A stretch of 63,691 nt of DNA, filler included, from an uncultured bacterium (GTDB lineage Bacteria; CAYUVA01), in the NCBI GenBank assembly GCA_964448115.1. It is 6 parts of 4 records of this genome, joined end to end, with 100 filler letters (N's around TTAATTAATTAA, not from the genome) between each part and the next. Parts side by side here need not be neighbours in the genome. Positions count along the whole stretch, not along the records: positions 1 to 15,920 come from CAYUVA010000012.1; 5 more parts are not named here. One strand, written 5' to 3'. Of this stretch, positions 1 through 63,691 are shown in pieces; within the stretch, counting starts at the first letter, position 1, and each line of letters opens with the position of its first letter. The notes under the pieces were generated by a model that was not told the origin of the DNA, ran no database searches, and worked only from the letters and a program-made list of their open reading frames with translations. The position numbers were made by a program, and so were the translations under genes.

Positions 1-1
1 C

Positions 2-937
2 TTCGAGAAGATCCAGACCATAGCCCGGGCAGATTCCACGGTGCTTATAACCGGGGAAAGCGGCACCGGTAAAGAACTAGTAGCCCGAGCAATACATAAG
101 CTGAGCACCAGGAGCAACCATCCATTCATCCCCATCAATTGCAGCGCCTTCCAGGAAACCCTTTTGGAAAGTGAGTTGTTCGGCTATGAGCAGGGTGCTT
201 TCACCGATGCCAGGTCAGCCAAGAAGGGGCTTTTTCTGAGTGCAAATGGGGGCACTTTTTTCTTCGACGAGATCGGTGATATGAGCCTTTCGCTGCAGGC
301 GAAACTACTGCGAGTGCTCGAGGACAGAAAGGTGCGCCCCTTGGGGAGCAATACCGAATTCAAGGTCGATATCAGGGTGCTATCCGCTACCAACAAGAAT
401 CTGAGTGAGGAGATCGAGAAGGGAAGATTTCGTAATGATCTGTTCTTTCGACTTAATGTAGTGGAATTGAATATACCCCCCTTGAGGGAGCGCAAGGATG
501 ATATACTATTCTTGGCAGACCACTTTCTTGACGAGTTTAACTCGAGATTTAACAAGAAGATCTTGGGCTTCAAGCCGGAGGCGGAAAAAGCAATGCTGCA
601 ATATGACTGGCCGGGGAATGTGCGCGAGCTGAAGAATCTAGTGGAAAGAACCGTGCTACTGGGCAGTGAAAATGGATATATCCACTTGTCAAATTTCCCC
701 CCGGAATTACAAAGTTTGTCAAAGGACAACCGGGTGATAAATGAACTCAACTACAATAAGGCAAAAGATAAAGTACTTTGGGATTTTCATAACGATTATT
801 TCAGCTATCTTTTAAGAAAAAATCGTGGTAATGTCTCTCGCAGCGCGTTTGAAGCTGGAATAGATCGCAGCAGCCTACAAAGATTGCTAAAAAAATATGG
901 GATCAAAAGCTCCAACTATCGCAAACAAAGGCAATAA
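2..937 (+). CDS. Sigma-54-dependent transcriptional activator (NtrC/Fis family), 5' truncated by window edge
   Basis: Walker A GESGTGKE, GAFTDA loop, DEIG Walker B, WPGNVREL, C-terminal Fis-type HTH; frame is open from position 2. Confidence 0.95.
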   Translation, partial: FEKIQTIARADSTVLITGESGTGKELVARAIHKLSTRSNHPFIPINCSAFQETLLESELFGYEQGAFTDARSAKKGLFLSANGGTFFFDEIGDMSLSLQAKLLRVLEDRKVRPLGSNTEFKVDIRVLSATNKNLSEEIEKGRFRNDLFFRLNVVELNIPPLRERKDDILFLADHFLDEFNSRFNKKILGFKPEAEKAMLQYDWPGNVRELKNLVERTVLLGSENGYIHLSNFPPELQSLSKDNRVINELNYNKAKDKVLWDFHNDYFSYLLRKNRGNVSRSAFEAGIDRSSLQRLLKKYGIKSSNYRKQRQ

Positions 938-965
938 TGGTCTATTTGCCGGTTGTCATTCTTGT

Positions 966-985
966 GTGTTGCAGTTTTGCAACAC
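966..985. promoter_or_regulatory. Palindromic candidate enhancer (UAS) for a sigma-54 activator
   Basis: GTGTTGCA-GTTT-TGCAACAC perfect 8-bp inverted repeat ~210 nt upstream of a -24/-12 promoter; near copy at 1576-1595. Confidence 0.6.
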
Positions 986-1193
986 TATTTTCAGGGAACC
1001 AAATTGGAGCATAGATGCATCAACCTGGTTAGACAATGGACAATAAATATTTCTTGGCAGTGGATATTAGAACAAGTGAGATTGAAAAAACGAGCTGCAT
1101 CACCAAGCATCATATTTTTATCTCGTTGATATTTAATGATAATTTACCGATATCGGTATTTTCGGTACTATAAAATGGCTTTTTCATCTTTTT

Positions 1194-1209
1194 TGGCATA
1201 ATGCTTGCA
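1194..1209 (+). promoter_or_regulatory. Sigma-54 (-24/-12) promoter
   Basis: TGGCATAATGCTTGCA matches TGGCAC-N5-TTGCW with exact GG/GC spacing; IHF-like site TATCTCGTTGATA at 1119-1131. Confidence 0.8.
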
Positions 1210-1219
1210 TATTTTCTTA

Positions 1220-1500
1220 ATGGAAGTTAAAAGACAAAATGGTTCTTTGAGAGGCGAAAGGTAGTTATGGTTAGAAGGCGATCATTCGGGGGTTTCGTCC
1301 TCATTAGAAAGTTGCCTGACAACTGGTCGTCTTATCCACAAAGACGATGCTTCTCCATCTAAGATTCTGATCCTCCAATCAGAAACTTTTTCACGCCACA
1401 CACAAGCCTTCTCACTGTCAATCGGTAACCTCCAGCCGATTGATTATTCTACCTCCAATCCTCTGACCCGGTGGGCGCCCGGGCGCCCACCGGCTCCTCA
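1220..1500 (+). ncRNA. Candidate sigma-54-dependent structured sRNA with repeated CCUCCA loops
   Basis: No long ORF after the promoter; hairpins at 1327-1347, 1365-1384, 1418-1443 and a 26-bp perfect palindrome at 1468-1493; ends approximate. Confidence 0.55.
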
Positions 1501-1673
1501 CCAAAACTAGGCAGCACAAGTTAAACAGAATATCCAAGGCACTCTTATTTCCCCATAAATAGTCTATTTCTGTTAGTGTTGCAGGTTTGCTGCACCTATT
1601 TTAAGCTCGGATAGGGGATTTCTTAAAGGTAAGCAGGGGGTATGCAGCAGATCGATCACATAAGTCGGGAAGC

Positions 1674-4040
1674 TCAAAGAAACTCGTACATAGCAAGGTC
1701 TAGCATGAGTTCCTCAAAGGTCTGGTAGCGCTCGCTTCTTTTCTTCTTGATGCACTTTAATATCACATCGCAGATATCCTTGGGCAGCTCCGGCTTGATC
1801 TTACAGGGGTCGATGGGGGTGCTCTCATGGAAGTCGAAGATGCCGTACTCGACCTTCGGATTCTGCTCCTTGTGGGGAAACTCGCCGGTTAACATCTCGT
1901 AAAGTATGAGACCGAGCGAGTAGATATCGCTCCATTCCCCGAACGAAGATTCAACCGAGATATGCTCTGGGGACATGTATTTAGGCGTGCCGGTAACCTT
2001 CTCCCGGCTTACCGGGGGGAGTTTCACGAACCGGGAAAGCTCGAAATCGATGAGCTTGGCTTTGAAGTCATCTTTAGTAACCATGATATTTGCCGGTTTC
2101 AGGTCCGCATGTAGGATTCCTTTTTTCTTTAGTTCGACCATGGCTTTACAGATATAGTTGGCTATGGAGATCCTCTGTGGAATGCTCAAGCCTTTGAAGG
2201 TGGCTGTTTTCATGAAGACCTCGAGGTCCCAGCCATCGACAAACTCCATACGGATGCAGTTCAAGCCCTTGAACTGAAATATCTCAAAGATGGTAACTAC
2301 ATACTCGTTTTTAAATCCTAGAAGCCCCATTGCCGATCTCTTGAATCGTTTTAATATTATCTCATCGTTATTATGCTCAGGTTTCAATATCTTTAGTGCT
2401 TCTATGCGAGGGATGCTGTGGTTTCTTATCTTGTATATATAGGTGAATCCTCCCTGCCCGATCTTTTCCAGGATCTCATAGTGTTCACCGATCATGAATC
2501 CTTTTTGAAGCGACTCTGAGCTGATAACTCGCAGTGATCTTGTGGAGAGGAGTTGATTTTCAAGCGGGTTGAGCTTCTTTTTTACCGGCTCGTATCCAGA
2601 AATGCTGATAAAGCCCTGCGCGTCTATTTGACAGACGATCTCCAGCTCAAAAGTATCATCATCCTTTTTTATGTAGGCGATATGGTTGTATTCCCCCACT
2701 TTCTCTTTACCGGCTGGGTGGTGTGGATTTGCCTGATAGATGAAGAATTCGCCGTTGAAGTCCTTGAGAACCGGTACCGTAACTCGGGCAGTATATGGAA
2801 TCGGCTGGTTGCAAGGAACGATGGAGATAAAGTCGCTCTGCGCAGTCTTGATAAAGGTCTCATGGGGGAATATCTCGAATATCTTGATCTCTTTGGATAA
2901 CATCTGAATATCTCCGGAGGCGATGCCGAGACCGTAGATGATGATATGCCCCGGTGTGGCTCCCTTGACGGTGGCGATATCGAAGTACTCGTTCATTATT
3001 TTCTTTATACTGCTTTTATTAGCCATCCCGCCCGCAATAAATAAGGCTTCTATATCATTGGGTGAAAGGTTTAGCCTTTTCAATAATTCCATGAAGCTGC
3101 TGATGCTCTTTTTAATAAGCGGCTCCATAAGTCTGTCGAGTTCTTCAGCGCTTAGATCCGCGATCAGGGCAGTCGGCTTCTTGTTTACCATTGAGATATA
3201 GGGAAGCTCTATATGCGAGACCGAGAAATTAGTAAGCTCCATCTTGACTCGTTGCGCCTCGCTAAGCAATCTTTGCAGAACCATTGGTGTTATATTGAGC
3301 GCTTTTTTATGGTTTTCCTGGTATTTTTTTGCCATCCAGTTGGCAAGGATCAGATCGACCGCATCTCCGCCCAGTTCGGTCTTTTCTTTGTGTGCGATTA
3401 TTTCGAGTATATTATCCCTGATCTCTGCTATGGAGATACGAAGTGCAGTAGCTCCCCAATCCCACACAGCTATCCGTTCGGTGGCATTTGTCTTGAAGGC
3501 ATAAAAGGCAGCAGCCGCGGTCGTACTATTGATGATGGCTTTGAGCCTAAGCCCTAGTTCATTCAGGATTGTGCTAAGCTCGCTGCGCAGCTTGGAGTTG
3601 AAGCTGAATGGAACGCCGACTACGGCAGTAGAGATCTGGTCGCCGATCTCCTGTTCAGCTAGCATCTTGATCTCTTTGATCATAGATTGAAGGAGTTGGG
3701 CGGGATGAAAGACCTCGCCCTCGATCTCAAATAGTAGGTTTCCCTCCAGATCCTCCTTGAGGCTGTAGGGGACTCTATCTTTCCACCATTGGATGTATTC
3801 AGAGCCAAGAGGTTTGCCCCAAAAGTTGATAAATGTATTGATCGTGTTCGCTGGATTCATCAGGTACTTGGACTTGGCTACCTCCCCGACCGTCAACTGA
3901 CGATTTTTGTCAATAAAGACGAAAGAGGGGAAGCCGAAGGTGCCATTATAGTTTATGACCTCTCGGTAAGCGCGATTCTTTATTATAGCAGCCTTGCAGA
4001 GCTTAGAGCCTATGTCGATCAGCAGTACAGGTTCCATCAT
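1674..4040 (-). CDS. Hsp70/DnaK-like domain fused to C-terminal Ser/Thr protein kinase
   Basis: N-terminal IDIGS, AVVGVP, STTAAAAFY, LGGDAVD (Hsp70 NBD); C-terminal GQGGF, ALKILK, HADLKPAN, GTPKYMSPE. Confidence 0.85.
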   Translation of the reverse strand: MMEPVLLIDIGSKLCKAAIIKNRAYREVINYNGTFGFPSFVFIDKNRQLTVGEVAKSKYLMNPANTINTFINFWGKPLGSEYIQWWKDRVPYSLKEDLEGNLLFEIEGEVFHPAQLLQSMIKEIKMLAEQEIGDQISTAVVGVPFSFNSKLRSELSTILNELGLRLKAIINSTTAAAAFYAFKTNATERIAVWDWGATALRISIAEIRDNILEIIAHKEKTELGGDAVDLILANWMAKKYQENHKKALNITPMVLQRLLSEAQRVKMELTNFSVSHIELPYISMVNKKPTALIADLSAEELDRLMEPLIKKSISSFMELLKRLNLSPNDIEALFIAGGMANKSSIKKIMNEYFDIATVKGATPGHIIIYGLGIASGDIQMLSKEIKIFEIFPHETFIKTAQSDFISIVPCNQPIPYTARVTVPVLKDFNGEFFIYQANPHHPAGKEKVGEYNHIAYIKKDDDTFELEIVCQIDAQGFISISGYEPVKKKLNPLENQLLSTRSLRVISSESLQKGFMIGEHYEILEKIGQGGFTYIYKIRNHSIPRIEALKILKPEHNNDEIILKRFKRSAMGLLGFKNEYVVTIFEIFQFKGLNCIRMEFVDGWDLEVFMKTATFKGLSIPQRISIANYICKAMVELKKKGILHADLKPANIMVTKDDFKAKLIDFELSRFVKLPPVSREKVTGTPKYMSPEHISVESSFGEWSDIYSLGLILYEMLTGEFPHKEQNPKVEYGIFDFHESTPIDPCKIKPELPKDICDVILKCIKKKRSERYQTFEELMLDLAMYEFL

Positions 4041-4210
4041 ATATATTAGTAAGTTACAGGTTTCTTTATAGCAAATGTCATCCTAAACTGCTATGAGTTT
4101 TCCATAATCTTCCATGTTTACATACTAGTAAGATGCAGTTAATCCTTCAAGAAGATGCCGTCGCCTCATGATCCTTGACATTAAAGGCAATGCTTGATTA
4201 AGATGCAGTT

Positions 4211-5005
4211 GTGATCATGAAGTCCAATTATCATAGCAAACTTAGCCGAGGGTGCATTGTACGACCCTTGTTTTTCCTGTTTTCCTTTATCTGTCTTTTC
4301 TTGATGGGATGCGAAAACTATCACGGGACCATAGAGGGGCAGGTTACGCAACACCAGGTCAAGGAGAACGATATCATAGTTCATCCCTTTGGTTTGCGAG
4401 TTGAAGCCAAGGCATTGAAGGATGATGAGCGCGCCTTTGACTATACGGACCATAAGGGCAGATACCGCATTGAGAACGCCGGGTTCGGATTAAATCAAGT
4501 AACCGTCTCCGGCAAAGGATATTTCACCACCTCCACCTATATCGATGTTCGCAAGGATACCCTTCATATTCATGACTTCGTGGTGCGCAAGGTGCCGGAT
4601 AGAAAGGCGATGGGGCTTTATGTCCTGGTTGAGGATGCCTATAGTAAGGAGCCTATATCCGGCGCCCAGGTAGCGCTTTATCAGCATATTGGTTATGGCT
4701 ATGTTTACCAGGACACCAGGGCGACCAATGAATACGGTTATGCGAGGTTCTGGGAGGGATTGCCCACCTGGCTGAAGAACCCCTTTGATATTATTGGAGC
4801 CAAGCTGGTCGGTCTGCCCAATACCATGTCCATCGATGAATACACCATCCTGCTTATGAAGGTAGAGGTAGCCGCTGCTGGATATATCAATACCGATAAG
4901 ATCTTCATGATAACCTATAATACCCCCAACCCAATGCTAGTTACCATGCAGATGCTCACGCCTGGAAACGGTGATGAGGATGATGGCGAGATGGGGGGAT
5001 CTTAG
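4211..5005 (+). CDS. Putative lipoprotein with carboxypeptidase-regulatory-like (CnaB/transthyretin-like) beta domains
   Basis: Lipobox LMGC; two TDxxGxY / TNEYGYA-type beta-sandwich repeats. Confidence 0.6.
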   Translation: MIMKSNYHSKLSRGCIVRPLFFLFSFICLFLMGCENYHGTIEGQVTQHQVKENDIIVHPFGLRVEAKALKDDERAFDYTDHKGRYRIENAGFGLNQVTVSGKGYFTTSTYIDVRKDTLHIHDFVVRKVPDRKAMGLYVLVEDAYSKEPISGAQVALYQHIGYGYVYQDTRATNEYGYARFWEGLPTWLKNPFDIIGAKLVGLPNTMSIDEYTILLMKVEVAAAGYINTDKIFMITYNTPNPMLVTMQMLTPGNGDEDDGEMGGS

Positions 5006-6663
5006 GCTTTTTTATGTCGGTTAAGCAGTCTTTTGACTCTGGGATTCTCTTTCTCCACGGAGAGCACTTTGGAGCAGTATGATTCCATCAGTCTTTCCCG
5101 GATGGTCTCCAGGTAGGTATCTATTTGCTTATTATCCGGCATCTCCTCTTGGAGATTTAGCAGCCTCTTGGTCGCCTCGACATACTTACCACCTAGTATG
5201 AGTTTATCCACCAGAGGTAGCACTTTTTTTAGGGATTCCTGCTCAGAATCCACTTTGCTTACCCTTGCTGCCTTGTTATATGCTTTTACGGTACTGGTGT
5301 CTATCTTGGCGGGTTTATAGCCATCTTTAGGGATACTTTCTATGATCTCGAAGATCTGGTTGCTCATAAGCTGATATGATTCCTGGTTTGTTATCAGGAC
5401 ATCATGAGTCAACAGGTTCTTGGCGACCAATTTCAGCAACAGGCTCTGACGCTGGGTTATGAAGATAAAGGGGATGCGATGCAGGTTTCTTTGTTCTCTT
5501 ACCCCTTGTAATTGGGGGAATTGTTTAATGGTAGTAAGTGATAGTTCATAGATGACTGCCCGGGGGAGTGCTTTTTGCATGGTGCGTAATAGCATCTCCT
5601 CGGAGTTTACCAGGGTGATATTAAACCCTTTTGATGACAAGGAATTCTCCAGGATGGTAAATCCTATATCCCTTGCCACCTCAACATCAACGGCAATAAT
5701 CAGGTAATTGCTCTGCACTATCGGGGGGAGTTTCTTTGTTTTGATCATCTCGACAGGTATTGATTTGGGACTTTTTCTCTCTCTTGGCAAGATCCTCACA
5801 GCCCTCTTTTCTTGTTTATCTAGTCTCAATTTCTCCTTGATCGCAGATAGGTCTTCCTTGATCTCATTAGCGGATTGGTACCTGAGTAGAGGGTCTTTGT
5901 GGAGCATCTTTTCGATGATTTCATCGAACCTGGAAGGCAATGAATAATTGACCGATGTTGGTGGTGTATGTTGTTCGCTGCTTATCTGCAATAGTGTCTC
6001 TGCGGGATCTTCACTGATGAATGGGTGGATGCCGACTGCCATCTCATAAAGGACTATTCCAAGAGAAAAAAGATCGGAGCGATGATCCTCAGCGCCCTGA
6101 AGGCGCTCTGGTGCGATATAGTTGATGGTGCCGGTAACAGTAAAGCTGGTATTGCTCAGGGCTTGTAGTTCCTGGCTTATCCTGGCAAGCCCGAAATCGG
6201 TGATCTTCACTTGATTTTCCTTATTTATAAGTATATTACCCGGCTTGATGTCTCTATGTATTATTCCCATGCTATGCGCATAAAATAGGGCATCGCACAA
6301 CTGCATTCCATAATCCAAAGCCATCTCGAAGCTTATGCCTTTCTCGGAGGTGAGCAGATTCAGTAGGCTCTCACCCTCGACATACTCAAGAACGATATAG
6401 GGTCTATCCTCCCATTCGCCGGCATCCAAGGTCGTTACGATGTTGGGGTGGAATAACCTGCCGGAGGTCTTGGCTTCCCGCTCCATGATCTCAATGATCT
6501 TTCGCGAGTAATCATCGATATTTTTGCCCAAAAGGTTATCCAGCCTAATGGTTTTAAGAGCCACTGGGCGCTGGATTGTGGGGTCGAATCCCTTGTAAAC
6601 GACTCCCATGCCACCCTCGCCGATGACTCCCTCTATTATATATCTGCCAATTTTCTCGGTCAT
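5002..6663 (-). CDS. Hanks-type Ser/Thr kinase with C-terminal pseudo-receiver domain
   Basis: GEGGMGVVY, VALK, HRDIKPGN, DFG, GTINYIAPE; CheY-like segment with VIYE in place of the phospho-Asp. Confidence 0.9.
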   Translation of the reverse strand: MTEKIGRYIIEGVIGEGGMGVVYKGFDPTIQRPVALKTIRLDNLLGKNIDDYSRKIIEIMEREAKTSGRLFHPNIVTTLDAGEWEDRPYIVLEYVEGESLLNLLTSEKGISFEMALDYGMQLCDALFYAHSMGIIHRDIKPGNILINKENQVKITDFGLARISQELQALSNTSFTVTGTINYIAPERLQGAEDHRSDLFSLGIVLYEMAVGIHPFISEDPAETLLQISSEQHTPPTSVNYSLPSRFDEIIEKMLHKDPLLRYQSANEIKEDLSAIKEKLRLDKQEKRAVRILPRERKSPKSIPVEMIKTKKLPPIVQSNYLIIAVDVEVARDIGFTILENSLSSKGFNITLVNSEEMLLRTMQKALPRAVIYELSLTTIKQFPQLQGVREQRNLHRIPFIFITQRQSLLLKLVAKNLLTHDVLITNQESYQLMSNQIFEIIESIPKDGYKPAKIDTSTVKAYNKAARVSKVDSEQESLKKVLPLVDKLILGGKYVEATKRLLNLQEEMPDNKQIDTYLETIRERLMESYCSKVLSVEKENPRVKRLLNRHKKA

Positions 6664-6780
6664 TATAAGATGATAATATCAGAAGGTTATAGTTATTACA
6701 AAGCCGGTCATGGCTATGATAGCTTGTTCCAAGCAAGTCGAAACTTCAAGCGGTGTTAGGAATTAATTGAAATAATTAAG

Positions 6781-6808
6781 TTGACAATGCACCTAATAAT
6801 AATAAAAT
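6781..6808 (+). promoter_or_regulatory. Candidate sigma-70 promoter of acyl-CoA dehydrogenase
   Basis: TTGACA-16 nt-TAAAAT. Confidence 0.45.
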
Positions 6809-6922
6809 ACGATCCTGGAATAGCTCCCTGGGATGATATTGCAAATCAAACCCAGTTCCCAAACGAGTTGATCTGATGATGGATATGAGCTTTAGAAACA
6901 ACAAAGTACTAAGGAGGAAATA

Positions 6923-8743
6923 ATGAGCGAAAGGGAATTTGTAAAGGGCGGGATGTTCCTGCTGGAACCAGCCGCGGTCAGACCTATCTTCACCAGGGAA
7001 GAGCTTAACGAAGAGCAGTTGATGATCGGAAAGACCGCCTGGGATTTCATCGAAAAGGAGATCATGCCCAGGTTGGATGAATTTGAGGATCACGACAAGA
7101 AAAGACCGCTCAACAAGGAGTATGTGCAAAAAGCCGGCGAACTGGGACTGCTGGCGGTCGATATCCCCGAGGAATACGGCGGCTTCGATATGGGCTTCAC
7201 TACCGGCATGTATGTAACCGAGAATGTCGCCCGCGCCAGCTCCTTTTCTGTCTCCATGATGGCACATAGCGGGATAGGGGTGCTGCCGATTAGGTTCTTC
7301 GGAAACAAGCTGCAAAAGGATAAGTACCTAGCCAAGCTCGCTTCGGGAGAGCTTATTGCTGCTTTTTGCCTTACCGAGGCTGCCACCGGGTCCGATGCGC
7401 TTGCCCTAAAGACAAAAGCGACCTTGAGCGAGGATGGCAAGCATTACATCCTAAATGGCGAGAAGATGTGGATAACCAACGGCGGCTTCGCTGATATATT
7501 CATCGTCTATGCCAGGGTGGATGATGACAAGAAGGTCTCTGCGTTTATCGTTGAGGGCGATAGCGAGGGCTTCACCAGGGGCAAGGAAGAGGATAAGATG
7601 GGAATAATGGGCTCATCTACTACCGCCCTACACTTCGACAATGTCAAAGTACCGGTGGAAAATATGCTCGGTGCCAGGGGCAAGGGGCACAAGAGCGCCT
7701 TCGGCATACTCGACATCGGTCGCTTCAAGCTCGGAGTCGGCTGCTACGGCGGATGCAAAGACCTTATAGCTACTACCGCTAAGTACGGCAACGAAAGAAA
7801 GCAGTTCGGCATGACGATAAACAGCTTTGGCATGATCCGAAGGAAGTATGCTGATATGGCAATGCGCATCTTCGCCCTGGAGAGCGAAGCCTACCGGACT
7901 TCGGACATGATGGATGTGGCAATGAAGACCCTGCCCCCGGAGAGCGAGGAAGGTTGGATCGATAAGGCTTATAAGATCCTTGAGATGTACAATGTCGAGG
8001 CATCTATCCTCAAGGTTTATGGCTCCGAGGTGCTCGATTTCGTGGTTGATGAATGCGTGCAGATCCACGGCGGATATGGCTACAGCGAGGAATACCCAAT
8101 CGCCAGGGCTTATCGCGATGCAAGGATAAACCGCATCTTCGAGGGAACCAATGAGATCAACCGCCTAGTCATTCCCGGGACCTTCTTCCGCAAGGTGATG
8201 AAGGGGGAGCTTGACTTCATGGGCGAACTAAACAAGGTGCTGGCTGAGATCAAACAGGATGCCATAAATAAAGAGCCAGCAGATGGACCTCTGGGCAGGG
8301 AGATCACCGCGGTCAATGTTGCAAAGAAGACCGCTATCTACACCTTCGGATGCATTGCCCAGAAGCACATGGCAAAGATGCAGGACAAGACCTTCATGCT
8401 CACCGAGTTCGAGTATCCGCTCGAGGGCATGGCGAACCTGGCTATCGATATATATGCAATGGATTCGGCGCTATGCCGTGCCATTCGCTTCATCGAGTTA
8501 AAAGGTGAAGAGCGTGGCGAGTATGTGAAACTGCTGGCACAGACCTTCATCTACCAGACGCTGCACAAGGTCTTTAACGATAGCAAACTTCTGCTAGCCG
8601 ATGTCGCCGATGGAGATCCAGAGAAGTGGCAGCAATACTCCAAGGCGCTGCACAGGCTATACTGGTTCTACCCGTATGACCTGGCAAAGGCAAGAGATAA
8701 GATCGCGCAGCGCATCATCGAAGAAGAGGGCTATTCACTGTAA
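6923..8743 (+). CDS. Acyl-CoA dehydrogenase (long form, FadE/VLCAD-like)
   Basis: AFCLTE..GSD, NGEKMWITNG, QIHGGYGY, RIFEGTNEI; SD AAGGAGG. Confidence 0.95.
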   Translation: MSEREFVKGGMFLLEPAAVRPIFTREELNEEQLMIGKTAWDFIEKEIMPRLDEFEDHDKKRPLNKEYVQKAGELGLLAVDIPEEYGGFDMGFTTGMYVTENVARASSFSVSMMAHSGIGVLPIRFFGNKLQKDKYLAKLASGELIAAFCLTEAATGSDALALKTKATLSEDGKHYILNGEKMWITNGGFADIFIVYARVDDDKKVSAFIVEGDSEGFTRGKEEDKMGIMGSSTTALHFDNVKVPVENMLGARGKGHKSAFGILDIGRFKLGVGCYGGCKDLIATTAKYGNERKQFGMTINSFGMIRRKYADMAMRIFALESEAYRTSDMMDVAMKTLPPESEEGWIDKAYKILEMYNVEASILKVYGSEVLDFVVDECVQIHGGYGYSEEYPIARAYRDARINRIFEGTNEINRLVIPGTFFRKVMKGELDFMGELNKVLAEIKQDAINKEPADGPLGREITAVNVAKKTAIYTFGCIAQKHMAKMQDKTFMLTEFEYPLEGMANLAIDIYAMDSALCRAIRFIELKGEERGEYVKLLAQTFIYQTLHKVFNDSKLLLADVADGDPEKWQQYSKALHRLYWFYPYDLAKARDKIAQRIIEEEGYSL

Positions 8744-8768
8744 GCCCTAGGCTAAAGAGAAGGAATCC

Positions 8769-8795
8769 AGGGGCGATTCGTTTCGCCCCTTTTTT
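8769..8795 (+). terminator. Rho-independent terminator
   Basis: AGGGGCGA/TCGCCCCT stem followed by T tract, between convergent genes. Confidence 0.75.
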
Positions 8796-11700
8796 ATTCG
8801 CTGAAATTTAGTGGCGCTTTAAGGACGGTAACTATCTGCTCGATCAGTCTTTCCATGTTGAAAAGTTTATCCCTGGCAAGGAACCTAACCAAGGGATTGT
8901 GCAGCAGGGCATTCAACTCCTCATCTTCGCTCAACATCGAAACCAGGACAGTAGGTATGAGCAGCCGCTTGTTTTCAAGCTCTTGCATGACCTCCAAGCC
9001 GCTGGTTCCCTGGAGCACGAAATCGAGCAGTTGAACATCAGGTTCCCTGGTCGATATCAGCTCTGGTACAGCATCACCTTTGTCATTTAAGATCGTTTCT
9101 GCTGGCAATCTAAGCAAAACTTCCTTGAAAAATTCACGATTTTCTGGAACATCGTCGGTAACCAAGATGGTCTTAAGGTTCGATCTTAATAATTTAAGGG
9201 TCAGTATATCCTGCATCAACTGCTGGTTTGAGGGGAGTCTTGTATATCGTCTGAACGCGTACCTGTATCTTGGTGGCAGCTTTTCGCCATGTTTGTGAAT
9301 GATGATAAGCCCGAGGCGATGGCGCGGCTCAGTAGCTAACCGTTCATCCAATCGGTTAAGGCTATCAGGTTCAATAAGTGATGTGTCAAGCAACGCCCAC
9401 TTTAGATCCTCGCCGAAGATTATCTCCTCCAGATCTTCACCAGCCTTAACAAACCTGGCTTTCACTTTATCTGATAAGGTTTGTAAAACAAGGTGAACCT
9501 TGGGGTTCATTGAGGCAACTAGAATAGGTTCATCCGAAGCCATATAAGGTATCCTTCGTTGGAGCATCGCTTTTCTTACCTCTTTTACGGACTCTGAATG
9601 GAAATGTTCACCCAGCTTTTTCTTTAGCCAATCCATCTTGAAGGGTTTAATGATAAACTGGGAGGCTCCTTGGGAAATTACCTTGTTTTTTATGTTATTG
9701 GATAGTTGTCCACTCATTACCCATATCGTAGTTTCCCTGAATGGTAAGTGTTCCCTGATCTTTTTCAATAACTCGATCCCCTTGCTATCGGAGAGGTTGA
9801 TATCCAGCAGAATAAGATCGATCCTCTCCGAGGGCTGAAATGCAATCGCCTCCGACAGGCTGTAAACCTGCAAGATATTGAAATGTGCGGAGAGGGTAAA
9901 TTTTAATAGATTCTGCAGCTCTGTATTATCCTCGATTATAAGGATATTAGGTTTTCTATGTATCTTGGATACGACTTTAGTTGTGATTGGTGTTTGCATC
10001 TCAGCAGAATCGCTAACCGGCTCATCCATGGATGAGTCTCCCTGCTCATCGTGCTCGAATGTCTGGGTAACCTTGATATATTTCAGAGGCTCCTCGACCA
10101 GGATCTGTTTGATATCCAGTTCCTTATCAATAATTCCATATTTAACTGCCAGATGGATGGTTTCTCCGAGGAGCTTCTTATCGAAATTGATGATATCCTC
10201 CCATGGCGTTTTCTTATAGTAATGAAGACATTGTTCCAGTATTTCAGCAGGGACCAGAATGATACCTGATAGATCTTGAATAACCTGTTTATCGTTTTCA
10301 TGCAGCTTTTTATATCCCTTGAGTATTTCGTTGACTAGGAGCCGGGTAATGCTATTATTAGCCCGGAGGTAGTCAGCGGTAATGAACAGTCCATGGTTAT
10401 AGCCTTGCGTCTCCAAGCCCTCGAGCGTAATCTGCTTGCCGATCCCCTCGCTCAGGGCGATGCGACCCCAGACACAATCAAGGATGGCAAGGTCAACCTT
10501 TTTCCTGTCCAGCATATCGAAGATCTGCGGTTCAGTAGCATATTCAACAGTAAGGTCATTATGTAAGTTTAGTTTCAATAATTTTAGATATCTGTTCAGA
10601 TTCAAATTGCAGCTTGAGTATCTAGACCCTACTACTATCGTTTTATTTCGCCAGAAACTAGGGGCAGCAGGCAATGGAATCCTAGTTTGCTGCAGTGTGT
10701 TACTTACCGTTATGCATTCATTCTGGTAGAAAGGATATATCAGCTTTAATGCCGAGCCATTCGATATCAGGTGAAATCCTTGCAGCAGCGGCATTATGAT
10801 TACATCCGCTTTATTTTTTGAAATCCAATTGGCAATGGTCTGCTCATCTACATACTCGCGGGTATCTAAAATAATATTCTCCTTGTAGGAAACCTCTGAT
10901 GTAAATAAATTTGATAAGGGAAATATTTCCAGGCTTTTCTTCATTGCAATCCTGCATTTGCTAGGGGTATCGATCGGTTTATCTGCCAAAGGCAATGTAA
11001 AGTAGAATGTGCTTCCCTTGCCCGGCTTACTTTTTACGGCAATCATACCCTTATGTTTCTCAATTATAATTTTTGATATTGCTAGTCCAAGCCCAGAGCC
11101 CTGTATGGCGGATGCTTGTTTTAATAATGGCGAGACCCTAAAAAATGGCTCGAAGATCCGATCCTGGAAGTGAGCAGGAATCCCGATGCCGTTGTCGGTA
11201 ACCGAGACCTTGACATGTTCACCAGATTCCTTTGCCATTACGCTTACTGAGCCATTTTCGCTAGCATATTTGATGCCGTTGGAGATCAAATTATAAAGGA
11301 CTTGTCTTATTCTAAGGGGATCTGCCATTGCTTGCAGGCGCTCGCTGGTCGGCATTGCTCGTAATGTGATGTTAGAAACGTCCGCCTCTGCCTTTAGATC
11401 GTTTACCGCCTCGGTAATAAGCTCGTTTACATCGACCAATTCGGGCACAATCTTGAGACCATCGCTCTTCATTCTAGCCAGATCGAGCATATCATCGACC
11501 ATGCGTCGCAAGGTCGCCATCTGACGATCTATGGACTCGAAGATATTATGATCTTCATCTGTGAGCCTGGCGTATAGGCTTGACTTAAGTATATCCAGGT
11601 AGCCGAAGATATTGGTCAACGGGGTCCTGAACTCGTGTGAGATCATTGCTGGTAGCTCTTCGATTGCCTTTTGTCGCTTCACATGGGATGAGATGTTCTC

Positions 11701-14445
11701 CAGGGCTATGAGCAATCCCTCAAATCTTTTATTCTCTCCACATAGTCCGACTATCTGAGCCTTCAGATATTGGGGCTTGTCTCTGGGGTCATCCTTGAAC
11801 TCGAACCTTACTATTTCCTTTTGTTGTGGGTTATCACGCACCTTCAGGATCGCGCTTTTAAACAAAGCAGCCCCTGGGATATCCAGTATATTGCTGTGCA
11901 TGATATGCCTATCTTGGACTCCCAGGTAATGTCTTGCATGATTATTTATACTTTTGATCAATAGGTTAGCGCCGCAGATGACCAAACCACTAGGAAAAAG
12001 ATCAACCAAATGCAACAAAGCGTTGTGCTCATCAATATACCTTTTCTGCAAGAGTCTCATGGAGTCGGATTGTTGCTGAAGAAGTTTATTGAGCTTAAGT
12101 TGACTCAAGGTTCTGCTTGATTCTTGATATATAAGGCGCATATTACGAATATCCTCTATATCCGGCTTGTAATTAGCGTCGTAAATCGCCACCAGCAATG
12201 ACAATAGTTGTTTTTTAGTCGCTAGAGGAGCTAAGAATAATGCATTTGACTCGCCAGCAGGGAAATGCTTTTGCAGGTGTTTTAAAAAAGCCCTTAATCC
12301 CAACGATTGGAATTCATCTTGTAACTGGTTAGCTTTGCCAGAAAGCAGGATCTGCTGATCTTGACTTAGTATCTCCAGATATCCATACCCCTCGACGGTT
12401 TCTGGCTCTATGCCGATGAAATGTATCAGCTGATAAGCCTCCAGTGATTCATTGTAATCGTAGGCTAGCATGCACCTGGTGGGAAACAGGTTATTCAAGG
12501 TTTTGAGCAATTGTGAGTAAAGCTCTGCCTCAACGGTAACCTCGTTGAATTTGTCAAGCATTTTGCGGATTTCAGCATGTTTTGTCTGCATGAGGTGAAG
12601 GGTATCCTGGAGTGCCTTTCTTTCAGTTAAAGGTTTTAATGTAACAATAATGCATTCATTTTTCTCTATCTCGATTTTTTTCCAAGATACTTTAAGCAAA
12701 ATAGGCTGATCAGCAGCATTATAAAATGATTCCTCAAACCCTCCCTCTGCGTTACCGGATAACCTATCCCAGGGATTATCACGACCAGGCTTATAAAGGA
12801 GGGTTTTTATCCTGTTTCCTTTGCAATTACTCGTATCCAATGAGATCAGTCGTGCTGCCTTTTGGTTGATCACCTCGACCCTTAGCTTTTGGTTCACTAT
12901 CACCGCCGCGATGGGGATCGTCTCGACCAAGTCGCTAAGAGATAAGTCAGCACTGCCGGCATCGATCTTAAGCTCCCTTATGATTAGAGCTAAGCGAGCT
13001 TTTTGCCTTGTCTGCATTGAGGACAAAGCGGTCTGCACCCTGATAAAATCTTGATTTCTTCCCTTAAGATCAGCGATGAACGGCATGCCTGCGCCTGTTG
13101 GATTATTGATAGCCTCCCGAAGTAGTTTGCAACCTTCTTTGCTGAACAGGTAATCAACCGGAAAACCCTCGACCTCGGATGGCTGATAGCCAGTTAGCTC
13201 AAGAAATCTATCATTGACCTTGATTATTCTATTATCAGGGGGATTTAATAATATTATCCCAAATAGGGGATTGTTGAATATAAGATCAAGATCTCGCTCG
13301 CTCTCGATACAAGTATTTTGCAGCCTCGCAAGCTCGCTCAGCGTCTGCTGGGAAAACTCGGTAAACCGGGACAAGATGCCCCGCGAGGGAAGTGGCACCG
13401 AATCAACAGGTTGCTGCTTGTTTCTCAGGGCGCCCAGGTAGTTATAGAGCGATTTTATCGGCTTTGCCACGCTGGTGGATAATAGGAATGCGGATATTAT
13501 GCCAACGAGAAACAATACTGAGATCCATAAATAATTTATATTCTCTGTATTATAGTTAAGTAAAATAGCTGCTGCTAATAAAAGCCCCATAACGACCACC
13601 AGGTTTCTGAAGGTAAGCGAGCTTTTGAACAATCGCATGGGACTGGAGGGGAGGGATTTATCATATTCACCAAAGACAAGCAGGCATAATAGGTAAAGAT
13701 ATAACAACAGGGATAAATCTACTAAAAAATAAAGAATGAAAAGATTGCTGATCAAGTATCCCAATGTGAGAAAGCTGCCTGATACATTGATCAGACCTAA
13801 ATAAAAAATAGTCTTCCCCTTGGAATGCTCAGTTGTATGGCGCTCTTGTTGCCGGGCATAATCATAGCCTAGATAGCTAATGCTTCCCCAGACCACTATC
13901 CAATAGAAGACGAGCAACATTAGATATGCATAACTTGATTTATCGAACTCAAGGAAAACTTCTTTAGAAACGGGGATGGTCTTTAATGGAAAATAGATCG
14001 AGAATATAATTAAAATAAACGAGGATAGACCTAGAACCAAAGAGCCTTTGAACGAATATACATAATCGATTATCGAAGTACAGTATCGAAAGACAAAACA
14101 AAGATGTATTATGATGGCAGCCGTGAAAAGATGGTAGGATAGCACTGATATGTCGGTATTACTGTAAAGATATGCCAGATTGCTCAGCAGCAAGGTACAC
14201 CCAAAAGCGGATGTTGCCAATAGCGGAGGAAATGCTTTTGGAATTGTGCTTTCCTTGGCGGCAAGCTGTGGTTGCAGCACCCTGGCAGCAAGGCACAAAG
14301 GTACAAAGGCGATCAGCGAATCGATAAAAAGAATGGATATCGTATGAATGCCTTCCATCGCTTTACCTTGAACCTGCTTGTTAATAATATAGCAAACTCC
14401 TTTACTTATACCACGAGAGTAGATATAAGAAAATTCTTGATTCAA
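8794..14445 (-). CDS. Giant membrane hybrid histidine kinase (multi-TM, PAS/GAF-like, HisKA-HATPase, solute-binding-like domain, multiple REC)
   Basis: SHEFRTPL H-box, NLISNGIKY, DNGIGIP, GSGLGL; REC motifs ILIIEDN..LLDINL..KPF and ILVTDD..LLDFVL; start codon uncertain. Confidence 0.88.
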   Translation of the reverse strand: MNQEFSYIYSRGISKGVCYIINKQVQGKAMEGIHTISILFIDSLIAFVPLCLAARVLQPQLAAKESTIPKAFPPLLATSAFGCTLLLSNLAYLYSNTDISVLSYHLFTAAIIIHLCFVFRYCTSIIDYVYSFKGSLVLGLSSFILIIFSIYFPLKTIPVSKEVFLEFDKSSYAYLMLLVFYWIVVWGSISYLGYDYARQQERHTTEHSKGKTIFYLGLINVSGSFLTLGYLISNLFILYFLVDLSLLLYLYLLCLLVFGEYDKSLPSSPMRLFKSSLTFRNLVVVMGLLLAAAILLNYNTENINYLWISVLFLVGIISAFLLSTSVAKPIKSLYNYLGALRNKQQPVDSVPLPSRGILSRFTEFSQQTLSELARLQNTCIESERDLDLIFNNPLFGIILLNPPDNRIIKVNDRFLELTGYQPSEVEGFPVDYLFSKEGCKLLREAINNPTGAGMPFIADLKGRNQDFIRVQTALSSMQTRQKARLALIIRELKIDAGSADLSLSDLVETIPIAAVIVNQKLRVEVINQKAARLISLDTSNCKGNRIKTLLYKPGRDNPWDRLSGNAEGGFEESFYNAADQPILLKVSWKKIEIEKNECIIVTLKPLTERKALQDTLHLMQTKHAEIRKMLDKFNEVTVEAELYSQLLKTLNNLFPTRCMLAYDYNESLEAYQLIHFIGIEPETVEGYGYLEILSQDQQILLSGKANQLQDEFQSLGLRAFLKHLQKHFPAGESNALFLAPLATKKQLLSLLVAIYDANYKPDIEDIRNMRLIYQESSRTLSQLKLNKLLQQQSDSMRLLQKRYIDEHNALLHLVDLFPSGLVICGANLLIKSINNHARHYLGVQDRHIMHSNILDIPGAALFKSAILKVRDNPQQKEIVRFEFKDDPRDKPQYLKAQIVGLCGENKRFEGLLIALENISSHVKRQKAIEELPAMISHEFRTPLTNIFGYLDILKSSLYARLTDEDHNIFESIDRQMATLRRMVDDMLDLARMKSDGLKIVPELVDVNELITEAVNDLKAEADVSNITLRAMPTSERLQAMADPLRIRQVLYNLISNGIKYASENGSVSVMAKESGEHVKVSVTDNGIGIPAHFQDRIFEPFFRVSPLLKQASAIQGSGLGLAISKIIIEKHKGMIAVKSKPGKGSTFYFTLPLADKPIDTPSKCRIAMKKSLEIFPLSNLFTSEVSYKENIILDTREYVDEQTIANWISKNKADVIIMPLLQGFHLISNGSALKLIYPFYQNECITVSNTLQQTRIPLPAAPSFWRNKTIVVGSRYSSCNLNLNRYLKLLKLNLHNDLTVEYATEPQIFDMLDRKKVDLAILDCVWGRIALSEGIGKQITLEGLETQGYNHGLFITADYLRANNSITRLLVNEILKGYKKLHENDKQVIQDLSGIILVPAEILEQCLHYYKKTPWEDIINFDKKLLGETIHLAVKYGIIDKELDIKQILVEEPLKYIKVTQTFEHDEQGDSSMDEPVSDSAEMQTPITTKVVSKIHRKPNILIIEDNTELQNLLKFTLSAHFNILQVYSLSEAIAFQPSERIDLILLDINLSDSKGIELLKKIREHLPFRETTIWVMSGQLSNNIKNKVISQGASQFIIKPFKMDWLKKKLGEHFHSESVKEVRKAMLQRRIPYMASDEPILVASMNPKVHLVLQTLSDKVKARFVKAGEDLEEIIFGEDLKWALLDTSLIEPDSLNRLDERLATEPRHRLGLIIIHKHGEKLPPRYRYAFRRYTRLPSNQQLMQDILTLKLLRSNLKTILVTDDVPENREFFKEVLLRLPAETILNDKGDAVPELISTREPDVQLLDFVLQGTSGLEVMQELENKRLLIPTVLVSMLSEDEELNALLHNPLVRFLARDKLFNMERLIEQIVTVLKAPLNFSE

Positions 14446-14532
14446 AGGATATTTGATATCTGCTCAAGATTACGATAGCGAGCTTCATTATCAAGGTGGG
14501 AGACTAAATGATATACACAACTGCTGTGCAAC

Positions 14533-15920
14533 ATGAAAAAGGATACTAGGATAAGATATATTTTGCCAGGTTTTTTCTTTGCCTTGTATTTGTCAAGTGG
14601 CATGGGACATCTTAACGAGCTGCCCCTTGGTGAGCATTCCTGGAAGCAATTCGATGATCTTTGCATTGCCAGAGAGTATAGCATCGGCGCACGATTCTTC
14701 TATCCGCAGGTGCCCTGGGGCGGACCTGGCGGCGGTACAATCGGCAGCGAGTTCCCGATTTACACATACTTAGTCGGTGCATTATGGAGGATAGCAGGCG
14801 AGAATGTATTCATCCCAAGGATATTATGCTTAGTTTTCACATCCTTGACAGCGGCGATCCTTTGCCTGCTAGCCATTGATTTGTTTGGCATAGTTGCAGC
14901 CATTTTTACATCGCTGGCATTCATCTTTTGCCCGTTAAACTATTACTTCGGCAAGGCGATCTCGATAGAGCCGTTGATGATATTGACCTCCGTGGCATCA
15001 TTTTATTTTTTTTTACGATGTCGCTTAGATCCAAACAGAAATTCACTGGTTGCTGCTGTTTTTCTGCTTAGCCTAACTGCCTTACTTAAGCTCCCCAACT
15101 TGTTTTTATTGCTGCCGGCGCTGATAGTACTAAAAGGCAAGGATGATATCTACTCACTGATAAAAAAGCCTTGCTTGTACGCCATCTTGCTCGTAGTCAT
15201 TACTCCTGCGTTCTTCTGGTATCGCCACGCCTTCTGGATAGCAGATAATATGGAGCCTGGTGTTATATTTGGCAGGGATCTCTGGTTTCGCTTCGATATG
15301 TTGCTTAAGCCCGGGTTCTACCTTCAAGTTTTCGACCTGGTGAACCGCAAGGGCTTGACTCCGGCTGGGCTGATATTGATGATAATTGGAATACTTCCAT
15401 TCTCTAAGCCGAATAATGAGTTTGGATTTAAGATTGTACGATACTGGCTGCTCGGTTTCATGGTTTACCTGATTATTGGTGCAAAGGGCTGTTTTATCCA
15501 TACTTACTACTTCCTTCCCTTGATCCCGCCAGCGTGCCTTGCAATAGGTATAGGGGCTGAGAGGCTGTGGAATCTGCAAAAACAGGCTAAAGTAAATATT
15601 GTACTAAGAGTGATGGTCATCTTGGCATTCGGTACCCTTATCTATAAAGGTGCGGTGCGCGGGGAGCGATGGTTCGATATTCAGCAAGACAAGCAGCATG
15701 TTTTCGATGCCGCTTATTTTGCAAAGGAGTTCATTCCGAAAGATTCTGCCGTTGCCTTGTTAGAATATCCACGCCTGACCAATATCCCCGCATTCTTCTA
15801 TCTGTCTGATACTAGCGGAATGGTCTTCACCCCGGAGAACTTCAAGCCTGAACAGCTCATCGAGTTGGCAGCATTGGGATACGAGTACCTGGTCGCTGCC
15901 ATACAACAAGGCAAATCATC
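14533..15920 (+). CDS. GT-C membrane glycosyltransferase (ArnT/GT39-like), 3' truncated by gap
   Basis: Polytopic membrane protein, HSWKQFDD acidic loop, EFPIY, YYFLPLIPP. Confidence 0.75.
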
Positions 15921-16020
15921 NNNNNNNNNNNNNNNNNNNNNNNNNNNNNNNNNNNNNNNNNNNNTTAATTAATTAANNNNNNNNNNNNNNNNNNNNNNNN
16001 NNNNNNNNNNNNNNNNNNNN
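15921..16020. other. Artificial contig linker (same at 24371-24470, 39221-39320, 43273-43372, 59637-59736)
   Basis: N runs flanking TTAATTAATTAA, which gives stops in all six frames. Confidence 0.99.
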
Positions 16021-16024
16021 ATTG

Positions 16025-16316
16025 AACCACAAAGGCACTAAGGCACGAAGAGGAAAGTGGTACCGTGGTACCGTGGTACCGTCTTTGTGGCTTTGTGTCT
16101 TCGTGGTTAATCAACTTGTTTTAAACCACTGTAGGGGCAGGGCTTGTCCCTGCCCTTTTTAGGGCAACCGCAAGGGTTGCCCCTACTAAGGCAAGAAGCG
16201 AACCATACCTCACCCCATGTCATTCCGACCGAGCTTGTTTTGATTTATTCGGAACAAGCGAGTGGAGGAATCCACTAAAATCCAATGCCTTGAATAGATC
16301 CCTCGACTCGCTCGCT
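16025..16316. repeat. Cluster of palindromic extragenic repeats (REP-like)
   Basis: AACCACAAAGGCAC..GTGTCTTCGTGGTT hairpin with (GTGGTACC)3; GTAGGGGCA..TGCCCCTAC REP doublet at 16131-16186; TGTCATTCCGACCGAG..GAGGAATC..GATCCCTCGACT unit. Confidence 0.75.
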
Positions 16317-16439
16317 TAACATGTTATGCTCCAAGTACCAATAAAATCAATGGCTCATGTTAGCATCACTTAAGCTGGCGTTCAATGGTGAATTTCGCTT
16401 ATAATTGTTTTATAGTCTATCGCTAGGGAGCATAAAAAA

Positions 16440-17780
16440 ATGAATATCATCATTGTTGGCGCTGGTGATGTTGGGATTCACCTGGCGGAGATACTTTCGT
16501 CCCAGGAGCACAACCTGACCATCATCGAGAGCGACCATGAGAAGATAAGGCGCATCGAGGAGAGGCTTGATGTTCAATTTCTCCACGGAAGCGGTGCCAG
16601 TGTAAAAATACTCCAGCTTGCCTGGAGCGAGTTTTGCGACCTGGTGATCGCAGTTACCAACAATGACGAGGTAAATATGCTAGCCTCGTTGATCAGCAAG
16701 CACCTGGGCGCCAAATATACTATAACCAGGATCTCCAACCAGGACTACCTGATCGGCTCCCGGTCATATTATCTTGATCAATTCGGCATCGATCTCATCA
16801 TATCCCCCCCATCGTTGACTGCTCTTGAGATTACCAAGATAATCCTGAGCGGTGGTCTTGTCGCCATCGAAGAGTTCGCATCGCATCGGGTTACCATGCT
16901 GCAAGCTAATATAGCTGCAAACTCGAAGCTAATTTCTGCTCCTTTGAAGGATCTACCAATGCCCAAGAACTGCCTGGTGGTCAGCATCGAGAGAAACGGG
17001 GATTTACTCATTCCAAAGGGAGATGATCAGCTTGCCCCTGGAGACCTTGTCTCGATCGTAACTCCGTCCAAGGATGTAAAAAATGTACAGAGACGCTTCG
17101 GAATTTCTTCAAGACAAGAGGTGCGAAAAGCGATCATAGTAGGTGGAAATGAGACCGCTTACCTGACTGCCAAAAACCTTGAAGCCAGGAACCTCGATGT
17201 CAAGATGATAGTAAAGAAACCGCAGCGATGCATTGAGCTATCCAAAGCCTTGAAAAAGACGGTGATCATAAATGGCGATGGGGCAAACCTTGCACTGCTT
17301 GAGGATGAGAATGTTGCTGGTTGTGATGTATTTGTAGCTATGAGTCAGATCGATGAGATCAATGCACTATCCAGCCTGATTGCAAAGCAACAACTGGCAG
17401 CCAAAAAGGTGATAGCAGTAACCGAGAAATCTGAATACACTCACCTGATAAAGAGTCTGGGGATCGATGTGGCAATCAGTCCGAAGCAGATAACCGCCGG
17501 CAAGATTCTCAATTTTATCCGCCACGGCAATATAGCGAGCGCAGCCATAATCGCTGATGGCAAGGGCGAGGTCCTAGAATTCTTCGTCTCCTCGTCAAGT
17601 CCGGCTGCCAATAAGGCACTTAAAGATATAAAATTCCCCAAGGGCGCTCTTGCCAGTGCTATAGTTGACGGTAACCGGGCTTATGTGCCCAAGGGTGATG
17701 ACATCATAAAGCCTGGCAACACTTTGGTCGTCTTCGCCAAGACAGAGAGCATCCCAAAGTTATCAGCCCTGTTCAGATGA
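16440..17780 (+). CDS. trkA: Trk potassium uptake NAD-binding subunit
   Basis: Two RCK_N/RCK_C pairs, IIIVGAGDVG; overlaps trkH start. Confidence 0.95.
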   Translation: MNIIIVGAGDVGIHLAEILSSQEHNLTIIESDHEKIRRIEERLDVQFLHGSGASVKILQLAWSEFCDLVIAVTNNDEVNMLASLISKHLGAKYTITRISNQDYLIGSRSYYLDQFGIDLIISPPSLTALEITKIILSGGLVAIEEFASHRVTMLQANIAANSKLISAPLKDLPMPKNCLVVSIERNGDLLIPKGDDQLAPGDLVSIVTPSKDVKNVQRRFGISSRQEVRKAIIVGGNETAYLTAKNLEARNLDVKMIVKKPQRCIELSKALKKTVIINGDGANLALLEDENVAGCDVFVAMSQIDEINALSSLIAKQQLAAKKVIAVTEKSEYTHLIKSLGIDVAISPKQITAGKILNFIRHGNIASAAIIADGKGEVLEFFVSSSSPAANKALKDIKFPKGALASAIVDGNRAYVPKGDDIIKPGNTLVVFAKTESIPKLSALFR

Positions 17781-19225
17781 TACGATCCAAGCCAATAGCG
17801 AAGATGCTCGGGATCCTGATGCTCATCCTCTCAGCATTCATGGCAACCTCGAATTTATGGTCGCTTTACTATAGAGAGCAATCAACCATAATCGGCATCC
17901 TGAGGGCGAATTCAATCCTTGTAATGGTCGCTATTGCTTTTTATTTTTATGGGCGTTCCTTCAAGGGACTGATTTCCAGGAAAGAGGCTTTGATTGTTGT
18001 TGGCTTCGGCTGGTTTTTAGCCGGCGCACTAGGCTCATTGCCATATTTATTCTGCGGGGTTTTTGACAGCTTCACAGATGCCTTTTTCGAGACCGTTTCA
18101 GGTTTTACAACTACCGGCTCCACGGTACTTAGCGATATTGAATCTGTCCCCAAGGGTATCCTGTTCTGGAGGAGCCTGACGCAGTGGCTCGGTGGAATGG
18201 GTATAATCGTTCTGTTCGTTGCTGTACTACCTCATCTGGGATTCAGCGGGAAGGTCTTGTTCAAGCATGAGATCCCTGGACCTTTGCCGGAGAACCTTCG
18301 ACCCAGGATCAAGGAGACTGCCAGGGCGTTATGGAAGATATACCTCGGATTCTCGGCGGCAGAGACTATGCTGCTTATGCTTGGGGGGATGAATCTATTC
18401 GATGCACTATGTCATACCTTCAGCACCATGTCCACTGGCGGTTACTCGACCAAGAATGCCAGCATCGGGCACTTTAACTCGGAATATATCGAACTGATAG
18501 TGATTATCTTTATGTTCATCGCAGGCGTGAACTTCTCGCTCTATTATTCGAGTTTCAAGGGCAATATCAAAATCTTTGCCAGGGACATCGAGTTCAGGGT
18601 TTACTTTTGCATCCTGGCAGTTAGCATCCTTTTTCTTATGCTCGACATCCATCATATTCATTCAGGGGTATGGGAGTCGTTGCGCTATGGTGCATTTCAG
18701 GCGGTGGCCATAGCAACTACTACAGGCTTCGGCACCGATAACTTCAACCTGTACCCAGATGCTTCTCGCATTTTACTGGTGGTGCTGATGTTCATCGGGG
18801 GCTGTGCTGGTTCGACCGGCGGTGGAATGAAGGTCTTCAGGGTGATTGTGCTTGTCAAGCTCGCTAAACGGGAGATAATCAAGATCTTCCATCCCAATCG
18901 GGTAATACAGATCCGAATCGGTGGAGTAGTTTTGGATGATGCATTGGTCTCACTTATCGGCGGGTATTTTATCATCTTCATTTTAATATTCGTATTGGGT
19001 TCTTTATTTATGAGCCTTCTTGGGCTTGATATTATCACTGCCTCTTCCAGCGTCATTGCTACCTTGTCCAACATCGGTCCTGGCTTGGAGAAGGTTGGCT
19101 CCATAGAGAACTACGCCTTTATCCCCGACATGGGCAAGCTATTTCTGTCGCTATGCATGGTCCTGGGTAGGCTGGAGCTGTTTGCGATAATGGTGCTCTT
19201 CATTCCCGATTTCTGGAGAAAATAG
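17777..19225 (+). CDS. trkH: Trk potassium uptake membrane subunit
   Basis: SGFTTTG, STGG, TTTGF, GGCAGSTGGG, GRLE pore motifs. Confidence 0.95.
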   Translation: MIRSKPIAKMLGILMLILSAFMATSNLWSLYYREQSTIIGILRANSILVMVAIAFYFYGRSFKGLISRKEALIVVGFGWFLAGALGSLPYLFCGVFDSFTDAFFETVSGFTTTGSTVLSDIESVPKGILFWRSLTQWLGGMGIIVLFVAVLPHLGFSGKVLFKHEIPGPLPENLRPRIKETARALWKIYLGFSAAETMLLMLGGMNLFDALCHTFSTMSTGGYSTKNASIGHFNSEYIELIVIIFMFIAGVNFSLYYSSFKGNIKIFARDIEFRVYFCILAVSILFLMLDIHHIHSGVWESLRYGAFQAVAIATTTGFGTDNFNLYPDASRILLVVLMFIGGCAGSTGGGMKVFRVIVLVKLAKREIIKIFHPNRVIQIRIGGVVLDDALVSLIGGYFIIFILIFVLGSLFMSLLGLDIITASSSVIATLSNIGPGLEKVGSIENYAFIPDMGKLFLSLCMVLGRLELFAIMVLFIPDFWRK

Positions 19226-19242
19226 TCAAGGAAACCAACAGG

Positions 19243-21234
19243 ATGCCGCGCGGAAGATACGTTTTGATACTGGTATTTTTCTCGTTAGTATATCTATCGC
19301 TTAGAATCTACAATATCAACGCGCCTTATGAGTTCTGCGGTTCATGGCTTTCCATTGCTGCCCGCAATTATGAGCGCTTCGGTATGGATGGATGTGGCTT
19401 CGTACCCTGTATGGGATGCGGAGCGATCTCCCAAGACGAGCTTCAGCCTTATGTTCATCATCCCCCGCTGTTTAGCTGGCTCGTGTATATAAGCTATCGT
19501 TTATTTGGTCACAGCGAGATGAGCGGGAGGATGTTGGTGATACTATTCGGCTTGGGTTGCATGTTGCTAACCTCCACAATAGCCACAAGGCTCTTCGGAT
19601 ACAAAATAGGGCTACTAACTGCCTTCATTTATTGCTTTATTCCCTTTGACATCTTCTTTGCTCGCCTGCTGTTATTCGACCTGGCAGCGCTGTTCTTTGC
19701 ACTACTGTTGTACCTGGCATACCTGAAATGGCTCGATAAGCCAGCATTTTCAAGCCCTTTGGTTATTATGCCCTTGATTATCATCCTCGGCGCTCTGACC
19801 GACTGGTCTTTTGCCTGGATGCTGCCGGTGATACTACTCGATTATTGGCTCATTCGCAGAAGGTCAAAGCCGAGAAGGTTGCCTTATATTGTCGGAGCAA
19901 TATTGATATATTCAGTGATTGCTTTGGCTTATATCGGCTTGGTGCACTTCATTATAGATCCTCAAGGAAGAAGCTATGGTGGCGCATTGCTTTATGCCTT
20001 CTTGGCGCGTAGTGACAAGGCTTCAGAGGCTGTATCGTGGAGCCACTTTTTCAGGCTTGAAATAAAGCGCCTTTTCGAGCTGTATTCCCCCTTTGCCGTG
20101 ATACCGGCTTTGCTTGAGCTTGCCTTGTCTTTAATTACCATAGCTTGGAGGGTTATGAAAAGAAGAGCAATGCATCATAAAAGTGCATACATGGTTCTGT
20201 TTTTCATCTTCGGCTTCGCTCATGCTGTTGCCTTCAGGCAAGCAGCGGTGATTCACGAGAATTGGTACTACGCAAAGAACTTCTTTCTTGTCCTGGCGGC
20301 GGCAGTTTTCATAAGCAGGATACTTAGCATTATCAAGCCTAGATACCTTAAGATCCTTGTATTTATTATCCCGGCTGCTGCTTATGTATATTTTTGCCTG
20401 GGAGAAGCTCTATATCTACATCACGCTCGGAATCCCAGGCATGATGCTGACTTGGGTCGATTAATGGCATCCAGAAGTGAGCCTGATGAAAGGCTGATCG
20501 CAACCTTCGAGTGCGATCCGGTGATTCGATACTACTCGGATCGAGCTATCTATTGTGCGGTGGGCGATTTGAGGCAGTTTAAGGCTCTGTTGAGCCAGCA
20601 TCGGTCTATCGCACTACTGTTTTCCCGGCGCTTTTTCCCTCCTGCCAGGGATCTGATGGACTATCTACTGGAAAACTTCGAGTTTGAGACGGTTGGTGAA
20701 GCCATCATCTTTGATCTCAACAAAACCAGGGCTGCGGATAGCTCAATACCGGTCAATCCCTGGCTGCATTGCCTTAATCGAGGTTCTCCAAGGATCCTAT
20801 CAAGGGAGCTATCCTATTTATCGCTGGATTTGAGTAGCTTGAACCTTCCGGAATCCAGGGGATTGTACATTACATCGTTTCTGGTTGATGGTGATTCGGT
20901 TCCGCAGGGATGCAGAGTATTGAGCATTGTCATAGAAAAAGCAGATGGCCTAACCGAAATAGTGGACTTGATTGCTGGAGTACACACTGGCGAGATTTAT
21001 CATGGTGAGTTGACAGCCCATTCTTTGCCACCAAACACGAAGGAGAAGTTGGCTCAGAAGGAGTTTTATATCTTTCGCAGCCTTAGCTTTCAGCCCTATT
21101 ACATTTATCGCACCGATTTCAACTTCACCAGCGCAGCAGCGCCGCTATCGCTCGATGTGCGCTTTGACCCGGATGATACGGGGCAGGATTACTCGATTGG
21201 AATAACTGACTTTTGTTTGAAGTTCTCCCAGTAA
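19243..21234 (+). CDS. GT-C membrane glycosyltransferase (ArnT/GT39-like) with extracytoplasmic C-terminal domain
   Basis: YVHHPPL motif, many TM helices, soluble C-terminus. Confidence 0.7.
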   Translation: MPRGRYVLILVFFSLVYLSLRIYNINAPYEFCGSWLSIAARNYERFGMDGCGFVPCMGCGAISQDELQPYVHHPPLFSWLVYISYRLFGHSEMSGRMLVILFGLGCMLLTSTIATRLFGYKIGLLTAFIYCFIPFDIFFARLLLFDLAALFFALLLYLAYLKWLDKPAFSSPLVIMPLIIILGALTDWSFAWMLPVILLDYWLIRRRSKPRRLPYIVGAILIYSVIALAYIGLVHFIIDPQGRSYGGALLYAFLARSDKASEAVSWSHFFRLEIKRLFELYSPFAVIPALLELALSLITIAWRVMKRRAMHHKSAYMVLFFIFGFAHAVAFRQAAVIHENWYYAKNFFLVLAAAVFISRILSIIKPRYLKILVFIIPAAAYVYFCLGEALYLHHARNPRHDADLGRLMASRSEPDERLIATFECDPVIRYYSDRAIYCAVGDLRQFKALLSQHRSIALLFSRRFFPPARDLMDYLLENFEFETVGEAIIFDLNKTRAADSSIPVNPWLHCLNRGSPRILSRELSYLSLDLSSLNLPESRGLYITSFLVDGDSVPQGCRVLSIVIEKADGLTEIVDLIAGVHTGEIYHGELTAHSLPPNTKEKLAQKEFYIFRSLSFQPYYIYRTDFNFTSAAAPLSLDVRFDPDDTGQDYSIGITDFCLKFSQ

Positions 21235-21270
21235 AGACTCGATCTACCAATTTCCAAACCATCCCTTTTT

Positions 21271-22617
21271 ATGCTAGAAAATGTTCCCGTAGATATGACT
21301 AGGTCTAATGATAACAAGAGGGCGGTTCTAATTACCCTTGGATGCAAGCTGAACCAGTTCGAGACCTTTGCCATGGAGGGCTTGCTGACCGAGGCAGGGT
21401 ATAAGATAGTCGATAAGGACAAAGCTTGCGACCTTATCATTATCAATACCTGCACGGTTACCGCAAAGAGCGATTTTCATTGCCGCCAGGCTATTCGCAA
21501 GATGCAACGCAACAATCCCAATGCCTTTATTCTTGTTACCGGTTGTTATGCGCAAAGGGATGCTGAGGCGTTGCTAAAGATTAAAGGCGTGGATGCTGTT
21601 ATCGGCAATCCCCAGAAGGCTGATCTTCTCAAATACCTCCATGGACATCCCAAGAAACAACCATTTTCAGAGGTAACCACCGAATTTCGCACCGACAGCC
21701 TGGCAATGAATAATAGCCTAGCCAGCTTCAGCGGTTACACCAGAGCCTTTATCCGCATCCAGGATGGATGCGACGACTCATGCTCCTATTGCATCGTGCC
21801 ATCAGTACGAGGCTCAAGCCGAAGCGTGCCTGCCGAGTCAATAATACAGACAGCTTTACGAGTCATAGAAGCTGGATACAAGGAATTAGTGCTTACCGGC
21901 GTCCATATCGGGCGCTATGGCTTGGATTTGCGACCTCCATCAAGCCTCTACGAACTGGTCAAGGAGCTTATCAGCTTGCCCGGATTGGGAAGACTAAGAT
22001 TCACCTCCATAGAGCCAACCGAGATCGATCAGGCATTATTGAAACTGATGGCAGGGAGCGAAAAGATATGTAAACATCTACATATACCCATGCAAAGCGC
22101 TGATGATGATATCTTGAGATCCATGAACCGACCTTACGATTTTGAGCGCTACAAGGAGCTTATCTATATGATAAAAGAGCTGATGCCGCATGCGGGCATC
22201 GGCGCTGATGTGATAGTCGGCTTCCCCGGCGAGGATGATGGGTCATTCGAGCTTACCTATAATCGTATAAAGCACCTTCCCTTATCGTACCTGCATGTCT
22301 TCAGCTACTCGGATAGACCAGGGGTGAAGGCATCTTCGATGCCGAACAAGATCCCCAAAGAAACTATCGCTAAGCGCTCAAAGCGGATGAGAAAACTTGG
22401 CACAGAACTAAAAAGAAAATTTCGAGAAGACAGGCTTGGAGAAGTGTTGAGCTGTCTTGTCCTGAGCAAACCTGATAAAAAAAGTGGGCTTTTGCGATGC
22501 CTTTCTGACAATTATATCGAGATCCTTGCCCCCGGGGGCCTGGAGATGGCAAATAAGATGGTGCCGGTCCGGCTGGAGAGATTGGAGGATGGCATAAGCT
22601 ATGGTAGGATCGAATAG
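21271..22617 (+). CDS. mtaB: tRNA t6A37 methylthiotransferase
   Basis: TLGCKLN, NTCTVT, VTGCYAQ, radical SAM CDDSCSYC; start may be 21295. Confidence 0.92.
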   Translation: MLENVPVDMTRSNDNKRAVLITLGCKLNQFETFAMEGLLTEAGYKIVDKDKACDLIIINTCTVTAKSDFHCRQAIRKMQRNNPNAFILVTGCYAQRDAEALLKIKGVDAVIGNPQKADLLKYLHGHPKKQPFSEVTTEFRTDSLAMNNSLASFSGYTRAFIRIQDGCDDSCSYCIVPSVRGSSRSVPAESIIQTALRVIEAGYKELVLTGVHIGRYGLDLRPPSSLYELVKELISLPGLGRLRFTSIEPTEIDQALLKLMAGSEKICKHLHIPMQSADDDILRSMNRPYDFERYKELIYMIKELMPHAGIGADVIVGFPGEDDGSFELTYNRIKHLPLSYLHVFSYSDRPGVKASSMPNKIPKETIAKRSKRMRKLGTELKRKFREDRLGEVLSCLVLSKPDKKSGLLRCLSDNYIEILAPGGLEMANKMVPVRLERLEDGISYGRIE

Positions 22618-23479
22618 AGTGGCTAATCCAGTAACAAAGATTGTAGTCCTTTTATACATTTTTTGCTTCATTTCCTTTGTAATTGCAGATGAACAGGGTG
22701 ATCTAATCTTCGATTTTGCCAACAAGCTCAAGCAACAAGGTGAATATTATCGCTCCATAACCGAGTATATGCGATTTCTTCACTACTATCCCGATGATGA
22801 AATGGCAGAGGCTGCCAGGTACTTCATTGCCAAGTGCTATCTTGATGGTAAACAATACAAGGATGCTGTAACCTGCTTTTCAAGCTATCTGGGAACTCAT
22901 CCTACCGGCAGCTATTGTGATAAAGCATACCTCCAGTTGGGTAAAGCGCACTTTATGCAACGCAATTATTACCTTTCGGCAGGCTCCTTGAACGATGGCT
23001 TAGGTTCAGAATGCTCCATCTCAAGAGAAGTTGAAATCAGTATGCGCAAGCTGCTTTCCCGCTGCTATCTGCATCTGGGGGACTGGCAGGCAGCCTCTGA
23101 TGAGCTGAAAACCCTTTCTGATATCTCCACGCTCAGGCAACCCTGGTTCAACCTGTCTCAGGAGGTGCTGGAGGGGAATAACCTTGGCCGACGCAGCCCG
23201 CTGTTCTCTGGCTTGCTTGCCACTATATTACCCGGTGCAGGGCATTTCTATTGCGGAAGGATAACCACTGGCCTTGCCGACTTTTTGCTCAATGGACTTT
23301 TCATCTGGGGGATAATCGAGTCATTCGATAGAGGTAACCATGCACTGGTTGCCACTTTGTCATTTTTTGAGTTCGGTTTTTACGGGGGCAATATTTACGG
23401 GGCGGTGGATGCTGCCTACAAGTACAATCAAAGAACCAGGGACGACTTCATAGCCATGTTTGAAAGCAGGATGGAGTAA
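22601..23479 (+). CDS. Secreted TPR/BamD-like protein with C-terminal membrane segment
   Basis: Signal peptide, TPR helices, ILPGAGHFY motif. Confidence 0.7.
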   Translation: MVGSNRVANPVTKIVVLLYIFCFISFVIADEQGDLIFDFANKLKQQGEYYRSITEYMRFLHYYPDDEMAEAARYFIAKCYLDGKQYKDAVTCFSSYLGTHPTGSYCDKAYLQLGKAHFMQRNYYLSAGSLNDGLGSECSISREVEISMRKLLSRCYLHLGDWQAASDELKTLSDISTLRQPWFNLSQEVLEGNNLGRRSPLFSGLLATILPGAGHFYCGRITTGLADFLLNGLFIWGIIESFDRGNHALVATLSFFEFGFYGGNIYGAVDAAYKYNQRTRDDFIAMFESRME

Positions 23480-23487
23480 TTATTTTT

Positions 23488-24370
23488 TTATCCTGGCATG
23501 TATATCTCCATGCGCTTTTTCTCTTCGAGCACCATCTGCTTGAAAAGCGATTTATTATTCGCCTTCTCCATGGCACTGATGGCAGTTATTTTCCTCTCTC
23601 GAACCAGCTTCATCAGAGCCTCGTCAAGGGTTTGCATCCCGGTAGTTGCATAATCGCTGGATTGCATCAAGGTGTTGACCTGGTGGGTCTTTCCCTCCCT
23701 GATTATGTTACTCAGGGCATGGCAACCTGTAAGCACCTCTACCGCTGCCACCCTTCCCTTGCCGTCTGCTCGTTTTAACAACTGCTGCGATACGACACCC
23801 TGTAGGGTTATGGAGAGCATGGTCTTTATCTGCTCCTGCTCCTCGTGGGGGAAGACATCGATTATCCTGTCAACCGTGCTGGCTGCGCCGGATGTGTGCA
23901 GGGTTGCAAATACAAGTATCCCGGTCTCTGCGCAGGTCAAGGCAAGGGATATGGTCTCCAGATCACGCATCTCGCCGACCAGAAGGACATCCGGTGCTTC
24001 TCGGACCGCAGCTCGCAACGCTGCCGCAAAGGAGTTGGAGTGCGTATGCACCTCGCGTTGTGTGATGATCGACCTCTTAGGCTTATAGACGAACTCGATC
24101 GGATCCTCGATGGTAAGGATATGGTAGTTCTTCTCGGAATTGATAAGGTCGATGATCGCAGCCAGGGTCGTGCTTTTACCGCTGCCAGTCGGTCCTGTAA
24201 CCAGCACAAGCCCGCGGGTGAGCCGAGCAAAGCGCTTCAAGGTCAGGGGTAAGCCGAGTTCCTCTATGGATAAAATCCTGGCCGGGATGAGCCTGAACAC
24301 GGCGCCGATCCCCTCGCGTTGATGGAACATATTGACCCTGAAGTGGGATATCCCCTCCAAGTGATAAGAA
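23488..24370 (-). CDS. pilT: Type IV pilus retraction ATPase, 5' truncated by gap
   Basis: GPTGSGKST, TIEDPIE, VGEMRD, ATLHT. Confidence 0.92.
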
Positions 24371-24470
24371 NNNNNNNNNNNNNNNNNNNNNNNNNNNNNN
24401 NNNNNNNNNNNNNNTTAATTAATTAANNNNNNNNNNNNNNNNNNNNNNNNNNNNNNNNNNNNNNNNNNNN

Positions 24471-25073
24471 CGCGATGACGCTCTCACCCGTGAATTCGAT
24501 TGCTTTGCCGAGCGCACCTTTGGCGCCGAGCGTGCTCACCACCTTGAGGGTGATATCCTTGGCGGATACCGGGTATTCTATGCTTCCAGTGATGATGACC
24601 TTGATGCTCTGGGGGATGGTGAACTCGACCAAGCCGGTCTTTAGGGCAAAGGCAGTTTGTGTATCTCCAAGCGACAAGCCCAGGGCACCGACAGCTCCTA
24701 GTATGCCGAAGTGGCTGTCTGTGCCGGTGATTATTCGTCCAGGGAGCGCCACCTGGCGCTCGATCAGGCTTAGCGTACCTATGCCATGGTCGATCTCGTA
24801 GATATTACCGATCCGCTTGCCGGTGCAGAACTCACGCAAAAGGTCCTGGTTCTTTGTATATTCGAGGTCATGCCCGCAGTCGAAGGTGAAGTATATCCGT
24901 TCTGCGTCGAATACGGGCTCATCGGGGAATTCGGCATCGAACTTAAGTGCTGCGTTGGGACCGGCAAAATCCCGCGCGGTTACAGCGTCTGGCTTGAGCC
25001 AGACCGTCTCGCCCGCCTTGACCAGCCTTCCCTGGTTAAGCGATATGATCTTTTCAATTAGTGTCAATCCCAT
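24471..25073 (-). CDS. 3-isopropylmalate dehydratase/homoaconitase large subunit, 3' truncated by gap
   Basis: MGLTLIEKI start, GTDSH, VSAKDITL, KAIEF. Confidence 0.85.
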
Positions 25074-25089
25074 AGCCTACAAGTTAATT

Positions 25090-25236
25090 AAACACAAAGG
25101 CACAAAGGCACTAAGGGGAAGTTATACCGTGATACCGTGATCGCAATGGCAGAAAAACCTCCTTTTCTCCTCTCTTCTCTCTGTGTCTCTGTGGTTTTCC
25201 TTTCCTCCTTGCGTTCTTTGCGCCTTTGCGTGAGGT
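25090..25236. repeat. Extragenic repeat of the CACAAAGGCAC / GATACCGT family
   Basis: Same motifs as at 16025-16110 and 63541-63590. Confidence 0.65.
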
Positions 25237-25271
25237 TTCTTTTCTTTCTTCCTTCCATCAAGGCTCAGACC

Positions 25272-25847
25272 TCAAAACGATTCCTTTATCGCCTCGTAGA
25301 AGGCGTAGTCGGCGTGGTAGATTATCCAGGTCTCCTTAGTCCTGGGGCGCTTGTCCCCCTCCGTTGAGTGATTGGCGATGATGTTGAGCACGCGGTTTGT
25401 AACGCCATGCTTGAAGGCTATTGCAGCGCCGAAGCCGGGGTGGCGCAGGCACTTGCCCCGCTCGCCTATTATATACCAGTCGCCAGATTTCTCGTATTCT
25501 ATCGGCTTTCCCACATCGTGCAGCAGCGCCCCGGCTATCAGATGATCGTAGTTGACCGCGATGTAGTCGCTGCGATGCGAGTATGCCTCCTCTTCCGCTT
25601 TTGCCATTGCCAGGGCAGCGCCGGCTATCGCAAGGGTGTGCTCGAAGATGTTGATATCGGTTCTCCTGCCCCCTAGCGCCAGGGTAAAGGGCATCTTCTG
25701 TACCTCATCGATGCTCCATCCGCCTAGCTCTATAGCCTCCACCCAGGTGGAAACTACGCCCTTGCGAAGTTGCTCGTCGTTTATCATCAGCAGATAACTG
25801 CTGAATGTCCTCGTGATGAAGTCCCTGATTTTCGCTTTCTGATCCAT
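25272..25847 (-). CDS. HD-domain phosphohydrolase
   Basis: EHT..LLHDVGK..RHP..H..HAD; GGAG SD before ATG. Confidence 0.85.
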   Translation of the reverse strand: MDQKAKIRDFITRTFSSYLLMINDEQLRKGVVSTWVEAIELGGWSIDEVQKMPFTLALGGRRTDINIFEHTLAIAGAALAMAKAEEEAYSHRSDYIAVNYDHLIAGALLHDVGKPIEYEKSGDWYIIGERGKCLRHPGFGAAIAFKHGVTNRVLNIIANHSTEGDKRPRTKETWIIYHADYAFYEAIKESF

Positions 25848-26007
25848 ATCAGACTCCAATGTATGTTCAATAGCAAGGAATGATCATTATATGAACCGCA
25901 GAAAAATTCAATATAGGCTGCTTATCTCTACTCCTTGACAAGATAATATGCTGATAATATGCTGCGCTGGTAGATGTTCTATAAATAGCGAGCATGGGAG
26001 GTGCTTT

Positions 26008-26514
26008 ATGAAGAAATGGCTATCTAAATTCTGGAATCAACCCAACAAGCGTTTCCGCAACTTTCAGGTTGTCTATACATTCCTCACCCTTAATTTCCTG
26101 ATTCCCAGCATCTTTTACTATGTAGCCCCGGAGAAAGCGATAGCCCAGTTCCGCTGGATGGGGAAGGTCTTGGGGGCTGAGTATCCGCTCACCGAGGAGA
26201 GCCTGGTCTGGTCAACCTTGGCAGCGACAAATGTTCTTACCCTTGCATTTATGTGTTTCCTGCAGCAGTTGAATGTATATAGGTTCCGCATGGTGCTAGT
26301 TCCCCTGGTGTTTATGAAGGGCACAACTGCACTGGCATTTCTCCACATCTACATCTGGGTACTCGGATTTCCACCATTTTTGGGCGTTTTTTTCATCGAT
26401 AGCATCAGTGCGCTTGCGATGATAATATTTGCGATAAGTGCTCGGCGGTCGCTTGATGATCATCCAAGTGATCAACTGGTTCCCCGGTTGTTTTTTGATG
26501 GGAAAGAAGGCTAG
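26008..26514 (+). CDS. Hypothetical 4-TM membrane protein
   Basis: SD GGAGGT before ATG 26008; four hydrophobic segments. Confidence 0.7.
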   Translation: MKKWLSKFWNQPNKRFRNFQVVYTFLTLNFLIPSIFYYVAPEKAIAQFRWMGKVLGAEYPLTEESLVWSTLAATNVLTLAFMCFLQQLNVYRFRMVLVPLVFMKGTTALAFLHIYIWVLGFPPFLGVFFIDSISALAMIIFAISARRSLDDHPSDQLVPRLFFDGKEG

Positions 26515-26523
26515 GCAAGACTT

Positions 26524-28788
26524 CTATCTCTCATCCGCTTTCTCGAACACCTCTCGAAGAGCCAGGTTCAGCTCGTTGAATACATAGGGCTTTGAGACCA
26601 TGGCATCAAAGCCGTACTTCCTGTAGTCCGACATTACTGGATCGGTCGAGTATCCGCTGGAGACGATAGCCTTGATATTGGGGGCGATGTCCCTCAGCTT
26701 CATGATTGCCTCTTTGCCACCCATGCCCCCAGGGACGGTAAGATCCATGATCACAGCCTTTATATCAACATTTTCATTAGAATATTGCAGGTATTTATCG
26801 ATAGCCTCTTTTCCATCCCTAGCATAAATAGGCTCGAATCCCATCTCTTTCAGCATGGAGCCGGCTACCTCCAGGATCATGCGCTCATCATCCATGATGA
26901 TGATCTTCCCCTTGCTCTTGAAGGTGGTGTCATCGGAATCCTGGTTCTTTTCTATATTTTTTCGTGATGCAGGCAGAAAGATGTGAAAGGTGGTTCCCTT
27001 GCTCACCTCGGAATCGACAGTTATATATCCATCATGGTTTTTTATAATCGAGTAAGTGGTTGCAAGCCCAAGCCCGGTGCCGTTCGGCTTGGTGGTGAAG
27101 TAGGGATCGAAGATCTTATGAAGTATGGCTTCGGGGATACCTTGACCTTGGTCTTTTATCGAGATCTTTACATATCTTCCTTTGGGTATTGGCAGACTGG
27201 TTGTCTCCAGTAGGGTTATATTCGAGGCTTGCACGGTCAGAGTGCCTCCATGGGGCATAGCTTGAACGGCATTTATTACTATGTTGTTTATTACCTGGTT
27301 GAATTGCCCTTCATCTATATCCACCGGCTGTAGGTCTTTTTCTATATCGAAGCTCGCTTTGACCTTGGAGCCAGATAGTGCGAATTGGGTAAAATCGCGC
27401 AGGAGATCTTGTATCGCGGTAGTTTTCTTTATCGGTGCACCCCCCTTGGAGAATATAAGCAGTTGTCTGGTAAGCTCTCTTGCATTTAATGAAGCCAGCT
27501 CAGCCTTTTGCAGCTTATCCTGGGGATCTTTGCCGGTGCGAAAATAAAGCCTTGCTATGGAGAGATTTCCTAAAATAGCGGTCAGAAAATTATTGAAGTC
27601 ATGTGCTATTCCGCCGGCAAGTATTGCCAAGGAATCAAGCCGGCGCACCCTCTCCAGATCCTCTTGGATCCTTCGCCTTTCGCTAATATCCCTGAACACG
27701 ATGACATTGCCTATAATAGCATTGTTAGGTTTGCGGATAGGGGCAACGGTTCCCTCTATATATAACCTGGCGTCATTTTTAGATATCAGAATGGTTTCCT
27801 GGTTTATCTGAGTGGTATCGAAAGTAAGGGAATTGGAAAATTTGCGACCTACCTCTTGCCCCATGGTTTCGACATTGAATACCTTGGAGAAGTGCTTTCC
27901 ATAAGCCTCAGCCTGCTTCCAACCGGTCAGCTTTTCCGCCACCTCGTTAATCATAAATACCTTGCCCTCTTGATCGGTAGTGATGACTCCGTCTCCGATG
28001 CTTCTAAGAGTTACTACAAGACGCTCTTTCTCGGCAGCCAGCGCCTCCTCCATGATCTTTCGGTTGGTAATGTCTCGAAGCGATGCGATATATGCGAGTG
28101 CCCCTTCCCAGACGGTCTCGGCTGCTCGTATTTCCACTATTTTATACCTCCCCTTATCACCTTGTACCCTGATCTCTCGAGAGCCACCGACTATGAAGGG
28201 ATGCTCGAACTTAAAGCCATGGTGGTATTGCTCATTTATATTGAGGATCTCCATAGCTGCCTTGTTGGCTAGCTTGACATTCTTCATGCGATCCAAGATG
28301 ACTATTCCATCCAGATTGCTATCGATTATAGTGCGCAGACTAGCCTGGCTCGCCTCCAGTTCCCTCTTTTGCTGCTCCATCTCAAGTAACATGCGGTTTC
28401 TCTCCAAGGAGTAATGAATGGAGCGATTCAATTGTTGAGGATTGAGGCTCGCCTTGTCCAAAAAATCTTGGATGCCCTCCTTGAGTAGTTCTAAAGACAA
28501 TTCCTTATCTGATGCACAGGTGATGATCACTATAGGGATATCCGGCGCGAACTTGCGGGTAGCCTTGGCGGTCTGGCGACCCGAACTATCGGGCAGATTG
28601 AGATCGAGTAGAACAACATCTATCTCCAGGTTTTCTAGGTGTTCCTTAGCTTTGGCCAGTGTATCTGCCTGGGTCAGATTATATCTCAGATCATCACACT
28701 GAGCCAAGTAATTACTTATTAAGTTCCTATGATCAGGATTATCCTCTACAAGAAGGATGTTGATCTCATTGAGTTGGTTGGCTCTCAA
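26524..28788 (-). CDS. Cytoplasmic hybrid histidine kinase (REC-PAS-PAS-HK-REC)
   Basis: AGGIAHDFNN, NAVQAM, FTTK..GTGLGL; REC domains at both ends. Confidence 0.93.
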   Translation of the reverse strand: MRANQLNEINILLVEDNPDHRNLISNYLAQCDDLRYNLTQADTLAKAKEHLENLEIDVVLLDLNLPDSSGRQTAKATRKFAPDIPIVIITCASDKELSLELLKEGIQDFLDKASLNPQQLNRSIHYSLERNRMLLEMEQQKRELEASQASLRTIIDSNLDGIVILDRMKNVKLANKAAMEILNINEQYHHGFKFEHPFIVGGSREIRVQGDKGRYKIVEIRAAETVWEGALAYIASLRDITNRKIMEEALAAEKERLVVTLRSIGDGVITTDQEGKVFMINEVAEKLTGWKQAEAYGKHFSKVFNVETMGQEVGRKFSNSLTFDTTQINQETILISKNDARLYIEGTVAPIRKPNNAIIGNVIVFRDISERRRIQEDLERVRRLDSLAILAGGIAHDFNNFLTAILGNLSIARLYFRTGKDPQDKLQKAELASLNARELTRQLLIFSKGGAPIKKTTAIQDLLRDFTQFALSGSKVKASFDIEKDLQPVDIDEGQFNQVINNIVINAVQAMPHGGTLTVQASNITLLETTSLPIPKGRYVKISIKDQGQGIPEAILHKIFDPYFTTKPNGTGLGLATTYSIIKNHDGYITVDSEVSKGTTFHIFLPASRKNIEKNQDSDDTTFKSKGKIIIMDDERMILEVAGSMLKEMGFEPIYARDGKEAIDKYLQYSNENVDIKAVIMDLTVPGGMGGKEAIMKLRDIAPNIKAIVSSGYSTDPVMSDYRKYGFDAMVSKPYVFNELNLALREVFEKADER

Positions 28789-28890
28789 TCGCTACCCCAT
28801 GGATTACAATATCTACAGATTATCTCCTTTGAACTACCCATATTAAATAATATAAACCCTTAAAGCAAATGAGTCAACTTAAACACCAGC

Positions 28891-29463
28891 TTACGAATGC
28901 ATAACTATTTTGAGAGCAATTGCGATCAAGACAATGCCCCCGATCAACTCAGCCCACCTTCCAAGCATGCTTTGTATTGCCCTTCCCAAGTAGATTCCAA
29001 TCATGGTCATAATGAAGGTGACTATACCCATTAATATACAAGTTTGAAGAAGATTTGAGATAATCAAGCCTATGCCAAAGCCGACCACCAAGGCATCCAT
29101 GCTGACCGCAAAGGAAAGCATTACTAGGGAGATTCCCCTGGTGGGATCCGAGTCCTTGCTGCTAAATGAACCATCTTTTTTAATAAATCCGATGATAAAC
29201 TTTATCCCGATGCTTACCAGGACAACCAGGGCGATCCATTTGCCAAGGCTGCCTAAAATGCCTCCTAGACCTCTGCCGATTGCCCAACCGACAAATGGCA
29301 TGGCGAACTGGAAGAAGGCAAAGTGCCAGGATAGTCTAAACGCCTGCCTCGGCAGATGATACCTAGCTCCCATCCCCAATGCAACCGAGAAGGCATCCAT
29401 ACCTAGCGATATGGCCAGCAACAGGCTCTCAATAAATCCCATGATCGATACGGAATTTATCAA
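28891..29463 (-). CDS. mntP: Manganese efflux pump MntP family
   Basis: LGMDAFSV and VSMDALVVG repeats, ~6 TM. Confidence 0.88.
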   Translation of the reverse strand: MINSVSIMGFIESLLLAISLGMDAFSVALGMGARYHLPRQAFRLSWHFAFFQFAMPFVGWAIGRGLGGILGSLGKWIALVVLVSIGIKFIIGFIKKDGSFSSKDSDPTRGISLVMLSFAVSMDALVVGFGIGLIISNLLQTCILMGIVTFIMTMIGIYLGRAIQSMLGRWAELIGGIVLIAIALKIVMHS

Positions 29464-29475
29464 GATCGATGTCGA

Positions 29476-31182
29476 TCAGTCAACGATAATAAGATACGGC
29501 GCCGTATGCCCTAAATAGCCCTCCTTATCCAGCGCCCTGAATTCAAGCAAGTATAAGCCGGGCTTAATTCCTGGCTGAACGGTTAGTGGTGGAAAGATGA
29601 AGATACCTGAATCGGGGGGAACTTCACTCAATCGAAGCCCGGTATCGCTGCCTGCGTAGTATATTTGCACTTCCTCTGCTGGGGCAAGCTGCCAGTCCAA
29701 GGCATAAGCGAGCATGGTCAGTTCCCCCCCGCTGAAGGTAGTTAGCCTGGTCGTCATGTATCCGGCGATGAATACATCAGGCAGGTCGCCTGCTGGCAGC
29801 GTCGGTGTGGGCGTCATCGTATGAGTCATGGTAGCGGTCGGCGTATCGCTGGGGGGTGGTGATGCAGTCGGAGTGAAGCTAGGTAAAGGTGTTTCGGTAA
29901 GATACGGGGTGGGGGTGCTGGTGGGAGATTGGATGGGCGTTGGTGTGGGTGTGGGAGATGAGAACTTGCTTATGGTGAAGCGATCGATCTCGCTGCCATC
30001 ATAACGGATAGCCTTTAGAGTCAAATAATTACCGCTGATATCGATGATGCAGTGATGCCGAACATCCTCCCTGGCAGCCACAAACCAGTCGTCTTCGGAG
30101 GTGGAAGGACCAACTCCGCCGCAGCCGGTAACCACATAGACCACGCCATCTTGATCAGTATATCCGCTAGGCTCGGTGCTGGTAGCCTCGGAGCCGGTCA
30201 ATGGATAGCTGCGCTGATAGAAGTGATCGTGTCCGTTGAAGACGATATCCACATTATACTCATCGAACACGGGGCATAGATCGAGCCTGACCGTAAGGTC
30301 GCTGTCATGTGCGCCCTTTGCCCAGGGTGGCTGGTGGAAAAAAACAATGCGCCATGGCTTGCTGGTCCCCGCCAAGTCGCTGCGCAGCCAGCTCTTCTGC
30401 GCCAGGATACTAATCGCATCCCAGGGGTAACAGTTCACATCCAGGCAGACGAAGTGGCAGTTGCCCCAGTCGAAGGAGTACCATTGCTCCCTGCCCGAAC
30501 TAGTGCCATTATGGGGTAGCGATAGAAAGTCGAACCACTCGTGGGGTAGTTTATCGTAGGGAAAAGCGTCCTCGTACTCGTGATTGCCGGGACTCGGAAT
30601 GACCGGCAGCAGCCTAAATAGAGGCACTCCGGGGGTGAAGAACTGGTCATGCCACTGTTGCCGCTCCTCGCCGCTGGCAACGATATCGCCGGTTGATAGT
30701 ATGAATAAAGGGAGCGGATCATGCTCTAGGATCGATTGGATCACGCTCTCGTGCCCGGAGGGACTGGAGCGATTGTCTCCATAAGCAGCAAAGCGCACAC
30801 TCACATCTGCTCGATGCGATGGCGCTATGAAGCTGTATTCATCGGTGGTGGAGCCGTCGGAGATCACGCGATAGTAATACCGGTCTCCGGGGCTTAGGTT
30901 GGTGATATTCGCCTCGTGCTCGTTGGTAACCGTCGAGGTCTCGAACTGGTGCTGGTAGGGCGGACCCGGCTGCTTGCCGTATTGGACCATGCCGGTGGTA
31001 TGATTGCGCGTGAACCAGCGCACAGTTATACAGCCCTGGTTGTAGTAGTTGCCGAGCTGAAGGTAGGGACCCTGCCAGATCTCGGCATATACCGTGCAAA
31101 CAAGAGGGATCATTATTGATATGATCATTATGCAGCATCCCCTGATATCAATCGCTGTTACTTTTCCCCGCGCATCGATCAT
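29476..31182 (-). CDS. Secreted purple-acid-phosphatase-like metallophosphoesterase with FN3, Pro/Thr linker and C-terminal domain
   Basis: YGD, TGDIV, GNHE, GHDH motifs; PTPTP linker. Confidence 0.88.
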   Translation of the reverse strand: MIDARGKVTAIDIRGCCIMIISIMIPLVCTVYAEIWQGPYLQLGNYYNQGCITVRWFTRNHTTGMVQYGKQPGPPYQHQFETSTVTNEHEANITNLSPGDRYYYRVISDGSTTDEYSFIAPSHRADVSVRFAAYGDNRSSPSGHESVIQSILEHDPLPLFILSTGDIVASGEERQQWHDQFFTPGVPLFRLLPVIPSPGNHEYEDAFPYDKLPHEWFDFLSLPHNGTSSGREQWYSFDWGNCHFVCLDVNCYPWDAISILAQKSWLRSDLAGTSKPWRIVFFHQPPWAKGAHDSDLTVRLDLCPVFDEYNVDIVFNGHDHFYQRSYPLTGSEATSTEPSGYTDQDGVVYVVTGCGGVGPSTSEDDWFVAAREDVRHHCIIDISGNYLTLKAIRYDGSEIDRFTISKFSSPTPTPTPIQSPTSTPTPYLTETPLPSFTPTASPPPSDTPTATMTHTMTPTPTLPAGDLPDVFIAGYMTTRLTTFSGGELTMLAYALDWQLAPAEEVQIYYAGSDTGLRLSEVPPDSGIFIFPPLTVQPGIKPGLYLLEFRALDKEGYLGHTAPYLIIVD

Positions 31183-31308
31183 GGCATAGACCTCCCATCA
31201 GGCAGCGTTGATTAGCTCCTTGAGTTTATCGTAGCGACCTTGATTTTATCTAATTTAATCATAGCATATAATTGTTGTAAAAGTAAAACCTTAAGGAGGT
31301 TGTATCTG

Positions 31309-31749
31309 ATGGCTTTATGGTTTTTCATCATCTGCTGCATCCTGTGGAGCGTTTCCGTTGCGTTGGTCGATGGCATGTTCAATCGTCTGATCTTCAGGGA
31401 ACACCGCAGGCTATCGTACTTCAGCGAGCAGAAGCAAGCGATATACAAGCGCAACGAGTGGGTATTCATCACCATCTTCTATCTGATCCTGATCAGTTAC
31501 ATCTTTCCATCAATAGCGAGCCTTGCCATTGGCGGGGTTAAGTACTGGCTCATCTTTAGCATCATATTTGCCCTGGTCGATTGGGATATAATCTTCGGCA
31601 GGGTCGTGTTCGATGACTGGTTGGGGGATCTGCCGAGCATGAAGCTGCCCAAGCTAGGCTGGCTTCACACGCCGCTTTGGCTCTCGATAGTGATAAGACT
31701 GGTCATCGCTGCCGTGCTAGTGCTCATCCTAGTAGCATTTTATAATTGA
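31309..31749 (+). CDS. Hypothetical membrane protein
   Basis: SD AAGGAGG before ATG 31309; four hydrophobic segments. Confidence 0.65.
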   Translation: MALWFFIICCILWSVSVALVDGMFNRLIFREHRRLSYFSEQKQAIYKRNEWVFITIFYLILISYIFPSIASLAIGGVKYWLIFSIIFALVDWDIIFGRVVFDDWLGDLPSMKLPKLGWLHTPLWLSIVIRLVIAAVLVLILVAFYN

Positions 31750-31815
31750 TTGCCCGGCGCAAGCGATAATTATTTATTGGGTGATATCCAAAGAATGGTG
31801 TAACCTTATTATCGC

Positions 31816-32322
31816 TTATCTGGCAAATGTCTCCTTGACCAGTTTGATGAACTCCCGGCGCCGCTGGTCGATCACACGCTCGAAGAACAGGACGCCGTTT
31901 AGATGATCTATCTCATGGGCAATCGCCCTGGCAGCCAGGTTCTCGCAGGTGAAGCGCATAGTCTTGCCGCTTAAAAGCATTGCTCTCACCTCCACTTTAG
32001 ATGCCCTTGCCACCGGCGCAGTCAAGCCCGGTAAACTCAGGCATCCCTCCTCGGCGATCTCTTCCCCTTCTGAGGAGATTATCTGGGGATTGAGCAGCGC
32101 CACTCCTACTTTCCCTTTATCGAAAAGCTCGCCGCTAAGGATAACCAATCTCTTGGAGACGCCGACCTGTGGGGCTGCCAAGCCGACACCGTTGCCGGTA
32201 TCGAACATGGTCTCGGTCATATCAGCGGCGAGTTTCCTTATATCATCGGTGATCTGCTCGATCTCATCGGCAGTGGCAAGTAAAACCTCAGCCGGATAAA
32301 CCCTTATATTCATCAATGACAT
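31816..32322 (-). CDS. def: Peptide deformylase
   Basis: GVGLAAPQ, EGCLS, HEIDH. Confidence 0.97.
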   Translation of the reverse strand: MSLMNIRVYPAEVLLATADEIEQITDDIRKLAADMTETMFDTGNGVGLAAPQVGVSKRLVILSGELFDKGKVGVALLNPQIISSEGEEIAEEGCLSLPGLTAPVARASKVEVRAMLLSGKTMRFTCENLAARAIAHEIDHLNGVLFFERVIDQRRREFIKLVKETFAR

Positions 32323-32334
32323 GCTTAATCATCC

Positions 32335-34020
32335 TTAATTTGCTTGTCGAGAGGCGATATTGCCATGAAAACCTGCCAACATAGCCTCAGCCCTAGGCAT
32401 CAGTCTGATCGCCTCCTCGAGCTGATTGTCATCCTCCAAGAGAACCTTGTAGCCTGCCTCAGAATTATATTTGACCGAGGCGATCTCCTTTTTGATCCAC
32501 TTGGTGATCGCCTTGGTTCCATTGTTGAACTCCCTGGCGGTGAAATCGATATCCTTTTCGAGAGCGAAAGCCCTGAAATCTTCGATAATAGCTGCGGTTA
32601 CATTGAGATCTTGCGGGATCTGCTCGTGGGTATTGACATATCTTACTGCATAGTCGAAGAATGCAGTTTTGTTGCGTAGTTTATCGATAATAACCGGATC
32701 AGAGGATTTATACTTCACGGTTACATGCGGCACGATACCGCCGGTATGTTCTTCTATCTTGGGTGGTGCGGTCAGATTGGCATCCGGGCTAGATTTTATT
32801 GTATCCATCTGTTTGAAGAGATCCTTAAGGATGCCTTCTATTTGGGATTCGTTATCCTCATCCTGGTTCATCGATGGCGGGGGCTGATATTGCAGCTTCA
32901 GTTGGTAGAGATCTTCATCGAACGGCTTTTGAATGAACTTTCCATCAGGGGTGAAGTACTGTGCGGTGGTTACCTGCAAGGCTGTATCCCCTATGGGAAA
33001 GACGCGCTGCACCAAGCCCTTGCCAAAGGTTGTGGTGCCGACTATCAGCCCGCGATTATGGCTTTGAATTGCGCCAGCGACGATCTCGGAGGCGCTGGCA
33101 CTGAAGTCATTGACCAAGACCACCAGCGGCTGCTTGATCTTAAAGGCATCTCGCCCGGCTCTGAATTCCATGTTGCTGCCCGGTATGCGTCCACGCGTAT
33201 AGACGATCATCATATTTGGCTCCAGGAAAAGCTCGGCTACCTCCTTCGATGCGGAAAGAAGCCCCCCGGGGTTGTTACGCAGGTCAAGGATCAAGCGCTT
33301 CATCCCCTTTCCCTTCAACTCATTATACTTGTTCAGCAGCTCCCTGGCGGTGGTGGAAGCGAAGTTGCTGATATGGATATAGCCGATGTCTTCGGTAAGC
33401 ATGAACGCATAGGGGACGCTGTAAAGCGGTATCTCATCCCTTTTTATGGTAAATTCGAGCAGCTCATCTACACCCTCACGCTGGATGGTGATATGTACAA
33501 TGGTTCCCTTTTCCCCGCGTAACTTGGCGATAACCTCGCTATTGGTGATTCCCTTGGTCGATTCACCCTCGATCTTGACGATGCGGTCGCCGGCTCTTAT
33601 GCCTTGTCTGTGCGCCGGCGTCCCCTCTATGGGAGAGATCACGGTCAGCTCACCACTTTGGATGCTGAAGCGAATGCCGATGCCATAGAAGCTCCCCTGT
33701 TGCTCCTCGCGCATGTATTTATAGACCTGTTCATTGAGAAAGTGCGTGTGGGGATCGAGCGTATCGAGCATTCCGTCCAGGGCATTGTATATCAAAGCCT
33801 TTGGCGGCGGGTAATCCTTGCTCACCTCCAGTGGATAGTAGTTTTCCATGAGGTAGTATGCGGATGACAGTAGCCTGAAGTTCTCCCGCTCCGAGGCGCT
33901 TAAAAGAGCAGTGGTAAACATGGCAAGTGTGCAGAATATGACCAGGCTTAACCGGTATGGGCGCGCAAATGTTCCTCTTGGTTTGGTCGTTTTTTTAGGT
34001 ATTGTGTTTTGCTTCCTCAT
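32335..34020 (-). CDS. ctpA: Carboxyl-terminal processing protease (S41A)
   Basis: LDPH, PDZ domain, DLRNNPGG, SASASEI, TFGKG. Confidence 0.93.
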   Translation of the reverse strand: MRKQNTIPKKTTKPRGTFARPYRLSLVIFCTLAMFTTALLSASERENFRLLSSAYYLMENYYPLEVSKDYPPPKALIYNALDGMLDTLDPHTHFLNEQVYKYMREEQQGSFYGIGIRFSIQSGELTVISPIEGTPAHRQGIRAGDRIVKIEGESTKGITNSEVIAKLRGEKGTIVHITIQREGVDELLEFTIKRDEIPLYSVPYAFMLTEDIGYIHISNFASTTARELLNKYNELKGKGMKRLILDLRNNPGGLLSASKEVAELFLEPNMMIVYTRGRIPGSNMEFRAGRDAFKIKQPLVVLVNDFSASASEIVAGAIQSHNRGLIVGTTTFGKGLVQRVFPIGDTALQVTTAQYFTPDGKFIQKPFDEDLYQLKLQYQPPPSMNQDEDNESQIEGILKDLFKQMDTIKSSPDANLTAPPKIEEHTGGIVPHVTVKYKSSDPVIIDKLRNKTAFFDYAVRYVNTHEQIPQDLNVTAAIIEDFRAFALEKDIDFTAREFNNGTKAITKWIKKEIASVKYNSEAGYKVLLEDDNQLEEAIRLMPRAEAMLAGFHGNIASRQAN

Positions 34021-34189
34021 CAGACCTTTTTACCTGTCTTATAGTTGGGCTTTATGCAAAATCCATAGTAAACCTTATTAGCTCATTTTTTCCCTTGTAG
34101 ATCTATTACAACCCTAGGAATTAGTCAAGGAGGTGGATCATCTAATATGGTCATTTGTGCAAAGTCGGGCTTAATGATAAAATATTCTT

Positions 34190-36484
34190 ATGTGTGTTGA
34201 TAAACCACTTGTTCATTGCTGCCTTATTATAACAGTTGTTTGCACCGCGTTCAGCCAGGATGTTGAATGCGCCACCTACCCCTTTCGTCAGTGGATACTC
34301 ACCAACGATGATCAGGCTTACAACGAGTCATTGATCGCCATGCTCCCTGATTTCAATATCAACTACATCCAGCTTTCCCACCAACTGATCATGAACATAG
34401 ATGAGCTAAACGATGATCCTGCAAGGCGAGATAGGCTTCGAGGACTGGCAGAGCTTGCGCACCAGCAGGGCGCAAAGGCTCTGGTCTGGGCGCATGAGCT
34501 TAACATCGAGGGGATGACCTTTTGCTTCGATCTCAACCATAGCGACATGCTAGCGCGCCAGGATGCCTATCGCCAGGCGCTTCTCGCCGCCCCTGAGATC
34601 GATGGCGTCATGCTCATGTTCGGAAGCTCCCCAGTAGAGATATGGCAAGCTGTCCCGAGCTGTACAGGACCATGGTCTTACGATATGTCGGTGCGCATAT
34701 ACAATCTGATCCAAGCTATTGCACGGGTAGTTATCGGCGAGCTTGACAAGGAGCTGTGGGTGCGCACATTCATCCACTTTCCCATTGAGCTTGAATGGCT
34801 AACCGAGGCGCTAATGGCTTGCGATCACATCCCGCTTATGGTGATGAGCAAGGCGGTACCCAACGACTTTGAGCCATATTACCCGCCAAATCCTGCACTG
34901 GGGAGGGTGGGAAATCATCAGCAGATACTGGAATTGGACTCTGCTGGCGAGTACTGGGGCAAGAGTAATATTCCATTTTGTGAAGCAGGATATTTCAGGC
35001 AGCGATTCAATGAAGCCGCCGACCGGGCACCCCTTTTCGCCGGCGCTGCCTGCCGGGTAGATCGCTACCACCGCCATGCCTTTGGCACACCCAACCAGAT
35101 GAATATCTTTTTCATGAGTCAATTATGCCTTGACAGCCGTATCACCGAAGGTGAGCTGCTTGATGCCTGGATTGCCGATCATTACGGCTTGCAGCCCGGC
35201 TCCTGGGCGGCGGGGAAACTGGCGAGTATTCTCCAGGCGACCTTCGATGTGGGCAGAAAGATGTACTATGTCAAGGGAGAATGGGCATTCACCAAGGGGA
35301 GCGAGCTGCCCGAATCGATCTTTGATACCGACCTGGCGAGGGTGAGAAGCATCAGCAAGTGGGATCCCGACTACCAGGAGATATCCGACCGCTTGCTTGC
35401 ACCGGATGTCCAAACATTGCTTCAGGTGATGCAGGAGAAGCAGGAGGCGATTGACCTTGCACGGCGAAACCTAGATGCGCTGCCATCGCTTGGAGAGTAT
35501 CTTGATGCGAACGATTACCTGCTGCTGGAGACACAGCTTCGCCGCCAGTGGTTCGCTGCCAGAGCCTGGGCGCTGATGGCAAATGTAGTATTCGGATATC
35601 GCTGCCGGCTGGCTACCGGCGACCCACGCTGCAATCCCTGGATAAAGTGGAGCCTGCTTGAGATGGAGGATCTCGAAGGAGAGATAAGAGGCTCAGGGAT
35701 AAGCGACCCATTCCCTGCCGACCCCGATGACATAAGGACATTCGTAGATAATACCTGGAAGATCTACTGGTTCAGCGGTGAACCAGTTCAGCCGAGCTGG
35801 CTTTATATATATAGCATCAATATGGAGTCGATCTTTTCAGATAAGGCAGTGATCTCGTTTTATACCATCAGCCCTTGTCGTTCTCGTTTGCACTATGGCA
35901 TAGAGCTGCCCGATTACGGAAGCACCACTGAATATAGCTTTAATCCCAGCACCTTCCACCGCCATACCATAAGTCAACTAGAGCCTGATAGCAGGTATGT
36001 TTTCTGCATCGAGGCCAACACATTGTCTGGCGAGAAGATGCTCTCCGGTGATTTCATTTTCTGGACAAAGCCCTCTACTACTCAGCCGACGGCTACACCG
36101 ACAGCCACCTATACAATGACACCGACCATGCCCCTGCCGCCGACTAGCACGCCAACCTCGACTCCATCGCCGACCAGTCCACCACCGCTGCCTATTATCT
36201 ATGCTGCCGGCTACTTGGATACGAGGCTCGATGCACAAAGTGGAGGGATGCTCAGGATAGCAGCCATAGCAAAACATGCCCAAGAGGTACATGTTTACTA
36301 CAATAGCGGGGATACCAGCTTAAGGCTTGAGCTGGTTGAGAGCATTGAAGATATGGGCTTTTTCAGCCTGGATACGGCTATACCACCTCCAATCAGCCAG
36401 GTTGTGGTTCTGATCGAGCTGGTCGGCTTTCAGGATTCGGCTGGTTTCAGCCACCCTTATCCTTATTTAAATGTTGGTGATTGA
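34190..36484 (+). CDS. Secreted protein: probable TIM-barrel/glycoside-hydrolase-like N-terminus, FN3, Pro/Thr linker, C-terminal domain
   Basis: Signal peptide, FN3-like HTISQLEPDSRY, PT-rich linker; catalytic assignment is a guess. Confidence 0.6.
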   Translation: MCVDKPLVHCCLIITVVCTAFSQDVECATYPFRQWILTNDDQAYNESLIAMLPDFNINYIQLSHQLIMNIDELNDDPARRDRLRGLAELAHQQGAKALVWAHELNIEGMTFCFDLNHSDMLARQDAYRQALLAAPEIDGVMLMFGSSPVEIWQAVPSCTGPWSYDMSVRIYNLIQAIARVVIGELDKELWVRTFIHFPIELEWLTEALMACDHIPLMVMSKAVPNDFEPYYPPNPALGRVGNHQQILELDSAGEYWGKSNIPFCEAGYFRQRFNEAADRAPLFAGAACRVDRYHRHAFGTPNQMNIFFMSQLCLDSRITEGELLDAWIADHYGLQPGSWAAGKLASILQATFDVGRKMYYVKGEWAFTKGSELPESIFDTDLARVRSISKWDPDYQEISDRLLAPDVQTLLQVMQEKQEAIDLARRNLDALPSLGEYLDANDYLLLETQLRRQWFAARAWALMANVVFGYRCRLATGDPRCNPWIKWSLLEMEDLEGEIRGSGISDPFPADPDDIRTFVDNTWKIYWFSGEPVQPSWLYIYSINMESIFSDKAVISFYTISPCRSRLHYGIELPDYGSTTEYSFNPSTFHRHTISQLEPDSRYVFCIEANTLSGEKMLSGDFIFWTKPSTTQPTATPTATYTMTPTMPLPPTSTPTSTPSPTSPPPLPIIYAAGYLDTRLDAQSGGMLRIAAIAKHAQEVHVYYNSGDTSLRLELVESIEDMGFFSLDTAIPPPISQVVVLIELVGFQDSAGFSHPYPYLNVGD

Positions 36485-36500
36485 TATCACTGGCAGATTT

Positions 36501-37889
36501 TCATTCCAGATTATACTTCTTCATCTTGCGCCACAGGGTAGATCGACCGATGCCAAGAAGTTCGGCTGCCTTTGACTTATTGCCTTCGCACTTTGCCAGC
36601 GCTTGCTGAATTGCTTCTCTCTCCTGGGCTTCCAGGCTGCCTTCAATAGAATACGAACTATTCTTTCCATTCAGCTTTGATTCCCTAGATATAAAACCAA
36701 AATCTTCGATCTTGAGGATATCGCTGTTGCTCAACACCATTGCCCGCTCTATGGCATTCTCCAGTTCCCTTACATTGCCGGGCCAGCTATGGTTTGATAG
36801 CAATTCCATGGCGCTTTCTTCAATACCTTTGATCACCTTTTTCGTTTCCTGGGCATATTTTTCAATAAAAAACTTCACCAGCATCGGTATGTCCGAGCTT
36901 CTATCCCTAAGTGGCGGCACCTCTAGCTCAATGACGCTAAGTCGATAGTACAGGTCCTCCCTGAACCTGCCTTTTTGTATCTCTGCCTTGAGGTCTTTGT
37001 TGGTTGCAGCGATTACGCGCACATCAACCTTGATGGTCTCCTGTCCACCGAGCCTCTCGAAGCTCTCATCTTGCAGCACTCTCAACAGCTTGGCTTGGGT
37101 CGAGGGAGCCAGCTCGCCGATCTCGTCCAGGAAAATAGTTCCCTTGTCTGCCAGCTCGAACCTTCCCGGCTTCTGCTTGTCTGCCCCGCTGAATGCACCC
37201 TTTTCGTAGCCGAAAAGCTCACTCTCGATAAGGGTTTCCGGCAGGGCAGCGCAGTTTACCTTGACAAAGGGTGCTTCCCGCCTGATACCGCCATAATGTA
37301 TCCCACGTGCGACCAGTTCTTTCCCTACCCCGCTTTCACCCCTGATTAGCACCGTGCTCTTGTGGTCAGCGGACTTCGCCATGAGTTGCTTGATCTGCTC
37401 CATCTTCGGATGGCTGCCGATCATCGGATTTTCCATGATGAAGCTGGTCAACTCGCTCTTGAGCGCCATGACCTGTCTTTGCAGCACATTGGATCTTCGC
37501 TTTATATCTCTTTGTTGCACCAGGCGAAGGATACGCAGCTTCATCTCATCCATGTTGAACGGCTTGGTTAGGTAATCGATAGCGCCCAGCTTCATCGCCT
37601 CCACTGCGTTCTCAATGGCGCCATGAGCGGTCATAACTATCACCGGGATATCAATAGATCTAGACTTAAGCTCCCTTAGAAGTTGAATGCCATCCATCTG
37701 CGGCATCATCATGTCGGTTATAATCAGCTCGTAAGGCGAAGATGCTAGCTTTTTCAGTGCTTCAATGCCGCTGGAGGCTGTATCGAGCTGGTAGCCTTCG
37801 AGTTTGAGTACCGCAGCCAGGGTTTTTCTCATGTTCAACTCGTCATCGACGATCAGTATCCTGAAGTCCTTTTTTTCCATTTTAGGCAT
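36501..37889 (-). CDS. NtrC/AtoC-family sigma-54 response regulator
   Basis: REC, GESGVGKE, GAFSGA, WPGNVREL, Fis HTH. Confidence 0.95.
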   Translation of the reverse strand: MPKMEKKDFRILIVDDELNMRKTLAAVLKLEGYQLDTASSGIEALKKLASSPYELIITDMMMPQMDGIQLLRELKSRSIDIPVIVMTAHGAIENAVEAMKLGAIDYLTKPFNMDEMKLRILRLVQQRDIKRRSNVLQRQVMALKSELTSFIMENPMIGSHPKMEQIKQLMAKSADHKSTVLIRGESGVGKELVARGIHYGGIRREAPFVKVNCAALPETLIESELFGYEKGAFSGADKQKPGRFELADKGTIFLDEIGELAPSTQAKLLRVLQDESFERLGGQETIKVDVRVIAATNKDLKAEIQKGRFREDLYYRLSVIELEVPPLRDRSSDIPMLVKFFIEKYAQETKKVIKGIEESAMELLSNHSWPGNVRELENAIERAMVLSNSDILKIEDFGFISRESKLNGKNSSYSIEGSLEAQEREAIQQALAKCEGNKSKAAELLGIGRSTLWRKMKKYNLE

Positions 37890-39220
37890 TATATCGAGAT
37901 GTCCCCGGTCGGTTTTACCGGTTCTTTTAATGGAAGTCGCACGGTGAATACCGCTCCCCCTTGCAGCCCATTCTTAGCCTCGATGGAGCCCCCGTGTCCC
38001 TCTATTATCGAGTGGCAGATGGCTAATCCCAGCCCGGTTCCCTTCTTGCCCTGCTTGGTGGTGAAGAAGGGATCGAAGATGCGAGAGATGTTATCTTTGG
38101 GAATACCGGGTCCGGTGTCTGAAATGGTGGCGATGATCGTCTCATCGCTCCCCAAGGCGGTCTCGATGCGAAGCCTGCCTTTATGGTTCATCGCCTCAAC
38201 TGCATTGTTTATGATGTTCAGAAGAACCTGGCGCAGCTTGGCGTGATCCCCATGCATAGTGGGCAGGGAGGGATGGAGATCTAGCTCGACCTCGATGGCT
38301 TCACTTGCGGTCGAGAATCTCCTTTGCAAGGTCTCTTTGATCAACCCATTGAGATCAAGAGGCTGGTATTTAATCTCAAGCTGGCGAGAGAACAGCAACA
38401 GGTTGTCTATAATATCGTTGGCTTGCTTGATCTCCTGCGTGATGATCTCGTATTGTTCCTCCCTATCTGGGGTAATCTTTTCATCCGTATTCAGGAGGAA
38501 GTAGTGTGCATTGCTGATTATCCCAAGTGGATTGCGGATCTCGTGCGCGATGCTGGCAGCCATTCTACCCAGCGCTGCCAGGCGCTCGGACTGCTCCTGG
38601 GCCAGCTTGCGGTATTTCAAATCTTCGTAAAGCCTGGCGTTCTCTATCGAAATAGCTGCGTGGCTGGCAAGCGTCTCGAAGATATAGCGATCCTCGGCGG
38701 TGAAGTCCCTTGCCATGATGGTCGAATCTACATAGATAACCCCGATGACCTCTCCTTTTGCGACCAGTGGAGCGCACATAACCGATTCGAGGTCGAGCTT
38801 TACGATGCTCGTCTTGTCGCTGTAGCTCTTTGTACGGGAGATGTCGGAAAGATATACCGGCTTGCCGCTTTGCGCTACCTGTTGGAGAACGCTTCTGCTG
38901 ATGCTGAAGGAATCCCCCTCAAGATCCTCGCGGTTTCGGCTCCTTGCCACCTTGAATTCGAGCTTTCCCGATTCGCCCTTAAGCATAAGGAATCCGCGCT
39001 GTGCGCCGGTTACCTCGATAGCAGTGTCCATTACCTTGACCAAAAGTTCCCTTAAGTCCAGAATGGAGCTTAGCGATTTACTTATATCGTATAGGATAGT
39101 CAGGTTTCGCAGCCGAACTTCTTGATCTTTGTACCGCTTGAGTCTTTTTTCGTACAGCTCTAGCAGCTCCAGCAGCTCCTTGCCCATTGGCGAGCTTTTG
39201 AGCCTTTCTTTGAGTTGATT
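37889..39220 (-). CDS. GAF-domain sensor histidine kinase, probably 5' truncated by gap
   Basis: GAF, AHEIRNPL, NAVEAM, GTGLGL; frame open upstream of ATG 39187 up to the gap. Confidence 0.9.
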   Translation of the reverse strand, partial: NQLKERLKSSPMGKELLELLELYEKRLKRYKDQEVRLRNLTILYDISKSLSSILDLRELLVKVMDTAIEVTGAQRGFLMLKGESGKLEFKVARSRNREDLEGDSFSISRSVLQQVAQSGKPVYLSDISRTKSYSDKTSIVKLDLESVMCAPLVAKGEVIGVIYVDSTIMARDFTAEDRYIFETLASHAAISIENARLYEDLKYRKLAQEQSERLAALGRMAASIAHEIRNPLGIISNAHYFLLNTDEKITPDREEQYEIITQEIKQANDIIDNLLLFSRQLEIKYQPLDLNGLIKETLQRRFSTASEAIEVELDLHPSLPTMHGDHAKLRQVLLNIINNAVEAMNHKGRLRIETALGSDETIIATISDTGPGIPKDNISRIFDPFFTTKQGKKGTGLGLAICHSIIEGHGGSIEAKNGLQGGAVFTVRLPLKEPVKPTGDISI

Positions 39221-39380
39221 NNNNNNNNNNNNNNNNNNNNNNNNNNNNNNNNNNNNNNNNNNNNTTAATTAATTAANNNNNNNNNNNNNNNNNNNNNNNN
39301 NNNNNNNNNNNNNNNNNNNNCGGGTGTTATAAAAAGGGGCGAGCCGATATTTTTACCCCATCCGCTGGATTAGGTAAGCT

Positions 39381-40058
39381 CTATGGCTCGTTCATGCAAC
39401 ACCTGAAGCCGGTGTCGGGTCTTTGCTGATCAGCCGGCTGCCAAAGAAACTGGCTGCACTGCAATCCATAGGAGCCAAACTCGAACGATCCGCCACAGAC
39501 TCGTGCACTTCCACCGCTCAAGTTGGCAACAAATTCCCAGACATTGCCGCTCATATCGTAGATGCCATAAGGGCTGACGCATTGATCGAAGTGTCCGCTG
39601 GGAGCGATAGCGCCATAACCGGCATCAACTCCATTGCAGACGGTCGCACGATAGGCATTACCATAAGGGTAGGTCAATCCGCCGGGTCCACCGCATCCCT
39701 GTTGCCACTCGTAATGGTCGCAGAAGCGTTTTCCAAGCCCTTCGCAGACTGCATTTGCCTCGTACCAGGTCATATATATCATGGGCATCTGCCCGGCAAT
39801 GTTGGGATACTCGTATATATCCATGCAGATACCTAACTCCGGTATATACGCCATATCTTGGGGGCAGTTCGATTGCGGCGTTGGTGTCGCGGTTGCCTGA
39901 GCTGAGGGGGTCGGCGTCGGTTCAGTGGGATTTGCTGTAGGGGTGGCAGTCGGTTGTGAGGGGATACTATCTCCCTTATCCCCCTCGCAGGCTACGAAGT
40001 GAAGCCCGCTGAGCAATAAGATAGCAATTATTGGCGATATCATAACCAGATATTTCAT
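39381..40058 (-). CDS. Lipoprotein with FGE-sulfatase (SUMF1) domain and Pro/Thr linker
   Basis: Lipobox FVAC; YPYG, YDMSGNVWE, GFRCC. Confidence 0.85.
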   Translation of the reverse strand: MKYLVMISPIIAILLLSGLHFVACEGDKGDSIPSQPTATPTANPTEPTPTPSAQATATPTPQSNCPQDMAYIPELGICMDIYEYPNIAGQMPMIYMTWYEANAVCEGLGKRFCDHYEWQQGCGGPGGLTYPYGNAYRATVCNGVDAGYGAIAPSGHFDQCVSPYGIYDMSGNVWEFVANLSGGSARVCGGSFEFGSYGLQCSQFLWQPADQQRPDTGFRCCMNEP

Positions 40059-40226
40059 CTTCAGCTCCTTGCTGATTTGGAGTATTCATCTAACCTTTGC
40101 ATGCCTATGATATCAATCTTTTGATCGTTTTATCAAGTCCAAGTATGATGCTGCTGTACCTTTGCTTGTGATGCTCTAAAAGATATCCTGTTGTCATTAT
40201 TTAATCGAAGATTATACTTTGTCATT

Positions 40227-41870
40227 ATGAAGGTATCGCTCATACTTTGCCCGGCGTGGTATCATCAGTCGGTAATCATAGCCATGCCAGCGCTTAGCGC
40301 ATATTTAAGGGCATTTGGATACCAGGTCGATACTTGGGATCTTAACATCGAGTTCTTCCATTTTCTAAGCAGGGAACCTAAACAAACTAGAATATTCGAT
40401 GACGAGCAGGCATGGGTATCCAAGAGAAAATATCAAGACCTGAAGAGTTTGGTTGAGCCTTTTCTTGCTCAAAAGGCTGAACAACTTGCTGCTACCGACT
40501 CAAAGCTTTTTGGCTTCACTTGCTTTAATATGAACCTTTATCCATCATTATCGCTTGCTCGCAAGATTAAGCTCATAAATCCGAACTGCAAGGTCATATT
40601 CGGAGGTCCCAGCGCACATCAACACAGCAAAGGAAATCAGATACTTGCAAGCGGACTTGTGGATGCTATCGTCAGCGGAGAGGGGGAGGCTGCACTGGTG
40701 GATATCCTCAAGCGGATCAAGAGCAGGCGGGGATTTGATGGATGTCCCGGCGTTTCATATATCGATGAGGGGAAGATAATCCACAACCCAGCAAGGGATC
40801 CCCTCGATCTCGATGAGCTACCAGCTCCTGATTTCAGCAGCCTGGATCTTAGCCGTTACACGCTTGAGCATCTAATATTGCCAGTAGAGGGGAGTCGAGG
40901 ATGCGTTGCCCGATGTACATTTTGCTTTGAGAGAAAATTCTGGGCTGTCTATCGCTACCGGAGCCCCTCCAGGATAGTAAATATTATGGATGATCTCGCA
41001 CAGCGATATAACCCGGATGGATTTTACTTCACCGACTCGCTGATTAACGGAAACCTTGGCAACTTCAGGGAGCTTTGCCGGCTATTGGGTCAGGCTCAAC
41101 GGCAGTATAATTGGACCGGCTATGCTCGCATACACCCATTGATGGGCGCAAAAGACCTGGAATCAGCCTTTTATGCGGGCTGTTACCGGCTGGAATACGG
41201 CGTCGAGAGCGGATCGCAAAGGATCTTAGACCTGATGAGGAAAAACTACAATCTCAGTGATGTATATAGAGTTATCGAAGATACATATCGAGCAGGAATC
41301 TTTGCTGAAATAAATCTTATTACCGGCTATCCAGGAGAAACCATGTTAGACTTCTTGCGCACTCTTTTCATGGTGGTCAACCTGAGGAAAAGGATCACTA
41401 TCCTTACCATAAGCCCACTTGGATTTCTCGAAGGGTCCGATCTGCATGATGAATGGAGGGATAATTTTGGTATGATAAGCACAGAGAACCTGCTTGAGAC
41501 TGCAACCAATAGAGCTGTTATGGCAAAGAGAGTGGTGAAGATGTTAGTACCAGACAAGATAAGTCTCTACGCTAAATTAAGATCCCAGGCAGATCGCCTG
41601 GCGAAAAATGGGGACTATGTTGGCTCAATTAAGGCTCTTGACCGCCTATTGAGAATAATCCCCTATCACCCGGATATTCTTTACCAACAGGCTTATAATT
41701 ATATCATGCTAGGAAATTACGATAAGGCAGATCAGCTCATGCGCCAAGAGCTTAGCAGCCAGTTCAGGAGAACTTATGTACTAAAAGAGATCGCAGAATT
41801 GCTCATCAGCAAGGGACAAGAGGATCGAGCCGAGAAGTATCTTTCAGCACTTGATGAAGGGGAGCCTTGA
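40227..41870 (+). CDS. Cobalamin-binding radical SAM protein with C-terminal TPR
   Basis: B12 domain IFGGP..GEGE; SRGCVARCTFC; GVESGS. Confidence 0.88.
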   Translation: MKVSLILCPAWYHQSVIIAMPALSAYLRAFGYQVDTWDLNIEFFHFLSREPKQTRIFDDEQAWVSKRKYQDLKSLVEPFLAQKAEQLAATDSKLFGFTCFNMNLYPSLSLARKIKLINPNCKVIFGGPSAHQHSKGNQILASGLVDAIVSGEGEAALVDILKRIKSRRGFDGCPGVSYIDEGKIIHNPARDPLDLDELPAPDFSSLDLSRYTLEHLILPVEGSRGCVARCTFCFERKFWAVYRYRSPSRIVNIMDDLAQRYNPDGFYFTDSLINGNLGNFRELCRLLGQAQRQYNWTGYARIHPLMGAKDLESAFYAGCYRLEYGVESGSQRILDLMRKNYNLSDVYRVIEDTYRAGIFAEINLITGYPGETMLDFLRTLFMVVNLRKRITILTISPLGFLEGSDLHDEWRDNFGMISTENLLETATNRAVMAKRVVKMLVPDKISLYAKLRSQADRLAKNGDYVGSIKALDRLLRIIPYHPDILYQQAYNYIMLGNYDKADQLMRQELSSQFRRTYVLKEIAELLISKGQEDRAEKYLSALDEGEP

Positions 41871-41874
41871 ATGC

Positions 41875-42549
41875 TCAGTTGCTCTCGGAGACTATTCTTC
41901 CATCGAGCATCTGTAGGGTCCTTTTCGCATATCCAGCGGTAAAGCTATCATGAGTAACTATAATCAGTGTGCGCCGATGTTGCTCATTTAAGTCTTTAAG
42001 TAATTCCATGAGCTTGTAGGCATTCTCCCTATCTACATTGCCGGTCGGCTCATCGGCGAGTATGATCTCAGGGTCGTTTGCCAGGCTCCTTGCGATAGCC
42101 ACCCTTTGTCTTTCGCCACCTGACAGCTTGCTCGGCACCTGGTGCATTCGATGCTCCATTCCTACTTGTTCAAGTAGCTGTGCAGCTCGTTGCCTGCGCT
42201 CAACAGGCGTTAGTTTTAACTCGAACATCGGCAATTGGACATTCTCCATGGCAGTGAGGGTCGGCATTAGATAGAATGCCTGAAATATGAACCCGATGCT
42301 AAGTGCCCTAAAGCCTGCCTTATCCTTAAGATCGTTCAGGCTTTGTCCCTTGAACAGAATATCGCCCGAAGTCGGAGTATCGAGCACTCCAATGAGGTTA
42401 AGCAGGCTCGACTTACCAGAGCCGCTCGGTCCCATAATCGCGATGAATTCCCCTTGCCTAACATTGAAGGATACCCCGTTCAATGCCTTAATCAAGCCAC
42501 CTTCGTATTCCTTGACCAGGTTGATGACCTCAATGATGTTATCACTCAT
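41875..42549 (-). CDS. ABC transporter ATP-binding protein (LolD/MacB-like)
   Basis: GPSGSGKS, LSGGERQR, ADEPTGN. Confidence 0.95.
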   Translation of the reverse strand: MSDNIIEVINLVKEYEGGLIKALNGVSFNVRQGEFIAIMGPSGSGKSSLLNLIGVLDTPTSGDILFKGQSLNDLKDKAGFRALSIGFIFQAFYLMPTLTAMENVQLPMFELKLTPVERRQRAAQLLEQVGMEHRMHQVPSKLSGGERQRVAIARSLANDPEIILADEPTGNVDRENAYKLMELLKDLNEQHRRTLIIVTHDSFTAGYAKRTLQMLDGRIVSESN

Positions 42550-43272
42550 GGCGAATAGCCTCCATCGGTGATATGGAAGCCCCCCAGGCAGCAGGGTATA
42601 TAGCTCCTAGAAAGCCAAGGCTGACTGCAACCGCAAAGGCTTTAATAAATAACAATAAGCCGAAGTCCGCATAGAGCATTCCCTTAACATTGGGCAGGGC
42701 GTTGATCACATTCACCGCCAACAGTCCAAGCAGGGAACCGCATATCCATCCGATCACCGAGATAATGAGCGATTCTGCCATTATCATGCGCAGGATACGA
42801 GTTTTCCGCCAGCCGAGAGCCTTGAGAATGCCTATCTCTCTAGTGCGCTCGAATACCGACATGAACATAGTGTTCATTACTCCGATAGCACCCACGATCA
42901 GTGCGAGAATTGATGTACCCCATGCTGTGGCGCGGGCGATCTTGACGCCGTCGTTGGTTCGAACCGTCTCTTCAACACCCATGGCTATTATATTGGGATA
43001 ACGAGAGTGGATCTGTGCGATCACATCATCAACTTTGGTGGGATCCTGAAGCCTGATGTTGTAAGCTGTAACCACGCCTTGTCGGCTCATAATATTTTGT
43101 AGAGCCTTCAATGGCATAATAGCTCCGCTATTTTCCACAAAATTCCCCGCATCATAAACACCTGTTATATCGAAGACATCTGCCTCCATATCAACATAGT
43201 CGCCAACATCCTTTTTGAGATAATCAGCAAGCCCAGTGCCTAACATTATGGTGTTCTTGTTGAGATCAGGCT
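42542..43272 (-). CDS. ABC transporter permease (FtsX/MacB-like), 5' truncated by gap
   Basis: MSVFERTREIGILKALG, ISPMEAIRHE. Confidence 0.9.
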
Positions 43273-43372
43273 NNNNNNNNNNNNNNNNNNNNNNNNNNNN
43301 NNNNNNNNNNNNNNNNTTAATTAATTAANNNNNNNNNNNNNNNNNNNNNNNNNNNNNNNNNNNNNNNNNNNN

Positions 43373-44082
<710 letters not shown>

Positions 44083-44097
44083 ATAAGGAGAATATCA

Positions 44098-45711
44098 ATG
44101 AAATCTATTGAAAAGCCATTGAACCTTCTCGAAGAGCCATTGTTCGAGGCGATTCTATCCGAGGGTGGTGTTACATCTTCCTTGCCCCTTCCCGGTATCC
44201 TGGAGAATCTCTGCACACAGCGCATCCAGGCTTTCCCAGCCCTGCAAGTGCATCAATCACACGCCTGGTATGCCTTTTTAGTCCAACTGGCAGCAATGGC
44301 AATAGACAAAGGGATGCTCGAGGAATGGAAGCGCCTTAATCTTCGCTATGGAACCCCATGGCAGCAACTTGATCAGGGAACATGGAAGAAATGCCTGTTG
44401 GCGCTGACCGATGGTGCGATTGAACCGTGGTGTCTCGTGGTTCAAGATCCGCTCAAGCCCGCATTCATGCAGGCTCCGGCTCCTGAAGGATCGCTCAAGA
44501 CATTCAAAAAGTTGGACGATGATGAAGCAGACCTCGATATTCTGGTGCTCACCAAGAACCATGATATCAAGATCAATCGCATGGCCAGAAGGGATGTGGA
44601 GCAGGTTATCTACGGTCTGATCACCATACAGACGCTAAGTGGCTATTCTGGATACGGGAACTACGGCATCGCCCGCATGAACAGCGGACTCGGCAGCCGA
44701 CCTTGCGTTACTGTAGTGCCGAGGGACTTGTCGCTACGCTTTCAGAGGGACCTGTACATAATGATAGCAGCGTTGGACAAAGATACAAGGAACGAAAGCA
44801 TTGAGCGCAGAGAAAAGGGGCACACCATCCTTTGGACGATCCCCTGGGATGGAAAGGAGCAGTTGGATATAACGAGCTGCCATCCATATTTCTTGGAGAT
44901 CTGCCGCCGCTTGCGTTTAACCTACGATGAGCAGGGTGACCTGGCTATCTACAAGAAGCCAACCCAGGCAGCAAGGATAAATGCCATAGAGCTTCAGGGG
45001 AACACTGGGGATCCGTGGACTCCGGTAAACAAAGATGGAAAAGCTCTCACCGTCAGCAGCGCTGGATTCCATTATCGATTGGTACAAGAATTACTTCTAA
45101 GTGGCAATTATCAAGAACCTATAACACAGCAAATCAACCCCTTGGACAACGACATCGAGGAGATGTACTTCTTTACCCAGGTATTGATCCGCTGGCAACG
45201 CAAGACCGAGGGTTACTTCGAGCGCAGGATACCACTGCCTCACAAGGTGCGTGACTTCCTATCCCTGGAAGAGGATACCAGACTGGAGCAGGTTGCAAAC
45301 CTGTCTCAAGAGCTGGTCAACATCGCCGCAAATGTTGAATACAGGGTGCTAGCTCCCGCCATCAGAAAACTATCTGATCCGGAGAACAGCGCAGCAAGAT
45401 GGATCAAAGAAATGGATAGCGCAGCAAGATGGATCAAAGAAATGGATCACATCGTGGATGATATCTTCTTCGAGTTCCTCTGGGAATCGCTGGAAAGGGA
45501 TAAGAAAACCGGCGATATCCTTACCGAATGGAAAGAAAAGATGGTCATGGAGCTTGCTTATAGACAACTGCAGGAGGCGATACGATTCAGCGCCATACCG
45601 GATGCACGCCGATTCGAGAAGATAGTCGCCGCTGAGCGTATATTCTGGGCTAGTGCAAGAAAAAACTGCCCAGAGATATTCAATAAGAAGGAAGGAGTAA
45701 AAAATGCTTGA
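44098..45711 (+). CDS. cas8e: Type I-E large subunit Cas8e/CasA
   Basis: Position, NLLEEP start, GNYGIARMNSG, FLEICRRLRL, DPWTP. Confidence 0.85.
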   Translation: MKSIEKPLNLLEEPLFEAILSEGGVTSSLPLPGILENLCTQRIQAFPALQVHQSHAWYAFLVQLAAMAIDKGMLEEWKRLNLRYGTPWQQLDQGTWKKCLLALTDGAIEPWCLVVQDPLKPAFMQAPAPEGSLKTFKKLDDDEADLDILVLTKNHDIKINRMARRDVEQVIYGLITIQTLSGYSGYGNYGIARMNSGLGSRPCVTVVPRDLSLRFQRDLYIMIAALDKDTRNESIERREKGHTILWTIPWDGKEQLDITSCHPYFLEICRRLRLTYDEQGDLAIYKKPTQAARINAIELQGNTGDPWTPVNKDGKALTVSSAGFHYRLVQELLLSGNYQEPITQQINPLDNDIEEMYFFTQVLIRWQRKTEGYFERRIPLPHKVRDFLSLEEDTRLEQVANLSQELVNIAANVEYRVLAPAIRKLSDPENSAARWIKEMDSAARWIKEMDHIVDDIFFEFLWESLERDKKTGDILTEWKEKMVMELAYRQLQEAIRFSAIPDARRFEKIVAAERIFWASARKNCPEIFNKKEGVKNA

Positions 45712-46285
45712 GAATGAGGTTTTGGAGACCAAAGAACAGAGCGATGAATCCTTTAAGACAACCTTTTCGGATTCACTATCTAAGATCATTAACTTTTTAG
45801 ATGTAAGTCTCATCCATAAACTTGATAAGGGTGATGTGGCTGAATTGAGGAGAATCCAGGTCGGTGAGCTTCCTTCATGCCCCGCATTCTGGAAGCTGAT
45901 CACCTCGCCAGTCTTCTCTTTGGTACTTACCGAGTACGAACCGGCACTACTGGAGCAGGAGAAGCAATGGGCGGTTGTAATGGCTTCAATGGCTTTGAGC
46001 GCAGGATTGCACGATGTAAAGTCGCGGCTTGGAGAGAGCCTGGCAAAGGCAGAGTATTCGGAGATGCGACTGGAGCGCCTTCTCAGAGCGCAGGGAGAGG
46101 ATCTGCAAAAACATATCCTGCTCACCGCACGCTTCTTAAACGCAAAGGCGCAGCATTTCAACTGCATCGAGATGGCTGGGCTTATATTTTATGAGCCTAA
46201 CAAAGAACTATCAGACAAATTAAGACACAGTATCGCCCGTGGATACTACTTTAACCGCTTTGCACAGAAGAAAGGAGAAGAGTGA
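45704..46285 (+). CDS. cse2: Type I-E small subunit Cse2/CasB
   Basis: AELRR, SEMRLERLLRA, IARGYY; position. Confidence 0.85.
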   Translation: MLENEVLETKEQSDESFKTTFSDSLSKIINFLDVSLIHKLDKGDVAELRRIQVGELPSCPAFWKLITSPVFSLVLTEYEPALLEQEKQWAVVMASMALSAGLHDVKSRLGESLAKAEYSEMRLERLLRAQGEDLQKHILLTARFLNAKAQHFNCIEMAGLIFYEPNKELSDKLRHSIARGYYFNRFAQKKGEE

Positions 46286-46286
46286 T

Positions 46287-47540
46287 ATGCTAGACTTCTC
46301 ACCTAGATTCGTTCAGATTCACTATCTGACATCGTATCCATCAGCGCTGCTCAACAGGGATGACGCAGGCTTCGCAAAGAGAATCCCCTTTGGAGGGGCT
46401 ACAAGAACCCGCATTTCCTCACAGTGCTTAAAGAGACACTGGAGGAAGTTCGATGGAGAGCACTCGCTACGATCTTTGGAGATCGGCATGTCGGTGCGCT
46501 CCAGGAGAACCTTTGATCGCTACATCTACAGGGCGCTTTTGGATGATCAGTTGCCCGAAGAGCTGGTTAAGATAGCGACCGAAGAGGTTATGAAGCAGGT
46601 GCTCGGTGAAAGCCCCAAACGGAAGGAGAAGAAAAAAGGGGAGGAAGAACAAGGCGCAGCGAAGCAAAGCGAAGACCACAGCAAGGGAATCTCCTTCGAA
46701 ACCGGACAGGTCACAGTCCTGGGACACAAGGAGCTTGACTACATCCGATCCGAGATCAAGAAAGCTATCTTGGAGTCGAACAACGAAGCCAAGCATCTAA
46801 GAGAGATCCTCAAAGACCGCTTCAAAAAGGGCGAAGGCAAGAAGAACCTCGAAGCGCTGCGCAATGGAGCCGGGCTTGATGCAGCACTATTCGGCAGAAT
46901 GGTTACCGGAGATATTCTTGCCAGGATCGATGCACCTGTGCATGTCGCCCACGCCTTCACCGTGCACGCAGAGAGCACCGAGCCGGATTACTTCACCGTA
47001 GTCGATGACCTGATGGGGGAGACCGAACTCGGCGCCGCGCACATCAACACAACCGAGCTGAGCAGCGGACTCTACTATGGATACATCGCTATCGATGTCC
47101 CACTGCTGATATCTAACCTGGAAGGGTGTAAGCCGAACGATATCTGGCAGGCGGACAAGGAGCTTGCAGCCAAGGTGGTAAGAAGCCTTATCTACACGGT
47201 AGCCACAGTCTCACCAGGTGCTAAACTCGGCTCAACAGCACCACACAGCTACGCAAACCTGGTAATGATCGAGACCGGCAACGCTCAACCCAGAACTATG
47301 GCTAATGCCTTCTTAAAGCCAGTTTCGATGCGAGGAGATCTATTGACCAACGCTTATGATATGCTTGCCAAACATTGGAAAGCACTCAAGGGAATGTATC
47401 CTGACCTTGCGACCAATGCTAAACTGGCTGGTATCGGACAACTCGACGAGCTTCTAAGGGCACTAGACAACGGACAGCAGAAATCTTTATCCCTCAACGA
47501 ACTGGCAGACTGGGCAGCAGCATCGATCAAGGGGGTGTAG
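46287..47540 (+). CDS. cas7: Type I-E Cas7/CasC
   Basis: LLNRDDAG, RISSQCLKR, ALFGRM, DYFTVVDD. Confidence 0.95.
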   Translation: MLDFSPRFVQIHYLTSYPSALLNRDDAGFAKRIPFGGATRTRISSQCLKRHWRKFDGEHSLRSLEIGMSVRSRRTFDRYIYRALLDDQLPEELVKIATEEVMKQVLGESPKRKEKKKGEEEQGAAKQSEDHSKGISFETGQVTVLGHKELDYIRSEIKKAILESNNEAKHLREILKDRFKKGEGKKNLEALRNGAGLDAALFGRMVTGDILARIDAPVHVAHAFTVHAESTEPDYFTVVDDLMGETELGAAHINTTELSSGLYYGYIAIDVPLLISNLEGCKPNDIWQADKELAAKVVRSLIYTVATVSPGAKLGSTAPHSYANLVMIETGNAQPRTMANAFLKPVSMRGDLLTNAYDMLAKHWKALKGMYPDLATNAKLAGIGQLDELLRALDNGQQKSLSLNELADWAAASIKGV

Positions 47541-47544
47541 AAAT

Positions 47545-48306
47545 ATGCTTGAGATCGATATCATCCTGCTTAGATTCGATGCGCCAATGATCAGCTTCGG
47601 CAGAGAACTGGTCGATAACTATGGATACATTCAGCCTTGGCCAGCCCGGTCTTTAATGACCGGGCTGCTCGCCAATGCGCTGGGTTATGACCATAGCGAG
47701 GCTGAAAAGCTCAATCAACTCCAGCAAAGGCTAATTTATGCCTTAAGATGCGATAAGCCTGGCAGGGAATTCACCGATTTCCACACCGTTGACCTGGGAC
47801 AGAAACACCTGGTCAATACCGGCTGGACTACCAGAACAAGACCCATCGGCAGAGGCGGAGCATCAGGTGAAGCGACCCACATCAGATATCGACACTACTA
47901 CGCTGACAGCATCTACACGCTGGCATTGACACTCAAGGAACCGAGCCAACAGCCAACTATGGACAGGCTACAGGAAGCGCTTAGATTTCCAGCACGACCC
48001 CTTTTCATCGGAAGAAAAACATGCCTACCCGCAGCACCCATATTCTTGGAAAGGGTTAAAGATCGATCACTTATAGACGCTCTTAAAAAGGCGAATTTAC
48101 ACCAAAGAGCAACAAAGGAGCTATCCCAAGAGTCGATCTACTTGCAGGCGTGGTGGGACACAGAGGATACCTGTCCAGACCAGTCCCAGCAGTCGGGATC
48201 AAGGATGATCCCGGTTACCGACATGAGGGACTGGTTGAACCAGATCCACTGTGGAAGGCGATTTATCTATCACGGAAGAATCAAGCTGGAAGGAAATGGC
48301 AAATGA
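47545..48306 (+). CDS. cas5: Type I-E Cas5/CasD
   Basis: APMISFG, GLLANALG, DFHTV, PLFIGRK. Confidence 0.93.
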   Translation: MLEIDIILLRFDAPMISFGRELVDNYGYIQPWPARSLMTGLLANALGYDHSEAEKLNQLQQRLIYALRCDKPGREFTDFHTVDLGQKHLVNTGWTTRTRPIGRGGASGEATHIRYRHYYADSIYTLALTLKEPSQQPTMDRLQEALRFPARPLFIGRKTCLPAAPIFLERVKDRSLIDALKKANLHQRATKELSQESIYLQAWWDTEDTCPDQSQQSGSRMIPVTDMRDWLNQIHCGRRFIYHGRIKLEGNGK

Positions 48307-49085
48307 GCAATCAAAACGGAAAACTCAACATGGTGCAGACATACTTCTCTATCAGATCACTCATGCAACTAGCTCGACTCAATAAGCTACCCATACACTT
48401 TCTCGACCTCGGATACATCGTACACTGCAAGCTCAGAAAGCTATTCGGCGACCTCGCTCCCGCACCATTTCGGCTCATGGAAGATAGACACGACCACGCG
48501 AAACTAAGAATACTAGGATATTCGATGGCTACCGTGGAGCAGCTTATTGAACATGCCAACCAATTCGCTCTGCCCGAGGCATTCCAGGGCTTTGATCCTG
48601 ATACAACAATGCACAAACCGATGCCAGAAACCTGGAAGCCAGGACAGTTATTCTCATTCGAGGTGCTTGTCTGCCCCATAAGAAGAATAAAGAAGCAAGA
48701 TCCAGATAATCCTGACCACAAGATAAGTGTCGAAATCGATGCCTTCCTCGCCGAGTGCATAAATCAAGGAGGCTTCGGGAAGAAGTATGTTGACCGACAG
48801 AAGGTTTACAACCAGTGGCTCAAGGAGCAGTTCCAGACCATCCGCGGAGCAACACTCATAAAATCGAGGCTCTATGGCTTCAGGCGCATGCGACATATCA
48901 GGCTTACAAAGGAGAAAAACAGGAAAGCAAAAACTATAGAGCGCCCCTGCGCACTGATGGTCGGACAACTTAAGATCCAAGAACCGAATCAATTCAACAA
49001 AATGATAAAAAGAGGGATCGGAAGACATAGAGCCTTCGGATATGGTATGCTATTACTAAAACCGTGGGATGAAACTCTATGTTAG
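48303..49085 (+). CDS. cas6e: Type I-E Cas6/CasE
   Basis: C-terminal GIGRHRAFGYGML Gly-rich loop. Confidence 0.93.
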   Translation: MSNQNGKLNMVQTYFSIRSLMQLARLNKLPIHFLDLGYIVHCKLRKLFGDLAPAPFRLMEDRHDHAKLRILGYSMATVEQLIEHANQFALPEAFQGFDPDTTMHKPMPETWKPGQLFSFEVLVCPIRRIKKQDPDNPDHKISVEIDAFLAECINQGGFGKKYVDRQKVYNQWLKEQFQTIRGATLIKSRLYGFRRMRHIRLTKEKNRKAKTIERPCALMVGQLKIQEPNQFNKMIKRGIGRHRAFGYGMLLLKPWDETLC

Positions 49086-49969
49086 AAGGTAGGCTAGGAC
49101 TCGAAACCGCTCGTGTACCTCATATCGATCGGCACGGGCTTATGTCCCTGGAATGGGGGAATCTTTATGTGGATGCAGGAACACTAAGATTCACGGCAGC
49201 TACTTCAGATACACTAGAAGCCGGAGACTACGCAATACCATTCCAGGGACTCTCGATCATATTATTAGGACCAGGATGTACAGTAAGCCATGATGCAATG
49301 AGGCTCCTAGCCAGGCACGGTACCGGGCTCATATGCATCGGAAAGGACGGAGTTAAATACTACGCTTCTATGCCATTCGGTCCAAACGACTCTACCCTAG
49401 CAAGAAGGCAGGCGAGATTCTGGGCAGATAAGAAAGGCATGAGACTAGTCATCGCTAAGAAAATGTTCTCCATGAGATTTGGGGAAGATGTCTCTAGCCA
49501 GAGTATCGAACAACTCAGAGGTATCGAGGGACATAGAGCAAGAACAATGTACGAGATAACAGCTCGACAGTTCGGTATCCCATGGAAAGGGAGAAGATAC
49601 GACCGAGCTAATCCAGAAGATGCTGATTTACCAAACCAGGCTATAAATCATGCTTCAACATTCTGCGAGGCTGCAGCAATGATAGCTGTTACTGCTACCG
49701 GAACAATACCTTCCCTTGGCTTCATACACCAAGACCCTAGTATCTCTTTCGTACTCGATATATCAGACCTATTCAGGACTAAGTTTATCATTGACATCGC
49801 ATTCACTGCTACACAGAAATTTCTGAAACAAAAGAAAAAGCGATTCTCAATCGAGCAGATTACAAGAAGAATTGCCGGAATGAAATTTAGAAGGGAGAAA
49901 CTGATTCCATCAATGATCGATTCCATAAAGGAAGTACTAAAAGAAGATGACAATAGTGGTAACACGTAA
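49079..49969 (+). CDS. cas1: Type I-E Cas1
   Basis: LGPG..VSH, LRGIEG, WKGRRYD, LGFIH, FVLDISD. Confidence 0.96.
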   Translation: MLEGRLGLETARVPHIDRHGLMSLEWGNLYVDAGTLRFTAATSDTLEAGDYAIPFQGLSIILLGPGCTVSHDAMRLLARHGTGLICIGKDGVKYYASMPFGPNDSTLARRQARFWADKKGMRLVIAKKMFSMRFGEDVSSQSIEQLRGIEGHRARTMYEITARQFGIPWKGRRYDRANPEDADLPNQAINHASTFCEAAAMIAVTATGTIPSLGFIHQDPSISFVLDISDLFRTKFIIDIAFTATQKFLKQKKKRFSIEQITRRIAGMKFRREKLIPSMIDSIKEVLKEDDNSGNT

Positions 49970-50351
49970 TGTTCCCGATCGCACAAGAGGATTCCTCGCT
50001 TCCGTCATGCTTGAAATCGCCCCTGGAGTGTATATATCTCCTCGAATGAATGTCGCTGTACGAGAAAGAATATGGGTGGTCTTGAACAAGTGGGCATCTG
50101 ATGACCCTGATGAGGGGGTTGTAATGGTGTTCAACGATTCAAGTCAACCTGGAGGGCTTGGGATCCAGGTTATAGGTGCACCAAAAACTGATATCGTGGA
50201 CATCGACGGCATGTTTGTCGTTAGAAGAGAGCCGACTAAGGCTCAGATGGAGAATCTCAAAAAGAAATTAGGATCTTTGACAGTTGAAGATAAAACTAAA
50301 GGATCAAAAATTCCTGAAGATGAATCTAAGGGGTCAACGACTGATAAATAG
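49947..50351 (+). CDS. cas2: Type I-E Cas2 with ~40-aa charged tail
   Basis: RGFLASVMLEIAPGVYIS, VRERIW, DIDG. Confidence 0.93.
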   Translation: MTIVVTRNVPDRTRGFLASVMLEIAPGVYISPRMNVAVRERIWVVLNKWASDDPDEGVVMVFNDSSQPGGLGIQVIGAPKTDIVDIDGMFVVRREPTKAQMENLKKKLGSLTVEDKTKGSKIPEDESKGSTTDK

Positions 50352-50439
50352 TAATTGATCTACTTACCTAGTCCATGTGGGAGTGTCCTTCTGGGCGCAA
50401 CCGATCCTCTCTTGAGACCCCTCTTACTTAGAGGGTTAG

Positions 50440-50642
50440 GAGTCTGTCTCAAAATATCCAAGAAGTCCAATACCCTGTCATTACGCGCGAGTGAGCATAA
50501 GTGAGCGAGTCGAGGAATCTCCCCCATATATTCCTCACAGTTTGTGGGGAAAGATGGGAGAGAGATCCCTCGACTTGGTCCCTATTTTTTCAAAAATCGG
50601 GAATTAGCTCGGGATGACAGGTGAGGATTTTGAGACAAAGTC
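50440..50642. mobile_element. Non-coding MITE-like element between cas2 and the CRISPR leader
   Basis: Terminal inverted repeats TGTCTCAAAAT/ATTTTGAGACA enclosing CCTGTCAT..ATGACAGG; close copy starts at ~63626. Confidence 0.6.
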
Positions 50643-50709
50643 ATTATGAAGAGGGCAAATACACTCTACTAGAGGGGTGGCTGCCTGCAGAGCCAAGCTG
50701 ACAGGTGCA

Positions 50710-50883
50710 TAACTATTTCGCTAAAGCATTTGCAATTCCATAAAAAATGTTGTATGAATACTCTCGAATAGTGGATATCCTACACATTAAGACAGTGGTT
50801 AACATATTGAAAATAAAGATGAAATATTGCCTGATCACAACACAGAATATTTTAATCTGATTGAAGGATTACAGTGAAAAAGA
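50710..50883 (+). promoter_or_regulatory. CRISPR leader
   Basis: AT-rich non-coding region abutting repeat 1; IHF-like TAACATATTGAAA near 50800; degenerate repeat lies at the opposite end. Confidence 0.75.
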
Positions 50884-53800
50884 GTTTCCCCCGCACACGC
50901 GGGGATAGACCCAGGGCGTATGGCCCTTGCGACTTTTTGATTAGGTTTCCCCCGCACACGCGGGGATAGACCGAACTTCCAGCCCTAACCGGTATGGCTG
51001 GACCTGTTTCCCCCGCACACGCGGGGATAGACCATAATAAGAGGGGGAGGCACTAGGATCGTCCAGGTTTCCCCCGCACACGCGGGGATAGACCTCGGCA
51101 CTTCTCACGCTGATTGTTTAGCGTGAAGTTTCCCCCGCACACGCGGGGATAGACCTTTCGAGAAAAGAAAGTTCTTCTTTGCCTTTGCGTTTCCCCCGCA
51201 CACGCGGGGATAGACCTCGCAATGTGAGCACAGGGGATTCACCTGCTACGTTTCCCCCGCACACGCGGGGATAGACCCTGTGTATTAGCAGATGCTATTA
51301 CTTGTTGGGGGTTTCCCCCGCACACGCGGGGATAGACCTCCGTCTTTGCTTCTTCCATAGGGGAATGAACTGTTTCCCCCGCACACGCGGGGATAGACCT
51401 AAAAAATTTCCGCAACTACATTACTATATACAGTTTCCCCCGCACACGCGGGGATAGACCCGACGCGCTTCTTGGTTGCTTCCCTTTTCGCTTGTTTCCC
51501 CCGCACACGCGGGGATAGACCCATAAGGGAAAATCACGCTGCAGACTACTAAAAGTTTCCCCCGCACACGCGGGGATAGACCCCTTCTCCATTACTTGAG
51601 GATCGGTACGATGCTGTTTCCCCCGCACACGCGGGGATAGACCGGACGAAAGAAGGGTTTAACCGGCAAGCGTTTAGTTTCCCCCGCACACGCGGGGATA
51701 GACCGGGTGTAAAGAGGCAGGAATACATGCCATGGGGGTTTCCCCCGCACACGCGGGGATAGACCTACGAGCCATCAAAGGACGAGTATCAGCAGCGCTG
51801 TTTCCCCCGCACACGCGGGGATAGACCGCGCATCAGCAATAACACAATCATCATGGTACCGTTTCCCCCGCACACGCGGGGATAGACCCTCTTGTCTGAA
51901 GCCGCGGAGAATACTTCGCTGGTTTCCCCCGCACACGCGGGGATAGACCCCTGCCAGGGCAGGATGATTATCGGCTTAAACGGTTTCCCCCGCACACGCG
52001 GGGATAGACCATATATAACCTTACTTATGTCAATCTCTTTTATGTTTCCCCCGCACACGCGGGGATAGACCCAGTGATGCTAATTACAAGATTGGGGTGT
52101 TTGGGTTTCCCCCGCACACGCGGGGATAGACCTTGATCCGGAAGATGGCTGAGAGATCAGTCTCCGTTTCCCCCGCACACGCGGGGATAGACCGTATTTG
52201 TTCATTACGACCATTGTTTTCCCTCCGTTTCCCCCGCACACGCGGGGATAGACCTTCGATGACTTGACCATCTCTGGTCAAGGACAAGTTTCCCCCGCAC
52301 ACGCGGGGATAGACCTGTGGGTCATCATCATCCGCGGGGATGGACGTTGTTTCCCCCGCACACGCGGGGATAGACCGTAGAAACTCCTATAGGATCTGCG
52401 CCTTTGCTAGTTTCCCCCGCACACGCGGGGATAGACCTAGAAGACAAAGGAAGCTCTTCCCCTAGATCGTGTTTCCCCCGCACACGCGGGGATAGACCTC
52501 TCCGACTTGCTCGGCTTAATGTCCTGTTGATGTTTCCCCCGCACACGCGGGGATAGACCCTGATGATGCACCGGTAGAAAGATGCCCCCCTGGTTTCCCC
52601 CGCACACGCGGGGATAGACCCTTTTAGTATTGGTAACCTATAACAAGGGAGTAGTTTCCCCCGCACACGCGGGGATAGACCCGCCGATATAGAGCTGCCC
52701 TTCACGCATCCCTTGTTTCCCCCGCACACGCGGGGATAGACCCCAATGCCATAGAATAGATATATCCACATCCCTGTTTCCCCCGCACACGCGGGGATAG
52801 ACCTTCGTCCACATCCTCTGACTCATACGATGAATAGTTTCCCCCGCACACGCGGGGATAGACCACGTCTTCTTTGTCTTTAGGGTACATCCAGAAAGTT
52901 TCCCCCGCACACGCGGGGATAGACCCAATTACTACAGCCGAAGCCCCAACGAGGGTGAGTTTCCCCCGCACACGCGGGGATAGACCTCAACGTATGTTTT
53001 TTCCGCAAAACTTTTAAATGTTTCCCCCGCACACGCGGGGATAGACCGCATCGAGCGGTTACTTAAAAGGCGCTGAGTGTGTTTCCCCCGCACACGCGGG
53101 GATAGACCACCATGTAAAACTCGCTAGTACCCTTGGTCGCAGTTTCCCCCGCACACGCGGGGATAGACCATCGGCGAATAGCTTACGAGATAAAGCGGTT
53201 ATGTTTCCCCCGCACACGCGGGGATAGACCGGTATCGCATATCACGGTATCATGGTATCATGGGTTTCCCCCGCACACGCGGGGATAGACCCAAGGGGGG
53301 GGGATTCACGCTGCCGACTACTAAGTTTCCCCCGCACACGCGGGGATAGACCTCGGTACACCCGTATCGTCTGCTATATCAATTAGTTTCCCCCGCACAC
53401 GCGGGGATAGACCTCGGTACACCCGTATCGTCTGCTATATCAATTAGTTTCCCCCGCACACGCGGGGATAGACCTGTATTTATTCTTTCCGGGGGGCAAC
53501 CCCAGAAGTTTCCCCCGCACACGCGGGGATAGACCATAGGAAAAAGCTTTTTACCAGGGAAGCTATGGGTTTCCCCCGCACACGCGGGGATAGACCTGTA
53601 CCGTACACATACGCGTCTAAACGCTTGCCGTTTCCCCCGCACACGCGGGGATAGACCTAAACCAGTCTCCTTGAATAAATATTTTGACACGTTTCCCCCG
53701 CACACGCGGGGATAGACCCTGGAGGATTACACGGTTGCAGTAGTTGTAGACGTTTCCCCCGCACACGCGGGGATAGACCGTATTCGAGCGAACAGTCCAA

Positions 53801-56800
53801 AAGACAGAAGAAGTTTCCCCCGCACACGCGGGGATAGACCGTTCGCAGTTGGTTAGTAGTCGAACAAGAAACCGTTTCCCCCGCACACGCGGGGATAGAC
53901 CTGCTGACCGTGTACCAAGGGCGGTACGGAAGGTGTTTCCCCCGCACACGCGGGGATAGACCCTCAGCACCAGCGCTTGAAACTAGCAGATATCGGTTTC
54001 CCCCGCACACGCGGGGATAGACCTTTTGGACAAACTTCCGCATTTTATACGATGTTGTTTCCCCCGCACACGCGGGGATAGACCTCTCGAATTGGTCCAC
54101 TTGCTTGCTCCTTTCGGGTTTCCCCCGCACACGCGGGGATAGACCGTGATCAGCAGGCGCTAGAAAATCCGCTCATCGGTTTCCCCCGCACACGCGGGGA
54201 TAGACCCCTACAGACAACCCTCCATAAATCCTTGCACGGGTTTCCCCCGCACACGCGGGGATAGACCCACGGCGGGGCACTTACTCACAGAGCTACAGAG
54301 GTTTCCCCCGCACACGCGGGGATAGACCGCATTTTTGAGGACGACACTCCAAAAACAAATAGTTTCCCCCGCACACGCGGGGATAGACCATATACTTGAT
54401 GCACAGCCAGAGGTGCTTTCGTGTTTCCCCCGCACACGCGGGGATAGACCCACGGCGGGGCACTTACTCACAGAGCTACAGAGGTTTCCCCCGCACACGC
54501 GGGGATAGACCTTATCTGCGGTTCTCCGTATACCTTAATGCGTTGTTTCCCCCGCACACGCGGGGATAGACCGTATTCGAGCGAACAGTCCAAAAGACAG
54601 AAGAAGTTTCCCCCGCACACGCGGGGATAGACCTATTTCATGGACGCTCTAGTGTTCTTTGTTATAGTTTCCCCCGCACACGCGGGGATAGACCAAGAGA
54701 CTGTTCTCTCCTGTCTCAGCAGGCTTGGTTTCCCCCGCACACGCGGGGATAGACCTTTCTAGTAGAGACTTTGCCCATTGTGCTTTTTGTTTCCCCCGCA
54801 CACGCGGGGATAGACCTAGCATCTGCTAATACACAGTCGTCGTGCTGTCGTTTCCCCCGCACACGCGGGGATAGACCCAGCCGCCTATGCCGCTCACGGG
54901 GAGAGTACACGTTTCCCCCGCACACGCGGGGATAGACCTGCAAATGCGTGTCGAAGAAACGCCATACGAAAGTTTCCCCCGCACACGCGGGGATAGACCT
55001 CATTAACTCACGCCCCAAGGCTTCTGTCGGCAGTTTCCCCCGCACACGCGGGGATAGACCGTTCTCTTCTGTCGGGCTGTCTATCGGTCGATAGTTTCCC
55101 CCGCACACGCGGGGATAGACCGAAACCGCCATTCGTCCCCATCAACATAAACCAGTTTCCCCCGCACACGCGGGGATAGACCCGAGAAACAATCGCTATC
55201 TAATAGAAATATTACGTTTCCCCCGCACACGCGGGGATAGACCGTCCTCTTTTCGGCCTTTTTGCCAAAAAAAGAGGTTTCCCTCGCACACGCGGGGATA
55301 GACCTTAACACGGTAAAACGCTTCATTCTTCGTTCTAGTTTCCCCCGCACACGCGGGGATAGACCTTTTGCCACGCCTCTGTTTTTGTTTGTATCTCTGT
55401 TTCCCCCGCACACGCGGGGATAGACCCCAGCAGATATCGTTCCATATCATCACCCCCTTGTTTCCCCCGCACACGCGGGGATAGACCGTTGTTGAGTGGA
55501 CATGATGTTGGTGTAATATAGTTTCCCCCGCACACGCGGGGATAGACCCACATGGAGAGAAGAGGATGTTAGAAGAGATGAGTTTCCCCCGCACACGCGG
55601 GGATAGACCTCTCCCCTACCTCGCCACTCGTCAACCTGCACCGTTTCCCCCGCACACGCGGGGATAGACCACAGATAATTTAGGCGACATAAAGGACATC
55701 GCTGGTTTCCCCCGCACACGCGGGGATAGACCCATTATGTTCAGTTTGTCAAGAGAAAAATAAACGTTTCCCCCGCACACGCGGGGATAGACCTCTTATT
55801 GTGGAGCACAGATGCATTAGTAGATAGTTTCCCCCGCACACGCGGGGATAGACCGTCGGCAAGCAAGGGCATAGGGTTGCGGATGGTGTTTCCCCCGCAC
55901 ACGCGGGGATAGACCATAAACTTGGCAAAAGATCTGGGTGTGGACAAGGTTTCCCCCGCACACGCGGGGATAGACCTATAATACTTTTTAGGCAAATATG
56001 CAAGTACACGTTTCCCCCGCACACGCGGGGATAGACCTAGCTCAATGATCTGCTCTACTAGCTCAGGGGGGTTTCCCCCGCACACGCGGGGATAGACCGC
56101 ACGGTATGTTGTACTTGCTGCCGGCACAGGAGTTTCCCCCGCACACGCGGGGATAGACCCAAGGTCCAAAACCCGCCTGATGCCATATCTTTGTTTCCCC
56201 CGCACACGCGGGGATAGACCCGTAAGGTAAACGCCGATCTTGTTTTTTACGAGGTTTCCCCCGCACACGCGGGGATAGACCTTTCTAGTAGAGACTTTGC
56301 CCATTGTGCTTTTTGTTTCCCCCGCACACGCGGGGATAGACCTTGTCCTTCGTTAGTCAGACAAAGACCTTTATTGTTTCCCCCGCACACGCGGGGATAG
56401 ACCGGCGGTACGGAAGGTCGTTCTCGGATAGGTAACGTTTCCCCCGCACACGCGGGGATAGACCTGGCAGACGAAAGAGGATCGGGCTGGGCAAGTAGTT
56501 TCCCCCGCACACGCGGGGATAGACCCTATATCACCTCCTTCTATCTTGTTTCTCAGGTGTTTCCCCCGCACACGCGGGGATAGACCTTACTATTTTACAG
56601 AGACTTATCCAGATCGGGGAATCCGATCTTGTGTTTCCCCCGCACACGCGGGGATAGACCTCCTTGATGAAGGCATAGAACAGGCCGCCGACCGTTTCCC
56701 CCGCACACGCGGGGATAGACCGCCTCAGCTATGTTTATGCCATAATCGATGGACGTTTCCCCCGCACACGCGGGGATAGACCGGGATATGAAGGATTTTA

Positions 56801-59588
56801 TGCACAAGTACCAGTGTTTCCCCCGCACACGCGGGGATAGACCTTCCCTTGCCATCTGCTGCGCTTCCCCATCTATGTTTCCCCCGCACACGCGGGGATA
56901 GACCCGAGATTGTAGAGGGGTCATTTGAGGTTGTAAGGTTTCCCCCGCACACGCGGGGATAGACCCCGGCCGCCCGGACCCCTATTTCTTATCTCCCTGT
57001 TTCCCCCGCACACGCGGGGATAGACCTATCCACACGCTTGTGTTTTTCCAGGCGGATTTGTTTCCCCCGCACACGCGGGGATAGACCGTTCTTGTGCCTT
57101 CTGTTCACGAAGACTTGACCGTTTCCCCCGCACACGCGGGGATAGACCTCACCTCATATATGTAACTAGGTCTTCTATTACGTTTCCCCCGCACACGCGG
57201 GGATAGACCGTGTCACATTTGGTAGCACTATGGTTCGATTTAGTTTCCCCCGCACACGCGGGGATAGACCCCTAGACCCGATGAGCTTTGTTGTTGGGGT
57301 AGCGTTTCCCCCGCACACGCGGGGATAGACCTTGGTTCATCGCTTGCTTGCTCCTTTCGGGGGCGTTTCCCCCGCACACGCGGGGATAGACCTGCCCTAG
57401 AGGGGATGCTAGAGGATGCGGGCGTGTTTCCCCCGCACACGCGGGGATAGACCGCAGATAGCGATCCACTATCTCACCCCCTTCCTGTTTCCCCCGCACA
57501 CGCGGGGATAGACCGCTGGTCTTGGGATAGACAACAACGGGGGGCCGGTTTCCCCCGCACACGCGGGGATAGACCCCCTTAAGGAAGGGGGTGAAGACAT
57601 GGACAGATGTTTCCCCCGCACACGCGGGGATAGACCTCTCGAATTGGTCCATGCTTGCTCCTTTCGGGGGTTTCCCCCGCACACGCGGGGATAGACCGGC
57701 AAAGGACACTGTTTCCCTTCTCAACGACTTGTTTCCCCCGCACACGCGGGGATAGACCCATATCCTCACGGTATCATCATCATCATCGAGCGTTTCCCCC
57801 GCACACGCGGGGATAGACCTATCCACACGCTTGTGTTTTTCCAGGCGGATTTGTTTCCCCCGCACACGCGGGGATAGACCATATCCCATGAAATATCCCA
57901 TGACCGTATAACCGTTTCCCCCGCACACGCGGGGATAGACCTCACCGCAAATGCCTATAAATACTGCACCCGCAGTTTCCCCCGCACACGCGGGGATAGA
58001 CCTATATGCCATCAATAGCTCAATGATCTGCTCTAGTTTCCCCCGCACACGCGGGGATAGACCATATACTTGATGCACAGCCAGAGGTGCTTTCGTGTTT
58101 CCCCCGCACACGCGGGGATAGACCTATACTAAGAAGTCTTCTTTTTATCCTTCTAGTGTTTCCCCCGCACACGCGGGGATAGACCTGCGCAGATCGCTGA
58201 CACACACGATTTGGCGACGTTTCCCCCGCACACGCGGGGATAGACCGTCGTATCGGGTCCTTCAGAGCCTTGAAAATCTGTTTCCCCCGCACACGCGGGG
58301 ATAGACCTTGGTGCATTTATTGTTCAAATATTGCATTTAGGTTTCCCCCGCACACGCGGGGATAGACCTAGACTTAGAGACGGAAACCATAGAAGGCGAG
58401 CGTTTCCCCCGCACACGCGGGGATAGACCGCTCCAAGATCGCCGACTCGGCGATTACAACCGGTTTCCCCCGCACACGCGGGGATAGACCGACGAAAAAC
58501 AGGGATTTATTATAGAACTCCGCGTTTCCCCCGCACACGCGGGGATAGACCGACCAGGCACGTACCACCACCCCGCTATCATCGGTTTCCCCCGCACACG
58601 CGGGGATAGACCTGATATTTCTTGTTGGATGGGATACGGTTATTAGTTTCCCCCGCACACGCGGGGATAGACCTATACATCCCCGATATGAAAGGATTCA
58701 TCAGGAGTTTCCCCCGCACACGCGGGGATAGACCACAAAAACGACACAGCTACCGTGCCATGCGATAGTTTCCCCCGCACACGCGGGGATAGACCTCACC
58801 GCAAATGCCTATAAATACTGCACCCGCAGTTTCCCCCGCACACGCGGGGATAGACCCCTGGCGATACGGAGATGATTTTTTTCAGATGTGTTTCCCCCGC
58901 ACACGCGGGGATAGACCTTGATCCATCTGCTTGCTCCTTTCGGGGACCGGGTTTCCCCCGCACACGCGGGGATAGACCGGCTTGTCATACCCCGGAGCTA
59001 TCCGGCGCAGAGTTTCCCCCGCACACGCGGGGATAGACCGATTGACTTGGGGTAATTGGGTGCTAATAATAAGTTTCCCCCGCACACGCGGGGATAGACC
59101 TCCATCCGAGGCTCTGGAACGGATGCTTGAAGAGTTTCCCCCGCACACGCGGGGATAGACCAAAGGAGTACGATTTATTTGAAATGGATTATGCGTTTCC
59201 CCCGCACACGCGGGGATAGACCTTTTCTTGAAGTTCTATATGGTTATTGTGTCTCGTTTCCCCCGCACACGCGGGGATAGACCATGCGTTGTGTTCCTCA
59301 CGGCACTATTAGACCAGTTTCCCCCGCACACGCGGGGATAGACCCCTTGATCGGGTCCTTCACCCATTTGAAGTCCAGTTTCCCCCGCACACGCGGGGAT
59401 AGACCTCGAGAACTCCATTTTACGATAATTCCCCTTCGGTTTCCCCCGCACACGCGGGGATAGACCCTACTTGGCTTTTGCGAGGAAGACCTTTGCTTGG
59501 TTTCCCCCGCACACGCGGGGATAGACCCGTGAAGAGGACCTCGAGGAGGAGGCGCGTCGTGTTTCCCCCGCACACGCGGGGCAGCTCT
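50884..59588 (+). CRISPR. Type I-E CRISPR array, 143 repeats / 142 spacers
   Basis: Repeat GTTTCCCCCGCACACGCGGGGATAGACC (28 nt), 61-nt period, 33-nt spacers (two of 34 nt, one of 46 nt); variant repeat at 55277; degenerate terminal repeat at 59561. Confidence 0.99.
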
Positions 59589-59872
59589 GAAGAATTGATT
59601 TAATTCGCATTGTGATGCTGTTAGAAATCGCCTCCTNNNNNNNNNNNNNNNNNNNNNNNNNNNNNNNNNNNNNNNNNNNNTTAATTAATTAANNNNNNNN
59701 NNNNNNNNNNNNNNNNNNNNNNNNNNNNNNNNNNNNATAGACCTCGTACATCCAGATTGTACTCCTCCAATAAGCCCTGCAACTTCCTGAACCTGATCGT
59801 TTAAATTTCATTGCGCTGTTGGGGTGGGTGTGTTAAGCTATAATGTGAAACTCTATTAAGGATCACTGAGCT

Positions 59873-60072
59873 ATGATGGTTGAAATAGACCGAGAGGATG
59901 ACGGTAGTTGGATCGCCGAAGTGCCTGATTTGCCTGGAGTTATGACCTATGGCAAGAGCCGAGATGAGGCTATTGCGAAATTAAAAGCCTGGCTCTTAGG
60001 GGGCTTGCCGACCGACTGGATCATGGAGAGGAAATACCGGAATTAAATCATGTATTTGCTGTACAATCATGA
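59873..60072 (+). pseudogene. hicB: HicB-family antitoxin, frameshifted
   Basis: EDDGSWIAEVPDLPGVMTYG; continues ALRGLADRLDHGEEIP only after restoring one base near 59988. Confidence 0.8.
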
Positions 60073-60284
60073 CTAAATGGTCATCAACCAAAGCTAGATT
60101 AGTATTGAATGCTCTGTTGCGTATAGGGTGGAGTATTAAACGAAGATCTAGTACTTCACATCTTGTGTTTGAACTACCTGGATATCCAAACTTTGTATTT
60201 GCATTTCATAATAAAGAAGAGATATGTGCGCGCATGTCATCAAGAATATTAATATATACAGGTCTTAGGTCTGAAGATTTATAA
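60069..60284 (+). CDS. hicA: HicA-family mRNA interferase toxin (possibly degenerate)
   Basis: ATGA overlap with hicB; LLRIGW..SH..FAFH..TGL pattern. Confidence 0.8.
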   Translation: MTKWSSTKARLVLNALLRIGWSIKRRSSTSHLVFELPGYPNFVFAFHNKEEICARMSSRILIYTGLRSEDL

Positions 60285-60342
60285 CATATAAAATGCTTAA
60301 TAATAGCAACATTTAATAAGTAAAAGAAAAGGACTACTATTA

Positions 60343-61854
60343 ATGTTCAAAAAGATACTTGTTGCCAATAGAGGCGAGATAGCGGTGCGCATCATGCGCG
60401 CCTGTCGGGAGCTTGGCATAAGCACAGTAGCGGTCTATTCCGAGGCTGATAGCCAGGCGCTGCATGTATTGCAGGCTGATGAGTCTTACTGCATCGGTGC
60501 TGCACCCCCTGGAGAGAGCTATCTGAACATTGAGCGCATCATCGACGCTGCCAATAAAGCAGGCGCAGAGGCGATCCATCCCGGCTACGGCTTCCTAGCC
60601 GAGAATGCTAGTTTCGCTAAATCGGTGGGAGATGCCGGTCTGGTATTCATCGGTCCCCCTGCTGAGGCTATCGAACTGATGGGAAGCAAGGTCGCCTCGC
60701 GCAAGACGGTGATGGAGTCTGGAGTGCCTGTTATTCCTGGGACGACCGCTTCCAGCGAGGATCTCGCTTTGCTCAAGGCTGAGGCGCTGAAGATCGGCTT
60801 CCCTTTGTTGATCAAGGCATCAGCCGGCGGTGGCGGCAAGGGGATGCGCATCCTTCACCAGGCAAGCGAACTCGATGAGAACCTGCAAGCAGCCATGCGC
60901 GAGGCGAAGAGCGCGTTCGGAGACCCAACCGTCTATATCGAAAAATACCTCGAAGAACCAAGGCATATCGAGTTCCAGGTGCTCGGCGACATGCACGGCA
61001 CTATCATCAATCTCTTTGAGCGAGAGTGCTCCATCCAGCGTAGGCACCAGAAGATCATCGAGGAGACGCCATCGCCAGTGGTAACCCCAGTACTTCGCTC
61101 CCGTATGGGAGAGGCAGCGGTCAAGGCTGCGCAGGCTTGCGGTTACTACAACGCGGGCACAGTGGAGTTCCTGGTCGATAAAAACGGGAACTTCTACTTC
61201 CTGGAGATGAATACGCGCATCCAGGTCGAGCATCCCATAACCGAGCTTGTGGTCGGCATCGACCTGGTCAAGGAGCAGATCCGCATCGCTAGCGGTGAAA
61301 AACTGCACTTGCGCCAGGATCATCTCTCTCAGCGAGGAAGCGCCATCGAGTGCCGCATTTATGCTGAGGATGCTGCCAACAACTTCCTTCCATCATCGGG
61401 CAAGATCCTGTTCTGCTTTGAGCCATGGGGACCAGGCATTCGCTGCGATTCGGGCATCTATAGCGGTTGCCAGGTGTCGGTTTACTATGACCCCATCCTG
61501 GCAAAGCTGGTTACATGGGACAAAGATCGCGAGTCGGCGCGGAAAAGGATGATCCAAGCCTTGAGAGATTATGTCATTCTTGGCATCAAGACCAACATAC
61601 CTTATCTTATCGATATCCTGGAGCACCCTCGCTTCATCGATGGCAAGATAGACACCGATTTTCTGCCCCGCAATATGCCTAACTGGGCGCCGAGAGAACC
61701 TTCGGATGAACATATTGAGCTAGCCATCGCCGCCGCTGCGCTATACGAACATAGCTTTGCATCCAAGCCGCACAGTGCAAGCGCTTCAAAAACAGCCCAC
61801 GCTACTTCTCCCTGGCAGACCATCGGCGCCTGGGAGATATGCGCATCGAGATAG
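60343..61854 (+). CDS. accC: Biotin carboxylase subunit of an acyl-CoA carboxylase
   Basis: [46 protein letters not shown]. Confidence 0.95.
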
Positions 61855-61867
61855 GAGGAAAGCAAAG

Positions 61868-62395
61868 TTGAATTACGAGTACAAGATCGGCGATAAGATA
61901 TACCAGGCAAGCGTTGAAAAGGATGAAGAAGATGGATACAGGGTAAGGATCAGCGACAAAGTGCTTACCGTCAAAGCCATGATGCCAATTGAGAATCTGC
62001 TCTCGATGGATATAGATGGCAGGCGAATTAAGGCATACATAGCAGGGGATGATGAATCAAAGCTTGTTTCACTCGATGGACATGTTTTTACGCTCGAACG
62101 ACCCTATCAACAGGATGCAGCAACCGCTAGCGAGGCTTCATCGGGTGGTGTTGTTGTCGCCAGGGATTACCAGGTGATCAAAGCGCCGATGCCTGGCACC
62201 GTTGTCAAGATCCATGTTACCTGCGGTGATATAGTCAAGCCACGCCAATGCTGCATCATTATCGAGGCTATGAAGATGGAACACCCGCTGCTCAGTGAGC
62301 TTGACGGCGAGGTGGTCAAGGTGCATGTAAAGGAGCGCGACCTGGTGAGCACCTCGTGTCCACTGGTTGAGATTAAGAAAAGGCTTGAGGCTTGA
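61868..62395 (+). CDS. Biotin carboxyl carrier protein
   Basis: EAMKM biotinylation motif; SD AGGAGG before TTG 61868. Confidence 0.92.
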   Translation: MNYEYKIGDKIYQASVEKDEEDGYRVRISDKVLTVKAMMPIENLLSMDIDGRRIKAYIAGDDESKLVSLDGHVFTLERPYQQDAATASEASSGGVVVARDYQVIKAPMPGTVVKIHVTCGDIVKPRQCCIIIEAMKMEHPLLSELDGEVVKVHVKERDLVSTSCPLVEIKKRLEA

Positions 62396-62453
62396 GGCTT
62401 TTATCATCGACATTTCCGTACAGGCGGAAATCCAGTCTTAAATATAGAGAAAC

Positions 62454-63347
62454 ATGAGTAATACAGAAGAAATCCCTGGCTTAAGCTCGGATGCTTCAGA
62501 TCCCTTCAAGGTCGAAGCGAAGAACCAGCTAGTGCAGAACCTGGTCTTCTTCTCTGGTCTTATCTTCGCCATCAAGCTGTTCAACCCTGGATTGCTCATC
62601 CTTGTAATCCTCGGTTACCTGGCGCTAAGCTATGTCAGCATCTTCACCCGCATCATCAACTTCCATATAGTCGGCGGTGTTGTCCTTGATCGCAGCCGTT
62701 GGGTAGAGGGGTTTGTTGGCAGCTCGCTTCACCGGGCAGGCTTAGCTATCTATTTGATTTTATTGACCATATCGCTAATATTAAATTTCAAGTTCGGCTT
62801 CACGCTGCTGGTTGTGGCGCTGCTCGGACTTGCTTATGATACCTTCTTTCGCTCCAAGGTTATCTTCGATGTGATGGTTTTGTCCATCGAATTCATCTTC
62901 AAGGCTGCTGCTGGTGCGGTGATACTAAATGTAGATGTCTCGCCGTGGCTTATTATATGTGCGTTTCTGATTGCACTGATGATAGCGCTCGGTCAGCGTC
63001 GTAACGAATATATAGCCCAGAGAGAATCAGCCAACAGGCGTCCCATACTGAAGCGCTACACTCCGCAACTGCTTGATCAAATGATAGGTGTGGCAGCAGG
63101 TTCAACACTCATTGCATACTCGCTATATACCATCTCGGCACGAACGGTTGAACACCTAGCTACAACCCACTTGGTATATACCATACCGCTTGTTGTATAT
63201 GGAGTGCTCCGATACCTGTACCTTGTTTATACCAAGGATATCTCGGAGGGCATGGAGAAGACGCTATTGCGAGACAAGCCAATCCTGCTATGTGGGCTAC
63301 TTTGGATGATTTTCGTAATTGTTATGATATATATTGCACATGATTAG
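62454..63347 (+). CDS. UbiA-family protein related to decaprenyl-phosphate phosphoribosyltransferase
   Basis: ALGQRRNE, RPILKRYT, YSLYT, YGVLRY C-terminal family motifs. Confidence 0.75.
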   Translation: MSNTEEIPGLSSDASDPFKVEAKNQLVQNLVFFSGLIFAIKLFNPGLLILVILGYLALSYVSIFTRIINFHIVGGVVLDRSRWVEGFVGSSLHRAGLAIYLILLTISLILNFKFGFTLLVVALLGLAYDTFFRSKVIFDVMVLSIEFIFKAAAGAVILNVDVSPWLIICAFLIALMIALGQRRNEYIAQRESANRRPILKRYTPQLLDQMIGVAAGSTLIAYSLYTISARTVEHLATTHLVYTIPLVVYGVLRYLYLVYTKDISEGMEKTLLRDKPILLCGLLWMIFVIVMIYIAHD

Positions 63348-63475
63348 TATTTAGACTTTTTATTACTTAACGATAAAGATAACGCAATTACGCAGGTGAT
63401 AATTTTCATGCTCCCGAATAGGTCGGGATCGGTGCTGCTCTTGACATAAGATCTGTTTCGCCAACAGGCACCTCT

Positions 63476-63691
63476 CTGTCATTCCCGCGCAGGCGGGAAG
63501 CCAGTAATCACGGGAAGTGATAGAGTGATAGAGACATATTGAACAACAAAGGCACAAAGAGGAAGTGATACCGTGATAAAGTGATAGAGGAGAGGAAAGA
63601 CCCTCAACCCAGCCCTCTCCTAGCGGAGTCTGTCTAAAAATGTCCAAGAAGTCCCATACCCTGTCATTCCGAGCGAGTGAAGCTCTGGCGA
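63476..63691. repeat. Cluster of extragenic palindromic repeats and start of a second MITE-like copy
   Basis: TGTCATTCCCGCGCAGGCGGGAAGCCAG; CAAAGGCACAAAG; GTGATACCGTGATA; GAGTCTGTCTAAAAAT..CCTGTCATTCCGAGCGAG. Confidence 0.7.

Follow-up and report, generated by a model that had tools for sequence, protein, structure and literature searches.

The question raised by this locus is whether a strong sigma-54 promoter with no recognisable gene behind it drives a regulatory RNA and, if so, of which kind. The promoter lies in a 736-nt gap between two convergent genes (positions 938-1673), which is present just as a preliminary description of the DNA had reported it. Positions refer to the window, meaning the whole stretch of DNA that was analysed (63,691 nt, filler included). 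The promoter stands at a hairpin-rich, gene-less stretch that carries CCUCCA in its loops, so it probably drives a new regulatory RNA. The reading preferred in this study is an orphan sigma-54-dependent anti-Shine-Dalgarno (anti-SD) small RNA (sRNA) of about 275-385 nt, of a kind already known. This reading is plausible, and we hold the balance for and against it to be about even. As matters stand, the promoter is well supported, the RNA is plausible, and the case by itself touches no open question.

The locus and its probable sigma-54 promoter

The activator gene begins 470 nt 5' of the window start (L001:94) and ends at 937. Pfam identified Response_reg, Sigma54_activat (2.1e-69) and AAA_lid_14 in its product, together with a weak HTH_8 match at the C-terminus (19.1 bits, against a cut-off of 22). 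The same genome encodes rpoN (Sigma54_DBD, 209 bits, on C4) and five genes of the HU/IHF family. It contains 12 strong matches to Sigma54_activat, one of which is directly upstream of the candidate RNA region. The coordinates of all features are collected in the table.

The promoter reads TGGCATA-ATGC-TTGCA, which has the exact GG-N10-GC spacing and fits TGGCAYR-N4-TTGCW. Strict sigma-54 sites were defined as TGGCA[CT]-N5-TTGC[AT], and 300 block-permuted decoys served for comparison. Nine strict sites were observed between genes against 0.49 +/- 0.81 in the decoys (decoy maximum 7), which implies that roughly 95% of the strict intergenic sites should be genuine. A same-strand ORF of at least 67 aa follows eight of the nine, and the sole exception is the site at 1194-1209. 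These counts bear out the earlier claim of a near-consensus sigma-54 promoter without a long ORF behind it.

The tie between promoter and activator comes from their arrangement. Of the 12 activators, only this one is followed on its own strand, within 900 nt, by a sigma-54-like site, and the distance from the activator's stop codon to the promoter is 256 nt. Among distant activator loci, 70 of 160 contain a sigma-54 site somewhere, and in the 32 whose layout was examined such sites commonly lie 90-250 nt 3' of the activator gene. An ORF of at least 50 aa was found within 350 nt behind all 49 strict sites of these other activator loci, whereas the site at 1194-1209 has none. Judged from its sequence and setting, the site is very probably a genuine sigma-54 promoter that belongs to the adjacent activator.

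Two elements between the activator gene and the promoter had been assigned regulatory roles. The palindrome at 966-985, claimed earlier as a UAS, does exist, but the UAS reading is not favoured: the sequence forms an 8-bp stem (-11.1 kcal/mol) that begins 28 nt past the activator's stop codon and is followed by UAUUUU, and in all likelihood the segment 966-991 serves the activator gene as its intrinsic terminator. Its core, TGTTGCA-N4-TGCAACA, was also considered as a shared UAS and rejected; the one further exact copy in the genome (C13:18913) is within a coding region and has no sigma-54 site nearby. The IHF-like site is likewise present, with one mismatch, but with 83 such one-mismatch matches in the window, where chance predicts 62 +/- 8, it carries no information. 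A second UAS candidate, for the activator or for another regulator, is the palindrome with a third half-site at 1145-1167, whose centre is about 55-70 nt 5' of the predicted transcription start. The 14-nt palindrome TACCGA-TA-TCGGTA is unique in the genome. Clustered TCGGTA half-sites occur upstream of only this one of the nine intergenic sigma-54 sites, and one other has a single TACCGA.

Table. Features of the gap and its surroundings (window coordinates; RNA features are predictions)
Feature	Position	Strand	Description
Activator gene, 3' part	1-937	+	Encodes 468-aa NtrC-type response regulator / sigma-54 activator
Palindrome	966-985		GTGTTGCA-GTTT-TGCAACAC
Hairpin	966-991	+	GUGUUGCA-GUUU-UGCAACAC then UAUUUU; terminator scan match
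IHF-like site	1119-1131	-	TATCAACGAGATA; one mismatch to WATCAANNNNTTR
Candidate UAS	1145-1167	none	TACCGA-TA-TCGGTA-TTT-TCGGTA; perfect 14-nt palindrome plus third half-site
Sigma-54 promoter	1194-1209	+	TGGCATAATGCTTGCA; GG at -24, GC at -12
Predicted primary transcript	1220-1602	+	About 383 nt; start from promoter geometry
Purine-rich segments	1250-1279	+	AGAGG 1250-1254, AGGUAG 1259-1264, AGAAGGC 1273-1279
31-aa ORF	1267-1362	+	MVRRRSFGG...; largest with a start codon
Hairpin H1	1326-1348	+	8-bp stem, loop AUCCACA, -8.6 kcal/mol
Hairpin H2	1361-1388	+	11-bp stem with one mismatch, loop CCUCCA 1372-1377, -7.6 kcal/mol
Hairpin H3	1417-1444	+	8 Watson-Crick and 2 G-U pairs, -13.5 kcal/mol
Linker	1449-1466	+	CUACCUCCAAUCCUCUGA; third CCUCCA 1452-1457
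Hairpin H4	1468-1493	none	Perfect 26-nt GC palindrome, -26.5 kcal/mol
Terminator module T5	1558-1605	+	AATAGTCTATTT ... GTGTTGCAGGTTTGCTGCAC CTATTTTAAG; diverged direct copy of 936-994
HSP70-protein kinase fusion gene	1674-4040	-	Downstream convergent neighbour

The predicted RNA and its CCUCCA motifs

From the geometry of the promoter, transcription would start at 1219-1221, 12 nt past the C of the -12 element at 1208. Fold z-scores for the region are -3.2 on the plus strand and -2.5 on the minus strand, and in both cases none of 100 shuffles folded as well. The three hairpins, the (U/C)CUCCA copies (with UCUCCA at 1352) and the 26-nt palindrome noted beforehand were each located where they had been placed. 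Because all three hairpin stems are Watson-Crick, they give no indication of the strand. H2 corresponds to inverted repeat I8, and its loop has just 6 nt. The loop of H3 is (U)AACCUCCA(G), in which CCUCCA occupies 1429-1434; its core at 1418-1443 has the loop UAACCUCCAG. Three pairings are predicted for the purine-rich segments near the 5' end: AGAGG with CCUCU 1460-1464, AGGUAG with CUACCU 1449-1454, and AGAAGGC with GCCUUCU 1406-1412. They close a multi-helix junction in both the MFE and the centroid fold and correspond to inverted repeat I13. The palindrome of H4 is unique in the genome, and its GC content (0.92) is the highest among 96 perfect palindromes with arms of at least 10 bp.

CCUCCA is the complement of the SD core UGGAGG; the 16S rRNA gene of the host is absent from the assembly. 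The host does use SD sequences: of 1733 long ORFs, 21.9% have GGAG upstream, compared with 6.3% in background. In the predicted ensemble, the CCUCCA copies in the loops of H2 and H3 have an unpaired probability of 1.0, and the third copy has one of 0.5, being half paired to the 5' purine-rich segments. The clustering of the motif was examined in two ways. First, CCUCC-loop hairpins were defined by a perfect stem of at least 6 bp and a loop of at most 12 nt with CCTCC inside it. The genome has 62 of these, and a pair within 100 nt occurs at this locus alone (57 nt apart); the estimated probability that any such pair arises by chance is about 0.05. Secondly, at least three CCTCCA within 100 nt were found in eight clusters of the genome, both strands considered, and the cluster described here is the one that lies outside ORFs of at least 100 aa.

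The RNA had also been proposed to block ribosome-binding sites, and the target searches did not bear this out. Stretches of 9-12 nt with perfect complementarity to the regions around translation starts were not in excess over those of shuffled queries; for example, there were 62 matches at k=9 (shuffled mean 55.8) and 18 at k=10 (14.2). Duplexes of -14 kcal/mol or lower with the segment 1446-1466 numbered 238 in translation start regions against 115 in random genomic DNA; shuffled queries gave 65-188, and the enrichment over them is modest. An RNAduplex search with a 151-nt query was discarded as it returned meaningless long-loop duplexes. Together, duplex energy and k-mer complementarity yielded no nameable target or regulon. 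A trans-acting anti-SD mechanism is only what we infer from the motif and its predicted exposure.

Under the preferred reading, the phosphorylated orphan NtrC-type response regulator would activate RpoN holoenzyme at 1194-1209, and transcription from about 1220 would give a non-coding RNA of the length stated above. Its 3' end would fall at the GC hairpin near 1496, which gives about 275 nt, or at the terminator at 1580-1602, a duplicate of the activator's own. The closed junction would present the two CCUCCA hairpin loops, and the third CCUCCA, in the linker, would be partly masked by the purine-rich segments. The RNA may then pair in trans with the ribosome-binding sites of mRNAs and so reduce translation with no need for Hfq or CsrA; Hfq was not found in the searched genome.

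Alternative readings of the gap

In a bolder form of the preferred reading, this RNA would found a new sRNA family in a phylum-level orphan lineage. It would be driven by sigma-54, mimic the 16S anti-SD tail and act as a general repressor that is tunable and needs no chaperone. A single two-component activator would drive an RNA of about 380 nt with several CCUCCA elements, two of them always exposed and the third masked by a purine-rich decoy until freed by refolding or processing. Its targets would be the strongly SD-dependent mRNAs of a lineage that apparently lacks Hfq and CsrA, and the cuckoo design of alphaproteobacteria would here have been reinvented by convergence, with control that depends on an enhancer. 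We consider this form unlikely.

The end of the predicted RNA bears on a different explanation. The T5 module resembles 936-994 with a local alignment score of 33, which none of 1000 shuffles reached (14.3 +/- 2.2, maximum 27), and the likeness also appears as direct repeats D1, D3 and D5. The terminator scan matched 1580-1594, with a U run and a hairpin region of 1580-1602, and as a terminator it is weak, with -7.8 kcal/mol and four U. A real promoter could serve instead to regulate the kinase, either through transcriptional interference or through duplex formation by the antisense product. The sigma-54 transcript would be perfectly complementary to the 3' UTR of the kinase mRNA, and any leak through T5 would enter the kinase gene. 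The convergent gene arrangement suits this explanation. No intrinsic terminator is evident for the HSP70-kinase gene, and the kinase mRNA may therefore continue leftwards through 1673-1450; the single terminator-like match on the minus strand, at the palindrome 1158-1145, is far past the kinase stop codon, and the GC hairpin H4 has a U tract on neither strand. However, regulation of the kinase leaves the display of CCUCCA in two loops and the clustering of the motif unexplained, and a terminator-like hairpin separates the body of the RNA from the kinase gene. We regard it as rather improbable.

Comparison of the interior of the gap with the activator gene gave no sign of a decayed duplicate of the activator's 3' half: 995-1557 scored 21 against 21.8 +/- 2.3 in shuffles, the best tblastn match had E=24, and that interpretation was rejected.

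The region might instead encode no functional RNA. In this case the promoter-like site would be silent or a relic, and the hairpins would be DNA-level or chance features: a pair of terminators, palindromes bound by proteins, or what is left of a sigma-54-dependent gene that was lost. The duplicated terminator module indicates that the region was rearranged, which counts for such a relic, and a remnant of the lost gene could survive in an open frame of 81 codons that lacks a start codon. However, the codon usage of this frame is non-coding (-0.086 per codon, with 0 of 939 real gene segments as low), and an open frame of at least 81 codons was present in 347 of 2000 shuffles (17%). The interior has no similarity to the activator gene and no Pfam match, the great majority of strict intergenic sites is expected to be genuine, and both the fold z-score and the motif clustering are beyond chance. 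A functionless region therefore has a low probability in our estimate, no higher than that of an effect on the kinase.

Coding potential bears on a further case. In all six frames of the region downstream of the promoter, no coding signal and no Pfam match was found. The codon log-likelihood of the 31-aa ORF, -0.145 per codon, places it at or below the lowest 0.7% among 800 real gene starts. Of 727 spurious antisense ORFs, 86% scored above it, and Pfam gave no match for it. By these measures it is probably not translated. If it were, the transcript would be an mRNA for a basic 31-aa peptide or a dual-function RNA, and CCUCC would act in cis. This would accord with an SD-like AAGG 5 nt before the ATG, which in the MFE and centroid folds is part of an element paired with CUACCU of the third CCUCCA, and with the small proteins (92 aa and 67 aa) that two other sigma-54 promoters of the genome drive. 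Besides the poor codon usage, the ORF spans just one quarter of the transcript, and a peptide product is very unlikely in our view.

Least probable, and in our judgement highly improbable, is the earlier alternative that the minus strand is the functional one, as a CsrB/RsmZ-type sponge with GGA/GGAGG loops or as the 3' UTR of the kinase mRNA: the minus-strand fold, the loops UGGAGG and CUGGAGGUUA and a weak sigma-70-like site at 1626-1598 speak for it, but the alternative is disfavoured because CsrA (PF02599) has no match in a genome that is 94.45% complete (an incomplete assembly, in which absence is no proof), no CsrB/RsmZ-type Rfam match appeared even at E <=10, the strand has just 3-4 GGA motifs, sigma-70-like matches number 1 against 2.0 in shuffles and are below chance, and the strong promoter and both U-tract terminators lie on the plus strand.

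Relatives and known systems

As had been suggested, Rfam was searched with cmscan, and no family was matched: the whole window gave no match at the gathering score, and positions 850-1750 gave four irrelevant matches at E <=10, far under their own cut-offs. A DNA search of 41 genomes (its own and 40 of the same domain) produced three matches of 26-36 nt (E 0.0015-0.005), which are noise, and a search of the phylum returned this genome alone. The region is single-copy, with no second copy in its own genome. The activator protein led to 80 genome-contig and 80 metagenome-contig loci with best identities of 37-47%, and its best non-self match in 5.8 billion protein clusters was 45-46% identical; no orthologous activator locus was present among these contig loci or clusters. 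The sequence is contained in three sequencing runs, all of them DNA runs (RNA runs, 0) from one sample that is probably the source. Contigs of these runs match the window exactly over 1-1378 and 1350-4100, and none of them is a diverged relative.

If the preferred reading is true, it would extend two known designs, the gene of an enhancer-binding protein followed by its sigma-54-dependent sRNA and the multi-hairpin RNA with anti-SD loops, to an uncultured lineage without sequenced relatives and without detectable Hfq or CsrA. It would argue that both solutions arise repeatedly, and it would offer a handle on what the orphan response regulator controls.

Several known systems resemble the candidate in part. 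RsaE/RoxS are C-rich-loop sRNAs of Firmicutes. Such sRNAs share with the candidate a short C-rich motif in several hairpin loops, but they differ from it in motif, promoter type and phylogeny, and there is no homology. RNAIII, of the same group, has UCCC loops, a C-rich motif that targets ribosome-binding sites (PMC4615179).

The cuckoo or alpha-r14 RNAs of alphaproteobacteria (CcsR1-4, NfeR1) resemble the candidate in the design of the loops. They have 2-4 adjacent hairpins with CCUCCUCCC in each loop (PMC4615179), and these loops are proposed to pair with ribosome-binding sites (PMC4615179, PMC10746234). Adjacent hairpin loops with a pyrimidine anti-SD motif are thus common to both. The ultraconserved CCUCCUCCC is absent from the candidate, however, which has CCUCCA in two of three loops and in the linker. 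The loops of the cuckoo RNAs measure 9-27 nt against 6 and 8-10 nt here, and those RNAs have no multiloop, whereas the fold predicted here is a multi-helix junction. Promoter type and lineage differ as well, and the candidate has no match to an Rfam family.

For the genomic layout, the models are CrcZ and Pxr. The order of an activator gene and then a sigma-54-dependent sRNA, which the preliminary description had likened to nla19-pxr and cbrB-crcZ, is borne out by the sources (PMC5568312, PMC5113210). At this locus the predicted RNA lies next to the activator gene on the same strand, behind its own sigma-54 promoter, with no coding signal detected downstream. In Pseudomonas, crcZ is immediately 3' of cbrB, and CrcZ and CrcY depend on CbrB and RpoN (PMC5113210); the same order of genes is predicted for the candidate. 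CrcZ sequesters Hfq/Crc, whereas no Hfq was detected in this host, and the candidate lacks an Rfam match. A good terminator lies between the activator gene and the candidate RNA, so read-through and processing in the manner of cbrB-crcZ are less likely here.

Pxr of Myxococcus has a similar arrangement. It differs from the candidate in length (108 nt against about 275-385 nt) and in the CCUCCA loops that the candidate carries, the lineages are unrelated, and the candidate has no Rfam family and no known paralogues or orthologues. The pxr gene directly follows that of an NtrC-type response regulator, nla19, in the same orientation and carries a sigma-54 promoter of its own (PMC5568312), as the RNA gene predicted here does. 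Several stem-loops are predicted in both RNAs, and the spacer of 262 nt between nla19 and pxr compares with the 256 nt from stop codon to promoter at this locus.

The sigma-54 promoter and its gene neighbourhood

The best reading of the 736-nt gap between two convergent genes, to which an even chance is given, is that it would encode a non-coding RNA of about 275-385 nt whose transcription depends on sigma-54 and the activator and whose anti-Shine-Dalgarno loops are exposed. The elements observed in the preliminary description were confirmed, and its interpretation was supported in part. Only window positions 1-15920, a single contig stretch (C12:71769-87688), carry the putative sRNA locus; N runs at 15921-16020, 24371-24470, 39221-39320, 43273-43372 and 59637-59736 separate the contigs joined into the window. 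The assembly comprises 3.98 Mb in 86 contigs, is 94% complete and has 48% G+C.

The upstream gene encodes the 468-aa activator, a response regulator in which a receiver domain, a sigma-54-interaction AAA+ domain and a lid domain were identified, together with a weak C-terminal Fis-type HTH. Methyltransferase and glycosyltransferase genes precede its gene, and inspection of the gene neighbourhood found no histidine kinase gene next to it. A hybrid histidine kinase encoded 8 kb away is a possible, unproven partner of this orphan activator. The convergent gene encodes an HSP70-like ATPase (residues 8-489) fused to a Ser/Thr protein kinase domain (521-774), and a second Ser/Thr kinase is encoded close to it.

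The near-consensus sigma-54 promoter claimed previously is present with exact spacing, and the genome encodes RpoN and 12 bona fide enhancer-binding proteins. Genome-wide, strict TGGCA[CT]-N5-TTGC[AT] sites were found between genes nine times versus 0.49 +/- 0.81 in 300 block-permuted decoys. Thus, about 95% of such sites should be genuine. Only one of the 12 activators, that of the putative sRNA locus, has a sigma-54-like site on its own strand within 900 nt downstream. Among distant activator homologues (37-47% identity) such a site was present in 70 of 160 loci, and in the 32 distant loci inspected it typically lay 90-250 nt past the activator gene and drove protein genes. Thus, it is common for an activator gene to precede a promoter that it targets. 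The promoter in the gap is very probably functional.

In ten loci of activator homologues (L028, L030, L034, L048, L050, L060, L073, L104, L135 and L142; labelled Aminicenantes, 'Eubacteriales' or unclassified bacterium), a sigma-54 promoter 3' of the activator (at about 4170-4800 where both flanks are complete) drives the genes of two proteins, first a conserved one of 80-90 aa with the motif ...IIPWPD...KFLYY...IPI..F and next one of 430-436 aa.

Features of the locus and related elements of the genome (window positions unless a contig, C, is named)
Feature	Position	Strand	Remark
Terminator module	936-994		first copy
Intergenic gap	938-1673		
Palindrome	966-985		8-bp stem, -11.1 kcal/mol, then UAUUUU
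IHF-like match	1119-1131		one mismatch
Candidate enhancer	1145-1167		TACCGA-TA-TCGGTA-TTT-TCGGTA; unique in genome
Sigma-54 promoter	1194-1209	+	TGGCATAATGCTTGCA; canonical GG-N10-GC spacing
Stop-free frame	1265-1507		81 codons; no ATG, GTG or TTG
Largest start-codon ORF	1267-1362		31 aa
Hairpin H1	1326-1348	+	loop AUCCACA
UCUCCA copy	1352	+	
Hairpin H2	1361-1388	+	loop CCUCCA
Hairpin H3	1418-1443	+	loop UAACCUCCAG
CCUCCA copy	1452	+	
H4, perfect 26-nt GC palindrome	1468-1493		-26.5 kcal/mol, very stable
Terminator module	1558-1605		diverged copy
HSP70-kinase fusion gene	1674-4040	-	788 aa
Second Ser/Thr kinase	5002-6663	-	
Hybrid histidine kinase	8794-14445	-	1883 aa; PAS, HisKA, HATPase_c, two matched receiver-domain stretches
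Consensus sigma-54 promoter	C28:30564-30579	-	drives 92-aa ORF; directly after 178-aa receiver-only response regulator
Consensus sigma-54 promoter	C49:7977-7992	+	drives 67-aa ORF
CCCTCCCCGTGAACGGGGAGGG-type arrays	C1:71706-71913, C17:19012-19256, C46:20540-20953, C5:113767-113830, C66:3938-4820		G/C-rich palindrome of 22-24 nt and variants
AACTGTTTCAGCGCTGAAACAGTT copies	C8:51752-51785, C2:168678-168707, C34:290-317, C68:3083-3106, C69:28-49, C72:7026-7047		perfect palindrome

Coding potential and predicted fold

A same-strand ORF lies behind eight of the nine strict intergenic sites, the exception being the site in the gap. Six of the eight ORFs are at least 120 aa long and start no more than 330 nt from the site, and the other two are 92 and 67 aa. 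By a test that is lenient, the gap site also has no ORF of at least 50 aa within 350 nt, unlike all 49 strict sites of other loci. The claim that the promoter points at no long ORF was borne out: the largest start-codon ORF has non-coding codon usage (log-likelihood -0.145 per codon, at or below 0.7% of 800 real gene starts, and outscored by 86% of 727 spurious antisense ORFs), and no piece of the frames behind the promoter matched Pfam. The longer stop-free frame scores -0.086 per codon, a value as low being found in 0 of 939 real gene segments; open frames of that length occurred in 347 of 2000 shuffles. Comparison of the gap interior with the activator gene ruled out a decayed copy of the latter.

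Folded from an inferred transcript start near 1220, the plus strand reaches -110.3 kcal/mol (z = -3.2). Purine-rich segments on the 5' side (AGAGG, AGGUAG and AGAAGGC) pair in both the MFE and the centroid fold with pyrimidine-rich ones on the 3' side (CCUCU, CUACCU and GCCUUCU); H1 and H2 are predicted to protrude from the junction closed by this pairing, with H3, H4 and then a 3' domain following. The hairpins, loop motifs, UCUCCA/CCUCCA copies and 26-nt palindrome described previously are all in place. The unpaired probability is 1.0 for CCUCCA in the loops of H2 and H3 and 0.82 for UCUCCA, and only 0.5 for the third CCUCCA because it pairs with an AAGG element ahead of the 31-aa ORF. CCUCC-loop hairpins (perfect stem of at least 6 bp, CCUCC in a loop of at most 12 nt) number 62 genome-wide, and a pair within 100 nt is found only at this locus; three CCTCCA in 100 nt occur at eight places, of which only this locus is outside ORFs. 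Shine-Dalgarno sites are used by the organism, and the 16S gene is absent from the assembly. Target searches for the putative RNA gave a signal no higher than shuffled controls. Taken alone, an anti-Shine-Dalgarno mechanism acting in trans is considered rather doubtful.

Terminators, candidate enhancers and other palindromes

The first palindrome in the gap, previously proposed as a UAS, is present and begins 28 nt past the activator stop codon. Its stem, UAUUUU tract and position indicate that it most likely serves primarily as a terminator. The module containing it, AAT(G/A)GTCTATTT ... GTGTTGCAG(T/G)TTTGC..CAC ... CTATTTT, recurs in diverged form with the copies' starts 610-622 nt apart, and the copies align with a score of 33 versus 14.3 +/- 2.2 in shuffles, none of 1000 reaching 33. 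Thus, the promoter and RNA body are bracketed by a duplicated terminator, which is a trace of how the putative RNA gene arose. The second copy would supply the terminator of the putative RNA.

The proposed IHF-like site is a match of the kind expected by chance. Clustered TCGGTA half-sites accompany only one of the nine strict intergenic promoters, that in the gap. The distance of this candidate enhancer from the start, only 55-70 nt, is short for looping, and thus the triple site may instead bind a regulator other than the activator.

Other palindromes recur in the genome. In the CCCTCCCCGTGAACGGGGAGGG-type array on C1 the period is 62 nt with an identical flank, the spacing being different on the other four contigs, and this array looks CRISPR-like or REP-like. 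Palindromes related to AACTGTTTCAGCGCTGAAACAGTT are AACTGTTGCGACGCCGCAACAGTT on C4, C14 and C21 and AAAATGTTCCATGTGGAACATTTT on C26, C28 and C55, with a 22-nt variant of AAAATGTTCCATGTGGAACATTTT on C58. These three palindromes may be operator sites or mobile-element ends.

Lineage and comparison with known systems

This genome is the sole member of its phylum among the genomes searched, and a comparison of the activator with 5.8 billion protein clusters gave 45-46% identity for the best homologue. No DNA related to the putative sRNA region was found in genomes, activator-homologue loci or DNA sequencing runs, and a sequencing-run search found no RNA runs containing the locus sequence. By these sequence comparisons the genome is a very isolated lineage.

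The minus strand, for which the preliminary description had raised a CsrB/RsmZ-type sponge with GGA loops, folds with z = -2.5; this alternative is disfavoured because Hfq and CsrA were sought and not found in the 94%-complete genome. In the layout of activator, promoter and putative RNA, the locus is the same as nla19-pxr, for which the passages of PMC5568312 describe a multi-stem-loop RNA that has a sigma-54 promoter of its own and is set off by a 262-nt spacer, and as cbrB-crcZ in those of PMC5113210. The loop design resembles that of the alphaproteobacterial cuckoo/alpha-r14 RNAs, which in the passages of PMC4615179 and PMC10746234 lack multiloops and have 2-4 hairpins whose CCUCCUCCC loops measure 9-27 nt, but the motif and loop sizes are different. 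Given these differences, the lack of a match in the Rfam search and the failure to find Hfq and CsrA, the putative RNA belongs to none of the pxr, crcZ and cuckoo families. Qrr-LuxO is a parallel system.
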